Both the position numbers and the translations under genes were made by a program. The notes below the pieces were generated by a model. It searched no databases. It saw only the letters and a list, made by a program, of their open reading frames with translations, and had not been told where the DNA came from. Of a stretch of 60,263 nucleotides of DNA, positions 1 through 60,263 are shown one piece after another. Each line of letters begins with the position of its first letter. Positions within the stretch are counted from its first letter, which is position 1. The stretch is from Chara braunii (lineage: Eukaryota > Plantae > Charophyceae). Where the stretch lies: NCBI GenBank assembly GCA_003427395.1, contig BFEA01000037.1, positions 2,180,085-2,240,347 of the forward strand. Reading direction: 5' to 3'.

Positions 1-189
1 TCTTATCACCCTGTTACTATCATTCTGGTGATAAGGCCGGCTTCTCGGAGCCTCGCTACTCTTATCACCCTGTTACTATCATTGTGGTGATAAGGAAGGT
101 TTATCGGAGCCTCGCTTACTCTTATCACCATTGTTAGAGACATCATTGTGATAAGGCAGGCTTCTCATAGCCTTACTACTCTTATCACA
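1..189 (-). repeat. Hairpin-repeat/linker array in 3' LTR (last 3 units visible)
   Basis: GTGATAAGGCAGGCTTCTCGGAGCCTCGCTACTCTTATCAC-type units at ~60-nt period. Confidence 0.9.
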
Positions 190-1189
190 TTCGTGTCACT
201 CGAGCCCTGGATCATTCGAAGCTTTTAAGATCACGCGGGTAGGCCATACGAGACTTGTACCCCATGTCTTAAATTCGTCAGCATGATCACCGGCTGTGTT
301 AGTTTGGACCTTTGGGGAGTATGCAGGCATAGGTCAAGCGTTAGTTGATGCAGCCAATCTTCACAGTATCCGACCATGGCATGCACAAGTCTTCAATCCA
401 CTGCGAACCCCATCCCTTATCACTGGTCAGGTGGTCTATTAAGCAAGGGAAGATTGCACAGAGTCAATCCCCCTTGCTGCCACTCCCCCATAAGAAACAT
501 TCACACAACGAGAAAGTTGCTCGGAACTTCTCGTTCTCGCTATGTTTACCAGCAACAGTTACTCATGCCTGGTCATATATTTTTCAATCAATTTACTTTC
601 TTCATGCTTTCGTCTTCCAAGCATTTTCTCTTTCCCTAGTCTTCGGGTTTAGTCTTGAAGGATCCCTGACTCAACGTACCCTCCTTATTAATACAGTCAT
701 AAGTAGTTACCTAAAGGTTATAGTTGTAGGGTTTAGGATTGAGGGTTTAGGGTTTAGGTTGAAGTGTGCGTACCTCGTTGTTCCCTGCCTCCAGGGTTCC
801 GCCTGAACTCCGGCAGAGCTCCCGCAATCGCCCTGTCATTTGGATGTGTCTAGACTAACCAAGTATTTCAAATGGAATCAGAGTTTTTTGTATTTAAGAT
901 TTAATTTCAATGAGCAATTGAAAACATCATCTTCACATTTGCTTTTCAAAGATTGGTGCAAGAAAGGATTAGTCCTAGGAAAGGCGGAGGAGGATGAGGG
1001 AGGTAGAAGCTGTCACCCTTTACGACGATCCTCCACTCTCTACTGCCTCGCACCCTTCCCACCTCTGCCCCCATTTATGGTATGTAATGTCAAATGCTAA
1101 TAATAATAATAATAATAGTAATAATAATAACAATAATAATAATAATAAATAATTACAATAATAATAATAGCACTTAATAAACAAAAATG

Positions 1190-1701
1190 TTAGGTTGTTT
1201 TACCGGATGTCCGGGACCCTTGGGTTGTCCGACCGGACGTCTGGTCGGACGTCGGACGGTCTCGGACCGGACAAGCGTTGTCCGACCTAGCGCAAAAAAA
1301 AAAAATAATAATAATAATAACATTTTTTTTTTTTTGAAAAAAATCATGTGGCTTCTACCGTGCATAAGGTGTATGCCACTAAACTTTCGGCTCATTTGAG
1401 CCAGTAGAAACAAAGATAAAAATCTTCAAAGTTTCTAGTCCCCACCTATACCCCTCCTATCCCCACCAAAACCCCTCGTACCCCCCCGTTCCCACCACAA
1501 ATAGCACCCTATCACGAAATGCTCAGAAAATTCTGAATTTTTGTTTCGGCGGTCTCTATGGCATGTGCAACACTGCCATAATTTTATTATTATTTTTAAT
1601 GCTAAAAAGTGGTTGTCCGAGATCTCGGACAACCCCCCTACCAGACGGTTGGGGGAGACGTCCGGCCGAGACGTCCGGCCATCGGACGACCGGTAACCTA
1701 G
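1190..1701. mobile_element. hAT-like MITE inserted in 3' LTR only
   Basis: 8-bp TSD CAAAAATG (1182-1189, 1702-1709). Imperfect TIRs TTAGGTT..ACCGG / CCGGTAACCTAG. Empty site (CGAAAATG) in the 5' LTR near 21872. Confidence 0.85.
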
Positions 1702-4700
1702 CAAAAATGATATTAAAAGAATAATAATATTTGATCTAGCGCAAAATATCCACATAAATTCAAAGGTATGAACCTGGCCAAAAATACAGTCAGATTCATC
1801 TTTTTTTTATCATGGTTGTTGTACCCAGCACTAAACACTGTTTTTGCGCATTACAACACTTTCTCATCCAACTAGGACCTACCCTGAATGTCCCCCACAC
1901 ACACGTGCATACACACGCTTGTTGATGCGGCAGTTATGGGTACTCCCTTTCTTCTGCAGCTAGTTGTAGGCCATGACCGACCTACATCCTCTCAACCTGC
2001 TTTGACCTCGGCCCTTGCATACTCCCGCACACCAGACACTCCATTTTATTGTTGCATGGTACATAGGCAGTGTGGATGAATGCAATTCTTAGTGCATCGC
2101 GGTCTGGTCCTCTCGACCCAGGGCCAGACGTGCTCAGTCCCACTTGGAACCTGCAGACCGAATCAAACTGACACGGGTTTAGGGACTGCCAGCTGGACTT
2201 AGGTAGGATTGTCCCTTTTTTTTTGCCATTGTATCAGCTGCTGGCCAATTGGACCCTTTCTTGGTACTCGATTCTGCTGGCATATTACCCTTATGAGGCG
2301 GCCAAAAGTTCAACCCCACGCAACCCTCATACCTACAATGATCCCAAAACAGACAATCTTTAGGGGCAGGTCGTGGTTTTGACCACACACGAACCACACT
2401 ATATCGTACACGGGGTCAGGAATCGGCTCTGGGGACAGCGACAGTCTCATGATTGGGTGAATCTATATTGGTTCACATTAATAACATAATAATAATAATA
2501 ATAACAGATTAAAGTTGAAAATGATAGTGAAACGAAAATAATAATATTCGCTATGAACTGCACAATTCATCACCGAAGAGCGCACATACATACATACAGC
2601 ACCCATAAGTGAGATGACACGATTTCCACAATGGGTGCAAGAGAGTCACAGCCTATGAATTCCAGCCAATTATCATCAAAGCAATCTAAGAGTTTGTGTC
2701 ACCAACGCTTATCGGTGCGCGTGCAGGTAACCAGAGACCAGTGCCACCATCCGGGTGAGCTCCTTGCATGTTTTCCTCCCTCTCTGTCTCTCTCTGGTTC
2801 CTTTGCCTAGCATTGTCCTTACCATCTTTTTTCTCCCTACAAACATGCATACTCACAACTACCACACAAGGTTTCTACTCTGGACACACCCACTGCTTTG
2901 CTTATAGTTTCCCCTACTGTCTAGTATTAACACTCTGTGTTGGCGTAGCTATGGATGTCTTCTTCCTACCAGCGCAACTATCTTCCCCCCTTTCACTTAC
3001 AATATTCTTTCCTAAGAGCTCTAACCCTTGCTTTTGGCGCACGAGTGCCTCATCACTTCCATGCTTGCAGCAAATGAGCATTCTGTCCGAATAGGAGGCT
3101 GGTCTGTCCTTACCTTGTTTTAGGATGTCACTGGGCTATCCCATCTTCTGCAGCAAATGGCCCAACTTAGCCTGGTACCGCGTGCCCACTTCCTGTTTGC
3201 TTCAGAAAGTCATGGTCTGTTACTTTTCCCATTGTCTGAGTCTATGAGTCACGACTGTCGTTTGTGGCTCATGACTTTTGACTGGGAGAGTGACCTTCGC
3301 ATCTGGGACATGACCCCTGTCTTTTTCTGTCTGTTCTGTCTGTCCTTGCCTGTTTCCGTTTGATTACTACGTTTCCGGCATGTCTCCGTCTATTATGTCA
3401 GTCCTTGTCTGTTTCTGTCTATTTTCCTCCTACCTCTTCTCCCTCTTCACCTCTTCTTTCTCATGGTCATCCTTATCCTTTTAATACACCTCCTACGTAA
3501 GAAAATAAGCAATAGTGAAATTTGGAACCCATGCTGCGTTATACATATGAAAACAGGTAGTCGTGACCTCGAATAAAGAGTAGAATTGCAGCTCGATACA
3601 CCAAGTAAGAGTCAAGCAGAGTTCACAGAATGACAATTTTGGAATAATCATGTCATCACCTTCCATGAACCAATGTCATTCCTTTATTTTCGTTGCTCGG
3701 CGCCCAGACTACAAACATCACAGCTTACTGGAAACCTACGAATTTCGAAAGGCTTAGCGCATCCAGTTGACAGCAACACAGAATCGATCCTTTTGCAGAC
3801 CTTTGCCAAGATCAGGCATTGTGCTCTTGCCTCATCAACCTCCTCTTTGTCCCTCTCTTCGTGTGTTTTCTTTATGTGCGTTACTGTGCCTGTGTGTACC
3901 TGTCTGAACCCTTGTATCTTCGTCTGCTCATCTGTCTCTGTGTCTTTCTCACACATACGCACATCCTCACACAAGCAAACAAGCGTGCAGCAGTGTAGAT
4001 TTTTCTGCTCCAGCGGTAGTACAAGGAGCGAATAGCAAGATGACCAAATCAAGATTTCTAATCACATTCGAGAGTCAGAACGTACCATAGTATCCAGAAA
4101 GCAATATTGCACCAATATTACATCAATGGGAATCGAAACACTAAAAGCGACTGTCAGTGAGATCTCTCTCTCTCTCTCCATCGCCATCGTAAGTACCCAG
4201 GTCCTTTTCTTTATTTGACGTTCGACGCCCAGGACCCTACACCGTTGTTTCCCACTCGCAATTAATAGTGTAATTGATGACATTGGCGGCCACCGAAGTA
4301 CTTGAGGAGATTGCTCAGCGCAGATAACCATCAAACCAGGTATTGTATGACACGTACCTGATCATAATCACCGCCGAATAATAATAATGATAACAATAAT
4401 AACAACGGTAGTAGTAATAATAATAATAATAATATAAATTAATTAATAATGATGGATAACAATGTATACAAATGTTATTATCGGTCCGATGCAGCAAGTT
4501 GGGCACACGACAAGACCGCTCATACTTCGAGAGGTTGGGCAAATGGCAGGGTAACCTTTACAATATGTTTGGCGGATTCACGTCCACGCCTCTCCACCTT
4601 TGCCCTCATCTACACTCTTCCTCTTTTTTCTCCTCTTCTCTCTTTCCTCCTTCTTCCTTCCTCTACTTTCTTCTTCTTCTCTCCTCGTTCCCTCCTGCCT

Positions 4701-7020
4701 ATCAGTAGCGTTTTGGGTGTAATCCGTCTGAAACAGTTAGTTTCTACCCTTTCTTGGTATTGGTATAATCTTAGGCCATCATTAGGTGAGTGCACGTGTC
4801 ATTTGTATGTGAGAGGTGGTAGTCTCACATACCTGTGTTCAACTTCCATATCAGCAACTCTCTTACTCCCTTCGCTCTCACTTCGCTTTCCTACTGCTCC
4901 TCCACACACGACTAATGGCAGGACGTGCATCGCATTCGATTAGCAACTGAAGCAGCAATAATGCTAATAATCCGATTGCAATCATCGTATATAAGCCATC
5001 TTTCTAGCCAGATATAGTCGTGATATTATGAGTGAAATAATAATAAAATAATAATAGTAAAATAATAATAATAATAATAATAGTGCGCAAAAGGAAACGA
5101 GCAACAGCGAGACAACAATGTACAGTTACGTTGAATGCCCAATCGGATCACTGTGCTCAGAAAACAACATTGCCCCAATAAGACACCAATGGAGAATTGT
5201 AACCCTGAACCAATGTCAATGGAAGCTTGCTCCTGCCACTACCAAAATATCCTGGCCCTTCTCTCTACTGAGCTACTACTATCCTACTAATTGGCAACGC
5301 TGGTATTGACATCAGCAACCACCGAAGTACTTTGAAGATGTCTCCCGTAGAAGACCATCGCCAATACCAGGTATATGCCTTCTCATCTTCATCCCCCATC
5401 TTTCTCTCTTTCTTACACTCACACACATACAATGATACACACACACATACACTTACACATACACACTCACGACTGGCAATCCCGCGGCCGGGTCGGAGCG
5501 AAGGCGCGACAGCAGCGGACGCAAGTAGTGGCGTATATTTCTATGTTGGAGCAGGAGATTCATTTGATTTTGCGTCTCCTCTTTCCTCCGCAACGCCGCA
5601 TGATCCGATCAGCCTTCCGAGAGCACATTACGTCGGAGATACGGCAACACAAGTGCGCACTCCAACAAGGTCGAACTGATAACAAGTCCATCCTCACTTA
5701 CGGTAAGTAGCGGATGCGGGGTCGCGGCAACTTACACTATTGCTGCATGGCGTCGCCCAGATGACAAAGACCGCATTCCTACCTACCAAATCGCTTCACC
5801 TCCCAATGCAAAAGCAGCGGAACCGCATCGCAACACATTCCTAGCAACTAAGCCAAATAATGAATATATATTTGTAATCAATCCGACCCGATACAGTCGT
5901 GAGAGAAGTGTGTTACATTCCGAGAACGGCAGCGTAACTACACGGTTTGAAGGAAATGGTGCCATCGATCGACCAATAGGTGAGCCAGATAAGCTTCCTC
6001 ATCCATTCCTCATTCTTCTCGTTCTTCTTCTTTCTCTTCTCCTCTTTTCTCCTCCTTCTTCTTCTTATTTTTCTTCCTTCCCTTCACGAGTTTTCTCCTC
6101 CTCTCTCTGTTTGTAATCTCGCTCGTCTTTCCTTTTTCAGTTCGTTTCGAGTGTACGTGGCCTAAATCGCAGTCAAGTTCAGTCAGAATGAAGGTGAGTT
6201 ATATTAAAGGGAAACGATCGCTTTCCTTTCTCGTAATCGTTTTCTTCCCTTTTGCTTTCCTCTCTCCTTTTGCGTTCTCCTCTATTTTCACCGCGACTTC
6301 CCTTCTTCTTGCATTCGCACTCCTCCTTCTGTGTCCGTCTTCCTTTTTGAGTGTTTGTGCCCTCATCTTCCTCACTTGCATCCTCCTCTTCGTTTCCTCC
6401 TTGTCAAATGTACGTAGTCACACTTCACCGCCAAACGTATGGTTTTAATAAAACAATAATATTATTACGATTGAAATAATAATAACAATAATGAAATATA
6501 ATAATAATAATAATAAAAATAATAATAGTAATAATAACGATAATAATAGCAATAATATTAGAGATAACGGATGTATACATCCTACTCCTCCGGTCCGATA
6601 GATGTAGGAGAAGCATGGATTTCTCTTTAGAGAGAAATACACGGGATTGGAGACGATCGAGGGTATCTGACGTGGTAAGTTTCCCTATTTTCCTCACCTC
6701 TCTCTTCTCCTTACACAATCCCTTCTCCTTCTCATACAAACACATACTCACACGAAGCTGCAACTCAGATTTCCCACTTTTTAGACGTAGGTTCATTTGG
6801 TTTCATTCGTCCTGTAGATATAACCGCCATGATGTGAGCCGCGAGATTGGAGCAGCCCATATGCACACACTTACGCACTTCGCACAGGCGCGCCCATGCA
6901 CGCACATGCGGGAAGTAAGGTATGTTTCCGTAGTTCAGCGATAGGTTTATTGGATTTGTTTTCCTCTTGTTGGTGGAAGTTCCGTGAGGTTCGTTGAAGG
7001 TTAAACTTACATGCACTCAC

Positions 7021-7071
<51 letters not shown>

Positions 7072-7999
7072 TGAAGCAACGTATACATCAATACTCTAGA
7101 GGTAGGTTCATTCGTGTGGTGGGAGACTTACCTTGCAACGCGGATGCAGGGTCGCGGCCGCTTGCACTATTGCTCCCCGATGCTACTCAGATGGCAAGGA
7201 GTGTTGAGTCTCCGAACCGAGTCGCTATACCTCGCAAGGCAACCACGCCGGGAATGCGCTGTTGTATTTGAACCCACTACCACCGTGACAAGGCGCGATC
7301 GCTTTCCCTGAACCTTACAGGATGAGGATCCCAAGGCTAGGAGTAGGAAACAGGTAAGTTGCCTTCACCTCCCTCCTCTCTCCTCTTTCTCCGTCTTCTT
7401 CTCCTTCTTCTTCCCTCTTTCTCGTTCGTCTCTCTCTTTTCCCCTCCAAGCCGTGCTCCCTCTCTTCTCCTCTGCGTGTCTCCCTACTGCGCACCGCCTC
7501 CCTGTTCGTTCGACAGCCATTCCCGGTCGCAGTGTCCCGTTCTGTCAGCTTTCTTGCGCGCATCCCTCTATGCGCCCACCTCGCTATTCATTTCTGCTTT
7601 TCCCCATAGTCCCTTTGGTTCTTTCCTTGCACCATGTCTCTCGCGTATGTGCGAGTAATCGCATTTGGTGTAGTAGCTCCGAGCGACCGGTCTGATAGCT
7701 ACCTTAGCAAGCCCGTTGCAAGCTCCTTAGGATGAACCTGCCCCGACTTCGAGCGAAGATTCACTAATAGTGAATCTTTGAATCAGCAAAAATCTCGGGG
7801 AAAAAAAAATAAAAAAAAATCTAACTACTATCCGCCCCAGTCGTTCCAAGTGTCGGTTACCTGTCACAGGGGCGGAGCCTTTATGCTTCAACCCCAACTA
7901 CTTTCAATTTGCAGATCGCGAGTTCGAGTGGCTGCTACCCAGGGTCGGGGCAAAATACTGTTGAGCTTCCTGTCAAAAAGGAGTTAGTCTCGGCGGCCG

Positions 8000-8064
8000 G
8001 TAGGCTTCGATCCCCGTACCCTTCACTTCTAAGGCCAATACCGAAACCTACTGAGCTAGCTCCC
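8000..8064 (-). ncRNA. tRNA-derived Pol III-like cassette (A box and B box) in 3' LTR of element 1
   Basis: Minus strand GGGAGC TAGCTCAGTAGG TTTCGGTA TTGGC CTTAGAA GTGAA GGGTA CGGGG ATCGAAG CCTAC: A box, 7-nt CU-NNN-A loop, B-box-like GGATCGAAGCC. A T5 run follows ~20 nt downstream. Confidence 0.65.
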
Positions 8065-9068
8065 ATTCTTAACAAAATGGGAGCAATTCCTGTACACGTA
8101 TTGCAGTGTGGCCTAGTCCAACTAGTGGACCGGACCCATTTCTAATTTTCTCGTGTTTGTACACTAGTTAGCCTGTGTATCTGTCTAAGCGCTTGTTGGC
8201 TTGAGTGTGCGCAAATGACACTTTCTTGACCGGAAGCCCCGACGGACCGGTACTTTCCCGTGGTTGCGTCATCGAGGGCTGCCGCGAGGAAACACCCAAG
8301 TAGCGGGTAGGCTGATACTATACCTAGTAAAGGTAGATGTACCGAGTACTTGAGGCCGAACAAGCCGGCATTTTGCGTGTCATAGATGTACCCTGTCATA
8401 ACAGTAACCAAATCAACCCCTCGACCTTCCTGGTTGAAGGATATAAGTGTCGATCCTAATTATCACAGTGTGTGTCATAATGATGCACGAGCTCATACGA
8501 AATTCTGAGTTCAGATTAATTCCTTCGAGGTGGTCGGCACAACCGACCTGCCGACTGCAAAATCACGGCCAAATACCCTTGTAAGGGTATTTGGTCCGAC
8601 AGTATCCCAGGCCCTATTAAGCGACGTCTCCATCGCCTGGAGAACTATATGCAAACAAAACATGTTTTCCGACAAACAAATTTGTCAAATCCGAATCCTG
8701 GAATGAAATGTGGTTTAGGATTGACATCGTCACCTCACTTTTCAGTATCCGGGTTTAAGAACACACGTAAGTTATCCCCTGATTTGTAAACCGGCAGTTC
8801 CTCCATGCTCCTTGAGATCTTCTGATCCCTCCTCTGCCCTCCCTTTCTCAAGGTTGGTCCAGAGGGACCTGTCATCCTTCCTCTCTTAGCCATGGCCACT
8901 TCTCTTCAATGGTCACGCCTGCACACAGAGAGGGAGCAATGACAGGTACAAGGATCGACCATCATCATCAAGGCAACACTTCACATCATCAACATAGGCA
9001 TGACAAGACACCCTTCACTTGTGCTTATACATATATATATATATGTATATAGTCATATATGTATATAA

Positions 9069-9102
<34 letters not shown>

Positions 9103-9175
9103 TTTGTGACGATATATATATATATATATACATACACTTGCTTATTTAAGTATCGTTTGTCAACTCGCGCTCACC

Positions 9176-10400
9176 TATTCTCTGATCTTGAATTTCTTCA
9201 GTTTGGACCTCGAAACCAGTCTCTTCTTGGAGTCTCGTCCATTTCTTCCAACTCATAGGCCCCATGGAGTCCCTGTTTCCTGATTCTGAAAGGTCCTAAC
9301 CAACGCTTGTCCAGCTTTCGCGACCACTGTTTTTCCAAAGAAGAGTCATAAAGTAATACAACATCCGCAACTCGTAACGACTCGATTCTCACTCTAGGGA
9401 GTTTGTCCCACCTTTCTTTGTCCCTTTCGCGGTTGTCTGCCACCCTCGTGGCAGCTTCCTGAATCCTCTCTTCCGTGGCGCTGATCTGTTTTGCCCTAAG
9501 GTCCAGTAACTCTTCGAGTGTCAGATCATTCTCCAAGTCCTGCCTGTGCCACGTCTTTAGGAAACTTTTTATCGGGAATGTGGCATGCCGACCATACCAG
9601 AGTGTTGCAGGTGCATACCATGTCGTCCTCTTGACAGTGATATTCTCCACGAAGAACACCGTTCTCAGAAATTTTGGCCAGAGATTCGGCTTCTCATTGG
9701 TCCAGTTGGCTAACAAGTTTCTAATGGTACTATAGCCTCTTTCAACCGACGCATTTGTCTGAGGGTGAGCCTACGTCGTGTAGTTACCTATCATTCCCAG
9801 TTCTTTCAACAGTTCCTTCACTTCCCCATTCGTAAACTCAGACCCCCTGTCCATCGTGCATTCCAATATGAATGGATATCTGAGGTAGTATTCCTTAATG
9901 CATTCTATCAGTGTCACCCCAGTTTTGTTCCTAACGGCCTTGCCATCGATAAACTCGGTAAGGTTGTCTCTTGCATCAAATATATAGTTATACCCACCGA
10001 GTCCCAATGGCATAGCCAGTAGGTCCAAATGGACAACCACCCCCACATCTTTAATGTACCTGGGGTGTAGAGACTCCTTGTATTTGACAGGCGATCGTAC
10101 TTGACAAGGTACACATGATTCACAGTACTTCCGAGTCATCTCAAACATGCCTTTCCAATAGTAGAGTTTCATTGCCTTCTTGTAGGTTGCCGCAAAACTT
10201 CGGTGTCCCCCGACTATCCCATCATGAAGTGCAGCTATGACATCAATCCGACGACTCTTCCTGCATACCACTCGTCTCGGCGGCCCCCTCTTGTCTCTGA
10301 TGAATAAATGGTCACCTCTTACTACATAATGATCTTTCATCCGAAGAGTCTTGTCACTAACTTCTCTTTCTCTTTTATCCCCTGAAAGAAGTAACTTCAT
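9176..10400 (-). pseudogene. Integrase of element 1 (disrupted)
   Basis: ORFs 9771-10400 and 9198-9716: HHCC finger (LHDGIVGGH...CESCVPC), VHLDLL, MDRGSEF, C-terminal KRWLGPFRI. Internal stop and frameshift. Confidence 0.92.
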
Positions 10401-10430
10401 TTCTAGGTAGAACCCATCATAATCCTCTCT

Positions 10431-11690
10431 TCAGAATTTTTCTGAAATCTCTCTTTGCTCAAATTCTTCCTCTTTCTCTTCATCAAACTTGTCTTTATCT
10501 CCGATTGTTATTTCATTTGCCTTCACCATTCTCTCCTCATCATTAGACTGGACTTGTAGAAGGGAATTAGTGAAGTAGTACATTCTCCCCATCATGGCTA
10601 CTTGTTCGTCTGCTTGTCGAGTTCCAACGTCGATCGTCCGTGGTTCATCCACCATCCTATAGTTTTCAACCAAGGTCAATCCCATCATCCACTCCGCATT
10701 CCTTTCTCCCCATGAGTCTTCCTCTACTACTGGCGTGAGTATTAAGGTAGGCTCCCTCATAAACTCAGAAGGAGGATGCCACGTTGGATTCCCTCTTCTC
10801 ATTGTCTTACCTTCAACGAGCATAACCCAACAATTGACATGAGTGCGCATATCATCTCCTTCCTCCAAAAATCCATCTACCGGAGGCGCTTCCTCCCCAG
10901 ATCCTGCTTGATCTCTCCAATCAATTCTACTCATGTCATCGACCCTATTCCTGTTTCCTATAATAGGTTCCAGCTGAAAATCAAACATCCAGATATAGGT
11001 AAGTCATTTGGCTATGGTCGGGTCTGAGGGCGAAAAGTTCTTGAGGGAATACATAAGCGTCGTTGAGGTGCAACATTCATATGAATCAACCTTCTAAGCG
11101 TGTGCATTGCCGCTATAGGACGATCCGCAGAATAGACCGGAAATTGATCGTACCCGGAGTACAGGTCAATAAGGGATACAATCGATCTTCCTGCGCAGGA
11201 TTCTGACAATTGATAAGCGTTAGATAATCCCCCCGCGTCTCTCACGGTCACCGCATTCAACCGTTGGAGGTCTTGTACTTATATGAGCACCCCGTTCGAC
11301 TTTACAAAGCAAAACCAAGGAGAAGCATATGGTCCGCTAGAATATCCTGCGACATTCGTACGAATTTTCCCATCTAGGTATTCCACCACCTTTCTATGAT
11401 CTTCGGGATTGGGGTACTTAGCTCCCCGAACATTCCACGGTTCATGAGGCACAGTATGAATGCGGATCATTTCAATTTTGTCAACGTCTAACCGTCCGCG
11501 TTGGTCATCATTGAAAGCATATGCTCCATGCTTCTCACGTATTTGGTCCTTTACCAAAACCTCTTCTTGCTGTGTCAGGAAACCGGGTTCGCCTGTTATC
11601 AAATCCTTCTTCGTTTCCCTATTGATGCGACAAGGCTCGTTTTTAGTACACTCTCTCATCTGTCGTATCAATTATCTCTCTTGCTCGTAA
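10431..11690 (-). pseudogene. Reverse transcriptase N-half fused by deletion to RNase H C-terminal remnant and linker
   Basis: IRIHTVPHEPW, GPYASPWFCFVK, SLIDLYSGYDQF, MNVAPQ, then a jump to WMFDFQLEPIIGNRNRVDDMSR. The YxDD region is not visible. Confidence 0.88.
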
Positions 11691-11984
11691 TACACCCCTT
11701 CTTCCTGACTTACCATCACTGGTACCGGATGAATTTTCTTGTCTACCGTCTTGTACCACCTTTTGGAGCCCTGCTTGAGCCCACCCCTAAAAAATGCAGG
11801 CCGACAGCTTGTGCATTTGGCATATGTGGCCCTATCATTTGAGGAAGAGGAGGCCGGTAAACAAGATCGATTCTCCCTCCTTCTGGATCTTCCTGGATCC
11901 TTTCCGCAAGCGCTCTGACGACATCAGGGTCCGCCATCCTGTAGGCAGATACCAACTGGACTCCATCACTAATACTTGACAGAC

Positions 11985-12750
11985 TCAATACGACTCCACT
12001 CGCTTCTTCATTGCTGATTCTTCTTCTTCCTCCCATTCGAGTTCTTTTCGCCCATTCTCTGACTCTTCAAACGTGTAAGATACCGCGTTGAGTCGGTTCT
12101 TCAAGCTATGAGGGCCGGTATTTCTACAAGTGATTACCTCAAAATTCCCACAGGCGGGATCACACAAGATAACAAACATGGTGCCATCATGTTTGTTCAT
12201 AATGAGCGACTCAAACCTGCATAAGAAGGATCTGCCTAGCAAAATCGGGAGGTCCAAACTGGGCATAACGTAGAAGCACGTACGCACCTTGACCCTTCCT
12301 ATCTCTATTACAACATTAGAAGCAACCCCCGTGTACCCGGTTTTACCACTCGCTCCATTGAGGAATCCGCAATCGTTTTCATCAACTTCCAACCCCAATC
12401 TCTCCGCAGTTTCTCCATTTATGATATTCATTTCTGCCCCCGTATCAACCATTCTTGGACACATCTTTCCTTTTATCATAACATCTATGCACCCCATCCC
12501 TACGAACTTCCAGTCCATCTTACTTCCCGCAACGCTCCAGTTGATCTCTTTGAGAATCAGGTCTCTTATTCGGCTTGTGGCCACTCTCTTGCGCGACAGC
12601 CTAGCTTTTACCATTTCCCTTAGCCTTGGGGCTAAGGCAAGAATTTCTTTTAGATTCAACAATTCATTGTTGCCTTCCAACAATTTATTCACCAATCCTT
12701 CCAGGTCGACTCCTTCTTGGATCGAAGTCTAGTACTTTCGTTTCTTTGTT
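11985..12750 (-). pseudogene. Retroviral-type aspartic protease region of element 1
   Basis: MVDTGAEMNI and ILLGRSFL motifs in ORF 11985-12695. Confidence 0.92.
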
Positions 12751-13052
12751 GCAGTATCTTCTTTCTTCAATTTCCCTTCCTTGATTCCTTCTTTCCTTCT
12801 CTTGGCCCTAATCTCCGCCTGCTTGTCTTCTTCTTCCCTGATTTTATCGTCTTCGTCCTCATCTCCCTCTACCGTGGTTCTTCCCCAGTCGATTGGGAGG
12901 TCTGAGTTTGTTCCTTTGGATGATTTTCTCCTCTAGGTTTTCGCGTAGCGTATGGAATTGAGCCCCTTACGTTTCTCTGACCCATGCTAATCTTCGCAGC
13001 CATGTTGGCCCTCAACATTTTTGGGTTAGGCTCATTCGGTCCTTCTCCCGAG

Positions 13053-13523
13053 AGAGAAGGTTAACAACAGTCATATTTTTCATCACCACTTCAGGACACC
13101 CTTCACCACTTACAGGATGCAGCCTGCCTAAACAGGTGGTTTTCAGGGTCTTCGAACCTTTCACCACTTCAGGACCATTCAGGTCTGAAAATCCTGACTG
13201 GTCCTGAAGTGGTGAAAACTCTGAAGACCCTGAAAACCACTTGTTTAGGCAGGCTGCATCCTCAAGTGGTGAAGGGTGGTTTTCATGGTCTTCGAACCTT
13301 TCACCACTTCAGGACCATTCAGGATTTTCAGACTGCCCCAAACTTTCACTTGACCACTTCAGGACACCCTTCACCACTTCAGGATGCAGCCTGCCTAAAC
13401 AGGTGGTTTTTAGGGTCTTCGGACCTTTCACCACTTCAAAACCATTCAGGATTTTCAGACTGCCAAAAACTCTCACTTCAGAATTTTAATTCCTGAATTT
13501 TCAGCTACCCGATAACCGCTTAT
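13053..13523. mobile_element. Non-autonomous DNA transposon (MULE-like) with internal ACCACTTCAG repeats, inserted in gag-pol
   Basis: Ends AGAGAAGGTTAAC / GATAACCGCTTAT resemble those of 31589-32450. Degenerate ~9-bp TSD TCTCCCGAG/GTCTCCGAG. Absent from element 2. Confidence 0.7.
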
Positions 13524-15310
13524 GTCTCCGAGTCCTTCGCGTCTCATAGTAAATACTCTCGGATATCCAATCCCTTCTCTTCCAACTTCCTCACATATTC
13601 CGCGAAGCCTTAGATGTAATCTTTGCATTTTATCCACCAGATCCTTCATCATATCAAACGTTTCTCTGACATTGATGCTAACATCCCCCTCCCCCGTATC
13701 TTCTTTAATGACGGGAGTGTTCTCCTTGTTTTCTTTGACCTCCATCCGGCTCATTTTCTCTTCTAATTTCGTTACATCTTCCACATGCACAACATGGTCT
13801 TCCTCTTCTTGCCAAATTCGAAACATTGCCGGAGCGTTGGGGTCAAGTTCGGCCACCCGGAGGGCCTCTTCTCACATGCCGCCCAGAATGTCCAGATCGA
13901 TCATTTTCCCTCTTTTGTCGAATACATCACCATCTATGTTCGAGGTTATAAGTCCGTCGCGTTCATCTAGCTTCCTGATGTGTCACCGTTTTACCGTGTG
14001 CCCTTGGAACCCACAGTGAGTACAAATGCACTCACTGTAATCTATCCATCCTTTGTCGTACCCTTGTCCGTTCCATTGTCCGCTACCTCTACCATATCCT
14101 CTGTCGTAACTTTGTTCGTATCCTCGGCCATACACTTGCTGATATTCTTGTCCCACTTGATTGACACCCACTTGGGGCTGTCCCTAGTTTCCACCTTGAC
14201 CTCCATTTTCTCTATTCCCTGCTCCTCGTTCTCCCGATCCTTGATTCCTTTCTGTGTTCCTTCCTCTTCCACGTCCTTGTCCTTATCCTTGTGATCGATT
14301 CTGGTTTTGACCGCCCTGGCGACTCGACCCTGGTTTATTCTTATTCGCTTGTTGATTCTGCCCCGAGCCTTGCTCTCCTCCCATATTCTGGTTTTGAGGC
14401 ACCATCGGATATAGTCCCTGCGTCGGCCATGGTCCCATTGGGAAATATCCGGGTCATGCACCCATTGGCGGTCCCATGGGCTATTGCCCAAACTGAACCG
14501 TGCTTGTCGATGATTCTTGACCATACGGGACTATCGCTTGTTGAGAAACCTGCCCTTTTCCCGAGCCTTGTCCCCCCATGGCTAAATTTCTAGCTTTCCT
14601 TTAACATTTTATCAACTTGACTGCTTTCTCTGGATCTTCTTCTTCAATCTCGCCTTCTTCTTCTTCTTCTTCCTTCTTCCTCTTCCCTGATGGTTGCGTC
14701 ACTGTTAACACCTTCGCTGGTGACACCCTCTCCCTAAGTTCCTTTATCTCGTTTGCCATGTTGCTCAATACTCTTCCTAACACATTGTCTGTTCCTTGAA
14801 CTGTTCCAGCTGCCTTTCTCTTCCTTCGTTCCACTTTGACCTGGTGATGAAACACTTGATCTAAGTCCCCGGCCGCGATGTTCCACTTAATGGTTCCTAA
14901 GTCGTTTTCCTTCTCGCGGCTCCCCCTCGAGTTAATTCCATGGCCTCATACCCATAGAATTTTCCCAGCAATATGACGCACTGCATTTCTTCGGACAACC
15001 CTGGGACCCTTTCGGCTGTCTTTCCAAAGGCATTGGCAAATGCCCCGATCGTGGTGAAATCATCCCTGTTCATATTATAAAGGTGTTCGACTGTGAGCAA
15101 ACCGTCCCCTAATTTAAACTTCTTTTGCATGTCTTTCTTAAATTATGTCCAATCATCATTGGCCTTCTTTACAACTTCTTCCACGTCTGGCTTGCACTCC
15201 CGCCATACATATTCGTATAGCTGAGCAAATTTATCCGCTGAAGTCAACTGATTGAAGATCTGTTCAAGTAACTCCAACCAGTGAGATACTCTTTCTCCTT
15301 TGAATTGTTT
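13524..15310 (-). pseudogene. gag of element 1 (N-terminus missing, frameshifted)
   Basis: FKGERVSHWLELLEQIF, DDFTTIGAFANAF, G/Q-rich tract, zinc knuckle CTHCGFQGHTVKR. Colinear with element 2 gag. Confidence 0.85.
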
Positions 15311-15329
15311 AGTTCGTCCAGAGGTACCC

Positions 15330-16080
15330 AATCCTCGTGCCAAAAGTTTCTAACCATACCAAACAATGAGGGAATATAATCTAGAAAGACCTCGATACAC
15401 ACTTCCTTACAGAGCTTGCGCCAATACGTCAAGCGATCTTCTAGATGACAGGTGCGTAGATACGCATTTACGATATATAGGACATTATAGAAGTCCCTTT
15501 TCGTCAGTTTTGGCCCCATCTCTAAGTGCAAACAGTAAATGACATCAGACGCCTCAAACTCGAAACTCATCTCAGACACTGATTGAGCTGCGAGTACTAC
15601 TCATTCCACATTCTCTATTCCCCAAAATGCCTCGTCAATTATGAACTTGGGAAGGGTGGTTTTAACATTCATTGTTGGATAAGCGAATTTAGTCGCCCAT
15701 TTTGCCTCAATCGATCGTATGACCTCTCCTTCTTCCCCCCAGTACATCTTTCGTGAAAAGGTTTCAAGTATCAATCCTGCAGCTAGAATACACTTGGAAA
15801 TCGGTCGGCTTTCTCCTATCGCAAGGTCAATCACGTGGGCCTTCCAGAGGAGAGTTGATAGGTATAAGGTCATTCTTACTATCGCACNCCTTTCCTCTGT
15901 AGTCCAACCAGTTTCTACCTAGAGAAAAGCTTCAGGTCTTATTGGTACTCCACACCATGTATTTATCTTTTCTCCTTCCTCCACCCCTCGTCGGGGTAAT
16001 GTCATCTTAATTCCTCCATCTCTCTGCTCAGGCTAGTTAATTAAGAAGTATTGGCCAGCGAACCATATTCCAGGTGTCAT
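15330..16080 (-). pseudogene. Accessory ORF copy B (unknown ~250-aa domain) upstream of gag
   Basis: ORFs 15601-15873 and 15244-15579 (MTLYLSTLLWKAH...TTLPKFIIDEAF...YCLHLEMGPKL) align with 38493-39240. Confidence 0.8.
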
Positions 16081-16199
16081 TTGATACCCTGTTTACACAA
16101 CCATACAAAGAACAACTTTTACTTTTTAGTCGATTATCCAATTCCTTTAGGCATAATTCCAACTTTCTTATTTCCTAATCTTACCATTTTTCCCTAGGT

Positions 16200-16920
16200 C
16201 CCTAAGTGAGGAGCATCATGTCTCACTATCAAGCTTGAAAGAGGATTACCCGTCGTAATTTGTCCCAATAGTTAAGCCTATCTGCCAATTCGTATCTGCG
16301 AGCATATGAGTCGATTTGTAGTACTGTGCTTAGTAACTCTCTTTCCTCAATTGGATGTCTTATCTCCAGGTATAAGTAGTATATCAATAATGAAGTGAAC
16401 TAGTGATATTCTTCTTCGAGTACCGCCAACGTGGCTTCCGCAGTTTTTTCTACTCGCGTCCGCCCCCTAAAGGCTTCATTCACGATAAACATAGGAAGAG
16501 TTTCTCTTAGGTATGCCGCCGACGAGAGGAATTCACACGCCCTTTTTACTTCTACTGTTCCTATAACTCTTTCAAACCCATTCAGATGCGCGTCCCGGCT
16601 TCGAGTGTTGAGTGCGGATTCCGCAAGCCACATTAACCTCGCAAGAGATCGATCTATTCCTAAGGCTAAGTTTATTATGAAAGCCTGCAAATATTTCGGC
16701 GAAAAATACAATGTAACTCTTTCTATTGCACAATTTTCGCCTTTGATCCATCCAGACTCAATCCAGACGAGGGTATGCTCCCCCATAGATTTCCCCCAAC
16801 AACACCCTGTTTCCTCATTCCATCATTAGACCGCTCCTCATCTGTCTGGGTTCTCTGATCGCGAACTGGTACCGAGCAGAAGCCATCTTGTTCTTGTTGA
16901 TATACTCCGCCTATTTGCTG
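16200..16920 (-). pseudogene. Accessory ORF copy A (paralog of copy B)
   Basis: ORF 16400-16786 (VWIESGW...RVTLYFS...ETLPMFIVNEAF) and its read-through (YYLYLEI) align with 37381-38106 and with copy B. Confidence 0.75.
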
Positions 16921-17838
16921 CACAACACAATCCAACCCACTTTCCCTTCATTTAGATATCACTAAGATTGACAGCTTTGTTTGTCAAGCTCAGGATCAAG
17001 CGGCCACCTTTATTTTGTCAAATTATCGTGCCCTTTTTCGGCTTTCATATAATCTTTCTATATAATAAGTAGGATACCAGCCCACAGATTTCTACCTGGC
17101 ATACCAAAACATCAAGAGTGAGATACATAATTTCTTGTGAGGCGACGTAGATTGGGAAACAACAGGAGGGTCTGAGACGTGCGGCGTTGGCTGTACTGTT
17201 GATAAGCGTGGCTAAGGAAGGATCGTCAGCTGCCTCTCTTGAGCCGAGGAAGACAGCGGTGTGTAAGGTCTGAGGCGAGGTCGGCTAGGCGGTTCAAAAC
17301 GCGGTGGATACGCGCCGTAACGCCTCTCATATTTATAAGAATAGTAAGTCATCTTCCCAGACGAAGGAGTGCGTTCACGTCATTCCTCCTGATGCTTACG
17401 TACTCTCAGCCCTTCCTCCTTCTCCCTTAGTCCTTCATCTTTTTCTTTCTCCAATTTTCCTCGTTCTTTGGTCAAATCTATGGTTCTTTCGGTCGTTTTT
17501 CCTAACCTTTCGCTTCTTCCTCTCCCAGCACCGGTCCCACGACCTTTGGGTGTCATATTAAAATGCGGACACGGTTTAATCAATGCAATCCTAGGAGCTA
17601 TGCGACCTATCACTCTTGACCTTCGAACGGCCTCTGATAACCTTGAATTATTCTCAGAGGGTTATTTCTTTACTTCTAAGGTGATTCTTGTCGATAGTAG
17701 CCCCACATATACTACTAACCCACTCTTCACACTTCTAACTCAAGTTTTAGCCTAATAAGCTTTATCTGTCATTTTGCCTGGATCATCTACTTATCGCACC
17801 CGAGTCCGTTCACTAAGGACCTCGGCTTGGAAGCGAGA

Positions 17839-17856
17839 TCCCCGGCAACGGCGCCA
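17839..17856 (-). promoter_or_regulatory. Primer-binding site complementary to tRNA-Asp 3' end
   Basis: Minus strand reads ...CGACA GG TGGCGCCGTTGCCGGGGA, the complement of the plant tRNA-Asp 3' end UCCCCGGCAACGGCGCCA. Confidence 0.92.
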
Positions 17857-19450
17857 CCTGTCGCGCGAGGCAGTCCCACACCCAGACGCAAAGTAATTTT
17901 TGTGTCGGACCTCAAGGTCGTATTATGCAGGAGTCTTTTGTCGCCTTAGCAAAACACCACTCCGACCGTGCGCGCGTGCTATACCTCTTGCGAATCCCCA
18001 CGACGGGTTAAAGATCTCTTAGGTGGGCGTATCCCTACTGAGCTATCGACCCATGTGCGAAGGTTTTTACATACAATTACAGAGGTAGACCAGCCGATGA
18101 CGTTTTTCTTGATCGCCGTAGCATAGACATACGAGCGGTAGAACGCCTTAAGACTGACCCGTATATCGTGCCCCGAGGTACTAACTCCCTCGGACCGAGT
18201 ATTCTTATCAGGTCGACTTTTCCGGAAAGTCTTCCACGCTCAGCTAAAATATGATAACGAATTTATGTTCATTCGTTGATCATACGAGAAAATGCCAAAC
18301 TCCGAACCCTTTTGTAATCTGTCACTCTCTCAAGATCTCACAGAATGCTAGACAATAACCTTCCTAAGCCCAGACCAGAGTATGGACTTGTTCGTTGACA
18401 TATATAAGTACATATGTATACCAGGGGAGCGAATGAGCGGTGGACTTCACTTTCACAATTGTGGTGCCCTGTGTCTGAATATCCCAGGTGACCTTAAAGT
18501 CCAGAAAAGACAGTCCATTGCCCAAACTTGTGCAGATGCAAGAAAACACATACACGCATACAAATGCAAACACAGAATGCGCTACAAGTGTCAACCTTTA
18601 ACCCATTCATAGCAAGTCCCTCACTCCCCAAAACCTTGAAAACGACACTCCTTCCTACTCTTGGCTCCTATTACCTAGCCCTTCAACCTTTCAAGGACCT
18701 TCAAGGGATGATTTGGGCAATTTAGGCTAAGATACAGGGGAAGATTTGTCCGTCTCTCTTTTTAGGTTTTGTCTTAGGTGTGGGTGTCAAGCCATGTGGA
18801 AGTTGAGTCGGAGTACTACCGACCTGTTATCCAATGACAACACAATTGCAGTTCCTTACAGTTTTCTTCCATAATCTTCCCCAAGAGTGACGAAATATGT
18901 AGACACAGCACAGTCCGAAAGAAACTTAACATCCTTTTTCCTATGCTGGGGTCTAGAAGATCCCTTCTAGACTTGTGACCTAGAGATCAATGCTCATAGG
19001 TGACCCACTGTCTAGCCTTTATCCTTACCCAACTGCCAGGTTGTTGCCTTATGGGTTTGGGTAATGAACAAAGTTCATCCCCAAATCTTCCAACCTAGTG
19101 ATCCCACGTAAGTTTCCCTCTAAGACAGCTTACCGAAGACCCATTTTTGGTTTTCTCTTTAGCAAGCACAAACAATACCCTCAATTCATCTTAGAGAAGA
19201 ATCACATGATAGAAAACAAATCACAAGATCCAAAATAGAGTGACAAGTCTCTCAGGGTCAAGATCTCATTTATCCTCTCTTCAATAGAATCACAAACAGT
19301 CTGTTAGTAATTGATTGATCCAAATTTATTTCAGAAGGTTAGTAGTAATATGGTAGACCGCTCGGGATCTTCTCATCGTCTACTTGTGATAGGGTAGACC
19401 TTGAGGGTCTTACTTCTCCTATTCACTTTCCTACATTAGAACAACGTCAG

Positions 19451-20891
19451 ATGATATTAAGGCAGGCTTCTCGGAGCCTCGCTCACTCTTATCACATTGT
19501 TCTTTATCAGTATAGTGATAAGGCAAGCTTCATCGAGCCTCGCTACTCTTATCACATTGATCTTAGTTATTTCAGTGGTAAGGCAGGTTTCTCGGAGCCT
19601 CGCTCCTCTTACCACATTGATCTTAGTTATTTCAGTGGTAAGGTAGGCTTCTCGGAGCCTCGCTCACTCTTACAACATTCTTCTTAGTTATTACAATGGT
19701 AAGGCAAACTTCTCGGAGCCTCGCTCTTCTTACCACATTGATCTTAATTATTTTAGTGGTAAGGCAGGCTTCTCGGAGCCTCGCTCACTCTTACCACATT
19801 GTTTCTTAGTTATTACAGTGGTAAGGTAGGCTTCTCGGAGCCTTGCTCCTCTTACCACATTGAAATTCGTTATTTTAGTGGTAAGACAAGCTTCTCAGAG
19901 CCTCGGTCTCTCTTACCACATTGTTTCTTAGTTATTACANNNNNNNNNNNNNNNNNNNNNNNNNNNNNNNNNNNNNNNNNNNNNNNNNNNNNNNNNNNNN
20001 NNNNNNNNNNNNNNNNNNNNNNNNNNNNNNNNNNNNNNNNNNNNNNNNNNNNNNNNNNNNNNNNNNNNNNNNNNNNNNNNNNNNNNNNNNNNNNNNNNNN
20101 NNNNNNNNNNNNNNNNNNNNNNNNNNNNNNNNNNNNNNNNNNNNNNNNNNNNNNNNNNNNNNNNNNNNNNNNNNNNNNNNNNNNNNNNNNNNNNNNNNNN
20201 NNNNNNNNNNNNNNNNNNNNNNNNNNNNNNNNNNNNNNNNNNNNNNNNNNNNNNNNNNNNNNNNNNNNNNNNNNNNNNNNNNNNNNNNNNNNNNNNNNNN
20301 NNNNNNNNNNNNNNNNNNNNNNNNNNNNNNNNNNNNNNNNNNNNNNNNNNNNNNNNNNNNNNNNNNNNNNNNNNNNNNNNNNNNNNNNNNNNNNNNNNNN
20401 NNNNNNNNNNNNNNNNNNNNNNNNNNNNNNNNNNNNNNNNNNNNNNNNNNNNNNNNNNNNNNNNNNNNNNNNNNNNNNNNNNNNNNNNNNNNNNNNNNNN
20501 NNNNNNNNNNNNNNNNNNNNNNNNNNNNNNNNNNNNNNNNNNNNNNNNNNNNNNNNNNNNNNNNNNNNNNNNNNNNNNNNNNNNNNNNNNNNNNNNNNNN
20601 NNNNNNNNNNNNNNNNNNNNNNNNNNNNNNNNNNNNNNNNNNNNNNNNNNNNNNNNNNNNNNNNNNNNNNNNNNNNNNNNNNNNNNNNNNNNNNNNNNNN
20701 NNNNNNNNNNNNNNNNNNNNNNNNNNNNNNGTGATAAGGCCGGCTTCTCGGAGCCTCGCTACTCTTATCACCCTGTTACTATCATTGTGGTGATAAGGCA
20801 GGTTTCTCGGAGCCTCGCTTACTCTTATCACCATTGTTAGAGACATCATTGTGATAAGGCAGGCTTCTCAGAGCCTTACTACTCTTATCAC
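19451..20891 (-). repeat. Hairpin-repeat/linker array in 5' LTR of element 1 (8 units, gap, 3 units)
   Basis: ~60-nt period. Outer stem switches between GTGATAAG/CTTATCAC and GTGGTAAG/CTTACCAC. Confidence 0.92.
19940..20730. other. Assembly gap inside hairpin array (other gaps at 32055-32174 and 50779-51458)
   Basis: Runs of N, all inside tandem repeats. Confidence 0.99.
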
Positions 20892-23800
20892 ATTCGTGTC
20901 ACTCGAGCCCTGGATCATTCGAAGCTTTTAAGATCACGAGGGTAGGCCATACGAGACTTGTACCCCATGTCTTAAATTCATCAGCATGATCACCGGCTGT
21001 GTTAGTTTGGACCTTTGGGGAGTATGCAGGCATAGGTCAAGCGTTAGTTGATGCAGCCAATCTTCATAGTATTCGACCATAGCATGCACAAGTCTTCAAT
21101 CCACTGCGAACCTCATCCCTTATCACTGGTCAGGTGGTCTATTAAGCAAGGGAAGATTGCACAAAGTCAATCCCCCTTGCTCCCACTCCCCCAGAAGAAA
21201 CGTTCACACAGCGAGACAGTTGCTCAGAAGTTCTCGTTCTCGCTATCTTTACCAACAACAGTTAGTCAAGTCTGGTCAGATCTTTTTCATGCAATCGAAT
21301 TTCTTCATGCTTCCCTCTTCCAAACATTTTCTCTTTCCCTAGTCTTCGGGTTTAGTCCTGAAGGATCCATGATGCGACGTACCCTCCTTATTAATACAGT
21401 CATAGGTAGTTACCTGAAGGTTATAGATTTAGGGTTTAGGATTTATGGTTTAGGGTTTTGGTTGAAGCGTGCGTACCTCGTTGTTCCGTGCCTCCAGAGT
21501 TCCGCCTGAACTCCAGTAGAGTTCCCGCAATCGCCTTGTCATTTGGATGCGTCTAGACTAACCAAGTATTTCAAACAGAATCGGAGTTTCTTGTGTTTAA
21601 GTGAGCAATTGAAAACATCATCTTCACATTTGCTTTTGAAAGATTGGTGCGAGAAAGGATTAGTCCTAGGAAAGGCGGAGGAGGATGAGGGAGGTAGAAG
21701 CCATCACTCTTTACGACGATCCTCCCCTCTTTACTGCCCCGCACCCTTCCCACCTCTGCACCCATTCTGGTATGTAATATCAAATGCTTATAATAATAAT
21801 AATATTAGTAACAATAATAATAGTAATAATAATAATAAATAATTACAATAATAATCATCGTAATTAATAAGCGAAAATGATATTCAAAGAATAATAATAT
21901 TTGATCTGGCGCAAAGTATCCACATAAATTCAAATTCTTGAACCTGGTCAAAAATACAGTAAAATTCATCTTTCTTTTAATCATGGTTGTGGTACCCAGC
22001 ACTAAACACTGTTTTTGTGCATTACAACACTTTCTAATCCAACTAGGACCTATCCTGAATGTCCCCCACACACACGTGCATACACACGCTTGCTGATGCG
22101 GCAGTTATGGGTACTCCCTTTCTTCTGCAGCTAGTTGTAGGCCATGACCGACCTACATCCTCTCAACTTGCTTTGACCTCGGCCCTTGCATACTCCCGCA
22201 CACCAGGCACTCCATTTTATTGTTGCATGGTACATAGGCAGTGTGGATGAATGCAATTCTTAGTGCATCGCGGTCTGGTCCTCTCGACCTAGGGCCAGAC
22301 GTGCTAAGTCCCACTTGGAACCTGCAAACCGGATCAAACTGACACGGGTTTAGGGACTACTAGCTGGACTTAGGTAGGATTGTCCCTTTTTTTTTGCCAT
22401 TGTATCAGCTGCTGGCCAATTGGACCCTTTCTTGGTACTCGATTCTGCTGGCATATTACCCTTATGAGGCGGCCAAAAGTTCAACCCCACGCAGCCCTCA
22501 TACCTAGAATGATCCCAAAACAGACAATCTTTAGGGGCAGGTCACGGTTTTGACCACACACGAACCACACTATATCGTACACGGGGTCAGGAATCGGCCC
22601 TGGGGACAGCGACAGTCTCATGCTTGGGTGAATTTGTATTGGTTCACATTAATAACATAATAATAATAATAATAATAACAGATTAAAGTTGAAAATGATA
22701 GTGAAACGGAAATAATAATATTCGCTATGAACTGCACAATTCATCACCGAAGAGCGCACATACATACATACAGCACCCATAAGTGAGATGACACGATTTC
22801 CACAATGGGTGCAAGAGAGTCACAGCCTATGAATTCCAGCCCATTATCATCAAAGCAAGCTAAGAGTTTGTGTCACCAACGCTCATCGGCGCGCGTGCAG
22901 GTAACCGGAGACCAGCACCACCATCCGGGTGAGCTCCTTGCATGTTTTCCTCCCTCTCTCTCTCTGTCTGGTTCCTTTCCCTAGCATTGTCCTTACCGTG
23001 TCTCTTCTCCCTACAAACATGCATACTCACAACTACCACACAAGGTTTCTACTCTGGACACACCCACTACTATGCTTATAGTTTCCCCCACTGTCTAGTA
23101 TTAACACTCTGTATTAGCGCAGCTATGGCTGCCTTCTTCCTACCAGCGCAACTCTCTCCCCCCCTTTCACTTATAACATTCTGTCCTCAGCGCTCTAACC
23201 CTTGCTTTTGGCGCACGAGTGCCTCATCACTTCCATGCTTGCAGCAAATGAGCATTTTGTCCGAATAGGAGGCTGGTCAGTCCTTACCTTGTTTTAGGAT
23301 GTCACTGGGTTATCCCATCTTCTGTAGCAAATGACCCAAGTTGGCCTGGTACCGCGTGCCCACTTCCTGTTTGCTTCAGAAAGTCATGGTCTGTTACTTT
23401 TCCCATTGTCTGAGTCTATGAGTCACCACTTTCGTCTGCGGCTCATGACTTTTGACTGGGAGAGTGACCTTTCCATCTGGGTCACGACCCTTGTATGTTT
23501 CTGTCTGTTCTGTCTGTCCTTGCCTGTTTCCGTTTGATTACTACGTTTCCGACCTGTCTCCGTCTATTCTGCCAGTCTTTGTTTGTTTCTGTCTATTTTC
23601 CTCCTACCTCTTCTCCCTCTTCACCTCTTCTCTCTCATGGCCATCCTTGTCCTTTTCACGCACCTCCTACGAGAGGAAATGAGCAATAGTGAAACTCGGA
23701 ACCCATGTTGCATTTTACATATGAAAACAAGTAGTCGTGACCTCGAATAAAGAGCAGAATTACAGTTCGATTAGCACCAATATTACATCAATGGGGAGCA

Positions 23801-24892
23801 AATAGCGAGATGACCAAATCCATATTGCTAATCACATTCGAGAGTCAGAACGTACCATAGTATCCAGAAAGCAATATTGCACCAATATTACATCAATGGG
23901 GAATGAAAACACTAAAAGCGACTGTTAGTGAGATCTCTCTCTCGCTCTCTCTCCATCACCATGGTAAGTACCCAGGTCCTTCTCTTTATTTGACGTTCGA
24001 CGCCCAAGCTACTCCCTACACCGTTGTTTCCCACTCGCAATTAATACTATAATCGATGACATTGGCAGCCACCGAAGTACTTGAGGAGATTGCTCAGCGC
24101 AGATAACCATCAAACCAGGTATTGTATGATACGTACCTGACCATAATCACTGCCGAATAATAATAATGATAACAATAATAACAGGGTGCCAGATAATAAT
24201 AATGATAACAATAATAACAGGGGTAGTAGTAATAATAATAATAATATAAATTAATTAATAATGATGGATAACAACGTATACAAATGTCATTCTCGGTCCG
24301 ATGCAACAAGCTGGGCACACGACAAGAGCAGCTCAATCTTCGAGAGGTTAGGCAAATGGCAGGGTAACCTTTACAATGTGTTCGGCGGATTTATGTCCAC
24401 GTCTCTCCACCTTTGCCCTCATCTATTCTCTTCCTCTTCTTTCTCCTCCTCTCTCTTTCCTCCTTCTTCCTTCCACTACTTTCTTCTTCTTCTCTCCTCG
24501 TTTCCTTCTACCTATCAGTAGCGTTTCGAGTGTAATCCGCCTGAAACAGTTAGTTTCTACCCTTTTTTGGTATTGGTATAATCTTAGGCCATCATTAGGT
24601 GAGTGCACGTGTCATTTGTATGTGAGAGGTGGTGGTCTCAGATACCTCTGTTCAACTTTCATATCAGCAACTCTCTTACTCCCTTCGCTCTCACTTCGCT
24701 TTCTCACTACTCCTCCACACACGACTAATGGCAGGACGTGCATCGCATTCGATTAGCAACTGAAGCAGCAATAATGTTAATAATCCGATTGCAATCATCG
24801 TATATAAGCCATTTTTCTAGCCAGATATAATCGTGATATTATGAGTGAAATAATAATAAAATAATAATAGTAAAATAATAATAGTACAATAC

Positions 24893-24927
<35 letters not shown>

Positions 24928-26857
24928 GTGCGCAAAAGGAAACGAGCAAGAGCGAAACAATAATGTACAGTTATGTTGAATGCCCGATCGGATCACTGTG
25001 CTCGGAAAACAACATTGCCCCAATAAGACACCAATGAAGAATTGTAATCCTGAACCAATGTCAATGGAAGATTGTTCCAGCCACTACCAAAATATCATGG
25101 CCCTTCTCTCTACTGAGCTACTATTATCCTCCTAATTGACAACGCTGGTATTGACGTCAGTGACCACCGAAGTACTTTGGAGAGGTCGCCCGTAACAGAC
25201 CATCGCCACTACCAGGTATATGCCTTCTCATCTTCATCCCCCATCTTTCTCGTTTTCTTACACTCACACACATATAATGATACACACGCACATACACATA
25301 CACACTTACGACTGGCAATCCCGCTGCCGGGCCGGAGTGAAGGCGCGACAGTGGCGGGCGCAAGTGGTGGCGTATATTCTTATGTTGGAGCGGGAGATTC
25401 ATTTGATTTTGCTTCTCCTCTTTCCTCCGCAACGCCGCATGATCCGATCAGCCTACCGAGAACACATTACGTCGGAGATATGGCAACACAAGTGCGCTCT
25501 CCAACAAGGTCGAACTGATGACAAGTTCATCCTCGCTTACGGTAAGTAGCGGATGAGGGGTCACGGCAATTTGCACTATTGCTGCATGGTGTCGCCCGGA
25601 TGACAAAAACCGCATTCCTACCTACCAAATCGCTTCACCTCCCAATTCAAAAGCAGTGGAACCACATCGCAGCACGTTCCTAGCAACTAAGTCCGATAAT
25701 GACTGTATATTTGTTATCAATCCGACCCGATACAGTCGTGAGGAAAGTGTGTTACATTCCGAGAACGGCAGCGCAACTACACGGTTTAAAGGAAATGGTG
25801 CCATCGACCAACCGATAGGTGAGCCAGGTAAACTTCCTCATCCATTTCTCCTTCTTCTCCTTCTTCTTCTTCCTCTTCTCCTCTTTTCTTCTCCTTCTTC
25901 TTCTTCTTTTTTTTCCTTTCCTTCACGAGTTTTCTCCTCCTCTCCCTGTTTGTAATCTCGCTCGTCTTTCCTTTTTCAGTTCGTTTCGAGTGTACGTGGC
26001 CTAAATCGCAGTCAGGTTCAGTCAGAATGAAGGTGAGTTCTATTCAAGGGAAACGATCGTTTTCCTTTCTCGTAATCGTTTTCTTTCCTTTTGCTTTCCT
26101 CTCTCCTTTTCCGTTCTCGTCTATTTTCACCTCGACTTTCTTTCTTCTTGCGTTCGAACTCCTCCTTCTGTGTCCGTCCTCCTTTTTGAGTGTTTGTGCC
26201 CTCATCTTCCTCACTTGCATCCTCCTCTTTGTTTCCTCCTTGTCAAATGTACGTAGTCACACTTCACCGCCAAATGTATGGTTTTAATAAAACAATAATA
26301 TTATTATGATTGAAATAATAATAACAATAAAATAATAATAATAATAATAATAGTAATAATAACGATAATAATAACAATAATATTAGAGATAACGGATGTA
26401 TACATCTTATCTCTCCGGTCCGATACATGTAGGAGAAGCATGGATTTCTCTTTAGAGAGAAATACACGGGATTGGAGACGATCGGGAGTATCTGACGTGG
26501 TAAGTTTCCCTCTTCTCCTCACCTCTCTCTTCTCCTCACCTCTCTCTTCTCCTTACACGATCCCTTCTCCTTCTCATACAAACACATACTCACACGAAGC
26601 TGCAACACAGATTTTTTAATTTTTAGACATAGGTTCGTTTGGTTTCATTCGTTTTGTGGATATAATCGTCATGATGTGAGCCGCGAGATTGGTGCAGCCC
26701 ATATGCCCACACTTACGCACTTCGCACACGCGTGCCCATGCACACACATGCAGGAAGTAATGTATGTTTCCGTAGTCGGCGGTAGGCTTATTCAATTTGT
26801 TTTTATCCTGTTGGTGGAAGTTCCATGAGGTTCGTAGTAAGGTTAAACTTACATGCA

Positions 26858-26933
<76 letters not shown>

Positions 26934-27880
26934 TGAAGCAACGTATACATCGATACTCTAGAGGTAGGTTCATTCGTGTGATGGGAGACTTACCTTGCAA
27001 CGAGGATGCTGGGCTGTGGTCGCCTGCACTATTGCTCCCCGATGCCACTCAAATGGCAAGGAGTGTTGATTCTCCTAACTGAGTCACTATACCTCGCAAG
27101 GCAACCACGCCCGGAATGCGCCGTTGTATTTGAACCCACTACCACCGCGACAAGGCGCAATCGCTTTCCCTAGACCTTACAGGATGAGGATGCCAAGGCT
27201 AGGAGTAGAAAACAGGTAAGTTGCCTTCACCTCCCTCCTCTCTCCTCTTTTTCCTTCTTCTTCTCCTTCTTCTCCTTCTTCTCCTTCTTTTTCCCTCTTT
27301 CTCGTTCGTCGCTCTCTTTTCCCCTCCAAGCCGTGCTCCCTCTCTTCTCCTCTGCGTGTCTCCCTACTGCGCACCGCCTCCCTGTTCGTTCGCCAGCCGT
27401 TCCCGGTCGTAGTGTCCCGCTCTGTCAGCTTTCTCACTCTCATCCCTCCATGCGCCCACCTCGCTATTGATTTCTGTTGTTCCCCATAGTCCCCTTTGTT
27501 TTTTCCTTGCACCGTGTCTCTCGCGTTTGTGCAAGTAATCCCATTTGGTGCAGTAGCCCCGAGCGACCGGTTTGATCGCTACCTTAGCCAGCCCGTTGCA
27601 AGCTCCCTAGGATAAACCTGCCCCGACTCCGAGCGAAGATTCACTAACAGTGAATCTTTGAATCAACAAAAATCTCGGAAAAGAAAAAAAACAAAAGAAA
27701 ATCTAACTACTATCCGCCCAGTCGTTCCAACTGTCAGTTACCTGTCACAGGGGCGGAGCCCTTATGCTTCAAGCCCAACTACTTTCAATCTGCAGATCGC
27801 GAGTTCGAGTCGCTGCTACCCAAGGTGGGGGCAAAATACTATTGAGCTTCATGTCAAAATGGAGCTAGTCTCGGTGGCCG

Positions 27881-27944
27881 GTAGGCTTGATCCCCGTACC
27901 CTTCACTTCTAAGGCCAATACCGAAACCTACTGAGCTAGCTTCC
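27881..27944 (-). ncRNA. tRNA-derived cassette, 5' LTR copy (1-nt deletion in B box)
   Basis: Paralog of 8000-8064. Confidence 0.6.
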
Positions 27945-29497
27945 ATTCTTGACAGAATGGGAGCAATTCCTGTATAGGTATTAAAGTGTGGCCTAGTCCA
28001 ACTAGTGGACCGGACCCATTTCTAATTTTCTTGTGTTTGTACACTAGTTAGCCTATGTATCTGTCTGAGCGTTTGTCGGCTTGAGTGTGCGCAAAGGACA
28101 CTTTCTTGACCGGAAGGCCCGACAGACCGGTACTTTCCCATGGTTGCGTCATCGAGGGCCGCCGCGAGGAAACACCCAAGTAGCGGGTAGGCTGATACTA
28201 TACCTTGTAAAGGTAGATGTGTCGAGTACTTGAGGCCGAACAAGCCGACATTTTGTGTGTCATAGATGTACCCTATCATGACAGTAACCAAATCAACCCC
28301 TCGACCTTCCTGGTCGAAGGATATCAGTGTCGATCCTAACTATCACAGTGTGTGCCATAATGATGCACGAGCTCATACGAAATTCTAAGTTCAGATTAAT
28401 TCCTTCGAGGTGGTCGGCACAACTGACCTGCCGACTGCAAAATCACGGCCAAATACCCTTGTAAGGGTATTTGGTCCGACAACACGCAGAGGTTGGAAGA
28501 GCTTGCGCGGGGGTAGTGCACGCTCGACCGACTGGAGATGGCTCGAGGGAAGTAGAGGAGAAATTGTGCGGTGAAAGCAGGTGTGGTAACACGAAGGTGG
28601 AGCGCGGGCAGAAGTGGCTGCGCGCAACAATGAATGAAGGAGATAGTGCGTGGGAGAAGATCGAGAAGGGGGTGACAACACGGAGGAAAGAGATGGCCGC
28701 ACGGTAGAAGGAGAGCGTGGGAAGGTAGCGCAAGCGGGCAAGAAGAAGAATAGTTGCGCTAGTAGGATGAAGAAGATAGCATGGTGCGTGGATCGCAAGG
28801 GAAGCAGAGCACACAAGAGCAGAGCAAGAAGGAGATGGCCGCTCGGTGAATGAAAAAATACAGTGCGCGACTGCAGGCGATGGCAACTGGGAGAATAGCG
28901 ACATAGCGGGGGAAGGAGAAGAAGTAGAAGGGAGAAGAAAAAGAAGTAGAAGGGAGAAGAAGAAGAAGAAGTAGAAGGGAAAAGAAGAAGAAGAGGAAGG
29001 AGAGATAAAGAAGAAGAAAAAGAAGAAGAAGAAGAAGAAAAAGAAGAAGAAGAAGGACAAGAAGAAGAAGAAGAAGAAGAAGGAGAGAGGCCAGGGAAAT
29101 GTGACTTACCCGTCACCCGGCCGGCATGTTGGAACGTGGGCTTGTGTCGGTCGAGCTCTGTGCGATCGTCACGGAATGTTGCACATTGCTGCGGAGCGGA
29201 AAGCAGCCAGCTTTCAACGACAGGGGCGGTGACGACGACGATGACAAGAGAGAGATCAGCTAAGTCTTCTATCAAGCAACAAGCACCGGGTTCTTCGATC
29301 GATAGAGTGAACAGAGACTAATGAACCTATCACTAGAACATGGGAAGTCTACACTATTGCTATGTGTGTGTGCGAGTGAGTGTGTGTGTGAATCGCGGTG
29401 AGTTTCATACTAATGCCATCGACAGGATGAGCAAAATCGAATGAATGTACAGCAAAAACACGAAAATATATATCACAAAGTGCATCCGTGCATATGC

Positions 29498-29560
<63 letters not shown>

Positions 29561-30157
29561 TGTGTAAGTAGGAGAGAGAGGAAGGGGGAGGAGCCGAAAG
29601 AAGGGAACGGATAATACTCAATGCTCGAATTGAATTAACCCGGTCGCAAACCGTGATCGGGTACATTCAAAGCTTACTGCTGTTGCGGCTGGCGGAGAGG
29701 GCACGAAGAGGAGAGAGAAGGCAGAAGGTGAAGGAGAGCGCCGCTATAGAAGGGTGGAAAACGCGAGAGCGGGGTAAAGGAAGACTGCATGAACAGGAAG
29801 CGATCGAAGAAGGAGGAGAGAGAGAAGGTGAAAAGAAAGATGATGACTACGGAGAAGGAAATCCGACGAGGGTACAACCATATCCAGGCGGTAACAACGA
29901 CTAGTGACGAGGAAGAAGAAGAAGAACATGGGGAAGGAGGAAAGCGAAGAGAGAGAGAACGAAAAGGAAAAGGAAAAGACTTGTCTGGTCGCCGTTGGTC
30001 GTAGATGTTGCGATCGGGCAGCCAATCTGAAATACTTAGCACCTTCGTTCAAACTGTGTTGATATTGTTATTTTTATTATTTCTGTTTTTTTTTGTGTTA
30101 CTGTTACTTTTATTATTTTCGTTGTTGATACTACTTTGTTACTATTATTTTATTTTA

Positions 30158-30188
<31 letters not shown>

Positions 30189-30509
30189 AAATGAGTTACT
30201 TGGCCTAGCGTTCGCTGCTTACCATAAGCAAGGGTGGAGACTTGTGGGAATATGTGATGCATTCGCCGATAGCGACGTGATGTTGGGCCGTCATCGCCGG
30301 ATTGTTGGAATGCGCGCTAATGCCTGTCGTGTCCCCATGTCGTGGTCTCGACATGCTGCACATAGTGAGGGATCGTGTTGTGTGGCTGCTCCGCTACGTT
30401 TAGATTGTGGGCTATGGAAGCAATCGTCCTCTGTCTCAGGGGTTTCGCCTGCAACGGGCTCTGGCGACAGACGACGACGGCGACGAGGTAAAAGAAGGAG
30501 AAGAAAAGG

Positions 30510-31260
30510 TGTGACAGACACACATACACTGTGATACACACAGAGACACACGGGCGCACAATGCACTGTGACACAGACTATGACATACACTGTGACACAT
30601 ACACAGGGTCACACACACAGACATTGTGTCACATATACTGTGACACAGATATGCAGTCACACAGCTACAAGGTGATACAGATATGGTCACTGTGACACAG
30701 ATAAACAGTCATACACATACACAATGTCACACACACAAACACAGTGTGACGTACACTGTGACACAGATACACAGTCACACTGTGACAGACACACATACAC
30801 AGTGAAAACACGCACGGATACTGTGAGACACAGTCACAGTGACACAGACACAATGAAACCCGCACAGATAAGTGACAAAGAATACACAGTGACCCCTACA
30901 CAGTGATATGCAGCTATAAAGTGACAATGTGACACTCACACACACAGTGACACAGTCACGCGGTAACAGTCATACGGTGACACATAGTGACACAATCACA
31001 CACACAGTGACACAGTCACACACACAGAGAGCGACGCTGTGACACACTCAGCCACACGGTGAAAACAGGCACACAGGCAGATGTTGTGACACAGACAGAT
31101 ACAGTGACACAAACAGTTAAGTACACAGTGAAACACACACGGTCACAGTAACAAAGACAAAGACATACACAGTAACACATACACGATGACACTCAGATAC
31201 CCAGTGATACAAATACACAGCGACACATACCCGGTGACACAGATACACTTTGACACGCAC
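30510..31260 (+). repeat. Degenerate GTGACACA/CACA low-complexity tandem repeat
   Basis: Many TGTGACACAG/CAGTCACA motifs. Confidence 0.8.
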
Positions 31261-31588
31261 AGAGAGAAGACACATACATGCCGAGAGTGAGACAGAGAGA
31301 GAGAGAGATAAAGAGAAAGAAAGAAAGAGGTACGTACCTGGTGTATGTGAGAGGTCGGCTACGGTATTAACGTCATGTACATTGGTCTTCAAAGTCGACG
31401 TGAGCCTATTGCGTGAGTGCGGTTATAGAAGGGATAGGCGAGTAGTGTAGGCTGGGCACGGGGGTGCACACAATCCCACATGGTACTTGCTGACTTGACA
31501 AAATACGACTGGGACAGGGTATCGTTAGACTGCCACTTGCCCAGTTGCCTACGGACTGCCTACTTAGACTCACGAAAGGTCACTTCCG

Positions 31589-32450
31589 AGAGATGGTTAA
31601 CGGGTGCATATACTTTCAGGTCTCCTTTTCAAGCAGTTCAGCCACTTTAGGTTACTATACCACTTTCAGATTATGTGTGGCAGTTGTCTGAAACCGCTTT
31701 CAGATTGTCTACAGATCCATTGCAAATGGTGGGATGGGGGTACCTGAAACCCTTTTCAGAAGCTTCAGCCACTTCAGCAGTTTCAGATCCCCACCTGAAA
31801 TTTTTGAAATGGCCTGAAGTGGTTGAAGCTTCTGAAAGTGGTTTCAGGTACGTACCTGAAACCCCTTTTAGAAGCTTCAGCCACTTCAGCGGTTTCAGGT
31901 CCCCACCTGAAATTCCTGAAATAACCTAAAGTGGCTGAAGCTTTTGAAAGGGGTTTTAGGTACCCCCATCCAACCATTTGGATGAGGGTACCTGAAACCC
32001 CTTTCAGAAGCTTCAGCCACTTCAGCGGTTTCAGGTCCCCACCTGAAATTCCTGNNNNNNNNNNNNNNNNNNNNNNNNNNNNNNNNNNNNNNNNNNNNNN
32101 NNNNNNNNNNNNNNNNNNNNNNNNNNNNNNNNNNNNNNNNNNNNNNNNNNNNNNNNNNNNNNNNNNNNNNNNNNGGGGTTTCAGGTAACCATTTGGATGA
32201 GGGTACCTGAAACCCCACTCAGAAGCTTCAGCCACTTCAGCGGTTTCAGGTCCCCACCTGAAATTCCTGAAATTACCTGAAGTGGCTGAAAAAACAGGCA
32301 GGAAAAAAAAAAAAAAAAAAACATAAAACTTGTCCTTCAAACCACCCAAAATTTCTGAAACGACCTGAAGTGTCTTCAGGCCATTTCAGCGGTTTCAGAC
32401 CACTTCAGAATCTTTCATTCTGGAATTTCAGGTGGTCGTTAACCACGAGT
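31589..32450. mobile_element. Non-autonomous DNA transposon (MULE-like) with internal CCACTTCAG/CCTGAAA repeats
   Basis: Perfect 10-bp TSD GTCACTTCCG (31579-31588, 32451-32460). Short inverted ends containing TGGTTAAC/GTTAACCA. Confidence 0.85.
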
Positions 32451-32618
32451 GTCACTTCCGGGTCTTCCGGAAGACCGCGGACTTGACCTTTCGGCATTGT
32501 AGCAAGAAAGATTTGTGCTACGGCTGCAGCTCCTAAGGCACGGACACACAGTGAAACACAGAAAGACACACGCCAAGAGAGAGAAAACTTACCTGGTCGC
32601 CACCGACTGTCGAACCTG

Positions 32619-32691
<73 letters not shown>

Positions 32692-33567
32692 GTAATATTA
32701 TTATTATTATATCGATTTTATTTTCAAACAGCAAGTTCAGCTATGAACAGACAAGGAAAGTGAGTGCGTACCTCAACTAGGGGTGCTGCGGGGGGGCTCG
32801 CCGCCGAATGTGAGGTCTTCCTTTCCTCTCTCTACCTTATATACCTTGTATCAGTACTACATCAAATTATTATGGATGCATTTGTGTCTGACTGTATGAA
32901 TTTGTGACCTTCTATCTGACTATATGAATCTGTGACTTTCTTCTTGATAAAATCTGAGATAGGAAACTGCTATGCCTGCATTTGCAATGCTTGAAGTGAT
33001 TCCGGAGTTCTTGTATTGTGAAAACTTGATGGAATGCGGATGTCGTGCAGACCAATCTTGTTGTCTGATTGTTGATGCGATTTGGATACGATTAACTGTT
33101 TCGGAAAACGCATCGTGAGAACGAGAACCTCTCGTATGGGCTGTCTCACCATATGTATGTTTATTTTGGGAAGATAAAGCAGCGGAATGTGGACTCCGTG
33201 AAGTGATGTCCTGCTTGATAGGATCTTCTAACATTGATGAGGGTTGGGATTACTGCAGAAGTTATTGGATTGCGCATTGTTATGGATGCATGGGATTATT
33301 GATTGGCTAACCCATGAGGGATATCATGAATGTATCATTGTCAGAGCATCCTGACTAACACTCATTTTCTTAAACTAATGCAAGTCAAAGGTCAGTTGCA
33401 GGACTTATGAGAAATACGTAATGAGGTGAGAGTTCCCGAGTGAACTTCCTCATTAGGTGTTTCATTGAGTCATTGGGATGTGGTCCTGTGTGGCCTGCCT
33501 GTCTGACTTTAAAGACCTTCAATTGACATGAGACAAAGGGGTTCTTCTAAAGAAGTAAACTAGTAGG

Positions 33568-34040
33568 GGTAATAAGAGGAGCGAGGTACCGAGAGACCCG
33601 TCTTATTACCTGAATCTGCCTTTGTGGTAATAGGAGGAGCGAGACCCCGTGAGGTCTGCCCTATTACCAACCCACACAAAAGAGGGGTGTAATAAGAGTA
33701 GCAAGGCTCCGAGAAGCCTGCCTTATCGCAATAATTGCACGGACGGTGTGATAAGAGTAGCAAGGCTCCGAGAAGCCTGCCTTATCGCAATAATGGCACG
33801 GACGGTGTGATAAGAGTAGCAAGGCTCCGAGAAGCCTGCCTTATCGCAATAATGGCACGGACGGTGTGATAAGAGTACCAAGGCTCCGAGAAGCCTGCCT
33901 TATTACCCGCCAGCGGTGCTTCAATGCAAACAGCGGTAGGAGGAGCAAGGCACTGAGATGCCTGTCCTATTGTCCAGCCGCATGGATAAAGGAAGTGGTA
34001 GTAAGAGGAGCGAGGCTCCGATAAGCCCGCCTTATTACCA
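33568..34040 (+). repeat. Hairpin-repeat/linker array in LTR of element 2 (8 units)
   Basis: GTGATAAG AGTA GC A AGGCT CCGAGA AGCCT GC CTTATCGC and covariant forms. Confidence 0.92.
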
Positions 34041-35813
34041 TCTGACCTTGATCTAATGCAAGACAGTAAATAGGCGAAGCAAGATCCTTGAGGTCAGACG
34101 CCCAGTGAAGATGAGTAGATCCCGAGTGGTCTACCATACTGTTACTAATCTTCTCGATAGACAGGAAACAATGAAAGCCCTGAAAAGAGACCGATCCATT
34201 ACTGACAGACCGCTTCCTGATTCTACTGAGGTGGAGGTAGAAGGAATGTCGCCCCATGTGACATGTCCTGCTATCTTAACCTCTTGATTCATATCTATCT
34301 TATGATTTTATTACAGATGAGTTAATGATATTCTGCCTGTGCATGTCTTAAGTGGGGATCATATGACGAGACAAAAAGTACTGGCGATATTAGTTTATGG
34401 TTTGATGAGAAGTTAGAGAGGCTGCCTAGAGGGAGTTATATCGATGTAGTATTATTCCCAACTAGAATGAAGTTCACTAAATTAAACTTCAGATAGGATC
34501 ATGTCGATAGCAAAGAGATGTAAAGACCGTGTTGACATGTGTGTGATTGCAGATCACCTTTACTTTCAAGGAGATTTATTATGAGTCTATACAAGACTAC
34601 ATGTTGTTGCCTTATACAGGTTGGTTCGCCAACTCAATGCTCACTCACCCCGACACCCACACTTTGCATTGACGTATGCACGAAAAGGCATTTATGATTT
34701 TGGGTCATTGTCTAAAGAGTCTGTGTTTTGATAAAAAAAGGTCATTGAAATGATTGACGTCAGATTTTGGATGAATGACTAAGTCAAAAAGGGAATGTCT
34801 GGCTGAGAGGATCGAAAGTGTAAGTGTAATGTGGGTGAAGTGAATGAATGGTTGACTCTGTTAGAATTGTGAAATGTGATTGACTCTTGTTTGCAGGTCA
34901 GTAAAACGACCAGCCACATGCTATTCACTGCAACCCATTGAGAAACTTATGCTATCCTAGGCCTTGATCCAGATGTTCCATCAGTGCGCGATTGGTTTGA
35001 GTACCCGGCTTTGCGCCTTTCCCCTGATTGTTAGGAAGATTAGGATTATTGTTGAGGCGACAAACCTTATTCATTTCATGTTCATTTCATTTGTACATGT
35101 TTGAAAGGTCAAGGACCTATGTTTTTTCCTTGATGAATTCTGACTATTTATGTGAGAGTGTAAAATGTATATGACATCTCCTTGCCTAATTACTCTGTCA
35201 TATGTATGCATGGTATGGCTAAAGGGTTTTTCACAAAGAGATATGTTGAATGGACTTAGTCACTAGGTAGGGTGGGTATGTATCTTATGCGCAATCCCTG
35301 GTAACTCAAGCATTGAGGGGATTGTGCTTCAGAAAGGAGCTAGGTAATGAGTCATACCTATTGGAACTGTTTATAGGCAAAGCATAGTATGCGTGAACGT
35401 CCATCGGTCGAATCGACCTGAATTGTGAGTCGGTCCGGGAGATCAGCGCCCCGATGCTCGACGCGTATACGAGTCAGTCTTAGGCGTTCAACCGCGCTTA
35501 TGCCTATGCTACGGCGATCGAGCAAACACCCTCGGCTGACTTACCTCTACGAATGCATGTAAAAGCTTTCGCACATGGGTTGGTAGCTCAACAAGGATAC
35601 GCCTACCTGAGGGTGGTGACAACCCCTCTTGTAGAGGTAAGTTGTACCTCACGGCACCCCAACCTGTCGTGGGGTGTCGTGAGAGGTACAACACGCACGC
35701 ACGGTCGGAGTGGAAACTAGTTCTTTTCAACAACTCTGAAGAAACATCCTGTGTGGCACGACCGTGAGGTTCAATGCTCCCAAGGTGGGTGCGAAACCGC
35801 CGCGCACAACAGG

Positions 35814-35831
35814 TGGCTCCGTTGTCGGGGA
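35814..35831 (+). promoter_or_regulatory. Primer-binding site (tRNA-Asp-like, 2 differences from PBS1)
   Basis: ...CAACA GG TGGCTCCGTTGTCGGGGA. Confidence 0.85.
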
Positions 35832-37380
35832 CCTTCGGTTACGCGTCGAGGTCCTATGTGAACGGACCTCGGTCTGGTTAATTGAAGCTCTAGCAAAACG
35901 ACAAATGAAAGATAAAGTATTACACAAGTTTTATTTAGTTGGTAAGAAACTGCTAAGGACGATTGTCAGTCTAAACCGACTAAGGATATCTCATTGAGAT
36001 AGAACAAGTACAAGTTGAAGTATATAGCCGCCGTATTTTACGAATCTTAGTTTGCCTTCTATCGTTTCCCCAAGATCATAGTTACTCTAGTATTTGTTCA
36101 TGAGGTGGTATGGAAAGTAGCGATCAAGGATTGCATAATAGGATTTGACAAGCCTCATCGGTAGAAATAGTGGAGGAACCAACAGGCACAATGGGATTTG
36201 ACAAGCCTCGTCGGAATACTGCCTGAGAGTTTTCTACTAAAATATCCTCTTCGAATTGTAGCACTTTCTGCCCCTACGATGACCGTGAATACTTCATATT
36301 CCGAAGTCTTTATTTCCTTTAGCTAAGGAGATCACACTACACTATAAAATTTGAGATCCTTCTGTAGGAGTGCACATCTTTATACATAAACATTACCATT
36401 AGAGTCTAAGTCCTTAAGGCACTACTCTAGGTGTTGCATATCATCCAGCCATGCCACGCGAGGCAGGAACTAGAAGAGGGAGCGGCGGACGGCAGGGGAA
36501 AGCGACAGAGAAAATTATTGATTTGACAAGGGAAAGAGAGGAGCGAGAGGAAGGAAAAGAGGAAGAGGAGAAATGCAAAAGAGTATGATTGCGTCGACAT
36601 CAAGAAGACATGCGCGAACGAATGTCGTCTCCTAAGAAAATGGCCTATTACTCTTATAAGTACGAACAACGTTACGACTCTCCGCCACCACGCTTTGAGC
36701 CGCCTTTAGTACTTATCCAATGACATACCCTTCCCCCTCTTCTTCCATAATGCGTCGACTCGAATACAACAGTTGACCGTCCTTCCCTAATCACCTCGAC
36801 CTGCCCTTCCACCTCCGCCACCTAATGTATCTGATTCCCCCGTGGCCTCCCAGGTCGCACCGATAAATAATAGGCTTTGTATCACCCTGACACTATTCTT
36901 TCTGTGTCAGGTTGAACTATGTAGGCTAATTTCATATCTATTATACAAAGGGATTATCTGACGAATGTTTCGGTCGTTTGGTGAGTAGGGAGATATTCTA
37001 AAAAGAGAGTAATAGAGTCACGATAAGCTTCAGGCCTCTCCCTATCATGCCGAATAACGATGGTTGAGGTAATTGGGGTAGTGAAACGCATTGAAGCTAT
37101 ATAGGGGTAATGACCCTAAATAAGCACTTGACCCCGACGTCAATATTTTCTTTCCTAAACTAAAGTATTGAGTAAATAAGAAGTGGGGAACAAAGCCTAG
37201 CTAAAGTATTGAGAGGAACTCAGAGAATATAGGAAGGAATGAGTAAGGAGGTGTCAGTAAGAATCTCTAATCCAACTTTATTCCTTTAGTAGAAAAATTG
37301 GGGGCCGTATATTAATGATTGTCCCATTTTTGTCTCATGCGTAACAGGTTGAGAGAAGGGGACGCCCAAGTTCAATCAAG

Positions 37381-38106
37381 ATGCCTTACGCGATGCAGGT
37401 TTCCAAGGTCGAGTCACCCGTAAGAAACTGTGCTGGAGTAGAAATGACACTGCCAAAAGGAAGAGGCAGAGCGGACAGTAGCGAGGCATGGTGGGGGAAC
37501 TCGCTGGAAAATAAAGCTTTTACGTGGGTAGAGACGAGCTGGGGTACGGTTGAAGAATGTAGTGTTTTGAGAGTCACGCTATATCTTTCATCTCGTCTCT
37601 GGCATAGTCATGGAATGAACCTCATTCAAGGAGGAGAAGCTTATCTTAGACAGCTTACGGGAATGGCAGAAGCGGCTCCCAATGTTTGGGGCCGAAGAGG
37701 TCAATGACAAAATGCAAAGAAAGTTAGGGAAGAAGTCAAAATGTGACCAACCCAGGACTTTGTCCTTCCTACCTGCCATATTAGAGTCACGCTCAATGAC
37801 TCTATTATCAACGAAGGGTTTAATGGTCAAGCAAGGGTTGAGTTGGCCGCAGAAGCTGCTCTAATGGTACCTAATAAGGGGTATGATTTTTCCACCTCCC
37901 ATTTGATATATTGCTTATACTTGGAGATGGGTCCCGAACTAGCGAAAAAAGATTTTAGGAACGTTTTGTCCATTATAGATGCATATGCCCGAACTTGCTT
38001 TATGGAGGAAAGGTTTGGGTATTGGCAAAAGTTGAAGGAGGAGGTTTGCACGGGGATCTGTGTGGATGGTATTCCCACCATGTTTAGTTTCGTTTATAAA
38101 TTCTAG
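37381..38106 (+). pseudogene. Accessory ORF copy A of element 2 (frameshifted)
   Basis: ORFs 37381-37707 and 37843-38106: MTLPKG..WWG..AFTWVETSW..RVTLYLSSRLW..IYCLYLEMGPEL..YWQKLKEEV. Confidence 0.82.
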
Positions 38107-38492
38107 ATTGGGACTAGGTGACGGTAAGCAAAACGGAGGAAGAAGAGAGGGGATTTGTATTCTAAGAGTGATAGGATATGGTGCTATGATAATATGAGAA
38201 TATGAGGGGCCATAAGGGGAAGATGAGGAAGTTGAAGGATGGCAATTGTTTGTCTAAGTTGCCAAAGGAAAAAGGAGTAATGAATGGGAGTCCTGAGAAG
38301 GGAAGGATATGATATGAAGAGGGAGGAAACATTAGGATAAAACGGTCATGTCTCTAACAGGGTTAAGAAAATTAGGAGTTATTAACTATGGTAAGAGGAG
38401 ACATGTCGACACTGACCGGACTTACACATAGGTATTGTGTGCACTTTTTGTCTTTTTCTTTGTATCACTCGGGCTACCAAAGGTCGCTCAAC

Positions 38493-39240
38493 ATGTCATA
38501 CGCCGATCAGAGATTTGAGGTTGAATTGTCGGTTCGTACTCACCAGGGATTGACGATGTCATTGCCACGGGGTATGAGTGAAAGGGAGGAAGAAATCGCC
38601 ACATGGTGGAGCACCTCCATTGTGCCCGAAGCATTTGTGTGGGTAGAAATTGAGCACACCCCGGAGAGAGAGTATAATAATTCGAGCAACCCGGTATCTT
38701 TCATCACACTTGTGGAGGATGCATGGGGTAGATTTGGTTGTAGGACATAGTCAACCCCTGTCTAGGTATATCCTGATTACGGGGGCAATTCTTGAGGATA
38801 AAATTCGAGAGGCGAGTTGGGGGGAATTTCGACCCATTATATTTTTTGCTTATCCCACCGATTATATAATGACCACTCTTCCAGACTTCATCATTGATGA
38901 GGTCTTCAAAGGACACGCTAAAGTGGAACAAGCAGCCTTGGTTGCCGTAGCCGTACCTCAGGGGGGGTACGGATTTTTCACGCCTCAGACTCTTTATTGC
39001 CTATATTTGGAGATGAGACCAGAGTTGGCTAACAGAGGTTTTGAGGAGATTCTTTCCACGGTAGATGCTTACGTTCGTATCCACTTTATGGAACCAAGAC
39101 AAATTTATTGGGAAAAGCTTAAGGTTGAGGTACAAATCAAGGCATGTATCGACGGTATCCCTATATTGTTCGGAATGGTGTATGACTCCTGCACGGGAGA
39201 CTGGGTATCTGCAGAAGAAATTGGAAGGGTAGGATGGTAG
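38493..39240 (+). pseudogene. Accessory ORF copy B of element 2 (one frameshift near 38660)
   Basis: ORFs 38388-38750 and 38650-39240: MSLPRG..WWST..AFVWVE..YLSSHLW..TTLPDFIIDEVF..LYCLYLEMRPEL..YWEKLKVEV. Confidence 0.85.
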
Positions 39241-39545
39241 AGAAACTAAAATTTATTCAAAGGTAAGGTTAGAACCAATCCCGTTTTTGTCATACAAAAG
39301 AAAGGTCAACTCGATTATTTAAGCGTGGTAGGGGTAGTGATTGGGACATGTGAACTGGAGAAACTAGTGTATGTTAGTCAATGGGTAGGAATAAAGAAGA
39401 GGTCATGGATGATATCTCGGAATGTGAAAAGAGCATAAGGTAAAACTCAAAAAAGAGAAAAATTGAGAAAACTGAAAGTAATCTAAAAACTCATTGTTTT
39501 TTTGTGCGTATATAAAAAACAGATTGACTGAGGACTGTGCGAAGA

Positions 39546-41520
39546 ATGGGAGACGTTAATGGGACAGAAGGACAGCGGTCCATAACTGCAGCCGAGATCG
39601 CACGACTACTGGATAATCGGAATGTCAAAAAATCTCAACTGCCGAGGATAAAAAAAATTCCCTTCAAAGGAGAACGGGGTCTCAGTGGCTATGGAACATG
39701 TCTTCAACCGACTAACACCAACAAAAAAGTTCGCTCAATTATTTGAGTATGTATGGTGGGAGTTTCGTCCAGAGATCGAGAAGATTGTGGCCGATGCCTA
39801 AAGGAACTGGACTGGTTCCAAGAAAGAGATGCAATGAAAGTATGAATTGGGGGACGGATTGTTAACAATCGACCAACTTCACAACATCGACTGGAATGAT
39901 TTCACTACGATAGGGGCGTTTGCAACAACCTTCGAAAAAATGGCGGAACGAGTTTCGGGATTTTCAAAGGAGATGCAGTGTGTTATTTTTCTGGAAAAAA
40001 ATTCGGGTTATGAGACTATGAAACTAACTCGTGAATAAGCGACGGGGGGGGAAACATTTTGGGAGATGATAAAAAGAATTTATTGTCTCGGGATTTGGAT
40101 CAGGTATTCCACCATCAGGTAAAGATGGAAAGGAAGAGAAGGAAGGAAGTATGTGTTATCCAAGGAGCAGATTCGGCTCTAGGAGGGGTGTTAAGTAGTG
40201 TAGTAACTCAACTGAAGAAATTAAAGAATAAAGTGGAGTCAGAAAAAGTAATGGCAGTCGGACAAGCGACAAACAAAAGGAGATACGGAGAGGAAGATGA
40301 AGGGAATAAAGAAGGGGAGAAACCTGAGCAGGCAATACAATCTAAGAAAACCCAAAAGCAAAACCAAAATCAGGCATCGAGGAAGCAAGGAGCTGGAAAG
40401 GGGCAAGATTCGCAGCAAGCTGTGATACCAAGTGTTCCAAGAACACCAACCCCTTCATCTCAATTTGGACCTTGGTCGATCGTGGCTCCTATGGGGGTTT
40501 GGCCTTGGCCTGGATACTACCCCGGGAATCAATTACCAGGTTTCAGACAAATAGGGATGTACCCAAACTTACCCCAAATGCAAGAAGTTAGGTTAGGACT
40601 ATCACAAGGCCGAGGAACAGATGACAGTCAATCACAACACGCTCTGCCGCCACAAGATAACCCAGGGAAAAATCAGTTTCAAGGGCAAGGATATGGATAT
40701 GGACATGGTAGAGGGAGAAATGAAGGAAGAAGAAATGGTCAAGGAGGAAGAGGATTTGGAGGAAGACGAAACGGCGAACAAGGAGGAAATTGGGGCAATC
40801 AAGGAGGAACTCAGTCTGGAAACTACAATCAGGTGAGTTTCAATCAGATTGGACAATGATACAATCAAGGTTATGGTTAGGGCTATGGTCAGAGCTATAA
40901 CCAGAACTATGGTGGAGGTTTTGGTATGAGTGATGGACAGTGGAACGGTCAAGGGTCAGGAAGAGGATGTATAGACTACAGTGAGTGCACTTGTACGCAC
41001 TGTCAAATCACGAGTCATACAGTGAAAATATATTATGTTCGAAAGATGGATGAGCAGGACGGATTAATCACATCAATCATATATGGGGATGTATCCGATA
41101 AGCAAGGAAGACGGATTGATCCGAACATCCCCGGAGGAACAAGGAAGGAAGCACTCAGGGTTGCGGGGCTTGGACCCAGTGCCCCAGCCATGTTTCGTAT
41201 ATGGTAGGAGAAAGAGGATCCGTTTGTTCGAGTGGAAGACATAACCGAGTTAAGTGAACAGTTGGAGGAAGAGTTGAGGATAGATCAAAAGAGAGAAGAA
41301 ACTCATTTGATCGACCTTAAGCCTGAGGAGGAAAAAACGCCTAAGGAATCAACAAAGGAAACAATGAGAAGAATGAAAGATTTAATAGATACGATGGAAA
41401 GATTGAATACGAGGATAACAGGCATATGCGGAGAAGTTAGAGACTGAGAGATGAGGATTCCGCATGTATTCACTATGAGTCAAGGAAAAGAGGATGATGA
41501 GCTGAGAGTACCTAACCCCA
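39546..41520 (+). pseudogene. gag of element 2
   Basis: MGDVNGTEG..IPFKGER, NDFTTIGAFATTF, G/N/Q-rich tract, degenerate zinc knuckle CTHCQITSH. Multiple stops. Confidence 0.88.
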
Positions 41521-41699
41521 GAGCTATGAACCAGCTCAGGCTCCTTTGTCACCTCTGGGTGAAGCTTCTATTTATATAGAAGAAGATGAGGAAGATCAAG
41601 ATGAATTACCCAGGGGAGAAGAGGACAAATGCGCTGAACAGAGAGCCAAGAAACATAAGCAGGATATTAAGGAAGGAAAGGAAAAGACTGAGGAAAAAT

Positions 41700-42446
41700 C
41701 AAAGAAGAAGTAGAGGTACCAGACGTCGATTGAAGAAGAGGTAGATCTGAAAAATTTAGTAAACAAACTTCTTGAGGGACATAACGAGTTGTTGAATCTG
41801 AAGGAGATTTTGGCAACAACACAAAAACTCAGAGAATTAATTAAGGCCAAGTTGGCGCGAAAGAGAGTAGCGACGGTAAGGTTGGGAGATTTAATTCCCA
41901 AGGAGACAAATTGGACAATCGTTGGGAGCAAGATGGACTGGAAGTCTATAGGGACGGGATCCATTGATGTCAATATCAGAGGAAAAAGGTGCCCTGGGAT
42001 GGTAGATACTGGGGCAGAGATGAATATTATGAATTTGAAAACGATTGAAAGACCCGGGTTGAAAATCGATAAGAGAGATTGTGGGTATCTCAATGGGGCC
42101 AGTGAAAAGTCGGGGTTTTGCGTCAAATGTGATTGTGGAAGTAGGACGGGTCAAGGTCCACGCTTGCTTCTACATCATGCCTAACTTAGATCTTCCCACA
42201 TTATTGGGGAGATCATTCTTATCACGATCAGAGACCCTCATCATGAACGAGCATGACGGGACCATGTTCGTGATTCTATGTGACCCTGCATGTGGGAACT
42301 TCGAAGTCATTACCTGTAAAAATACAGGTCCCCACAGTTCAAAAAACCGCCTCGATGTTGGGTCATATACCTTTGAGGAATCTGAGCATAGAAGGAAGGA
42401 ACTAGAATGGGGGTCAGACGAGGAAAATGAGGAAGAAGAGAATTAA
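41700..42446 (+). pseudogene. Aspartic protease region of element 2
   Basis: MVDTGAEMNI and LLGRSFL. Frameshift near 42120. Confidence 0.9.
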
Positions 42447-42508
42447 GGGTTAGCATTGAGTTTGGCTAACATTGACCAAGCAATGTACATGGTCTTCGTG
42501 TATGAGCA

Positions 42509-43270
42509 GTGGTCCACTTGGATCTATTGACAATGTCATTCAGACTAGGGGGATACAACTATATCTTTGATGCCAGAGACAATCTTACAGGATTTGTTGA
42601 TGGGAAAGTCATCCGGACTAAGGCATGGGCAGTCTTGGCCGAGTGCATCAAGGAATATTACCTCCGATATCCCTTTGTGGTAGAATTCACGATGGACAGA
42701 TGATCGGAATTTACAAGCGGGGAAGTGAAGGAATTGTTTGACGATCTTGGAGTAATCGCCAATTATACAACCAGAGTTCATCCTCAAGCAAATGCACCAG
42801 TGGAAAGGGGGCATAGTACCATCATAAAATTACTAGCCAAATGGACAACTGGGAAGCTGAATCTCTGGCTAAAATTCATGTGAACTGTATTCTTCGTTGA
42901 GAACGTCATTGTCATTTGAAGAATTACTTGACATCAGGGCAAGGCAAGTCATTGTCACCGAAGAGAGGATTAAAAAAGCAGTCGAAAAGGTGACTTACAA
43001 CCGTGGAAAAAACAAAAAAAAATGGAACAGGCTTCCTCGGGTACGAGCTGAACCACTGGAAATCCGGGACGAAGTATTGTTGTATGATTTGTCCCTGGAG
43101 AAGCAATGATCAAGAAAGTTGAACAAGAGATGGTTGAGACCTTACAGAGTAAGGCGTCGGGGAATCATGAGGCCTACGTACTTGAAGAAATGGATGGGAC
43201 GCCAAGGAGGGACTGGATTTCTGGATCCAGGATGAAGAAATTCAAAGTAAGGCAAGATGTGAGTAGATAA
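42509..43270 (+). pseudogene. Integrase core/C-terminus of element 2 (RT, RNase H and Zn finger deleted)
   Basis: VHLDLL..YNYIFDARDNLTGFVDGK..FTMDR directly follows the post-protease linker. Confidence 0.9.
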
Positions 43271-44489
43271 AAAATAGAAAATAAAAAGAAAGATTAATAA
43301 TGGTATTGTAAAAGCTTTGTAATGACTTTTCCTTTGCGAATATTTTGTTGTTCCCTAGCTACTGACTCATCCTTTCACCTGTCACCCTCTTTCCTTTTCT
43401 ATGTGCAGGCGTTGTCGAGCACATCGGCCCCCGTGCGAACGAGGGTCCTCCCGACCACGTCACGCAAGATTTACACAATCAAACAAAAACACGGAGACAA
43501 CTTCGAGACGGCGTGAAATAGTTTCCACGAGCCGCCGAGGCGGTGCGCGGTCGCGTCGTCCCTTCGCCTATCTAGCCGAGTGCGCCAGTTGGTACATCCC
43601 GTGGTCCCCTACGACAGGATAGGTTCCCGCGGGGCATAAGCTTGCTTCTCTAAGGGGCTGTCACCATTCTCAGGGGCGTATCCCTACCGAGCTACTGACC
43701 CACATGCGAAATTTTTTTTACATGCAGTTGCAGAGGTGGGTCAGCCGAGGGCGTTTGCTCGCATGATGTAGTATAGGTATACGTGATTAAACGTCTGTTG
43801 AACATGGACGTCGTCCGTCACTTAGGGCGCCGATCTCCTAAGGATGAAGCGTATGCCGATCGACTACAGCGGTTTCACTCAAGTATAGAAACCAACAACA
43901 ACTTGTCTCTAGTCCCTTGCACATAATTTCCCCATACAAATACAGATATATATGTAATTTATTCAGACGAAATCACAAAAAATAATACACATGAAGTCAC
44001 TCTTTCAGCTCAACAATTATAGCACAATTCTTTAATAGGTTTGGTCTTACGAAAAAGGATCATGCTATCGTACTTTCCTACTCGTCGTCAATATGGTCAA
44101 CACATAAATTTCATTTTTCAAGCCTTTTAAGTTAAAGTCAAACTTTTTCCCAAGTCTGGATTTAGAACAACATTATGCCTACAAAAGCATGTCATGGGTA
44201 GCTTCTGCAAGTAAATACTACTGCTACCATGCAAATCAACAAGTAATCTGGTTCCTGGTCGAAGTTTGAACTCTCGGTTCGACCCCACCTCTGCTATCGT
44301 CTCATTCTTGCTTCTGACATGCGTCTTTACGTATGTGGTTACCCCTCAATGCATAAGCATGATAGTGTCATCATCGGGGTAATCCAGATACTATCCATTT
44401 GGCGGTTCTATCTACTTAATGTGTTTTTATTTTGTGTTTTATGATTATCTCGTGAAGTCATGAGTCATATGACTTCCTCAACAGGACAA

Positions 44490-45610
44490 GTCAATGCGTA
44501 GGTATTGTCTGAAATCCAAGTTGGATATCAGAAAACGGTGTCTATCCCAAGTAGATCTGCCGTCCTCCGCGCGCCTGAGCCTCCAATGAATCCAATCGTG
44601 GGAGCTCACTGTCATCGAATGTTAGGGTAGCCCTCTGTCCACCTCGCGTGACTTTGATAATTTGAGTGTCATAGAAAGAGGTCATCCGTAAAGGTAACCT
44701 CCAAACTATGACTCGTAGAGGCCGACTAAGTCCAAATAGATGTTAAGTCTCTGTGTCCTGGATCCGGACGACGCCGAAGCGTCTGCCGGACAAGGTAATC
44801 CTGATACTCATAATGACTCGGGAGAGACATTGGAGATTACTCGCACGGTGAAAATACAATGTGTACCTATAAAATTCCTCGGGAGTTCGAGGTGTGTTTC
44901 CCCGAAAATCCGCGCAAGTGCTAGGGAAAAATCCCTCTCCATTTCGGAGTAGGCCGATGAAGCCGATCCACTCGGTGGGAGAACCATCTCAAACTCGTAA
45001 AAGTTGCTCTGCTCTTCTGATGAGATCGTCCTCAAGCGTATCGCGAACCAGCACGTACCTCGGGATGGTCATGTCTCGTCGAGCTCCAGGCATCTGCGTG
45101 TCAGAAGAAAACTTCATCAGTTGAGTAATCGTTCCATGAGTTCATCCTCCTCATCGTGTCATGCATATTCTGAGAATGGTTCAACTCGTAGAATGATGAA
45201 CCTATTCGCCCATACTCGTCTTATGTGATATACGCCAAAGAAAGGACCCTGTTGTTCGTTTATCGAAAGTACGGTATAAACGAAAGTCAGCCTTATCTCA
45301 GAAATTTCGTCCATTCGCGGGTTTATCTCATATGGTTGCATCACCACTAAGTTCATGTTGACGACAATGCGAACTCATAGTGAAGGATGTCCAGTCCGGT
45401 TCTTGATCTGAAAATAAGTGGTCTAGGCGGGTTTTGCGGACTACCATCCCAGAACCATGGAACATCCTCCTCAAAATATAATTCATCCGAATTGAAGATG
45501 GTTCGCCCTACTCTCTCTAATCTTTCTCCATTACGTCTTGAGGACTCGGCCCATTCTGCCGCTATGTCACAATTGTGGAAAAGGTGACAGACCATCGTTC
45601 CTGCTGCCAT
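44490..45610 (-). pseudogene. Decayed ORF of unknown function inside LTR3
   Basis: Consecutive protein-like fragments 45353-45610, 45159-45356, 44808-45035. The ATG directly follows a TTCTTTTCAG acceptor. Confidence 0.5.
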
Positions 45611-46729
45611 CTGAAAAGAACGATGAGAGTAGTTATGTTAAATTTCGGTAGCTAAGACTGAGTATTATTCTTACATTCTTATTTCCATCGGTTCGTGCTT
45701 CTTCTGGCACGACCATCCTCGATAAAAGTGTCTAACTGCACTCGACGTAAACTAGTATGACACGAACTGGGCTGCTTGGCACCAGTTCCCCATGCGTCAG
45801 TGACTCTTAATATGGCCACCAAAAGGGTATACTACAATAGTTCTCCCTTACGCGATCCACTCCGAGTCGATAACAGGGCCGGCTCCTAAGGCAACGAACC
45901 CCCGCCTCAAATCCCTCATAGAAAAAGGAAAGGAATCTACCACGGTGAGCAAACGACCTCTTGTCGCCTGACGTCAAGAGCAACTTAGACGAAAAATTAT
46001 CACAGAAGAAAAAGTCATTCAGACGGACGAGCATAGATGGAGAGGGTCATTCGACAAAGAACTGGTGACCTTGGGAAAAATCTATGGTCATTCATGCTTT
46101 TATTCTTAGTGATCGTTTTTTTTTTTTTCGTCATCTTCTTCTTTCCATCTCGGTTCACCACATACATACAAATATAGAGGAGTGAGAGCAACCAAGTTTC
46201 AGCCATCTCATGGTCAACCCACTTCCATTTCAATAAGCCACACCTGCAGTCGGATCAAACGACAAGTTCAACAAAAAAAAAAACAATGCAAACCCAAACT
46301 CGAGTCAGACTCACACTCATACGCGCAAACACACATTTCCTCTACCTTTCAGTGAACATTCAAAGAGCAGGGTCGAGCAAAATGTGGTTTCACTCAGGCG
46401 TGAAAGGGTCTGAGTCAAACTGGTTGTCCACTGACCTTGAGTGAAGTTGTACGGCACACTCAAGAAGACCGTATAGAATTACGCCCCTTTTGACGAGAAG
46501 GTAATCGTCCTCAGTCGTCAGCAAAGTGATCAACACCACTCTCTTGCTGCGACCACCTGCCACATCACTCCCTCACTTACTTTTCAGTAAGTGTGGCTGC
46601 CAATTGCCTCCGCCGTCGCCACATTACTGCGTCATTAAGTCCACGCTACCTCAAAATACACCACTCTAGCGGCACCTTCACTGCGCCAATGCCCAGTCGT
46701 TGCTCAACGCAAAAATACCGCCAACACCG

Positions 46730-47200
46730 TTGTAAATCCTATGTCGTTGTTGTGAAAAAAATTCGGCAGCTCTTCCACACTACTGTCGTCAAACTTAGTG
46801 CTGTCACTGCAAAAATCCGGCAGCGCTTCCGCACCACCGCCGTCAATCTTAGTGCCGCCGCCGCAAAAATTTGGTAGCGCTTCCGCACCACCGCTGTCAA
46901 TCTTAGTGTCGCCGCCGCAAAAATTCGGCAGCGCTTCCGCACCGCCACTGTTAATCTTAGTGCCACTGCCACAAAAATTTGGCAGCGCTTCCGCACCACC
47001 GCTGTCAATCTTAGTGCCACCGCCACATAAAACACCACCGCTGTCAATCTTAGTGCCGCCGCTGCAAAAATTTGGCAACACTTCCGAACCACCGCCTCAA
47101 AACCTGCGTGGCCGCTGCAAAAGTTCGGCAACACTTCCGTACCACCGCTGTAAAACCTACGTGGCCGCCGCCTTGCCGCTGTAAACTTTTGGCAGCACTT
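46730..47200 (+). repeat. 54-bp GC-rich minisatellite
   Basis: CAGCGCTTCCGCACCACCGCTGTCAATCTTAGTGCCGCCGCCGCAAAAATTTGG units at 46821, 46875, 46929, 46983. Confidence 0.9.
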
Positions 47201-49101
47201 CCCCGCCGTAGTGGAAAAATGGCAGGCCAAAATTAGTAAAATTTGGGCCCCGGACCAAAATTTTCACTGTGCCGCATTGCCGCAGTCCCGCAGCGTCCCT
47301 GGCTCCGTCCCGTGGGACCGGCACCAGCCAGAGGGGAGGGGAACAGAGTGTTCCCTTCCTTGGCTATGGCTGCCCCGCCTCTCCTCTCGCTCCACTGCAG
47401 TCCTCCAGCCTCCTCCTTGAAGTCCTCAAGCAGCACCTCAACTCCTCAGCATTACTCAAGTGTGCACGTCACACAATTGACAGCACGAGTGCTTCTGTGT
47501 GGCAGCTGAGGACAGCTGCCTGTTTTATACTGGCTGAGGAGGGTTGGACGTCACTCCAGCTCCCAGGCAAAATCGCGGGCTCACAGTGAGCCCTTGATCT
47601 GACCAAGATCCAGGGCTAACTGTGGCCGCACCACAGCCACAGCCTTAGTGTGGGGCAGCTTCTTTAACTGCCCTATTTTATTTTCTTTTTTCTTTTTTCC
47701 AACTATCTCGGAATCTCGCGAGATGGCTGGGTTCCGGCCATTTCCAAATCTGTTTTTCTTTTATTTTTCTGATAAGGGGTTCGAAAGATACAACCCCTTT
47801 AAGTTTGATGTATTTGGACCTTTTTTCCAGGGCAGATACATCGGGGAAAAGGTTGTACCTAGCCTTTTCCTTTGTGGTCCTTCAATTTCCAGACTCCCTT
47901 AAAAGACGGGAGCCTGACTGTTACCTGCCAGAGGTAGCACCACGTGAGGACAAGTGTCCTCACACAAAATAAAGAGAAGAACAAAAGAAAAAAAATAAAA
48001 AACGAACTTTTAAATTTTGTTGCACCTGGCTCTAACCTCAGCCAGGTGCATGTTATTGCATGCAACAACTCTTCCACCTTTTGCTCTACCCTCCCCTGAA
48101 AACGAGGAGGGCATTGGTCAGTTTGGGAGGAGTAGGACCTCCTCCTCCCAACTCTCACGTCCCTCCTCCCTTCCTCTCTCCAACCAACTTCCTTTTCCCA
48201 CTCCCACGCGCACGCTGTAGGCCGCGAGATTCTAGATCTCACGGCCACTAATGTTCACACTAACCCATAGTGGGAGCTCATCTTGCTCTCATACAGTCGA
48301 AAAGACTGTTCTTTTGCTCTTTTGCCCCCATGAGGCAGTTCCCTCGTTTTTTTTTTTTTTTTTTTTTTTTTTGTTTCAGCGTCTGAGTTGGCGCCTGTTG
48401 CTCAAGCAACGGTGCCTATTCCTTTCTCTGAACGAGATAGGGGGGGGGTTAAAGTGTGGGAATGTGTATCTTCATGTTCTAGTAGGAGATTCATTCGATT
48501 TTGTTCATCCTATCATTCGACATTTTCGTGGGGCCAACCACAGGTAGGTTGGCAACCCCCTTCCCCTCTTTCTCTCTCTCCCTCTAAGAACCGCCCAAGG
48601 CGTGTGCAGAGAGCCCTTTCCGTCTCAAGTACTAAGTCCCAAAGCCTGCCCCGGATTTAGCTGCGTTATTGCGGCATATCCGTTCGTTTTTTCCCATCCT
48701 GGTAGAAGTACCCAGCCCGTTCGTCGAAACGAATGGGCACTTCAAAGAGTAGCAACAACAAAAAAAATCTAAAGAAAAAACAAATCTAAAGAAAAGAAAT
48801 CTAAAAAAAATATAACGAATAACAGAAAAAAAAAAAAAAAACTTACCTTCTTTTGCTGAACGGTCGCCCGTTACTTCAGGCGACTGCAGCCAGTCTGGGG
48901 ATATAAGTCCCCAGTTACTCCTCTTTGCGCCATGTGGCGCGCAGGGTGCAGGTTAGTTTTTTTTTTTTTTTCGCTAATAATAAAACCGTTGGCACTTGTT
49001 ATGTGCCCTCAAGTACATTTTCGAGCTCCATGTGGCAATGTTTGTTTTTTTCTTATTTATTTATTTGTATATATATATTTTTTATTATATTTTTTTCTTT
49101 A

Positions 49102-49143
49102 CTCGATTTATATGTGTCATCCTTGCGCAAGGGTCATGGTAAT
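49102..49143 (-). ncRNA. U6 snRNA-derived fragment (ISL and 3' part), not a full U6 gene
   Basis: ATTACCATGACCCTTGCGCAAGGATGACACATATAAATCGAG vs recalled plant U6 ATTAGCATGGCCCCTGCGCAAGGATGACACGCATAAATCGAG: 37/42 by hand. No ACAGAGA box. Confidence 0.85.
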
Positions 49144-49256
49144 GTCTACGCGGTTGTTCCCAGCCACTAGATCTTATCGATCGTACGGCCGGAAACGGCC
49201 GCGTCATAGAAACCGGGCTGCTCCAAAAAGAAGCTATGCCCAGAGGTGCGGTTCCT

Positions 49257-49318
49257 CCAATTCGATCCCGGTATCTGTCGGGTGACAGTCCTGTACCGTG
49301 ACCTACTGGGCTAGCTCC
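49257..49318 (-). ncRNA. tRNA-derived Pol III-like cassette in LTR3 (CTGTCAC, Asp-type loop)
   Basis: GGAGC TAGCCCAGTAGG TCACGGTA CAGGA CTGTCAC CCGAC AGATA CCGGG ATCGAAT TGG, homologous to 8000-8064. Confidence 0.65.
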
Positions 49319-49719
49319 TCAGTGATAGGAGCGGCTCTTCTATAAGAAGAGTTGCCCAGTCTCTATTCCCTCCTGTTGGGGCTTTGCAGGCCCTGTCTGC
49401 CTATGCTTCGCATGCCCACCCTACCTGTGGCCTAGTAGTCCCCGCCTGTCTGTGGTCTAGCAGGCCTTGCCGGCCGGTGGCCTAGCAGGCTCTGCCTGCC
49501 TGCCGCTTCCTCGTGGATGGCTGCCCAGCCAAAGCTCCAGGGCCACCCTGGCTCGAGGTCAACCCGACGGCCCAGAAACAAAACCTTGTTATTCATCTCG
49601 CGCCGTGACCCCATACCCGGCGCATCCCTCTTTTTAGCCCACTTAGGCCCTGAATCTCGTGGTTATACAGCCACGCGACATTATTTAAGGTAGAATAGGT
49701 CGAGCTTTAATCTTTCCAT

Positions 49720-50580
49720 GGTCACTCATCCCTGCGGTCTTGCCAAAACTGAGGATGAGTTGGAACTTTCCAATAGCATGTCTATTTCTTCAGACCAATT
49801 ACCCCAAACTTACATGAAAATTCGGACTTCGTCCGACATTGAAAATATAGGGCAGATACCCTTTGTCAGGGTTTCTGTCCCGATAACATTCCCAAGCCGT
49901 ATTGAATGACTTCCACATCATTCATTTTTATCCAATAACACAATATCAGAGGTGTTTACCAGGAAAGTTCTGGTAGGGAACCTCCTCTTTCCATCAATTA
50001 TAGGTTCAAATGATTGGTTTGATGCCTTCAATTTTTGTAGACTTCTTTTCGAATGGTTCCAGCATCATCGCACAGGCGGCCACTCAAAATTTTGTCTCTC
50101 AGAATGATACCAAAAACCCTCCAGCTAGATCCAACATAATCCAATCAATTGATACTACTATGTTCATTTGGGGAATTCCCTTAACTTTCGGGAATCTAAC
50201 CCGGGTCTCTTGAGTTTACGGGGATGCTCTTCACAACACCTCGACGTACACAACGCCGCCGGGAATTTAACTTGTGTCTCTCATATACACAAGGATACTC
50301 ATATTATACTAAGGTCAGGGAAGACATCAAAATAAAAGGCCTCAAGTATTTCATCATCATTCACTGAAAAATTTGCGTTTAACCTATTTCCCCAAATGAT
50401 CCAGGATTAACCCCGAACAGGTCTTTCAAAAATGTATCAATTTCTTAGAATTTAACCATTCATGAAAGAAATCATCCATCCACTTCTTCCTGTCATTCAT
50501 CCAACAGTGTGAGTTCATCCTTCTGATACTCGACAACATATCAAGCAGAACTATTCTGACTCTGATGTGATTAGCGTCGA
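49720..50580 (-). pseudogene. Possible decayed coding sequence, unidentified
   Basis: Minus-strand protein-like fragments (RIVLLDMLSSIRRMNSHCWMNDRKKWMDDFFHEWLN) broken by stops. No motif recognised. Confidence 0.3.
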
Positions 50581-50581
50581 G

Positions 50582-52449
50582 CCAAATGGGAGATGAGTCA
50601 TGCATGTGCGTGAGACTTGCTCAAATACACGCTTGAAGCTCATGAAACCAACCAAGAATGTAATGGAATATCATCATGTGAGAGATGAGCTATGCATGTG
50701 AAGGAGACTTGCATGTGTTTTTACATGCTTGAAGCTCATGAAAGCAACCAAGATTGCGATGGAACATCATCATGTGAGNNNNNNNNNNNNNNNNNNNNNN
50801 NNNNNNNNNNNNNNNNNNNNNNNNNNNNNNNNNNNNNNNNNNNNNNNNNNNNNNNNNNNNNNNNNNNNNNNNNNNNNNNNNNNNNNNNNNNNNNNNNNNN
50901 NNNNNNNNNNNNNNNNNNNNNNNNNNNNNNNNNNNNNNNNNNNNNNNNNNNNNNNNNNNNNNNNNNNNNNNNNNNNNNNNNNNNNNNNNNNNNNNNNNNN
51001 NNNNNNNNNNNNNNNNNNNNNNNNNNNNNNNNNNNNNNNNNNNNNNNNNNNNNNNNNNNNNNNNNNNNNNNNNNNNNNNNNNNNNNNNNNNNNNNNNNNN
51101 NNNNNNNNNNNNNNNNNNNNNNNNNNNNNNNNNNNNNNNNNNNNNNNNNNNNNNNNNNNNNNNNNNNNNNNNNNNNNNNNNNNNNNNNNNNNNNNNNNNN
51201 NNNNNNNNNNNNNNNNNNNNNNNNNNNNNNNNNNNNNNNNNNNNNNNNNNNNNNNNNNNNNNNNNNNNNNNNNNNNNNNNNNNNNNNNNNNNNNNNNNNN
51301 NNNNNNNNNNNNNNNNNNNNNNNNNNNNNNNNNNNNNNNNNNNNNNNNNNNNNNNNNNNNNNNNNNNNNNNNNNNNNNNNNNNNNNNNNNNNNNNNNNNN
51401 NNNNNNNNNNNNNNNNNNNNNNNNNNNNNNNNNNNNNNNNNNNNNNNNNNNNNNNNNNTCACATGGGAGAGGAGAAATGGACTGAACAAGAGAAAATCAT
51501 AATCAAAACACCAGATTAAGCATAGACAAGTGTTGCGATTTGCTCCTAAGTGACGAAGTGGAGAGAAAGTGAGAAAAGAGTGAGTGCAACTCACTCAGAT
51601 TCATGAATTCACAAGGGGGGAAGTGGCGATTCACATGGGAGAGGAGAAATTGACTAAACAAGGGGCAATCATCATCAAAACACTAGATTAAGTATGAACA
51701 AGTGTTGCGATTTACTCCCAAGTGAAGAAGTGGAGAGAGAGTGCGAAAAAAGTGGCTGCAACTCACTCAAATGCATGAATTCACAGGGGGGAAGTGACGC
51801 CTTACATGGAGAGGAGAAATGGGCTAAAAAAAAGGCAAGCATCATTAAAATACTAGATTAAGCATGGACAAGTGTTGCGATTTGCTCCTAAGTGAAGAAG
51901 TGGAGAGAGAGTGAGAAAAGAGTGAGTGCAACTCACTCAAATGCGTGAATTCACAACGGGGGAAGTGAAGCTTCACATGGGAGAGAAGAAATGGACTAAA
52001 CAGAGGTAATCATCATCAAAACACTAGATTAAGCATAGATTAGTGTTGCAGTTTGCTCCTAAGTGAAGTAGTGCAGAGAAAGTGAGAAAAGAGTAAGTGC
52101 AACTCACTCAAATGCATGAATTCACAAGGGGGGAAGTGACGATTCGCATGGGAGAGGAGAAATGAACTACACAAGAGGCAATCATCATCAAAACACTAGA
52201 TTAAGCATAGACAAGTGTTGTGATTTGCTCCTAAGTGAAGCAGTGGAGAGAAAGTGAGAAAAGAGTGAGTGCAACTCACCCAAATGCATGAATTCGCAAG
52301 GGGGGAAGTGGCGATTCACATGGGAGTGGAGAAAGAGTCCATGGGGAGACCATCACTCGTGAAAAGGCTTCCTATCATCTACTCTAAACTTCGGAAGGTT
52401 CCTATGGAGAGAGACAATAAAGAGGAGAGAAAGGAAGTGTAGAAGAGAG
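50582..52449 (+). repeat. Composite satellite block 1: ~92-bp units, gap, ~172-bp units, unique tail
   Basis: GAGATGAGTCATGCA at 92-nt spacing. CACATGGGAGAGGAGAAAT-type motif at 51460, 51632, 51803, 51974, 52145, 52317. Confidence 0.9.
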
Positions 52450-52665
52450 TCCGTTTGCAACTGACTGGTCGGGTCTCGACCCCACTCATTTGCAACTGAC
52501 TCGGCTTGCCTGCACGTCGCCCCTTCTTCCCGCCTTCCTCATGTGTGCGATCCTTCTTCCCGCCTTCCTCATTATTCTGACGGGTTGCCTTACGCTCCCC
52601 CTATCCCCGAGTTCCACTCACACGTCTACCCTTTTCATTTTCATTTCCGCCCGCTGACACGAGGC

Positions 52666-53500
52666 TCATACAACCTCTCTTTCTGCCATCCTAAACAACT
52701 CGTCCGGCGTGGTCCCTAGTACCAAGTCTATGACCATTGCGTTCTCCCCATCCTGTGACAAGTAGACCCATCCTCGGACTTCCACTGTCACTCGGAATTC
52801 CAAATCTATTAAGCTTGGCGACAACCTTGTCAAACTGACTTTAGTCCATATCATTCCTATCCAAAGGAACGTGTCCTTCTCGTCAAACATTACAGTTTGT
52901 TAGGCTGGTTCTAGATTTGTCCACGTTCCTTCTTCCAGGAGGACGTCCGATACCCCATCCTTTACATCTACCAGTATTTCCGGGCCGCTGGAATAGATTG
53001 GGGATGACAGCCACCACACCATCTTGTTTTTCCAGCACCCGATTCCTTGCCTCACACGCAGTGGTCCCCCTTCGCCAACCGATAAGCTAAAGCCCCGCCT
53101 GAGGAGACGTTTCGCATCCCGCCTGGGCAAGGTGTCGAGCCATGCTCGGTCTGCCCGGGAGAGAGTGCTACTAATCAACCGACGAGACCAACTCCTGTCC
53201 GACAGCTCGGTGGTTCGACCTCCGCATATGAGACCCGGCGGCACTACAAAAGAACGACGTTTCACCAACCCTCACCAGCTGGTGCAGACCCATCCTTTCC
53301 TTCCGAAAGGCAGGACGCTCAGTTCCCTTTATGCAGATCACAAGTCCCAAGTGGGACACACATAGTACAAGTGTCTTCCCCTTGGTGCACCTAGCGCTTC
53401 CTACCCATAACTCACGGTTCTCTCTCAGGACCGTGAGTGTCACTTCCCTTACGTCTATACACAGTGGTTTGTTCCTTTTCGTGAGCGTCTTCGAGGGTGA
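52666..53500 (-). pseudogene. Possible decayed TE-derived coding fragment, unidentified
   Basis: Adjacent minus-strand ORF fragments 52666-52890, 52900-53268, 53171-53443. No diagnostic motif. Confidence 0.3.
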
Positions 53501-55222
53501 GCTAGTTTTCTTAGGAGTCTAGCAACTCCCTTCATTTCCCTCATCTTCATTTGTCTGTCCTTTCGTAGGGTAGGATTGTTCCTTTTTGATAACCCTTCAT
53601 ATTCATGCAGGTTCCTTCAAGCACTTTCAAGTGTATAGTGCATGAGTCCGCTGGGCTCAAAAGAAGTAGAGAGAAGGGCACCCAATCGGCCGGATCACTC
53701 CGCCGCGGGATTTTCATTGGACCCCGTTTGAAGTCGAAGCGCCAACCGCCTGTCAGGTAACCGGAGCCCTTCTTTCATACGAAGAGGAAAGGTTGACCTG
53801 CGACTTGCCCGAGGCTCCTCCGGACTGGCGAACACCAGCACCAGAAGAGGGGGGCTAGAACCACTCCACAAAGGAGTAAGCTGATCAAGTGTGTAACATG
53901 CATGTTATACCTCCAGGCCTGACCATGCCATGCGTTCAGCCACTCTCAAATTTAATTCTCTCAAAGGGAAGAGCAAGCCCAAGTCCAACTTCTTTCTCTT
54001 TGGTTGTGTACATGGTTATGCATAGGGCGCCCCCTTCGGAATCGCATGGGTCAGTTTAACCCAATACCCGACACCTCCACCATTTTTGTAGGGCCATACC
54101 CCGATAGACTTTCGAGCCTTGGTCGACCCCACTGCGGGTCCCAGTTGGCTCGGCCCGCCCACAATCATGCTCAGGGCGCGGGCCGTTCGTCCCAGGGTTA
54201 CCCCCACCTAGTGCTTTGAGATGGATGGGGGTGGGTCATCGAGCGAGAGAGCTTTGACATTGGGGATGTAGCTCAGCCCTCGCGTCGGGTGGCAGTCTCG
54301 CTGGTCATTCCGCAAACGCTGATTTTCTTTTGATTTTCGGTTGTGTTTTCAAGCAAATGCTCCTTTCAATACGCAAGCAGTTCAGGGGTTCTTTGAGAGT
54401 TTTTCTTCTTTTGTGCGTAGGCTAAGCGTCATCCTTAGACCACGCACCATTTCCCTAAACACAGCATTCCTATGGCGTCATCGGGGTGTGGCAATTTTGT
54501 CTTTCCCCTCGCCGCAACACACTCCTCGTGTCGCATGTATTCCTATGGGAGCAAGCCCCTTAGTCTTTTCGGGGCCCTCATATGCATGCACATGCCACTT
54601 CACATTTCGTTCGGCAAGAGTCTCACTCCTCTTTTTCATTCACCCTCCAAACCTCATGCACAATGGTTTCTTTCATGAGTCGATTTTAGACTAAGGGTCC
54701 CATACCCCCTTTGCCCCCTCTTCCCTTTTCCTTTGCCGCCCGGTTTCTCCCGGCCCGGTCCCGCTCGAGGCATCCCAAGGCTTTACTCACTTGCACAATC
54801 TCACACAAAGGCAAAGACCGATACAATCCCCTATTGGGGTCAACACAACCCTTCCCGCATGCCTAACTTTCTTTTTTCTTTGGCTTCTCTTTATTCTCCT
54901 TCCTTAACTCAATCAGTCCATCCTCTTCTCATAGTCATGCAGTCGGGGAAATGGTTGAGTCAAACTAACCTTTCTTTAAGTACCGACTTGGTCTAGTCCT
55001 TTTTCCGGACTCGACTCCTCTCAATTGCTCCCGTGTCCTTTCCTTTTTCTTCTTGGCGGCACAAGGGACCGGCAGCCCCCCCCCCCCCCCCCCCTTGCCC
55101 ACTTACTCCGCCAAGCGAGGACAAATTTTTTTCACCGTTCGTTCCCTGACAATGTAACAAGTGAGTGCTGAAGGTTTAGTTATATGCCAAGTGGTAGAAG
55201 GGGGAAAGGGTAAGCTAAAAAG

Positions 55223-55278
<56 letters not shown>

Positions 55279-55479
55279 AGGAGAGAAAGAGAGAGAGAGA
55301 GAGAGGAGGAGAGGGAGAGAGAGAGAAGGAAAGAGGGGGAAGGAGAGAGAGAGCGCCTAATCCTAATCAAATCAACCCCTACTCGTCCTACCGTCTTTAT
55401 CTATGGTCCCCTTTCTATACCTTGCTTCCTTCATACCCCGTAGGCCGTGACCTTCGGTTGGTGAACGAGACGAAGAGGG

Positions 55480-56185
55480 AAGGGGGTTTGAGGTGGTAGG
55501 CTACGGTGGACGGATGAAGGAGACGGAAGGAGGGAGGTGGTCCGAGGTGGTTGGCTATGGTGGATGGGTGAAGGAGATGGAGGAGGGGGATGGTGTGAGG
55601 TGGATGGCTATGGTGGATGGGGTGAAGGAGATGGAGGAGGGAGATAGTGCGAGGCGGATGGCTATGGTGGACAGGTGAAGAAGATGGAGGTGGGAGATGG
55701 AATGCGGTGCTTGGCTATGGTGGATGGGTGACGAAGATGGAGGAGACGAATGGGGTGAGGTGATTTGGCTATGGTGGATGGGTGAAGGAGATGGAGGAGA
55801 GGGATGGAGTGAGGTGCTTGGCTATGGCGGATTGGTGAAAAAGACGGAGGAGAGGGATGGGGTGAGGTGATTGGCTATGGTGGATGGGTGAAGAAGATGA
55901 AGATGGGATATGGGGTGAGGTGTTTGGCTTTGGTGGATGGGTGACGAAGATGGAGGAGAGGAATGGGGTGAGGTGATTTGGCTATGGTGGATGGGTGAAG
56001 GAGATGGAGGAGGGAGATGGAGTGAGGTGCTTGGCTATGGCGGATGGGTGAAGAAGACGAAGGAGAGGGATGAGGTGAGGTGATTGGCTATGGTGGATGG
56101 GTGAAGAAGATAAAGGTGGGAGATGGGGCGAGGTGCTTGGCTATGGTGGATAGGTGAAGAAGACGGAGGAGAGGGATGGTGCGGG
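55480..56185 (+). repeat. ~53-bp purine-rich minisatellite with ~213-bp higher-order repeat
   Basis: GGCTATGGTGGATGGGTGAAG units. The variant series repeats at 55731 and 55944. Confidence 0.9.
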
Positions 56186-57025
56186 GTGCTCAATCCTTCA
56201 TCCTACTTCAAACGTCCGACTTTGCCCCTAGGCTCCCTTCCTTTGCCCTTGACTTCAAAAACTGAAAAACACACAGCAATAGTCCTACAGCAGATATGCA
56301 GCAAGCACAAATTTTGCACAGAAACTCAGATTTCAGAAAGACGCAGTTCTTGCAGATCTCCATATCAGCAGATTTTATTGCTTTTGCCATTTTGCCTAAG
56401 GTGAGGAGCCAAAAAACACAGGCTTGCATTTCCCAACCTAAACAATGTCAGAATTAGTCGAATTTTGGTGGGCTCTCTGTCTGTGCCCTAGGGAAGCATC
56501 CTAGCTAGTTTCGTGGGATTCCGTCGCCGTTTTCCCCTACTTGCTGTTTTCGGGCGTCGTCCAGGCCCTGAGGCGAACTGTTCGGTAAAGTCTCGTTTCC
56601 GTTTTTGCAGGAAAATGGACTCAGATGACCTGCAGATTCGGCAGGTCATCTGTCTATACCTAGGATATGAGGTATGAGAAATCCCAGCCCTCATACCCTT
56701 GGTTTGGTGGAACTTGACCAGAGTGCCCCCCGGAGGCATTCGCCCCTTAGTCCCGTTTTCGGACCGGTCCATGCCCCGGCGGCTGGTCGTTGATTTCCCA
56801 GCGGCAGCAGTCTGAACAAGGGACTTAGTCAGTCATCAGGAAAACACAGCATCATTGTAATACACAGCAACATCACCAACAACAATCCTACCAATGAAAA
56901 CAGTCATTTTGCTTGCTTTCTACTTACCGCGTTTGATTAGAACACGGGGGGGTCTCGATGGGGCATGTGTGTGCCAAGCCCACCAGCCAAGGATGAATCA
57001 GTCTACCACAACGGAAGAGGGTGGC

Positions 57026-58340
57026 TAGTGAGAACATGTGCACATGAGTAGTTTGAGCAGCCAAGTGTGAAGCGAACCATTATCACAGGCATGAACTTGA
57101 CAAAGCGAAGGTGTGAGTAGTGGGAACACATATACATAGGTAGTAGGACAACCAAGTGTGAATCGAAACACTACCAAAGGCATGAACTTGACAAAGCGAG
57201 GGTGCGAGTCATGAGAGCACATGCACATGAGTATTAGAACAGCCAAGTGTGAATCGGCGTACTATCAAATGTATGAACTTGACAAAATGAGGGTGCGGGT
57301 AGTGAGAACATATGCACACAAGTAGTAGAACATCCATGTGTGAATCGGAGCACTACCAATTGTATGAACTTGACAAAATGAGGATAAAACTAGTGCGAAC
57401 GCATGCACACAAGTAGTAGAACAACCAAGTGTGAATCAGAACACTACCAAATGCATGAACTTGGCAAAATGAGGATGAAACTAGTGAGAACACATGTACA
57501 CAAGTAGTAGAATAACCAAGTGTGAATCGGAACACTACCAAATGCGTGAACTTGACAAAATGAGGACGGAACTAGTAGGAGCACATGCACATAAGTGGTA
57601 GAACAGCCAAGTGTTAATCGGAACACTACCAAATGCATGAACTTGACACAACAAGGGTGGAACTAGTGATAACACATACACACAAGTAATAGAACAGCCA
57701 AGTGTGAATCGGAACACTACCAAATGCATAAACTTAACAAGATGAGGGTGGAACTAGTAAGAACACATGCACATAAGTAGTAGATCATCCAAGTGTGAAT
57801 CAGAACCCTACCAAATGCATGAACTTGACAAGATGAGGGTGGAACTAGTGAGAACACATGCACATAAGTGGTAAAACAGCCAAGTATGAATCGGAACACT
57901 ATCAAATGCATGAACTTGAGAAAACGAGGGTGGAACTGGTGATAACACATGCACACAAGTAGTAAAACAGCCAAGTGTGAATCGGGATACTGCCAAATGC
58001 ATGAACTTGACAAAATGAGGATGGAACTAGCAGTAGATCAGCCCAGTGTGAATCGGAACACTACTAAATGCATGAACTTGACAAAATCAGAATGGAACTA
58101 GTGAAAATCCATGCACACAAGTAGTAGAACAGCCAAGTGTGAATCGGAACACTACCAAATGCATGAACTTGACAAAATGAGGGAGGAACTAGCGAGAGCA
58201 CATGCACATAAGTAGTAGATCAGCCAAGTGTGAATCAGAATACTACCAAATGCATGAACTTGACAAAATGAGGGTGGAACTAGCGAGAACATATGCACAC
58301 AAGTAATAGGACAGCCAAGTGTGAATCGGAACACTACCAA
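57026..58340 (+). repeat. 91-bp tandem satellite (~14 units)
   Basis: CTACCAAATGCATGAACTTGACAAAATGAGGGTGGAACTAGTGAG... e.g. 57444, 57535, 57626. Confidence 0.93.
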
Positions 58341-59499
58341 ATGGGAGATGAGTCATGCAAGCGAGTGAGACTTGCTCAAACACATGCTTGAAGCTCATGA
58401 AGGCAACCAAGAAGGAAACGGAATGTCATTATGTGAGAGATGAGTCATGCATATGAGTGAGACTTGCTCAAACACATGTTTGAAGCTCATGAAGGCAACC
58501 AAGAATGAAACGGAATGCCATCATGTGAGAAAATTGAACAAAGTAGGTGAAAGGAACCATCAAAACACTAGAACAAGCATGGACAAAAGTTGCGATTTGT
58601 TCCTTAGTGAAATAGAGAGAACGCGGGTAAAGAGTGAGTGAAACTCACTCAAATGCATGAAATCACAATGGGGAAAGTGGCGCTTCACATGGGAGAGGAG
58701 AAATGGACTAAACAAGAGGCAATCATCATCAAAACACTAGATTAAGCATAGACAAGTGTTGCGATTTCCTCCTAAGTGAAGAAGTGGAGAGAAAGTAGTG
58801 GGTGCAACTCACTCAAAGGGATGAATTCACAAGGGGGGAAGTGGCGCTTCACATGGGAGAGGAAAAATGGGTTAAACAAAAGGCAAACATCATCAAAGCA
58901 CTAGATTAAGCATAGACAAGTGTTGCGATTTGCTTCTAAGTGAAAAAGTGGAGAGAAAGTGAGAAAAGAGTGATTGCAACTCACTCAAATGCGTGAATTC
59001 ACAAGGGGGGAAGAGGCGTTTCACATGGGAGAGGAGAAATGGGCTAAACAAGAGGCAATCATCATCAAAACACTAGATTAAGAATAAACAAGTGTTGCGA
59101 TTTGCTCCTAAGTGAAAAAGTGGAGAGAAAGTGAGAAAAGAGTGAGTGCAACTCACTCAAATGCATGAATTCATGAGGGGGGAAGTGGTGATTCACATGT
59201 GAGAGGAGAAATGGACTAAACAAGAGGGAATCATCATCAAAACACTAGATTAAGCATAGACAAGTGTTGCAATTTGCTCCTAAGTGAATAAGTGAAGAGA
59301 AAGTGGAAAAAAAAATGAATGCAACTCACGCAAATGCATGAATTCACAAAGGGGGAAGTGGCGATTCACATGGGAGTGGAGAAAGAGTCCATGGGGAGAC
59401 CATCACTAGTGAAAAGGTTTCCTATCATCTACTCTAAACTTTGCAAGGTTCCTATGGAGAGAGACAATGAAGAGGAGAGAAATGGAGTGTAGAGGAGAG
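58337..59499 (+). repeat. Composite satellite block 2 (direct repeat of block 1)
   Basis: Same ~92-bp then ~172-bp units and the same tail (CATGGGGAGACCATCACT...GGTTCCTATGGAGAGAGACAAT). Confidence 0.9.
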
Positions 59500-60175
59500 A
59501 CCATTGGAGGGGTCCGCGAAGGAAGATGAGAGGGGGGAGTTGAAGAAGAAGAGGAAGAAGAAGAAGGAGAAGAAGATGGAGAGGAAGAAGAAGAAGAATT
59601 GAATTGAATTGAAAAAGCGAGGCCAATCGCTATGCGTTCGTGTCTCGATGATGTCAATGAAGCACCTACACGGACTATCAGCTCTACGGGCACATTCCCC
59701 GACGCGTTTCATCTGGCTGCGCTGTTGGGGCAAACACCCTGACAAGGGTATTTGCCGGGGGTTTTCAACGTCGGACGCTGTCCGACTCTTTCGTTGAATT
59801 GACGGACTTGATGAGACTAACGTTGTCAAAAAAAAATTCAGACCTGACCTATGACTGAGAAACTAAAAATTTTAAACCCTAGTTCGGACGTCGGCGGCAT
59901 CCGAGAGTGATGGCTGTACTCGGCAGTGCTTCGTTTCTGTCGAGGCTATAGAGGCGTGCGGATGTGGGAGTGCTACGACTTGACCTATTGTACCTAAAAT
60001 AGCAGCCGCGCGATTCAGGGCCTGAGTAGGCTAAAAGGAATGGACACGCCAGGAATAGGCCCGTGACGCAGGGGAAATGGGTTGCCAAATGTTTTTTCTT
60101 ATTATTACAAGTGGACCCCATCACGGCTACGCCGCGGCGCACAACAACACTCGCTGATGGCGTTTTTTTTCTGTT

Positions 60176-60178
<3 letters not shown>

Positions 60179-60263
<85 letters not shown>
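60179..60263 (+). repeat. (CT)n microsatellite; others include (CA)n 7023-7067 and 26860-26929, (TA)n ~9030-9130, (GT)n ~29500-29560, (ATT)n ~32623-32690, (AG)n ~55227-55274
   Basis: Direct inspection. Confidence 0.95.

Follow-up and report, generated by a model that had tools for sequence, protein, structure and literature searches.

A tandem array of bulged hairpins with a conserved core in the LTRs of two Chara braunii Gypsy families: a possible RNA docking site

For decades, tandem repeats have been recorded in the LTR retrotransposons of plants, and in the accessible text of a paper on Retand elements their origin and function are stated to be unknown (PMC11963269). Retand elements are large Gypsy elements with accessory ORFs. 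Their tandem repeats, which vary in number and have no known function, sit in non-coding parts beyond the LTR, and each family has its own repeat sequence; the same accessible text uses none of the terms 'hairpin', 'stem-loop' and 'secondary structure' (0 occurrences). In Sireviruses (maize, Copia; Bousios et al. 2016, PMC4728375), several hairpin-capable motifs, ~7 per LTR and variable in number, occupy a fixed region of the LTR and are common to families with otherwise different LTRs. As portrayed in the available sections of that paper, these palindromes are short, symmetric, GC-rich and poorly conserved, and they lie in the upstream half of LTRs of ~1.3 kb. Satellites derived from CRM elements are described, in the part of the source at hand, as whole LTR-UTR segments (PMC3648361).

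Other described systems are relevant because of the function that we propose below. RNA export systems combine a structured non-coding RNA element, short accessory proteins and a need for unspliced genomic RNA. Precedents, as given in excerpts of the sources, are Rec/RcRE in the U3 of HML-2 LTRs (PMC11379458), CERV of the C. elegans element Cer1 (PMC10309623), and the IAP RTE and MusD MTE (PMC12786077). HIV-1 TAR is a single LTR hairpin at +1 with the loop CUGGGA and a pyrimidine bulge (UCU) on its 5' side that forms a U-A-U triple and is bound by an Arg-rich peptide, according to the portions consulted (PMC11885821, PMC3894171). The VANC targets in VANDAL DNA transposons, which encode accessory proteins, are 8-9-bp duplex words that differ between families and are multiplied by tandem duplication in non-coding parts of the transposon, again as far as the accessible text goes (PMC5735166).

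We found a tandem array of hairpins in the LTRs of two retrotransposon families within a 60,263-nucleotide stretch of Chara braunii DNA (the window). Sirevirus palindromes are nearest to it in place, Retand arrays in form, and RcRE, CERV, TAR and VANC in proposed function. Unlike the Sirevirus motifs, which are short symmetric upstream palindromes in a Copia host, the Chara array is a regular 60-nt tandem of asymmetric bulged hairpins with a conserved loop, and it lies within the 3' third of a Gypsy LTR of 10.6 kb. Its core is common to two families, in contrast to the family-specific Retand repeats, and it is not a whole LTR-UTR segment like the CRM-derived satellites. RcRE, CERV, RTE and MTE are, in the excerpts cited above, single complex folds rather than tandem arrays; compared with them by sequence, the Chara array has no sequence or Rfam similarity. 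It shares with TAR an LTR location, 5'-side bulges and a C-Y-G-R-G-A hexaloop, but it has 8 to about 24 copies and purine bulges: these are A-G-(U/G)-A and a single G/A, with no U-containing bulge of the kind that forms the U-A-U triple. Where the VANC words differ between families, the Chara unit is an inverted repeat with covarying arms that is kept across families. The array is a real, structurally specific LTR element and is apparently undescribed. A literature search yielded no description of it, though a supplement, a subscription paper or the Chara genome paper may mention it.

One host, E1, is a decayed Ty3/gypsy element on the minus strand, as judged from self-comparison of the window and the contexts of its ends. 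It has two direct LTRs with TG...CA ends and a PBS after the 5' LTR. The 5' LTR (LTR1; 17859..28481, minus strand) is 10.6 kb long including 791 N, has the ends TGTCG...CGACA, and is 90-94% identical to positions 28-8601 in three blocks (K2P 0.058-0.071). The 3' LTR (1..8601, minus strand) is cut by the window edge inside the array, and its far end and the target-site duplication fall outside the window. The internal region extends from the PBS (17839..17856, minus strand; presumably of the tRNA-Asp type) down to 8602. It holds genes in the Ty3/gypsy order gag, protease, RT/RNase H, integrase (9198..15263, minus strand), decayed and with RT/RNase H partly deleted. Protease and integrase are Pfam matches, gag is a weak one (E 0.04), and the RT/RNase H remnants were read by eye, with no Pfam match. 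The integrase had one homolog among 157 candidates, a Chara braunii protein, and a search of metagenome contigs for it gave 64 pattern matches, of which 0 were confirmed.

The other host, E2, is on the plus strand, decayed and without RT/RNase H; its LTR (LTR2) ends at 35811 and is followed by a PBS at 35814-35831. The start of LTR2 was not located, and a skew flip at 28.5 kb suggests that the insertion of E1 may interrupt it. The DNA of E1 and E2 differs by a K2P of 0.45 in protease and 0.35 in integrase. Between LTR1 and LTR2, BLAST matches were confined to the array, together with roughly 300 nt that follow it, and to the terminal 380 nt. The window holds a third LTR (about 50535-43413, minus strand, start inferred), which has its terminal ~400 nt in common with the other LTRs. 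At ~31 kb with 10.6-kb LTRs, E1 is above the range of 4.4-24.1 kb given in the accessible part of a survey of plant elements (PMC6317226).

We found that the array occupies the same place in both families. In LTR2 it consists of eight units (33565..34042, plus strand). In LTR1, on the minus strand, the first three units (20731..20892) and the last eight (19456..19922; 121-nt dimer structure) are separated by an assembly gap (19940..20730) of 791 N, room for about 13 units if its size is right. Both arrays run in the direction of their own gag-pol, which confirms the sense orientation given in the initial annotation. Their 3' ends are 1.60 and 1.77 kb from the LTR ends, matching the ~1.6-1.8 kb stated there, so the array does not lie at random LTR positions. 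Its estimate of roughly 24 LTR1 units versus 8 in LTR2 was reproduced by arithmetic (23.8), conditional on the estimated gap size. The array in the 3' LTR of E1 (1..191, minus strand) repeats the first three units of the 5' copy in unchanged order and then runs into the beginning of a fourth. Since a fourth unit begins there, the gap in the 5' LTR array hides units, and since both LTRs of E1 contain the array, it was copied along with the LTR. The two copies have 3 differences in 164 nt, with no transition among them.

We searched the whole window, unfiltered, with a covariance model of the unit and obtained 30 matches at E up to 1. Twenty-five were in the sense direction, in three LTR copies (20 of them were training rows); the remaining 5 were weak, antisense and on the same hairpins, and there were none elsewhere in the window. 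Some features described below escaped the model and were aligned by eye: the upstream hairpin and first degenerate unit in LTR2, and both second remnants. The same scan found no array copy in the third, more distant LTR. The array is therefore not universal in the LTR group: two families carry it and 1 of the three LTR types in the window does not.

The array grew by tandem duplication. The proximal LTR1 block is a 121-nt dimer repeat, and the middle of the LTR2 array contains three 98%-identical 59-mers, with diverged units at both edges. Linkers were duplicated along with the hairpins, and growth showed no polarity; the unit order proved the same in the 5' and 3' LTRs of E1 over the first three units, and the polarised gain or loss that had been considered was not supported.

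The core of each unit is 41-42 nt long. It is predicted to form an 8-bp stem, a 4-5-nt purine-rich bulge, 2 bp, a 1-nt purine bulge, 5 bp and a hexaloop. The larger bulge, on the 5' side, reads AGUA, AGGA or AGUGA, and the loop is CYGAGA, mostly CCGAGA, with CUGAGA in 3/19 units. The unpaired residues of the core are conserved as strongly as the paired ones: the first and last A of the larger bulge, the purine of the single bulge, and C1 and A6 of the loop are each present in 19/19 units, and G3 and G5 of the loop in 18/19. The innermost bases of the lower stem, TAAG/CTTA, are almost invariant. Readings of the unit as a K-turn, H/ACA, miRNA or sarcin-ricin motif were dropped on inspection (no opposing GA; stems too short). 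Rfam gave 0 matches at gathering score in the whole window, including TAR, IRE, CTE, RRE, snoRNA and ribozymes. At E up to 10, the region 33000-35900 gave 7 sub-threshold matches (E 0.25-10), a chance level, none of them to the cis-elements TAR, IRE, CTE or RRE.

We found that the two arms of the stem change together. Over 23 units and 15 pairs, 310/345 pair cells were Watson-Crick or G.U (288 Watson-Crick, 22 G.U, 15 A.C, 20 other). Double-sided changes occurred at 8/15 pairs in 20 units (19 from the arrays of the two 5' LTRs, plus the first degenerate unit of LTR1); one was a double transversion and all others were transitions. Relative to the commonest pair, four were A-U to G-C and four went the opposite way; the latter could stem from methyl-C decay. 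The LTR1-specific pair swap of the initial annotation, GTGATAAG/CTTATCAC to GTGGTAAG/CTTACCAC, was present in 6/11 visible 5'-LTR1 units, all six among the last eight, and in 0/8 LTR2 units, and two LTR2 units carry its G.U intermediate.

In the 20-row alignment, 85.8% of cells pair. None of 500 shuffles reached its covariation score, slid structures scored lower, and 3/500 shuffles reached the number of doubly changed pairs; the number of further pair types was not significant (53/500). Two rows of this alignment are misregistered, the counts are not independent, and the relatedness of the units inflates the shuffle significance. The sense and antisense cores fold about equally well. As a test of strand, G.U outnumbered A.C 22:15 over 23 units (p 0.16), and 18:8 (p 0.04) only after post hoc removal of three degenerate units. 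The asymmetric bulges persist in every unit, though palindrome repair would be expected to erase them. Taken together, these patterns make selection on an RNA structure likely. We grade it only as likely because the double changes are mostly transitions and the comparison of G.U with A.C has little force.

The near-invariant TAAG/CTTA might instead point to an array that works as duplex DNA, in which the unit would be a pair of inverted GATAAG-containing half-sites, multiplied in tandem like the VANC targets or the Sirevirus LTR palindromes, and would be bound by a transcription factor acting as a dimer or by an anti-silencing protein that the element encodes. Such sites would be at home in an LTR, the elements encode unassigned accessory proteins, and raising motif density by tandem repeats is the VANC mechanism in the accessible text on VANDAL transposons (PMC5735166). 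The 5' and 3' arrays, with 3/164 differences and no transition, also look as low methylation would make them, but 3 other 164-nt bins of the LTR pair are equally low (4 of about 45), and the array is near the gap, so that this may be an assembly effect. Moreover, both arms change together, the GATAAG word is replaced in 8/19 units at one position, and a second, bulged stem persists in the spacer although duplex DNA would have no need of it. We consider this explanation unlikely, if the strongest of the alternatives.

We compared cores and linkers between the two families. Cores had a mean identity of 79% and a best of 93% (88 unit pairs). In contrast, linkers were 41% identical, against 42% +/- 1 for shuffles (63 pairs). 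Hairpin and linker divergence thus bear out the view that a conserved hairpin is combined with family-specific linkers and copy number. The linkers of LTR1 are indeed unrelated to those of LTR2. The further description of them as AT-rich holds best for the proximal LTR1 block (11-21% GC), less for the distal LTR1 units (32-39%); LTR2 linkers have 44-58%. Metagenome contigs and viral contigs were searched for a 31-nt degenerate core pattern, with 0 matches in either set.

The core is also common to far more of the genome than its surroundings. Contigs from two genomic runs of the same species were aligned at 80% likeness, and four LTR1-array cores were 39-89-fold (X1) and 28-74-fold (X4) deeper than the median flank bin; this depth does not measure copy number, and it is raised by short contigs that overlap. 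The other four of the eight cores were low in depth, as contigs go to the best-matching unit. Loose ends and joints of the contigs revealed many linkers absent from the window, and the LTR2 pattern was alike. That the core is common to many more genomic sequences than any linker or flank is a robust observation.

These comparisons bear on whether the array is a neutral minisatellite, that is, an ancestral palindrome that drove its own tandem duplication, with palindrome repair and methyl-C decay behind the apparent covariation, and template switching or gene conversion behind the identity across families. Growth was plainly by tandem duplication, as in ordinary tandem arrays, one LTR type is without the array, and Retand elements commonly carry tandem arrays without a known use, in the accessible text (PMC11963269). 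The LTR1 distal cores also differ from the LTR2 middle cores at 3 positions, as close as among themselves. However, exchange or drift would treat cores and linkers alike, yet the linkers are at shuffle level. Contig depth across the genome follows the cores, the bulges are kept, and the degenerate units in the flanks, collinear between the families, are identical at about 57% of positions, as vertical descent predicts. We regard a neutral origin as improbable. The earlier remark that this is not how neutral satellite drift usually looks is supported for the conserved core against free linkers, and does not extend to the mode of expansion. Recent exchange between families is answered in part: exchange of whole arrays would carry the linkers along and is excluded because these are unrelated, and exchange of bare cores followed by re-amplification is conceivable, but the collinear flanks fit descent.

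Constant hairpins with variable linkers of similar length (17-26 nt), many of them found genome-wide, also recall a CRISPR- or integron-like cassette array, with the hairpins as fixed repeats and the linkers as acquired spacers. This idea is largely refuted and we give it almost no credence. The linkers were duplicated with the hairpins and alternate as dimers, there is no polarity, and for 7/7 linkers tested, allowing up to 2 mismatches, the window contained no match other than their own array copies. The ORFs scanned had neither a recombinase nor a Cas-like domain, and no nuclease or integrase domain of the CRISPR kind.

Conservation extends into the flanks of the array. The conserved block of ~130 nt reported after the array is real in both families and is longer than reported, about 300 nt (186/329 columns identical; 19150..19455, minus strand, in LTR1 and 34043..34355, plus strand, in LTR2), and it opens with degenerate copies of the hairpin. 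In LTR1 these are a complete degenerate unit (about 19385-19426, minus strand) with three double changes and what is left of an upper stem, closed by a CCGAG loop (about 19350-19375, minus strand), the latter seen by eye and alignment only and present in both families. A consensus fold of the block from its two sequences was uninformative. The weakly conserved leader before the array (20895..21290, minus strand) was recovered as well: 200/423 columns are identical with 33060-33480. It also holds a single hairpin (21204..21251, minus strand, and 501-548 in the 3' LTR), ~350 nt from the array, with the plan of the array units and a different sequence. This hairpin was found by a structure-only scan (in the 3' copy) and then folded; its covariance-model match is circular, as it was a training row. 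The collinear flanks (57% downstream, 47% upstream) fit descent of the array with its surroundings.

The flanks share YTRAY words on the sense strand, which we take to be branch-point-like. At aligned positions there are 4 downstream, where LTR1 has 5 in all and LTR2 has 9, and 5 upstream, where the totals are 10 and 11; the antisense strand has 0. These counts were reached by 0.4% (downstream) and 0 (upstream) of 2000 random patterns of like degeneracy; the pattern itself was chosen post hoc, after TACTAAC had been noticed in the sequence.

Our preferred reading is that the array is a selected multivalent RNA docking site that helps full-length RNA to stay unspliced and to be exported or packaged. 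We advance it tentatively, as slightly more apt to be wrong than right. The 41-42-nt bulged inverted repeats would fold as hairpins in the sense RNA rather than in DNA, a protein would read the purine bulges and the CYGAGA loop, the linkers would be merely ~19-nt spacers, and copy number would tune avidity. Covarying stems, a fixed loop and bulges, and free linkers of near-constant length would together resemble a row of protein-binding RNA hairpins. An LTR segment is inherited through replication only if it is retained in genomic RNA. This need, the conserved branch-point-like motifs on either side of the array, and the several same-strand ORFs of the element, which would require spliced messages, suggest a role in protecting unspliced RNA, and the job of the array would then be to protect and route unspliced genomic RNA. 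A docking array of this type would count as a first candidate for such control among green-lineage elements. We prefer this docking site to, in falling order of probability, the duplex-DNA array, the neutral minisatellite, a TAR-like device, a source of small RNAs and acquired cassettes. Counting against the export part, the accessible part of a 2025 review (PMC12786077) states that the NXF1 route is missing from plants and that no direct study of RNA export exists for plant LTR elements.

Because the array splits cleanly into a structured, conserved core and free linkers, its 41-nt unit suits probing, pull-down and reporters. In three oligo-dT RNA runs, of which 6-13% of each was read, 9, 252 and 23 reads fell on 32720-37200. 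The array in LTR2 was covered by one run only, at a depth of 1-5 and in both directions, and 203/252 reads were under 90% alike. Two of these three runs gave 36 and 0 reads on 19040-19939. Among the few reads on the arrays there were no splice joints and no piles of starts or ends.

Hairpins in an LTR might also be diced into siRNAs or absorb them, as proposed for the Sirevirus LTR palindromes. Palindrome regions in Sireviruses are hairpin-forming siRNA hotspots and the sole contact across families, in the accessible sections of that work (PMC4728375). In the Chara unit, conservation sits in the loop and bulge, and the 8+2+5-bp stems, at -8 to -18 kcal/mol, fall far short of the -40 kcal/mol used in those sections (PMC4728375). 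A role as small-RNA source or decoy is thus very improbable.

The docking site that we favor would need a protein partner, which might be encoded by the element itself; ORF0 and Gag are candidates. ORF0 of E1 (17062..17556, minus strand) is short and decayed, with three stops, an Arg/Gly-rich start and a charged and Pro-rich body, and it has a counterpart in E2 from 36451. In both elements ORF0 lies between the PBS and gag and has the Arg/Gly-rich start. The two versions are 52% identical over 85 aa, and their differences by codon position are 25/17/43 in 81 codons, third positions changing most. ORF0 had no homolog among 83 candidates and no Pfam match. ORF0 and the accessory domain described below are tied to the array solely by their presence in the same elements.

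An Arg-rich ORF0 and a bulged LTR hairpin allow a more specific conjecture, a circuit like that of complex retroviruses in giant Chara Gypsy elements. ORF0 would bind the expandable array, and hairpin number would set the amount of full-length RNA that avoids splicing and goes on to be exported or elongated, an analogue of Rev/RRE or Tat/TAR built from a satellite and common to many families. We think this unlikely, though not far-fetched. If an element-encoded protein does bind, the two would form an accessory-protein/RNA-element pair in a streptophyte alga, with copy number as the dose knob.

A related possibility is that the array acts in the manner of TAR, with hairpins in nascent RNA just past the start site recruiting a cyclin T/CDK9-type elongation factor, perhaps via ORF0, through a ~20-kb silenced unit. 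The 5'-side bulges and the CCGAGA/CUGAGA hexaloop resemble HIV-1 TAR as portrayed in the accessible excerpts (PMC11885821, PMC3894171), and the Arg/Gly-rich start of ORF0 in both elements would suit such a role. The bulge, however, is purine-rich rather than U-rich, no TAR-family match appeared in Rfam even at E up to 10, and TAR acts at the very 5' end. We consider this quite improbable.

E1 also contains an accessory domain of ~230 aa in two decayed copies, one after the other (15310..16850, minus strand), with counterparts in E2 at about 37387-38103 and 38469-39240. The domain had no longer homolog among 991 candidates, no Pfam match and no Atlas match. Its predicted structure (model pLDDT 50) had no viral-structure match under E 0.001, and the best PDB match, to gelsolin-like domains (Z 5.2), is within the noise range. 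The domain was found only in Chara proteins, and 8/10 matches of one accessory ORF were from Chara braunii.

We found that the terminal ~380 nt is the most conserved part of the LTR in all three LTR types (70-85%). This segment lies at 17859-18240 in LTR1, the LTR of the decayed minus-strand Ty3/gypsy element E1; at 35390-35811 in LTR2, the LTR of the plus-strand element E2; and at 43576-43838 in a third LTR. Within LTR2, contig depth peaks in the terminal segment, and there is a strong fold signal ~170 nt from the LTR end. The terminal ~380 nt of these LTRs is likely a structured U5 element.

The third LTR (43413-50535, minus strand) is probably a 7.1-kb solo LTR inserted behind the integrase of E2. 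It has 7-bp inverted ends, and the 4-mers flanking it are two C-to-T changes apart. This putative solo LTR contains a second hairpin array (46757-47202, minus strand), different from the tandem bulged hairpin cores of LTR1 and LTR2 and located 3.3-3.8 kb from the LTR end. The approximately eight units of 53-54 nt each have a GC-rich stem with a GGAA cap, and one part of the array doubles as an open 18-aa repeat. This second array may act in an analogous way to the first, or it may instead encode a repeated peptide or mark the end of a DNA transposon.

The LTRs of E1 (17859-28481 and 1-8601) are at least 10.6 kb and the total length of the element is ~31 kb, larger than the whole size range (4.4-24.1 kb) given in a survey of plant elements (PMC6317226). 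Two insertions, ~0.5 kb (1192-1700) and ~0.4 kb (3597-4025), are found only in the E1 3' LTR; the former has internal inverted repeats and is MITE-like.

ORF0, a short decayed reading frame preceding gag, has kept the word IDLT in both E1 (17062-17556, minus strand) and E2 (36451-36735), together with a conserved YYSYKYE...PPRFEPP stretch. The IDLT word resembles a SUMO-interacting motif.

Several features lie upstream of the array of hairpin cores. Approximately 550 nt upstream, LTR1 has degenerate plant-telomere repeats in tandem (21426-21458 and 727-758) that are telo-box-like and flanked by splice-donor-like words; these repeats have no counterpart in LTR2. Both LTR families have a (TTA)n microsatellite ~0.9 kb upstream (21790-21855 and 32623-32710). 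Just upstream of the array, an antisense frame of 153 codons is open in both LTR1 copies (345-806 and 21048-21509, plus strand), which may be due to chance.

Palindromic tandem repeats are present at 31723-32400 (period 112 nt at 31740-31963) and 13085-13478, one set adjoining a 120-N gap and the other within E1 gag-pol. Satellite-like arrays of 172, 91-92 and 53 nt, among which a 172-nt block is duplicated, occupy 50582-52455 and 57014-59505.

Follow-up and report, generated by a model that had tools for sequence, protein, structure and literature searches.

To our knowledge, structured cis-acting RNA of LTR retrotransposons is poorly known beyond the yeast elements Ty1 and Ty3 and a few cases such as ENE. 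Among viral systems, HBV epsilon serves as the template for protein priming by reverse transcriptase (RT), and Rev/RRE-type export is a case of an accessory protein acting on genomic RNA. HIV-1 TAR is described as carrying a pyrimidine bulge with a U23:A27-U38 triple (PMC6189040), and pseudo-triloop hexaloops are reported as protein sites in TAR, epsilon and the iron-responsive element (IRE); in NMR of a TAR model, a hexaloop 3' A went with no visible cross-loop pair (PMC3884659). The IRE is characterized by a bulged C8 and an A15-G16-U17 triad (PMC8466369). The Xist A-repeat is reported to gather SPEN, tight binding needing four repeats (PMC10870365). As for LTR elements and their relatives, the cited part of the work on Cer1 CERV describes an accessory protein that is required for export of the genomic RNA (PMC10309623), ENE is presented as a structured cis-RNA that aids mobility of plant LTR elements, Evade among them (PMC12501189), and the hairpins of the foamy-virus miRNA clusters are described with A/B boxes and T-run terminators (PMC3993851).

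Here we analyze a 60,263-nt stretch of the Chara braunii genome (contig BFEA01000037.1; hereafter, the window), in which a tandem array of bulged hairpins had been noticed in a sequence-only reading and likened to TAR and epsilon in fold and to CRISPR in layout. The array is a real and selected structured motif, apparently undescribed, borne by the LTRs of a gypsy lineage of Chara type. Our literature searches showed no description of such an array; the element families may be catalogued in the Chara braunii genome supplements, Repbase or Dfam. The expectation that it belongs to no known RNA family was borne out by an Rfam 15 search, since none of the 18 window matches at E <= 1 overlaps any array.

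The array within two LTR retrotransposon families

The window consists of nested transposable elements, among which we found neither a recognizable host gene nor a tRNA gene. Element A is a Ty3/gypsy LTR retrotransposon, with a TG...CA LTR pair, a primer site and the order protease, RT and integrase, on which its assignment to Ty3/gypsy therefore rests. Protease and integrase were matched in Pfam, with a weak RT between them (E 0.025), and an integrase ORF of the window matched a Chara braunii protein at 58%. The 5' LTR of element A (17859-28481, minus strand) measures ~10.6 kb including an N gap and has TG...CA ends. In the alignment of the LTR pair, the 3' LTR (minus strand) begins at 8601 and continues past the first position of the window; the two differ by 6.5% substitutions. 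The internal region between them (8602-17856, minus strand) holds a tRNA-Asp primer binding site (PBS), ORF0, X1, X2, gag, protease, RT and integrase, all decayed. The 18 letters of this PBS are identical to those of the tRNA-Asp PBS of FIDEL, which is described as an Athila-like element (PMC2844528).

Element B lies on the plus strand, and its internal region is collinear with that of element A at a protein identity of 32-79%. The portion of its 5' LTR that aligns with the element A LTR spans 33110-35811 and ends in a terminal CA at 35811; the 5' start of this LTR was not found. Downstream lies a tRNA-Asp type PBS (35814-35831, plus strand) with the motif as in FIDEL, which differs from the element A PBS in 2 of 18 letters, and alignment to element A further uncovered gag, protease and integrase remnants at 39550-43266 (plus strand). 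The RT/RNase H stretch present in element A is missing, protease running almost straight into integrase at 42446-42509, which reflects either an internal deletion or a non-autonomous family. The inverted end of a third related LTR, 73-80% like the A and B LTR ends, follows directly after the element B integrase (43400-43800, minus strand); the covariance model found no array upstream of it. Elsewhere in the nest, satellite-like arrays of 54, 92, 172, 53 and 91 bp occupy 46757-47168, 50582-52455, 55489-56190 and 57017-59505. Their 92/172-bp blocks occur twice, ~7 kb apart, and are perhaps the ends of another element. A U6 snRNA match under the gathering score (49085-49145, minus strand; 32.5 bits, E 2.7e-4) precedes an A-rich tail and looks like a retroposed U6 fragment.

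As originally claimed, the array is borne by an LTR, which was confirmed by the LTR alignment and by the PBS downstream. In element B, the covariance model and a stem/loop check delimited eight units at 33565-34043 (plus strand), within the 5' LTR and 1.8 kb upstream of the tRNA-Asp primer site. These units start at 33565, 33623, 33685, 33744, 33803, 33862, 33929 and 33994, with a regular period of 58-67 nt, and units 3-5 plus their linkers are recent duplicates. The array of the element A 5' LTR (19381-20895, minus strand) consists of three units, a 791-N gap, eight units and one degenerate unit, that is, 11 full units plus a degenerate one; the 3' LTR shows its first three units (1-192, minus strand) before the array runs off the window. 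Both LTRs of the element A family and the 5' LTR of the diverged element B family hence carry the array. If 60-nt units filled the N gap (19940-20730), the element A array would total ~25 units vs 8 in element B. A palindromic 112-bp tandem repeat with long hairpins and sub-threshold Rfam miRNA matches lies ~1.3 kb upstream of the element B array (31732-32290).

Short signal-like words flank both arrays. A TATA-like word occurs 530-730 nt upstream of each (32838 in B, 21426 in A), and an AATAAA-like word lies just downstream at aligned places (34170 in B, 19330 in A). Were these words real, they would weakly suggest that the array is in R, and hence at both ends of the RNA. Two telomere-repeat-like words, which we take to be of telo-box type, sit beside the TATA-like word of element A (21458-21426, minus strand), 530 nt upstream of its array, and are absent in B.

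Hexaloops of the CYGWGN type on stems of at least 4 bp number 32 in the window vs ~9 expected, 14 of them being array units. Lone hairpins of this kind have their loops at 33436, 33486 and 34122 in element B and at 19365 and 524 in element A. The first of these (33412-33465, plus strand) combines a 3-nt bulge with a CCGAGU loop and folds with z = -5.7 in sense and -2.8 in antisense. The region at 34036-34151 (plus strand; folding z = -3.0 and -2.3) contains a degenerate ninth unit and the downstream CCGAGU-loop hairpin at 34122. The positions of this hairpin and of that at 19365 correspond in the alignment, within a stretch where the two families share ~80% identity, whereas the surrounding LTR mostly aligns poorly. 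Since the lone hairpins carry other stems, the loop recurs on different stems.

Linkers, as we delimited them, measure 16-25 nt. The proposal that they are unrelated, barring recent duplicates, stood for element B, where linkers are mutually at shuffle-level identity once three recent duplicates are set aside, but not for element A, whose linkers are akin (mean identity 0.59 vs 0.45 for shuffles, and up to 1.0, two being identical). Searched against the rest of the window, element B linkers gave best matches no better than shuffles. RNA-seq reads of other copies contain units joined by still other linkers (2-3 reads each). These observations are most simply explained if unit and linker were duplicated together in tandem and the linkers then drifted. 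We therefore dropped the CRISPR-like layout, because the linkers of element A descend from each other by tandem duplication and have no outside match in the window; likewise, a CRISPR-like array with acquired spacers was rejected, linkers being related (A) or duplicated (B) and window matches staying at shuffle level.

Fold of the unit and selection on its pairing

Each unit spans ~42 nt and folds into an 8-bp outer stem, a purine-rich bulge of 4-5 nt and a 3-bp step, followed by a bulged A and a 4-bp stem that is capped by a CCGAGA-type hexaloop. The outer stems, inner stems and loops quoted in the sequence-only reading were all found in the sequence where it had placed them. However, its register of 2 bp, 1 nt and 5 bp pairs 92.2% of the alignment cells, and that of 3 bp, bulged A and 4 bp does better (95.7%); similarly, its 4-nt large bulge holds for most units but is 5 nt long in 6 of the 21 aligned. 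The 3-bp step reads GCR/YGC, and the bulged A is invariant in 21/21 units. The large bulge begins with A in all 21 and continues with G in 20, and three unpaired A are invariant throughout. C1 and G5 of the hexaloop are both present in 18 of 21 loops, which on the letters would allow a cross-loop pair, and loop positions 2-4 are mostly CGA or UGA. Both bulges lie on a single arm, leaving the unit devoid of dyad symmetry.

Of the 22 full units, 21 were used to build a covariance model and therefore match it by construction; the unit at 20726-20775 was omitted from the alignment, as its 3' flank enters N. The model recovered two units outside its training set, this one (64.3 bits) and the degenerate unit at 19381-19430 (30.9 bits). 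The next match, at 17.4 bits, was the antisense of a unit, and no other scored above it in the 60 kb. The 491-nt array region folds with z = -4.1 in sense and z = -3.6 in antisense.

The RNAalifold structure pairs 95.7% of 300 cells, with double-sided changes at 7 of its 15 pairs. None of 500 column shuffles equalled it, and slid controls paired 32-51%. Column shuffles overstate support, as the units are kin, and hence we relied on tests with natural units, including a neutral simulation in which the observed number of stem substitutions was placed randomly at the observed transition share. Five units compared with reference unit B4 kept 73 of 75 pairs vs 59.1±3.1 under neutrality, a value reached by 0 of 20,000 runs. 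With a reference unit from the other family, 88 of 90 pairs were kept vs 72.0±3.3, and element A's more recently duplicated units alone yielded a small excess (128/135 vs 122.4±2.5, p = 0.02). Both sides have changed in 12 pairs; 11 of these form Watson-Crick pairs once more, as compared with 3.7±1.5 in the simulation, and one is broken, changes common to several units being counted once per unit. One-sided stem changes keep pairing in 13 cases and break it in one, and permuting arms among six B units equalled the real pairing in 2 of 720 permutations. Transitions make up 34 of the 38 stem changes, so that some double changes will arise by chance. The proposed covariation was thereby upheld beyond neutral drift (73 of 75 pairs, 11 double-sided changes), as was the conservation of bulge and loop. 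Among the six B units, conservation amounts to 0.89 in the bulge, 0.83 in the loop, 0.77 in the outer stem and 0.66 in the inner stem, and linkers remain at shuffle level, three recent duplicates being set aside. Such a gradient from unpaired to paired to linker positions is what one expects of a nucleic acid that is structured and presents a surface for recognition. These data provide strong evidence that pairing, bulge and loop of the array are under selection, in the two alignable families, both from this one window.

Working form, candidate readers and alternative explanations

On the sense strand, the seven distinct units of element B have 10 G-U vs 1 A-C pairs, or 9:1 when counted by hand as events (binomial p = 0.021). 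The corresponding ratio in the element A 5' LTR is 16:4, and 8:4 without a pair of ambiguous register. Decay between the two element A LTRs is neutral and strand-symmetric (0.044 and 0.044), and a G-U:A-C ratio of 1:1 is therefore expected. The G-U bias first noted on the sense strand is accordingly clear in element B but weaker in element A. Folding energy picks no strand, the sense being better in 12 of 21 units as RNA and in 10 of 21 as DNA; indeed, units fold as DNA too, at a mean of -8.3 kcal/mol. On the excess of G-U over A-C and the one-sided bulges, we hold with moderate confidence that RNA is the probable working form.

Transcription was scored in three oligo-dT RNA-seq runs from one study, the raw-read ones among 17 listed, with long inserts and with 6-13% of each run read. 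Runs X1 and X3, which behave as stranded, had one-sided peaks elsewhere and zero depth on every array bin. Run X2 showed low depth in both directions, derived from relatives: 0 of 212 reads were 99% alike, and its strand lean was the same on elements A and B, although the two lie in opposite orientations. The earlier reading had called for transcription of the array in sense, which these runs did not show. Silenced elements would also look like this, so the RNA-seq is an absence of support and no refutation. Molecule starts or ends did not pile up on the arrays in these long-insert oligo-dT data, which have little power for the purpose. Elsewhere in element A, the palindromic repeats of the gag-protease interval (13093-13522) were covered more deeply than any other part of the internal region in each of the three runs. 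Hundreds of reads continue from a 40-nt LTR piece of this element at 5352-5392 into unrelated coding-looking sequence; the piece may be a chance likeness or a captured gene fragment.

The expected element-encoded accessory ORFs do exist. Both families carry ORF0 plus two paralogous ORFs of ~240 residues (X1 and X2) between primer site and gag, all of them broken. In element B, the ORF0 remnant (36451-36900, plus strand) has an Arg/Gly-rich start, a charged helix and a proline-rich tail, interrupted by stops and frameshifts. ORF0 is conserved in element A (39-52%); its basic start is short, with 5-6 Arg/Lys in 20 residues, and neither a homologue among longer proteins nor a Pfam match was found for it. 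Alignment to element A delimits the broken X1 remnant of element B at 37387-38106 (plus strand); its paralogue X2 (38469-39240, plus strand) has homologues only among Chara braunii predicted proteins. The tandem X1/X2 paralogues lie at 37387-39240 (plus strand) in B and at 16800-15247 (minus strand) in A, and gene models often fuse this family to gag-like sequence. A HMMER search with ORF-X returned 10 matches, of which eight are Chara braunii hypothetical proteins; the other two (E ~4e-4) were dropped as unrelated long bacterial-type proteins. The eight homologues contain no Pfam family, and the ESM Atlas gave no usable match. When an AlphaFold model of a Chara ORF-X homologue (pLDDT 65, pTM 0.60) was compared with PDB and BFVD by Foldseek, nothing matched at E <= 0.001. 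The best Z of the model, 5.3, was to a gelsolin-like fold, a common arrangement, and the comparison shows neither a new nor a known fold. No RNA-binding fold for ORF-X emerged from Pfam, Foldseek or structure comparison. Exact unit patterns retrieved nothing from metagenome, viral and prokaryote collections, and a scan of metagenomes with the Chara integrase identified no locus.

Evidence on the functional role of the array is indirect. A putative protein-binding array, as first suggested, is kept as the best reading, given the selected pairing and a bulge and loop more conserved than the stems. We favor, at somewhat less than an even chance, an array that acts on the sense RNA as a multivalent docking site for a candidate element-encoded protein, which would promote making, exporting or packaging of the full-length RNA. 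The sense-strand RNA would be the working form, with the array in the transcribed R part of the LTR. The putative reader, for which ORF0, ORF-X and Gag are candidates, would contact the large bulge, the bulged A and the CYGAG loop; tandem duplication would change unit number while linkers drift as neutral spacers. Once bound, the protein might aid synthesis, export or packaging of full-length RNA by analogy with TAR or RRE. If the reader is indeed element-encoded, it would form with the array a new pair of RNA and protein, the naturally occurring equivalent of engineered MS2 arrays, and accessory control of a retrovirus-like kind would exist in an alga related to land plants. A bolder version, possible and on balance doubtful, is a charophyte gypsy lineage with its own Tat/TAR- or Rev/RRE-like system, in which 8-25 TAR/epsilon-shaped hairpins, tuned by copy number and present at both genomic-RNA ends, would be read by an element-encoded protein of a new fold. 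If true, this would bring complex-retrovirus type RNA regulation to the green lineage, and both the RNA motif and the family of RNA-binding proteins would be new. The array may help explain the spread of very large gypsy elements in Chara genomes, and, as a clean covarying motif with a small defined unit, it can be directly probed and mutated.

All the structural evidence would fit equally if a host export, elongation, translation or RNA-stability factor, recruited or titrated, read the same RNA array. The unit is alike in two families with proteins 32-79% identical, as suits an unchanging host partner, and the Xist A-repeat, described with 8.5 repeats and less conserved linkers (PMC10870365), has the same layout. 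However, no known host RNA motif matches, the IRE features fail, and the lineage-specific accessory ORFs kept by the element need a job, all of which makes a host reader unlikely to us. Function at the DNA level strikes us as quite unlikely, whether as tandem DNA-binding sites (a U3 promoter or enhancer, or an anti-silencing target of the VANC kind) or as cDNA hairpins in strand transfer. A double-stranded site would keep letters rather than pairing, one-sided bulges of variable length shift the arms against each other, and neither 11 double-sided changes nor the G-U excess would be expected of it. Yet the units do fold as DNA, stranded RNA was not seen in these runs, and precedents are described: tandem repeats are the targets of VANC proteins encoded by TEs (PMC5735166), the LTRs of Sirevirus elements contain a palindromic cis-region (PMC4728375) and tandem repeats are common in U3 (PMC3601003).

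The regular period would also suit a precursor from which small RNAs as long as a unit or a linker are cut by a Dicer-like enzyme, by a different nuclease or by the RNA itself, as foamy-virus LTR hairpin clusters are reported to yield miRNAs (PMC3993851) and Sirevirus palindromes to be siRNA hotspots (PMC4728375). We deem this very improbable: for a duplex of 21 nt, stems of 15 bp with two bulges are short, the linkers are not sequences acquired from elsewhere, the arrays contain no canonical A/B boxes or T4 runs, Rfam gave neither a miRNA nor a ribozyme match to them at E <= 1, and the RNA-seq, with the little power mentioned, revealed no site of many molecule starts or ends. The small-RNA release or self-cleavage considered in the initial reading thus found no positive evidence, there being no Rfam ribozyme, Pol III boxes or T-runs in the arrays. 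Finally, a neutral minisatellite without function could have its arms matched by hairpin-templated repair or template switching, these LTRs being rich in repeats and palindromes and the prevalence of transitions producing some double changes by chance. The simulation includes such chance double changes and falls far short, though, and templated repair would erase the bulges, both of which persist in 21/21 aligned units. Moreover, the unpaired letters are the most conserved, and the two families share the position and the flanks of the array although the LTR DNA next to it barely aligns between them. We give the neutral account scant credence.

Comparison with known systems

The proposed protein-binding RNA array resembles HIV-1 TAR in being an LTR-borne bulged hairpin with a hexaloop (here CUGAGA/CCGAGA) in which a C1-G5 cross-loop pair is possible, and in its element encoding small basic accessory proteins. 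The array hexaloop ends in a 3' A, as in the TAR-model case lacking a visible cross-loop pair. It differs from TAR in its purine-rich bulge of 4-5 nt, in an extra bulged A and in its 8-12 or more tandem copies. Membership by the pyrimidine bulge and the U23 triple fails, the bulge starting with A in 21/21 units and continuing with G in 20/21. With HBV epsilon it shares a two-stem build, with one larger and one single-base bulge, and a hexaloop of pseudo-triloop type (PMC3884659; see also PMC1636360), but the loop and bulge letters differ and the units here form a tandem array. The tRNA-Asp primer site of the element argues against a need for epsilon-like protein priming. The TAR/epsilon-like fold thus stands as a resemblance in shape only, and not for the TAR pyrimidine bulge, which is absent. 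The IRE was discarded, the bulged base being A in 21/21 units and the loop having no AGU triad. Likenesses to twister, hairpin ribozyme, K-turn and sarcin-ricin motifs were dropped, with no Rfam match.

Regarding LTR elements, Cer1 CERV is likewise described as an LTR retrotransposon with a novel accessory protein acting on genomic RNA, whereas no RNA array is named in the cited part of that work (PMC10309623) and we found no sequence or fold link to ORF-X. ENE also is a structured cis-RNA element of plant LTR retrotransposons, but it is placed between ORF and 3' LTR and has U-rich internal loops (PMC12501189), whereas the array is intra-LTR; its purine-rich, one-sided bulges fail the U-rich internal loop feature. 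A Pol III miRNA cluster of foamy-virus type was rejected on canonical boxes only, no such box and no T4 occurring in either array. With Athila/Calypso, as described (PMC2844528), the elements share a tRNA-Asp primer site, long LTRs, gypsy domain order and extra coding capacity; they differ in an LTR of ~10 kb and in extra ORFs before gag rather than after integrase. The PBS complementary to tRNA-Asp is present in element A and, with two differences, in B, a clade likeness by features. VANC targets (PMC5735166) represent the DNA-level counterpart of the array.

Closest in place are the Sirevirus palindromic region and U3 tandem repeats. The former comprises hairpin-forming repeats of plant LTRs kept across families; nonetheless, Sirevirus elements are Copia, their loci differ in sequence, and the cited passages describe no covarying repeated bulged unit (PMC4728375). 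Closest in layout is the Xist A-repeat, with about eight conserved structured units, poorly conserved linkers and multivalent protein binding, albeit of unrelated sequence and fold, in a mammalian lncRNA, and with the U-rich linkers and inter-repeat duplexes described for it (PMC10870365).

Follow-up and report, generated by a model that had tools for sequence, protein, structure and literature searches.

The window, i.e., the whole stretch of 60,263 nt of Chara braunii DNA that was analyzed, holds nested Gypsy-type elements, the main parts of which are as follows.

Element 1, minus strand: LTR2 (28481 to about 17858), primer-binding site (PBS, 17856-17839), protease, a weak reverse transcriptase (RT) match, integrase and LTR1
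17839..17856, minus strand: PBS of element 1, behind LTR2
From 8601 past the left window end, minus strand: LTR1 of element 1
Element 2, plus strand: PBS near 35810
43413..49885 (approximate boundaries), minus strand: LTR3, about 6.5 kb

LTR1 and LTR2 are 90-94% alike, with an LTR size of 10.6 kb. The integrase stretch at 9774-10430 has a single match, a Chara braunii hypothetical protein with 58% identity, and no related integrase locus was found in viral contigs. The PBS at 17839..17856 is presumably of the tRNA-Asp type, and the long Gypsy elements of Chara are those that we take to be named "Chabys", a name for which a literature search returned unrelated papers only. A third Gypsy-type element seems to be nested in element 2, with LTR3 as its 3' LTR. 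Alignments match the start of LTR3 to those of LTR1, LTR2 and a fourth LTR beginning at 59721, and its 3' part to the LTR ends preceding both PBS sites; its 5' flank is similar to the flank of the 3' LTR1, and no target-site duplication was seen around it. The only parts that LTR3 has in common with LTR1 and LTR2 are the start, the end, the tRNA-derived head described below and one further box, and on this sequence comparison the LTR1/2 family is distant from LTR3. The fourth LTR start (59721-60165, plus strand), related to LTR3, is ended by a TC microsatellite before the place where the head would be found.

The stretch combining tRNA- and U6-related sequences is found 535-825 nt inside LTR3 and is probably part of U3, since splice-site-like motifs lie further into the LTR. 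Its features, together with the homologous units of the two other LTRs, are listed below.

49351-49335 and 49332-49314, minus strand: two short hairpins upstream of the head
49225..49320, minus strand: predicted Pol III mini-gene of 96 nt (tRNA-derived head, terminal stem and T5 run)
49302..49313, minus strand: A box TAGCCCAGTAGG of LTR3, the form in LTR1 and LTR2 being TAGCTCAGTAGG
49288-49282, minus strand: CTGTCAC loop
49260..49268, minus strand: B-box-like sequence GGATCGAAT
49225-49229, minus strand: T5 run, predicted Pol III terminator
49146..49206, minus strand: body hairpin between terminator and U6 core (z -5.5)
49102..49143, minus strand: U6-derived core, internal stem-loop region
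49041..49101, minus strand: A-rich tail
7974..8065, minus strand: homologous Pol III-like unit of LTR1 (nhmmer E 1.5e-6), roughly 540 nt inside the LTR, which starts at 8601
27855..27945, minus strand: homologous unit of LTR2 (nhmmer E 4.7e-6; LTR start at 28481), with a B box one base short and a T4 run

A first-pass annotation had read the hairpins, the A box, the CTGTCAC loop, the B-box-like sequence, the hairpin-rich body and the A-rich tail from the minus strand, and all of them were found again. The second upstream hairpin (49332-49314) overlaps the 5' end of the head, and the LTR1 head is preceded by an equivalent hairpin with a different loop sequence. In a longer transcript, this second hairpin could, according to the folding model, pair with the 5' end of the head and replace the terminal stem.

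Regarding the origin of the head, the best local scores against 58 distinct tRNAs are 50-60, while the best score over the whole tRNA set reached a maximum of 43-47 when each head was shuffled 300 times. The tRNA-like head proposed in the first-pass annotation is thus tRNA-derived as to its sequence, but it is not a cloverleaf: ARAGORN predicted 0 genes, Rfam gave no tRNA match, and the predicted fold is a closed rod. When the first 1000 alignment columns of LTR3 versus LTR1 are divided into 50-column windows, conservation is highest in the window of the head, at 68%, the 19 others having 14-56%, and the A and B boxes are the best-kept parts of the head among the three copies. The head lies at an offset of 565 nt from the LTR start in LTR3 versus 540 nt in LTR1, and an HMM built from the three heads detected no fourth head in the window. 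For the A box, no variant at or above 10% is listed in public contigs, a comparison in which differences near contig ends are not displayed. The GATCG form of the B box can also be found in the fetched tRNA-Ala and tRNA-Met genes.

An Asp identity had been assigned to the head on account of the CTGTCAC loop, together with a link to the PBS as the same tRNA type. Some two thirds of the contig depth (1482+389 of 2785) has another letter than LTR3 at 49286, the first base of the anticodon, and the loop at the anticodon position of LTR1 and LTR2 differs from that of LTR3. The best tRNA match of the LTR3 head, which was not pattern-selected, is Glu(CTC), with 39 identities over 58 columns, in a comparison set that held one Asp tRNA only, from a viral contig. 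The LTR1 and LTR2 heads match best to Ala, then to Met and Ile; the scores of the two tRNA-Ala (L128 and L134) are inflated because the pattern that retrieved them was derived from the heads themselves; tRNAs made up 2 of its 14 matches. As far as these sequences go, the Asp anticodon is a feature of the LTR3 copy that is not kept among copies, and both the Asp identity and a self-made primer were rejected, since 49286 varies and the best tRNA match is Glu. The link with the PBS was not supported either: the best match between head and PBS complement is 10/18, in a partial test with a query stretch shifted by 7 nt.

In all three copies, the 5' end of the head is predicted to pair with the bases directly before the T run, and this end-to-end stem forms despite the 15-25 nt that differ between the B box and the stem. 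The number of end-to-end pairs is 19 in the LTR3 unit, 17 in LTR2 and 13 in LTR1, values reached in 0, 2 and 11 of 200 shuffles, respectively. The fold of the LTR3 mini-gene as a whole has a z of -4.3 (0/200 shuffles) and that of the LTR1 and LTR2 units is weak (z -1.4; 19 and 17 of 200 shuffles); LTR3 is rich in strong hairpins, 7 of its 133 windows folding at z <= -4. The T run occupies the same column in the three LTRs, as T5 in LTR1 and T4 in LTR2; in LTR3 it has one T fewer in 77 of the 603 contig depth, and the next T4 on the minus strand comes at 48985 only. The caveat of the first-pass annotation that T5 could terminate Pol III early is reinforced by this position, right behind the terminal stem and shared with a distant LTR family. 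At 49231, 505 of the 520 depth in public contigs has a base converting a G-U pair of the LTR3 copy to G-C, which perfects the stem, and 28 contigs diverge just past the B box yet end in the complement of the 5' end of the head (agreement 0.62). Four minority variants break predicted pairs, all of them in the inner part of the rod. When pairs were counted in fixed columns of the three-copy alignment, 66.7% of the cells were paired and no two-sided change was found, covariation being nil in fixed columns because the bulge sits in a different register. These models predict that Pol III makes a closed RNA some 95 nt long and that 80 nt separate its end from the U6 core. For the head, an LTR-encoded Pol III small RNA, which was one of the options raised in the first-pass annotation, would thus be the best reading of the modeled unit.

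It can alternatively be hypothesized that the head acts only as DNA, either as a TFIIIC boundary or as a promoter helper upstream of the Pol II start of the LTR, its RNA being incidental. The A and B boxes being the best-kept parts of the head is what such a role would call for, as is the location of the unit 300-450 nt upstream of the opposed 5'-splice-site-like motifs, hence probably in U3. However, a DNA-only role, which is considered improbable, does not account for the retention of the stem's 3' strand in sub-types with different intervening sequence. No RNA data set was among the matches listed for 48880-49800, a result that carries no information on expression. Oligo-dT RNA runs were searched in part (101-nt reads; 6% and 12% of the two runs). 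Both strands are thinly covered; the head is about 10 reads deep in run X6 and has no reads in run X5, and its cover resembles that of the upstream LTR, with no shared read starts or ends. This cover is uninformative because an unadenylated RNA of 95 nt would escape such libraries.

The U6 piece behind the terminator corresponds to the internal stem-loop region, without the ACAGAGA motif and without the last 15 nt or so of U6. The similarity noted by the first-pass annotation is beyond chance: the Rfam RF00026 match at 49145-49085 has E values of 1.1e-5 and 1.3e-6 and a score of 32.5 bits, short of the gathering score of 44 (no sequence in the window attains the gathering score of any Rfam family), and a profile of 78 distinct U6 genes, drawn from at least 125 fetched U6 loci, matches the core with an E of 1.6e-9 and has no other significant match in the window. 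The identity of 37/42 that had been counted by hand is correct for a minority U6 variant (6 of 126 matches), but versus the plant-type U6 (L003) it is 36/42. Five of these six differences are C>T or G>A, a bias that fits decay in methylated repeats, as expected. The change of the AGC triad to ACC had also been reported, yet it is not confirmed as a trait of the family, as 24 contigs leave the window sequence exactly at that base with the U6 letter (at a low agreement of 0.47). Full length, ACAGAGA, AGC triad, 3' U run and gathering score are all missing, and the piece is thus no U6 snRNA gene. Its truncation and its A-rich tail are those of a U6 retropseudogene made by a LINE. A search for direct repeats of at least 7 nt on either side of the U6 piece gave none; if the insertion is old, a target-site duplication may have decayed since. 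The core in its exact window form matched 0 metagenome stretches, and a degenerate core matched 0 viral contigs.

The head and the U6 piece can be found together outside the window. In run X1, a 224-nt contig spans 49105-49292 with 29 differences, and in run X4 a 193-nt contig spans 49131-49319 with 25 differences. The LTR-borne nature put forward in the first-pass annotation is supported and the unit is multi-copy; since the two parts are linked in other, diverged public contigs, a one-off retrocopy, or a U6 piece never linked to the head elsewhere, is refuted. In addition, seven joints (all 4 of those listed in one contig comparison and 3 among the best 15 of 66 in the other) link the U6 core to the head, the body or the upstream LTR across sequence that is unaligned at 80%. 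Each joint is weak when taken alone because its shorter side is only 21-28 nt; together, these sequences suggest that the core is retained better than expected of a passenger. The heads of LTR1 and LTR2 lack the U6 piece. From their sequences, head and U6 piece look like two modules rather than one chimeric SINE.

A plausible source of the U6 module can be recognized in the contigs of run X4. Among the best 6 of 81 loose-end groups, 31 contigs run from the core into ordinary U6-like 5' sequence and 31 contigs run from the core into the U6 3' end and then into A-rich sequence (agreement of about 0.5 in both cases); U6 cores with ordinary U6 flanks and A-rich ends point to a pool of A-tailed U6 copies. 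Judging by such loose ends, many of the core matches are ordinary U6-like copies. In X4, summed contig depth rises from 15 (identical contig) through 134-261 (body) and 1,900-2,700 (head) to 125,000-139,000 (core), whereas a separate comparison gave 17,163 for the core bin in X4 and 9,706 in X1 (body 148, single copy about 7), and 12,459-12,915 in X4 and 6,549-7,107 in X1 for two conserved LTR boxes. Summed depth adds overlapping short contigs and gives no copy number; because of this and of the disagreement between the two comparisons, only the order core > head > body was retained.

These depths bear on the hypothesis that selection maintains the U6 core as a non-catalytic U6 mimic, binding U4 or U6-binding proteins as part of a read-through Pol III RNA or of the Pol II RNA of the LTR. 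The sharp peak of contig depth on the core and the seven joints, which keep it linked to the head or the LTR across unalignable sequence, are in line with a mimic, as are the terminator of only T4 in part of the depth (the 77/603 given above) and the majority variants at 49154 and 49169, which face unpaired bases of the body hairpin and, in our reading, would add pairs. However, the depth peak is no copy number and shifts from about 139,000 to 17,163 in X4 between comparisons, many core matches are the ordinary U6-like copies revealed by the loose ends, the majority variants at 49207 and 49214 break the predicted pairing of the body with the U6 3' part, and the piece is absent from LTR1 and LTR2. 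A selected U6 mimic is thus regarded as unlikely. Unlikelier still in its entirety is the bolder conjecture that a large Chara Gypsy LTR family, in hundreds to thousands of copies, keeps a U6 stem-loop under selection, and that leaky Pol III termination yields a tRNA-headed, non-catalytic U6 mimic engaging U4 or U6 proteins, which would tune host splicing or route the RNA of the element itself.

With regards to the body hairpin, it may be a remodelled 5' half of U6, a sequence similarity that is not significant: when anchored on the core, it has a p of 0.07, and 78 of 2140 LTR3 windows score equally high. A full-length U6 was rejected at this same p of 0.07. The body is central to another scenario, in which an ancestral LTR took up a native tRNA-U6 tandem gene at once, the body being the remodelled U6 5' half and LTR1 and LTR2 having later lost or scrambled their U6. 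Such tandems do exist, as a tRNA on the same strand ends 61-150 nt ahead of U6 in 12 of the 125 fetched loci, two of these tRNAs being tRNA-Glu, and the local U6 alignment extends through the body with GGAAC in register. Against this stand the non-significant similarity of the 5' half and the lack of any U6 trace behind the LTR1 and LTR2 heads, where a U6 remnant was rejected as not above background (the scores, 24 in the case of LTR1, are attained by 271 and 684 of 1556 background windows). Capture of a tandem in one step is therefore held to be very improbable.

The first-pass annotation had also proposed that head, body, U6 piece and A tail form a single free tRNA/U6 SINE inserted into the LTR. 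The tRNA-related head with A and B boxes is that of a tRNA-derived SINE, the order of the parts and the A-rich end are SINE-like, and head and U6 piece are linked in other contigs. However, the T5 run at 49229-49225, at the same place in LTR1 and LTR2, would be an internal Pol III terminator, which is foreign to such a SINE; the heads of LTR1 and LTR2 come without U6; the whole unit has no flanking direct repeats of at least 7 nt; and the depth of the body amounts to only some 10-20 single-copy depths. Moreover, 42 contigs that leave the window sequence at the 5' end of the head share a flank, namely the upstream hairpins of the LTR (agreement 0.63), and a 5' flank continuing as LTR sequence speaks against a free SINE. 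In public contigs, no scattered copies with unrelated flanks and target-site duplications were found; rare free copies may exist. A single free SINE is accordingly the scenario to which we give hardly any credence.

The explanation that we favor by a modest degree, when taken as a whole and with its mechanism included, is that LTR3 carries a tRNA-derived predicted Pol III mini-gene and a separately captured U6 piece. The two sequences, their positions, the head and T run common to three LTRs and the linkage of head and U6 piece in other contigs are observed; the mechanism is a proposal. TFIIIC would bind the A and B boxes, and Pol III would start near 49320 and stop at the T5 run. The ends of the RNA would then pair into a closed rod of about 95 nt, which would be produced from each intact LTR and apart from the Pol II genomic RNA. 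By analogy with the Pol III hairpin cassettes of foamy-virus LTRs, and with somewhat less than an even chance within this explanation, the RNA itself would be the selected product, serving as a hairpin decoy or as a small-RNA precursor directed against host silencing. The main alternative role would be that of a TFIIIC-bound boundary shielding the LTR promoter; a role at the RNA level is favored over a pure DNA boundary because the 3' strand of the stem is kept while the spacer changes. The U6 piece would likely be a later A-tailed retrocopy, which landed behind the terminator and then spread with the LTR lineage. It would be transcribed only via read-through or within the Pol II RNA, and would be non-catalytic since it is without ACAGAGA.

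Adenovirus VA RNA, vault RNA and the rod-folded tRNA-Ala domain of BC1 are Pol III RNAs with a terminal stem. As in these RNAs, the predicted Chara unit has internal A and B boxes, paired 5' and 3' ends and a terminal U run; unlike them, it has no Rfam match, and the analogy is one of architecture only. In Leishmania, tRNA-like boxes reportedly drive a neighboring snRNA gene (PMC4950102).

Closer parallels can be found in LTRs. According to the article on Helenus, Cassandra and Ajax, these non-coding elements of 311-1263 bp bear promoters derived from small RNAs in their LTRs, and their template RNA is proposed to come from the Pol III promoter (TRIMp3; Kojima, 2024; PMC10886601). As described there for Helenus, the Chara LTRs contain a tRNA-derived sequence with A and B boxes and no working tRNA (PMC10886601). 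Unlike Helenus as portrayed in that text, which is miniature (about 0.3-1.3 kb), the Chara LTRs have 6.5-10.6 kb and belong to elements with coding Gypsy-type internal regions, and the Chara head ends in its own stem and T run. A T run located 90 nt past the start argues against Pol III making the template RNA. The word "snRNA" is absent from the main text of PMC10886601. The LTRs of foamy viruses, as reported in PMC3993851, harbor terminated Pol III hairpin genes, demonstrated by northern blotting and sequencing, the RNAs of which are processed to miRNAs. The Chara unit resembles the cassettes described in that report in combining A box, B box, hairpin and terminator within a long LTR and in its predicted transcription apart from genomic RNA; unlike these retroviral cassettes, it is tRNA-derived, belongs to an algal retrotransposon and is a prediction from sequence. 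Regarding the U6 piece, PMC4476161 describes A-tailed, truncated snRNA pseudogenes in mammals, and also a few snRNA copies associated with LTR elements. Unlike the pseudogenes of that account, the Chara piece is without a target-site duplication, its 5' half is missing or remodelled, and it can be found in several diverged LTR copies.

Within these sources, tRNA-like LTR units are known from the miniature Helenus, and what is new is a predicted terminated unit in the multi-kilobase LTRs of coding elements, with a U6 piece behind it. A literature search retrieved no paper on the Chara feature; it covered few subscription journals and no Repbase, which makes it weak evidence for novelty. LTRs with Pol III units have been described in miniature elements, where the units are thought to drive the template RNA of the element itself, and in a few retroviruses, where they give small RNAs. 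If the mini-gene is real, it would be a candidate for a small regulatory RNA encoded by a retrotransposon in the algal relatives of land plants. If the U6 core were selected in the LTRs, a piece of a spliceosomal RNA would have been co-opted by a retrotransposon.

Several other observations were made in the course of the analysis. Among 125 metagenomic U6 loci, 19 have a tRNA gene at most 150 nt upstream of U6, which is on the same strand in 12 of them; the 19 loci are given on the next two lines.

L004, L010, L017, L023, L041, L053, L061, L068, L070, L073: U6 loci with an upstream tRNA
L074, L078, L080, L089, L093, L096, L097, L098, L106: U6 loci with an upstream tRNA, remainder

At 49121-49132, a C>T change turns the U6 loop region of the LTR3 copy into a perfect 12-bp palindrome. 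Words resembling U2 in the body and one resembling U4 near 48670, picked by eye, were discarded, having no Rfam match at E <=10. Further into LTR3, opposed 5'-splice-site-like motifs, each followed by a long T run, can be found at 48840-48975 (GT at 48846 on the minus strand and at 48952 on the plus strand) with three hairpins (z -5.8) between them, and this region is possibly a bidirectional LTR promoter. A box of about 55 nt is present in every LTR type of the window (48460-48515, 5525-5581, 25349-25421, 29397-29475 and 29293-29346). The copy at 48460-48515 has the top DNA depth of the 1.5-kb stretch compared (37,000-54,000 per bin, as summed contig depth) and the top RNA depth, i.e., 166 in run X6, in both directions. 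Its derivation from U6 was rejected as not significant, with 57-346 of 3042 background windows scoring equally high, and an Rfam scan of this box gave no meaningful match. In the internal regions, the RT/RNase H region looks shortened, element 1 (11015-11923) having only a weak RVT_1 match (E 0.025), and in element 2 (42446-42545) the protease is near integrase-like sequence. Both elements have repeated, decayed extra frames (15244-16822 and 37345-39240) upstream of the gag-like region, and these have no Pfam match. Finally, a tandem repeat of about 60 nt can be found in the LTRs of elements 1 and 2 (19458-19939, 20731-20894, 33623-34039 and 1-192), and a different array, with a 54-nt unit, is present in LTR3 at 46722-47210.
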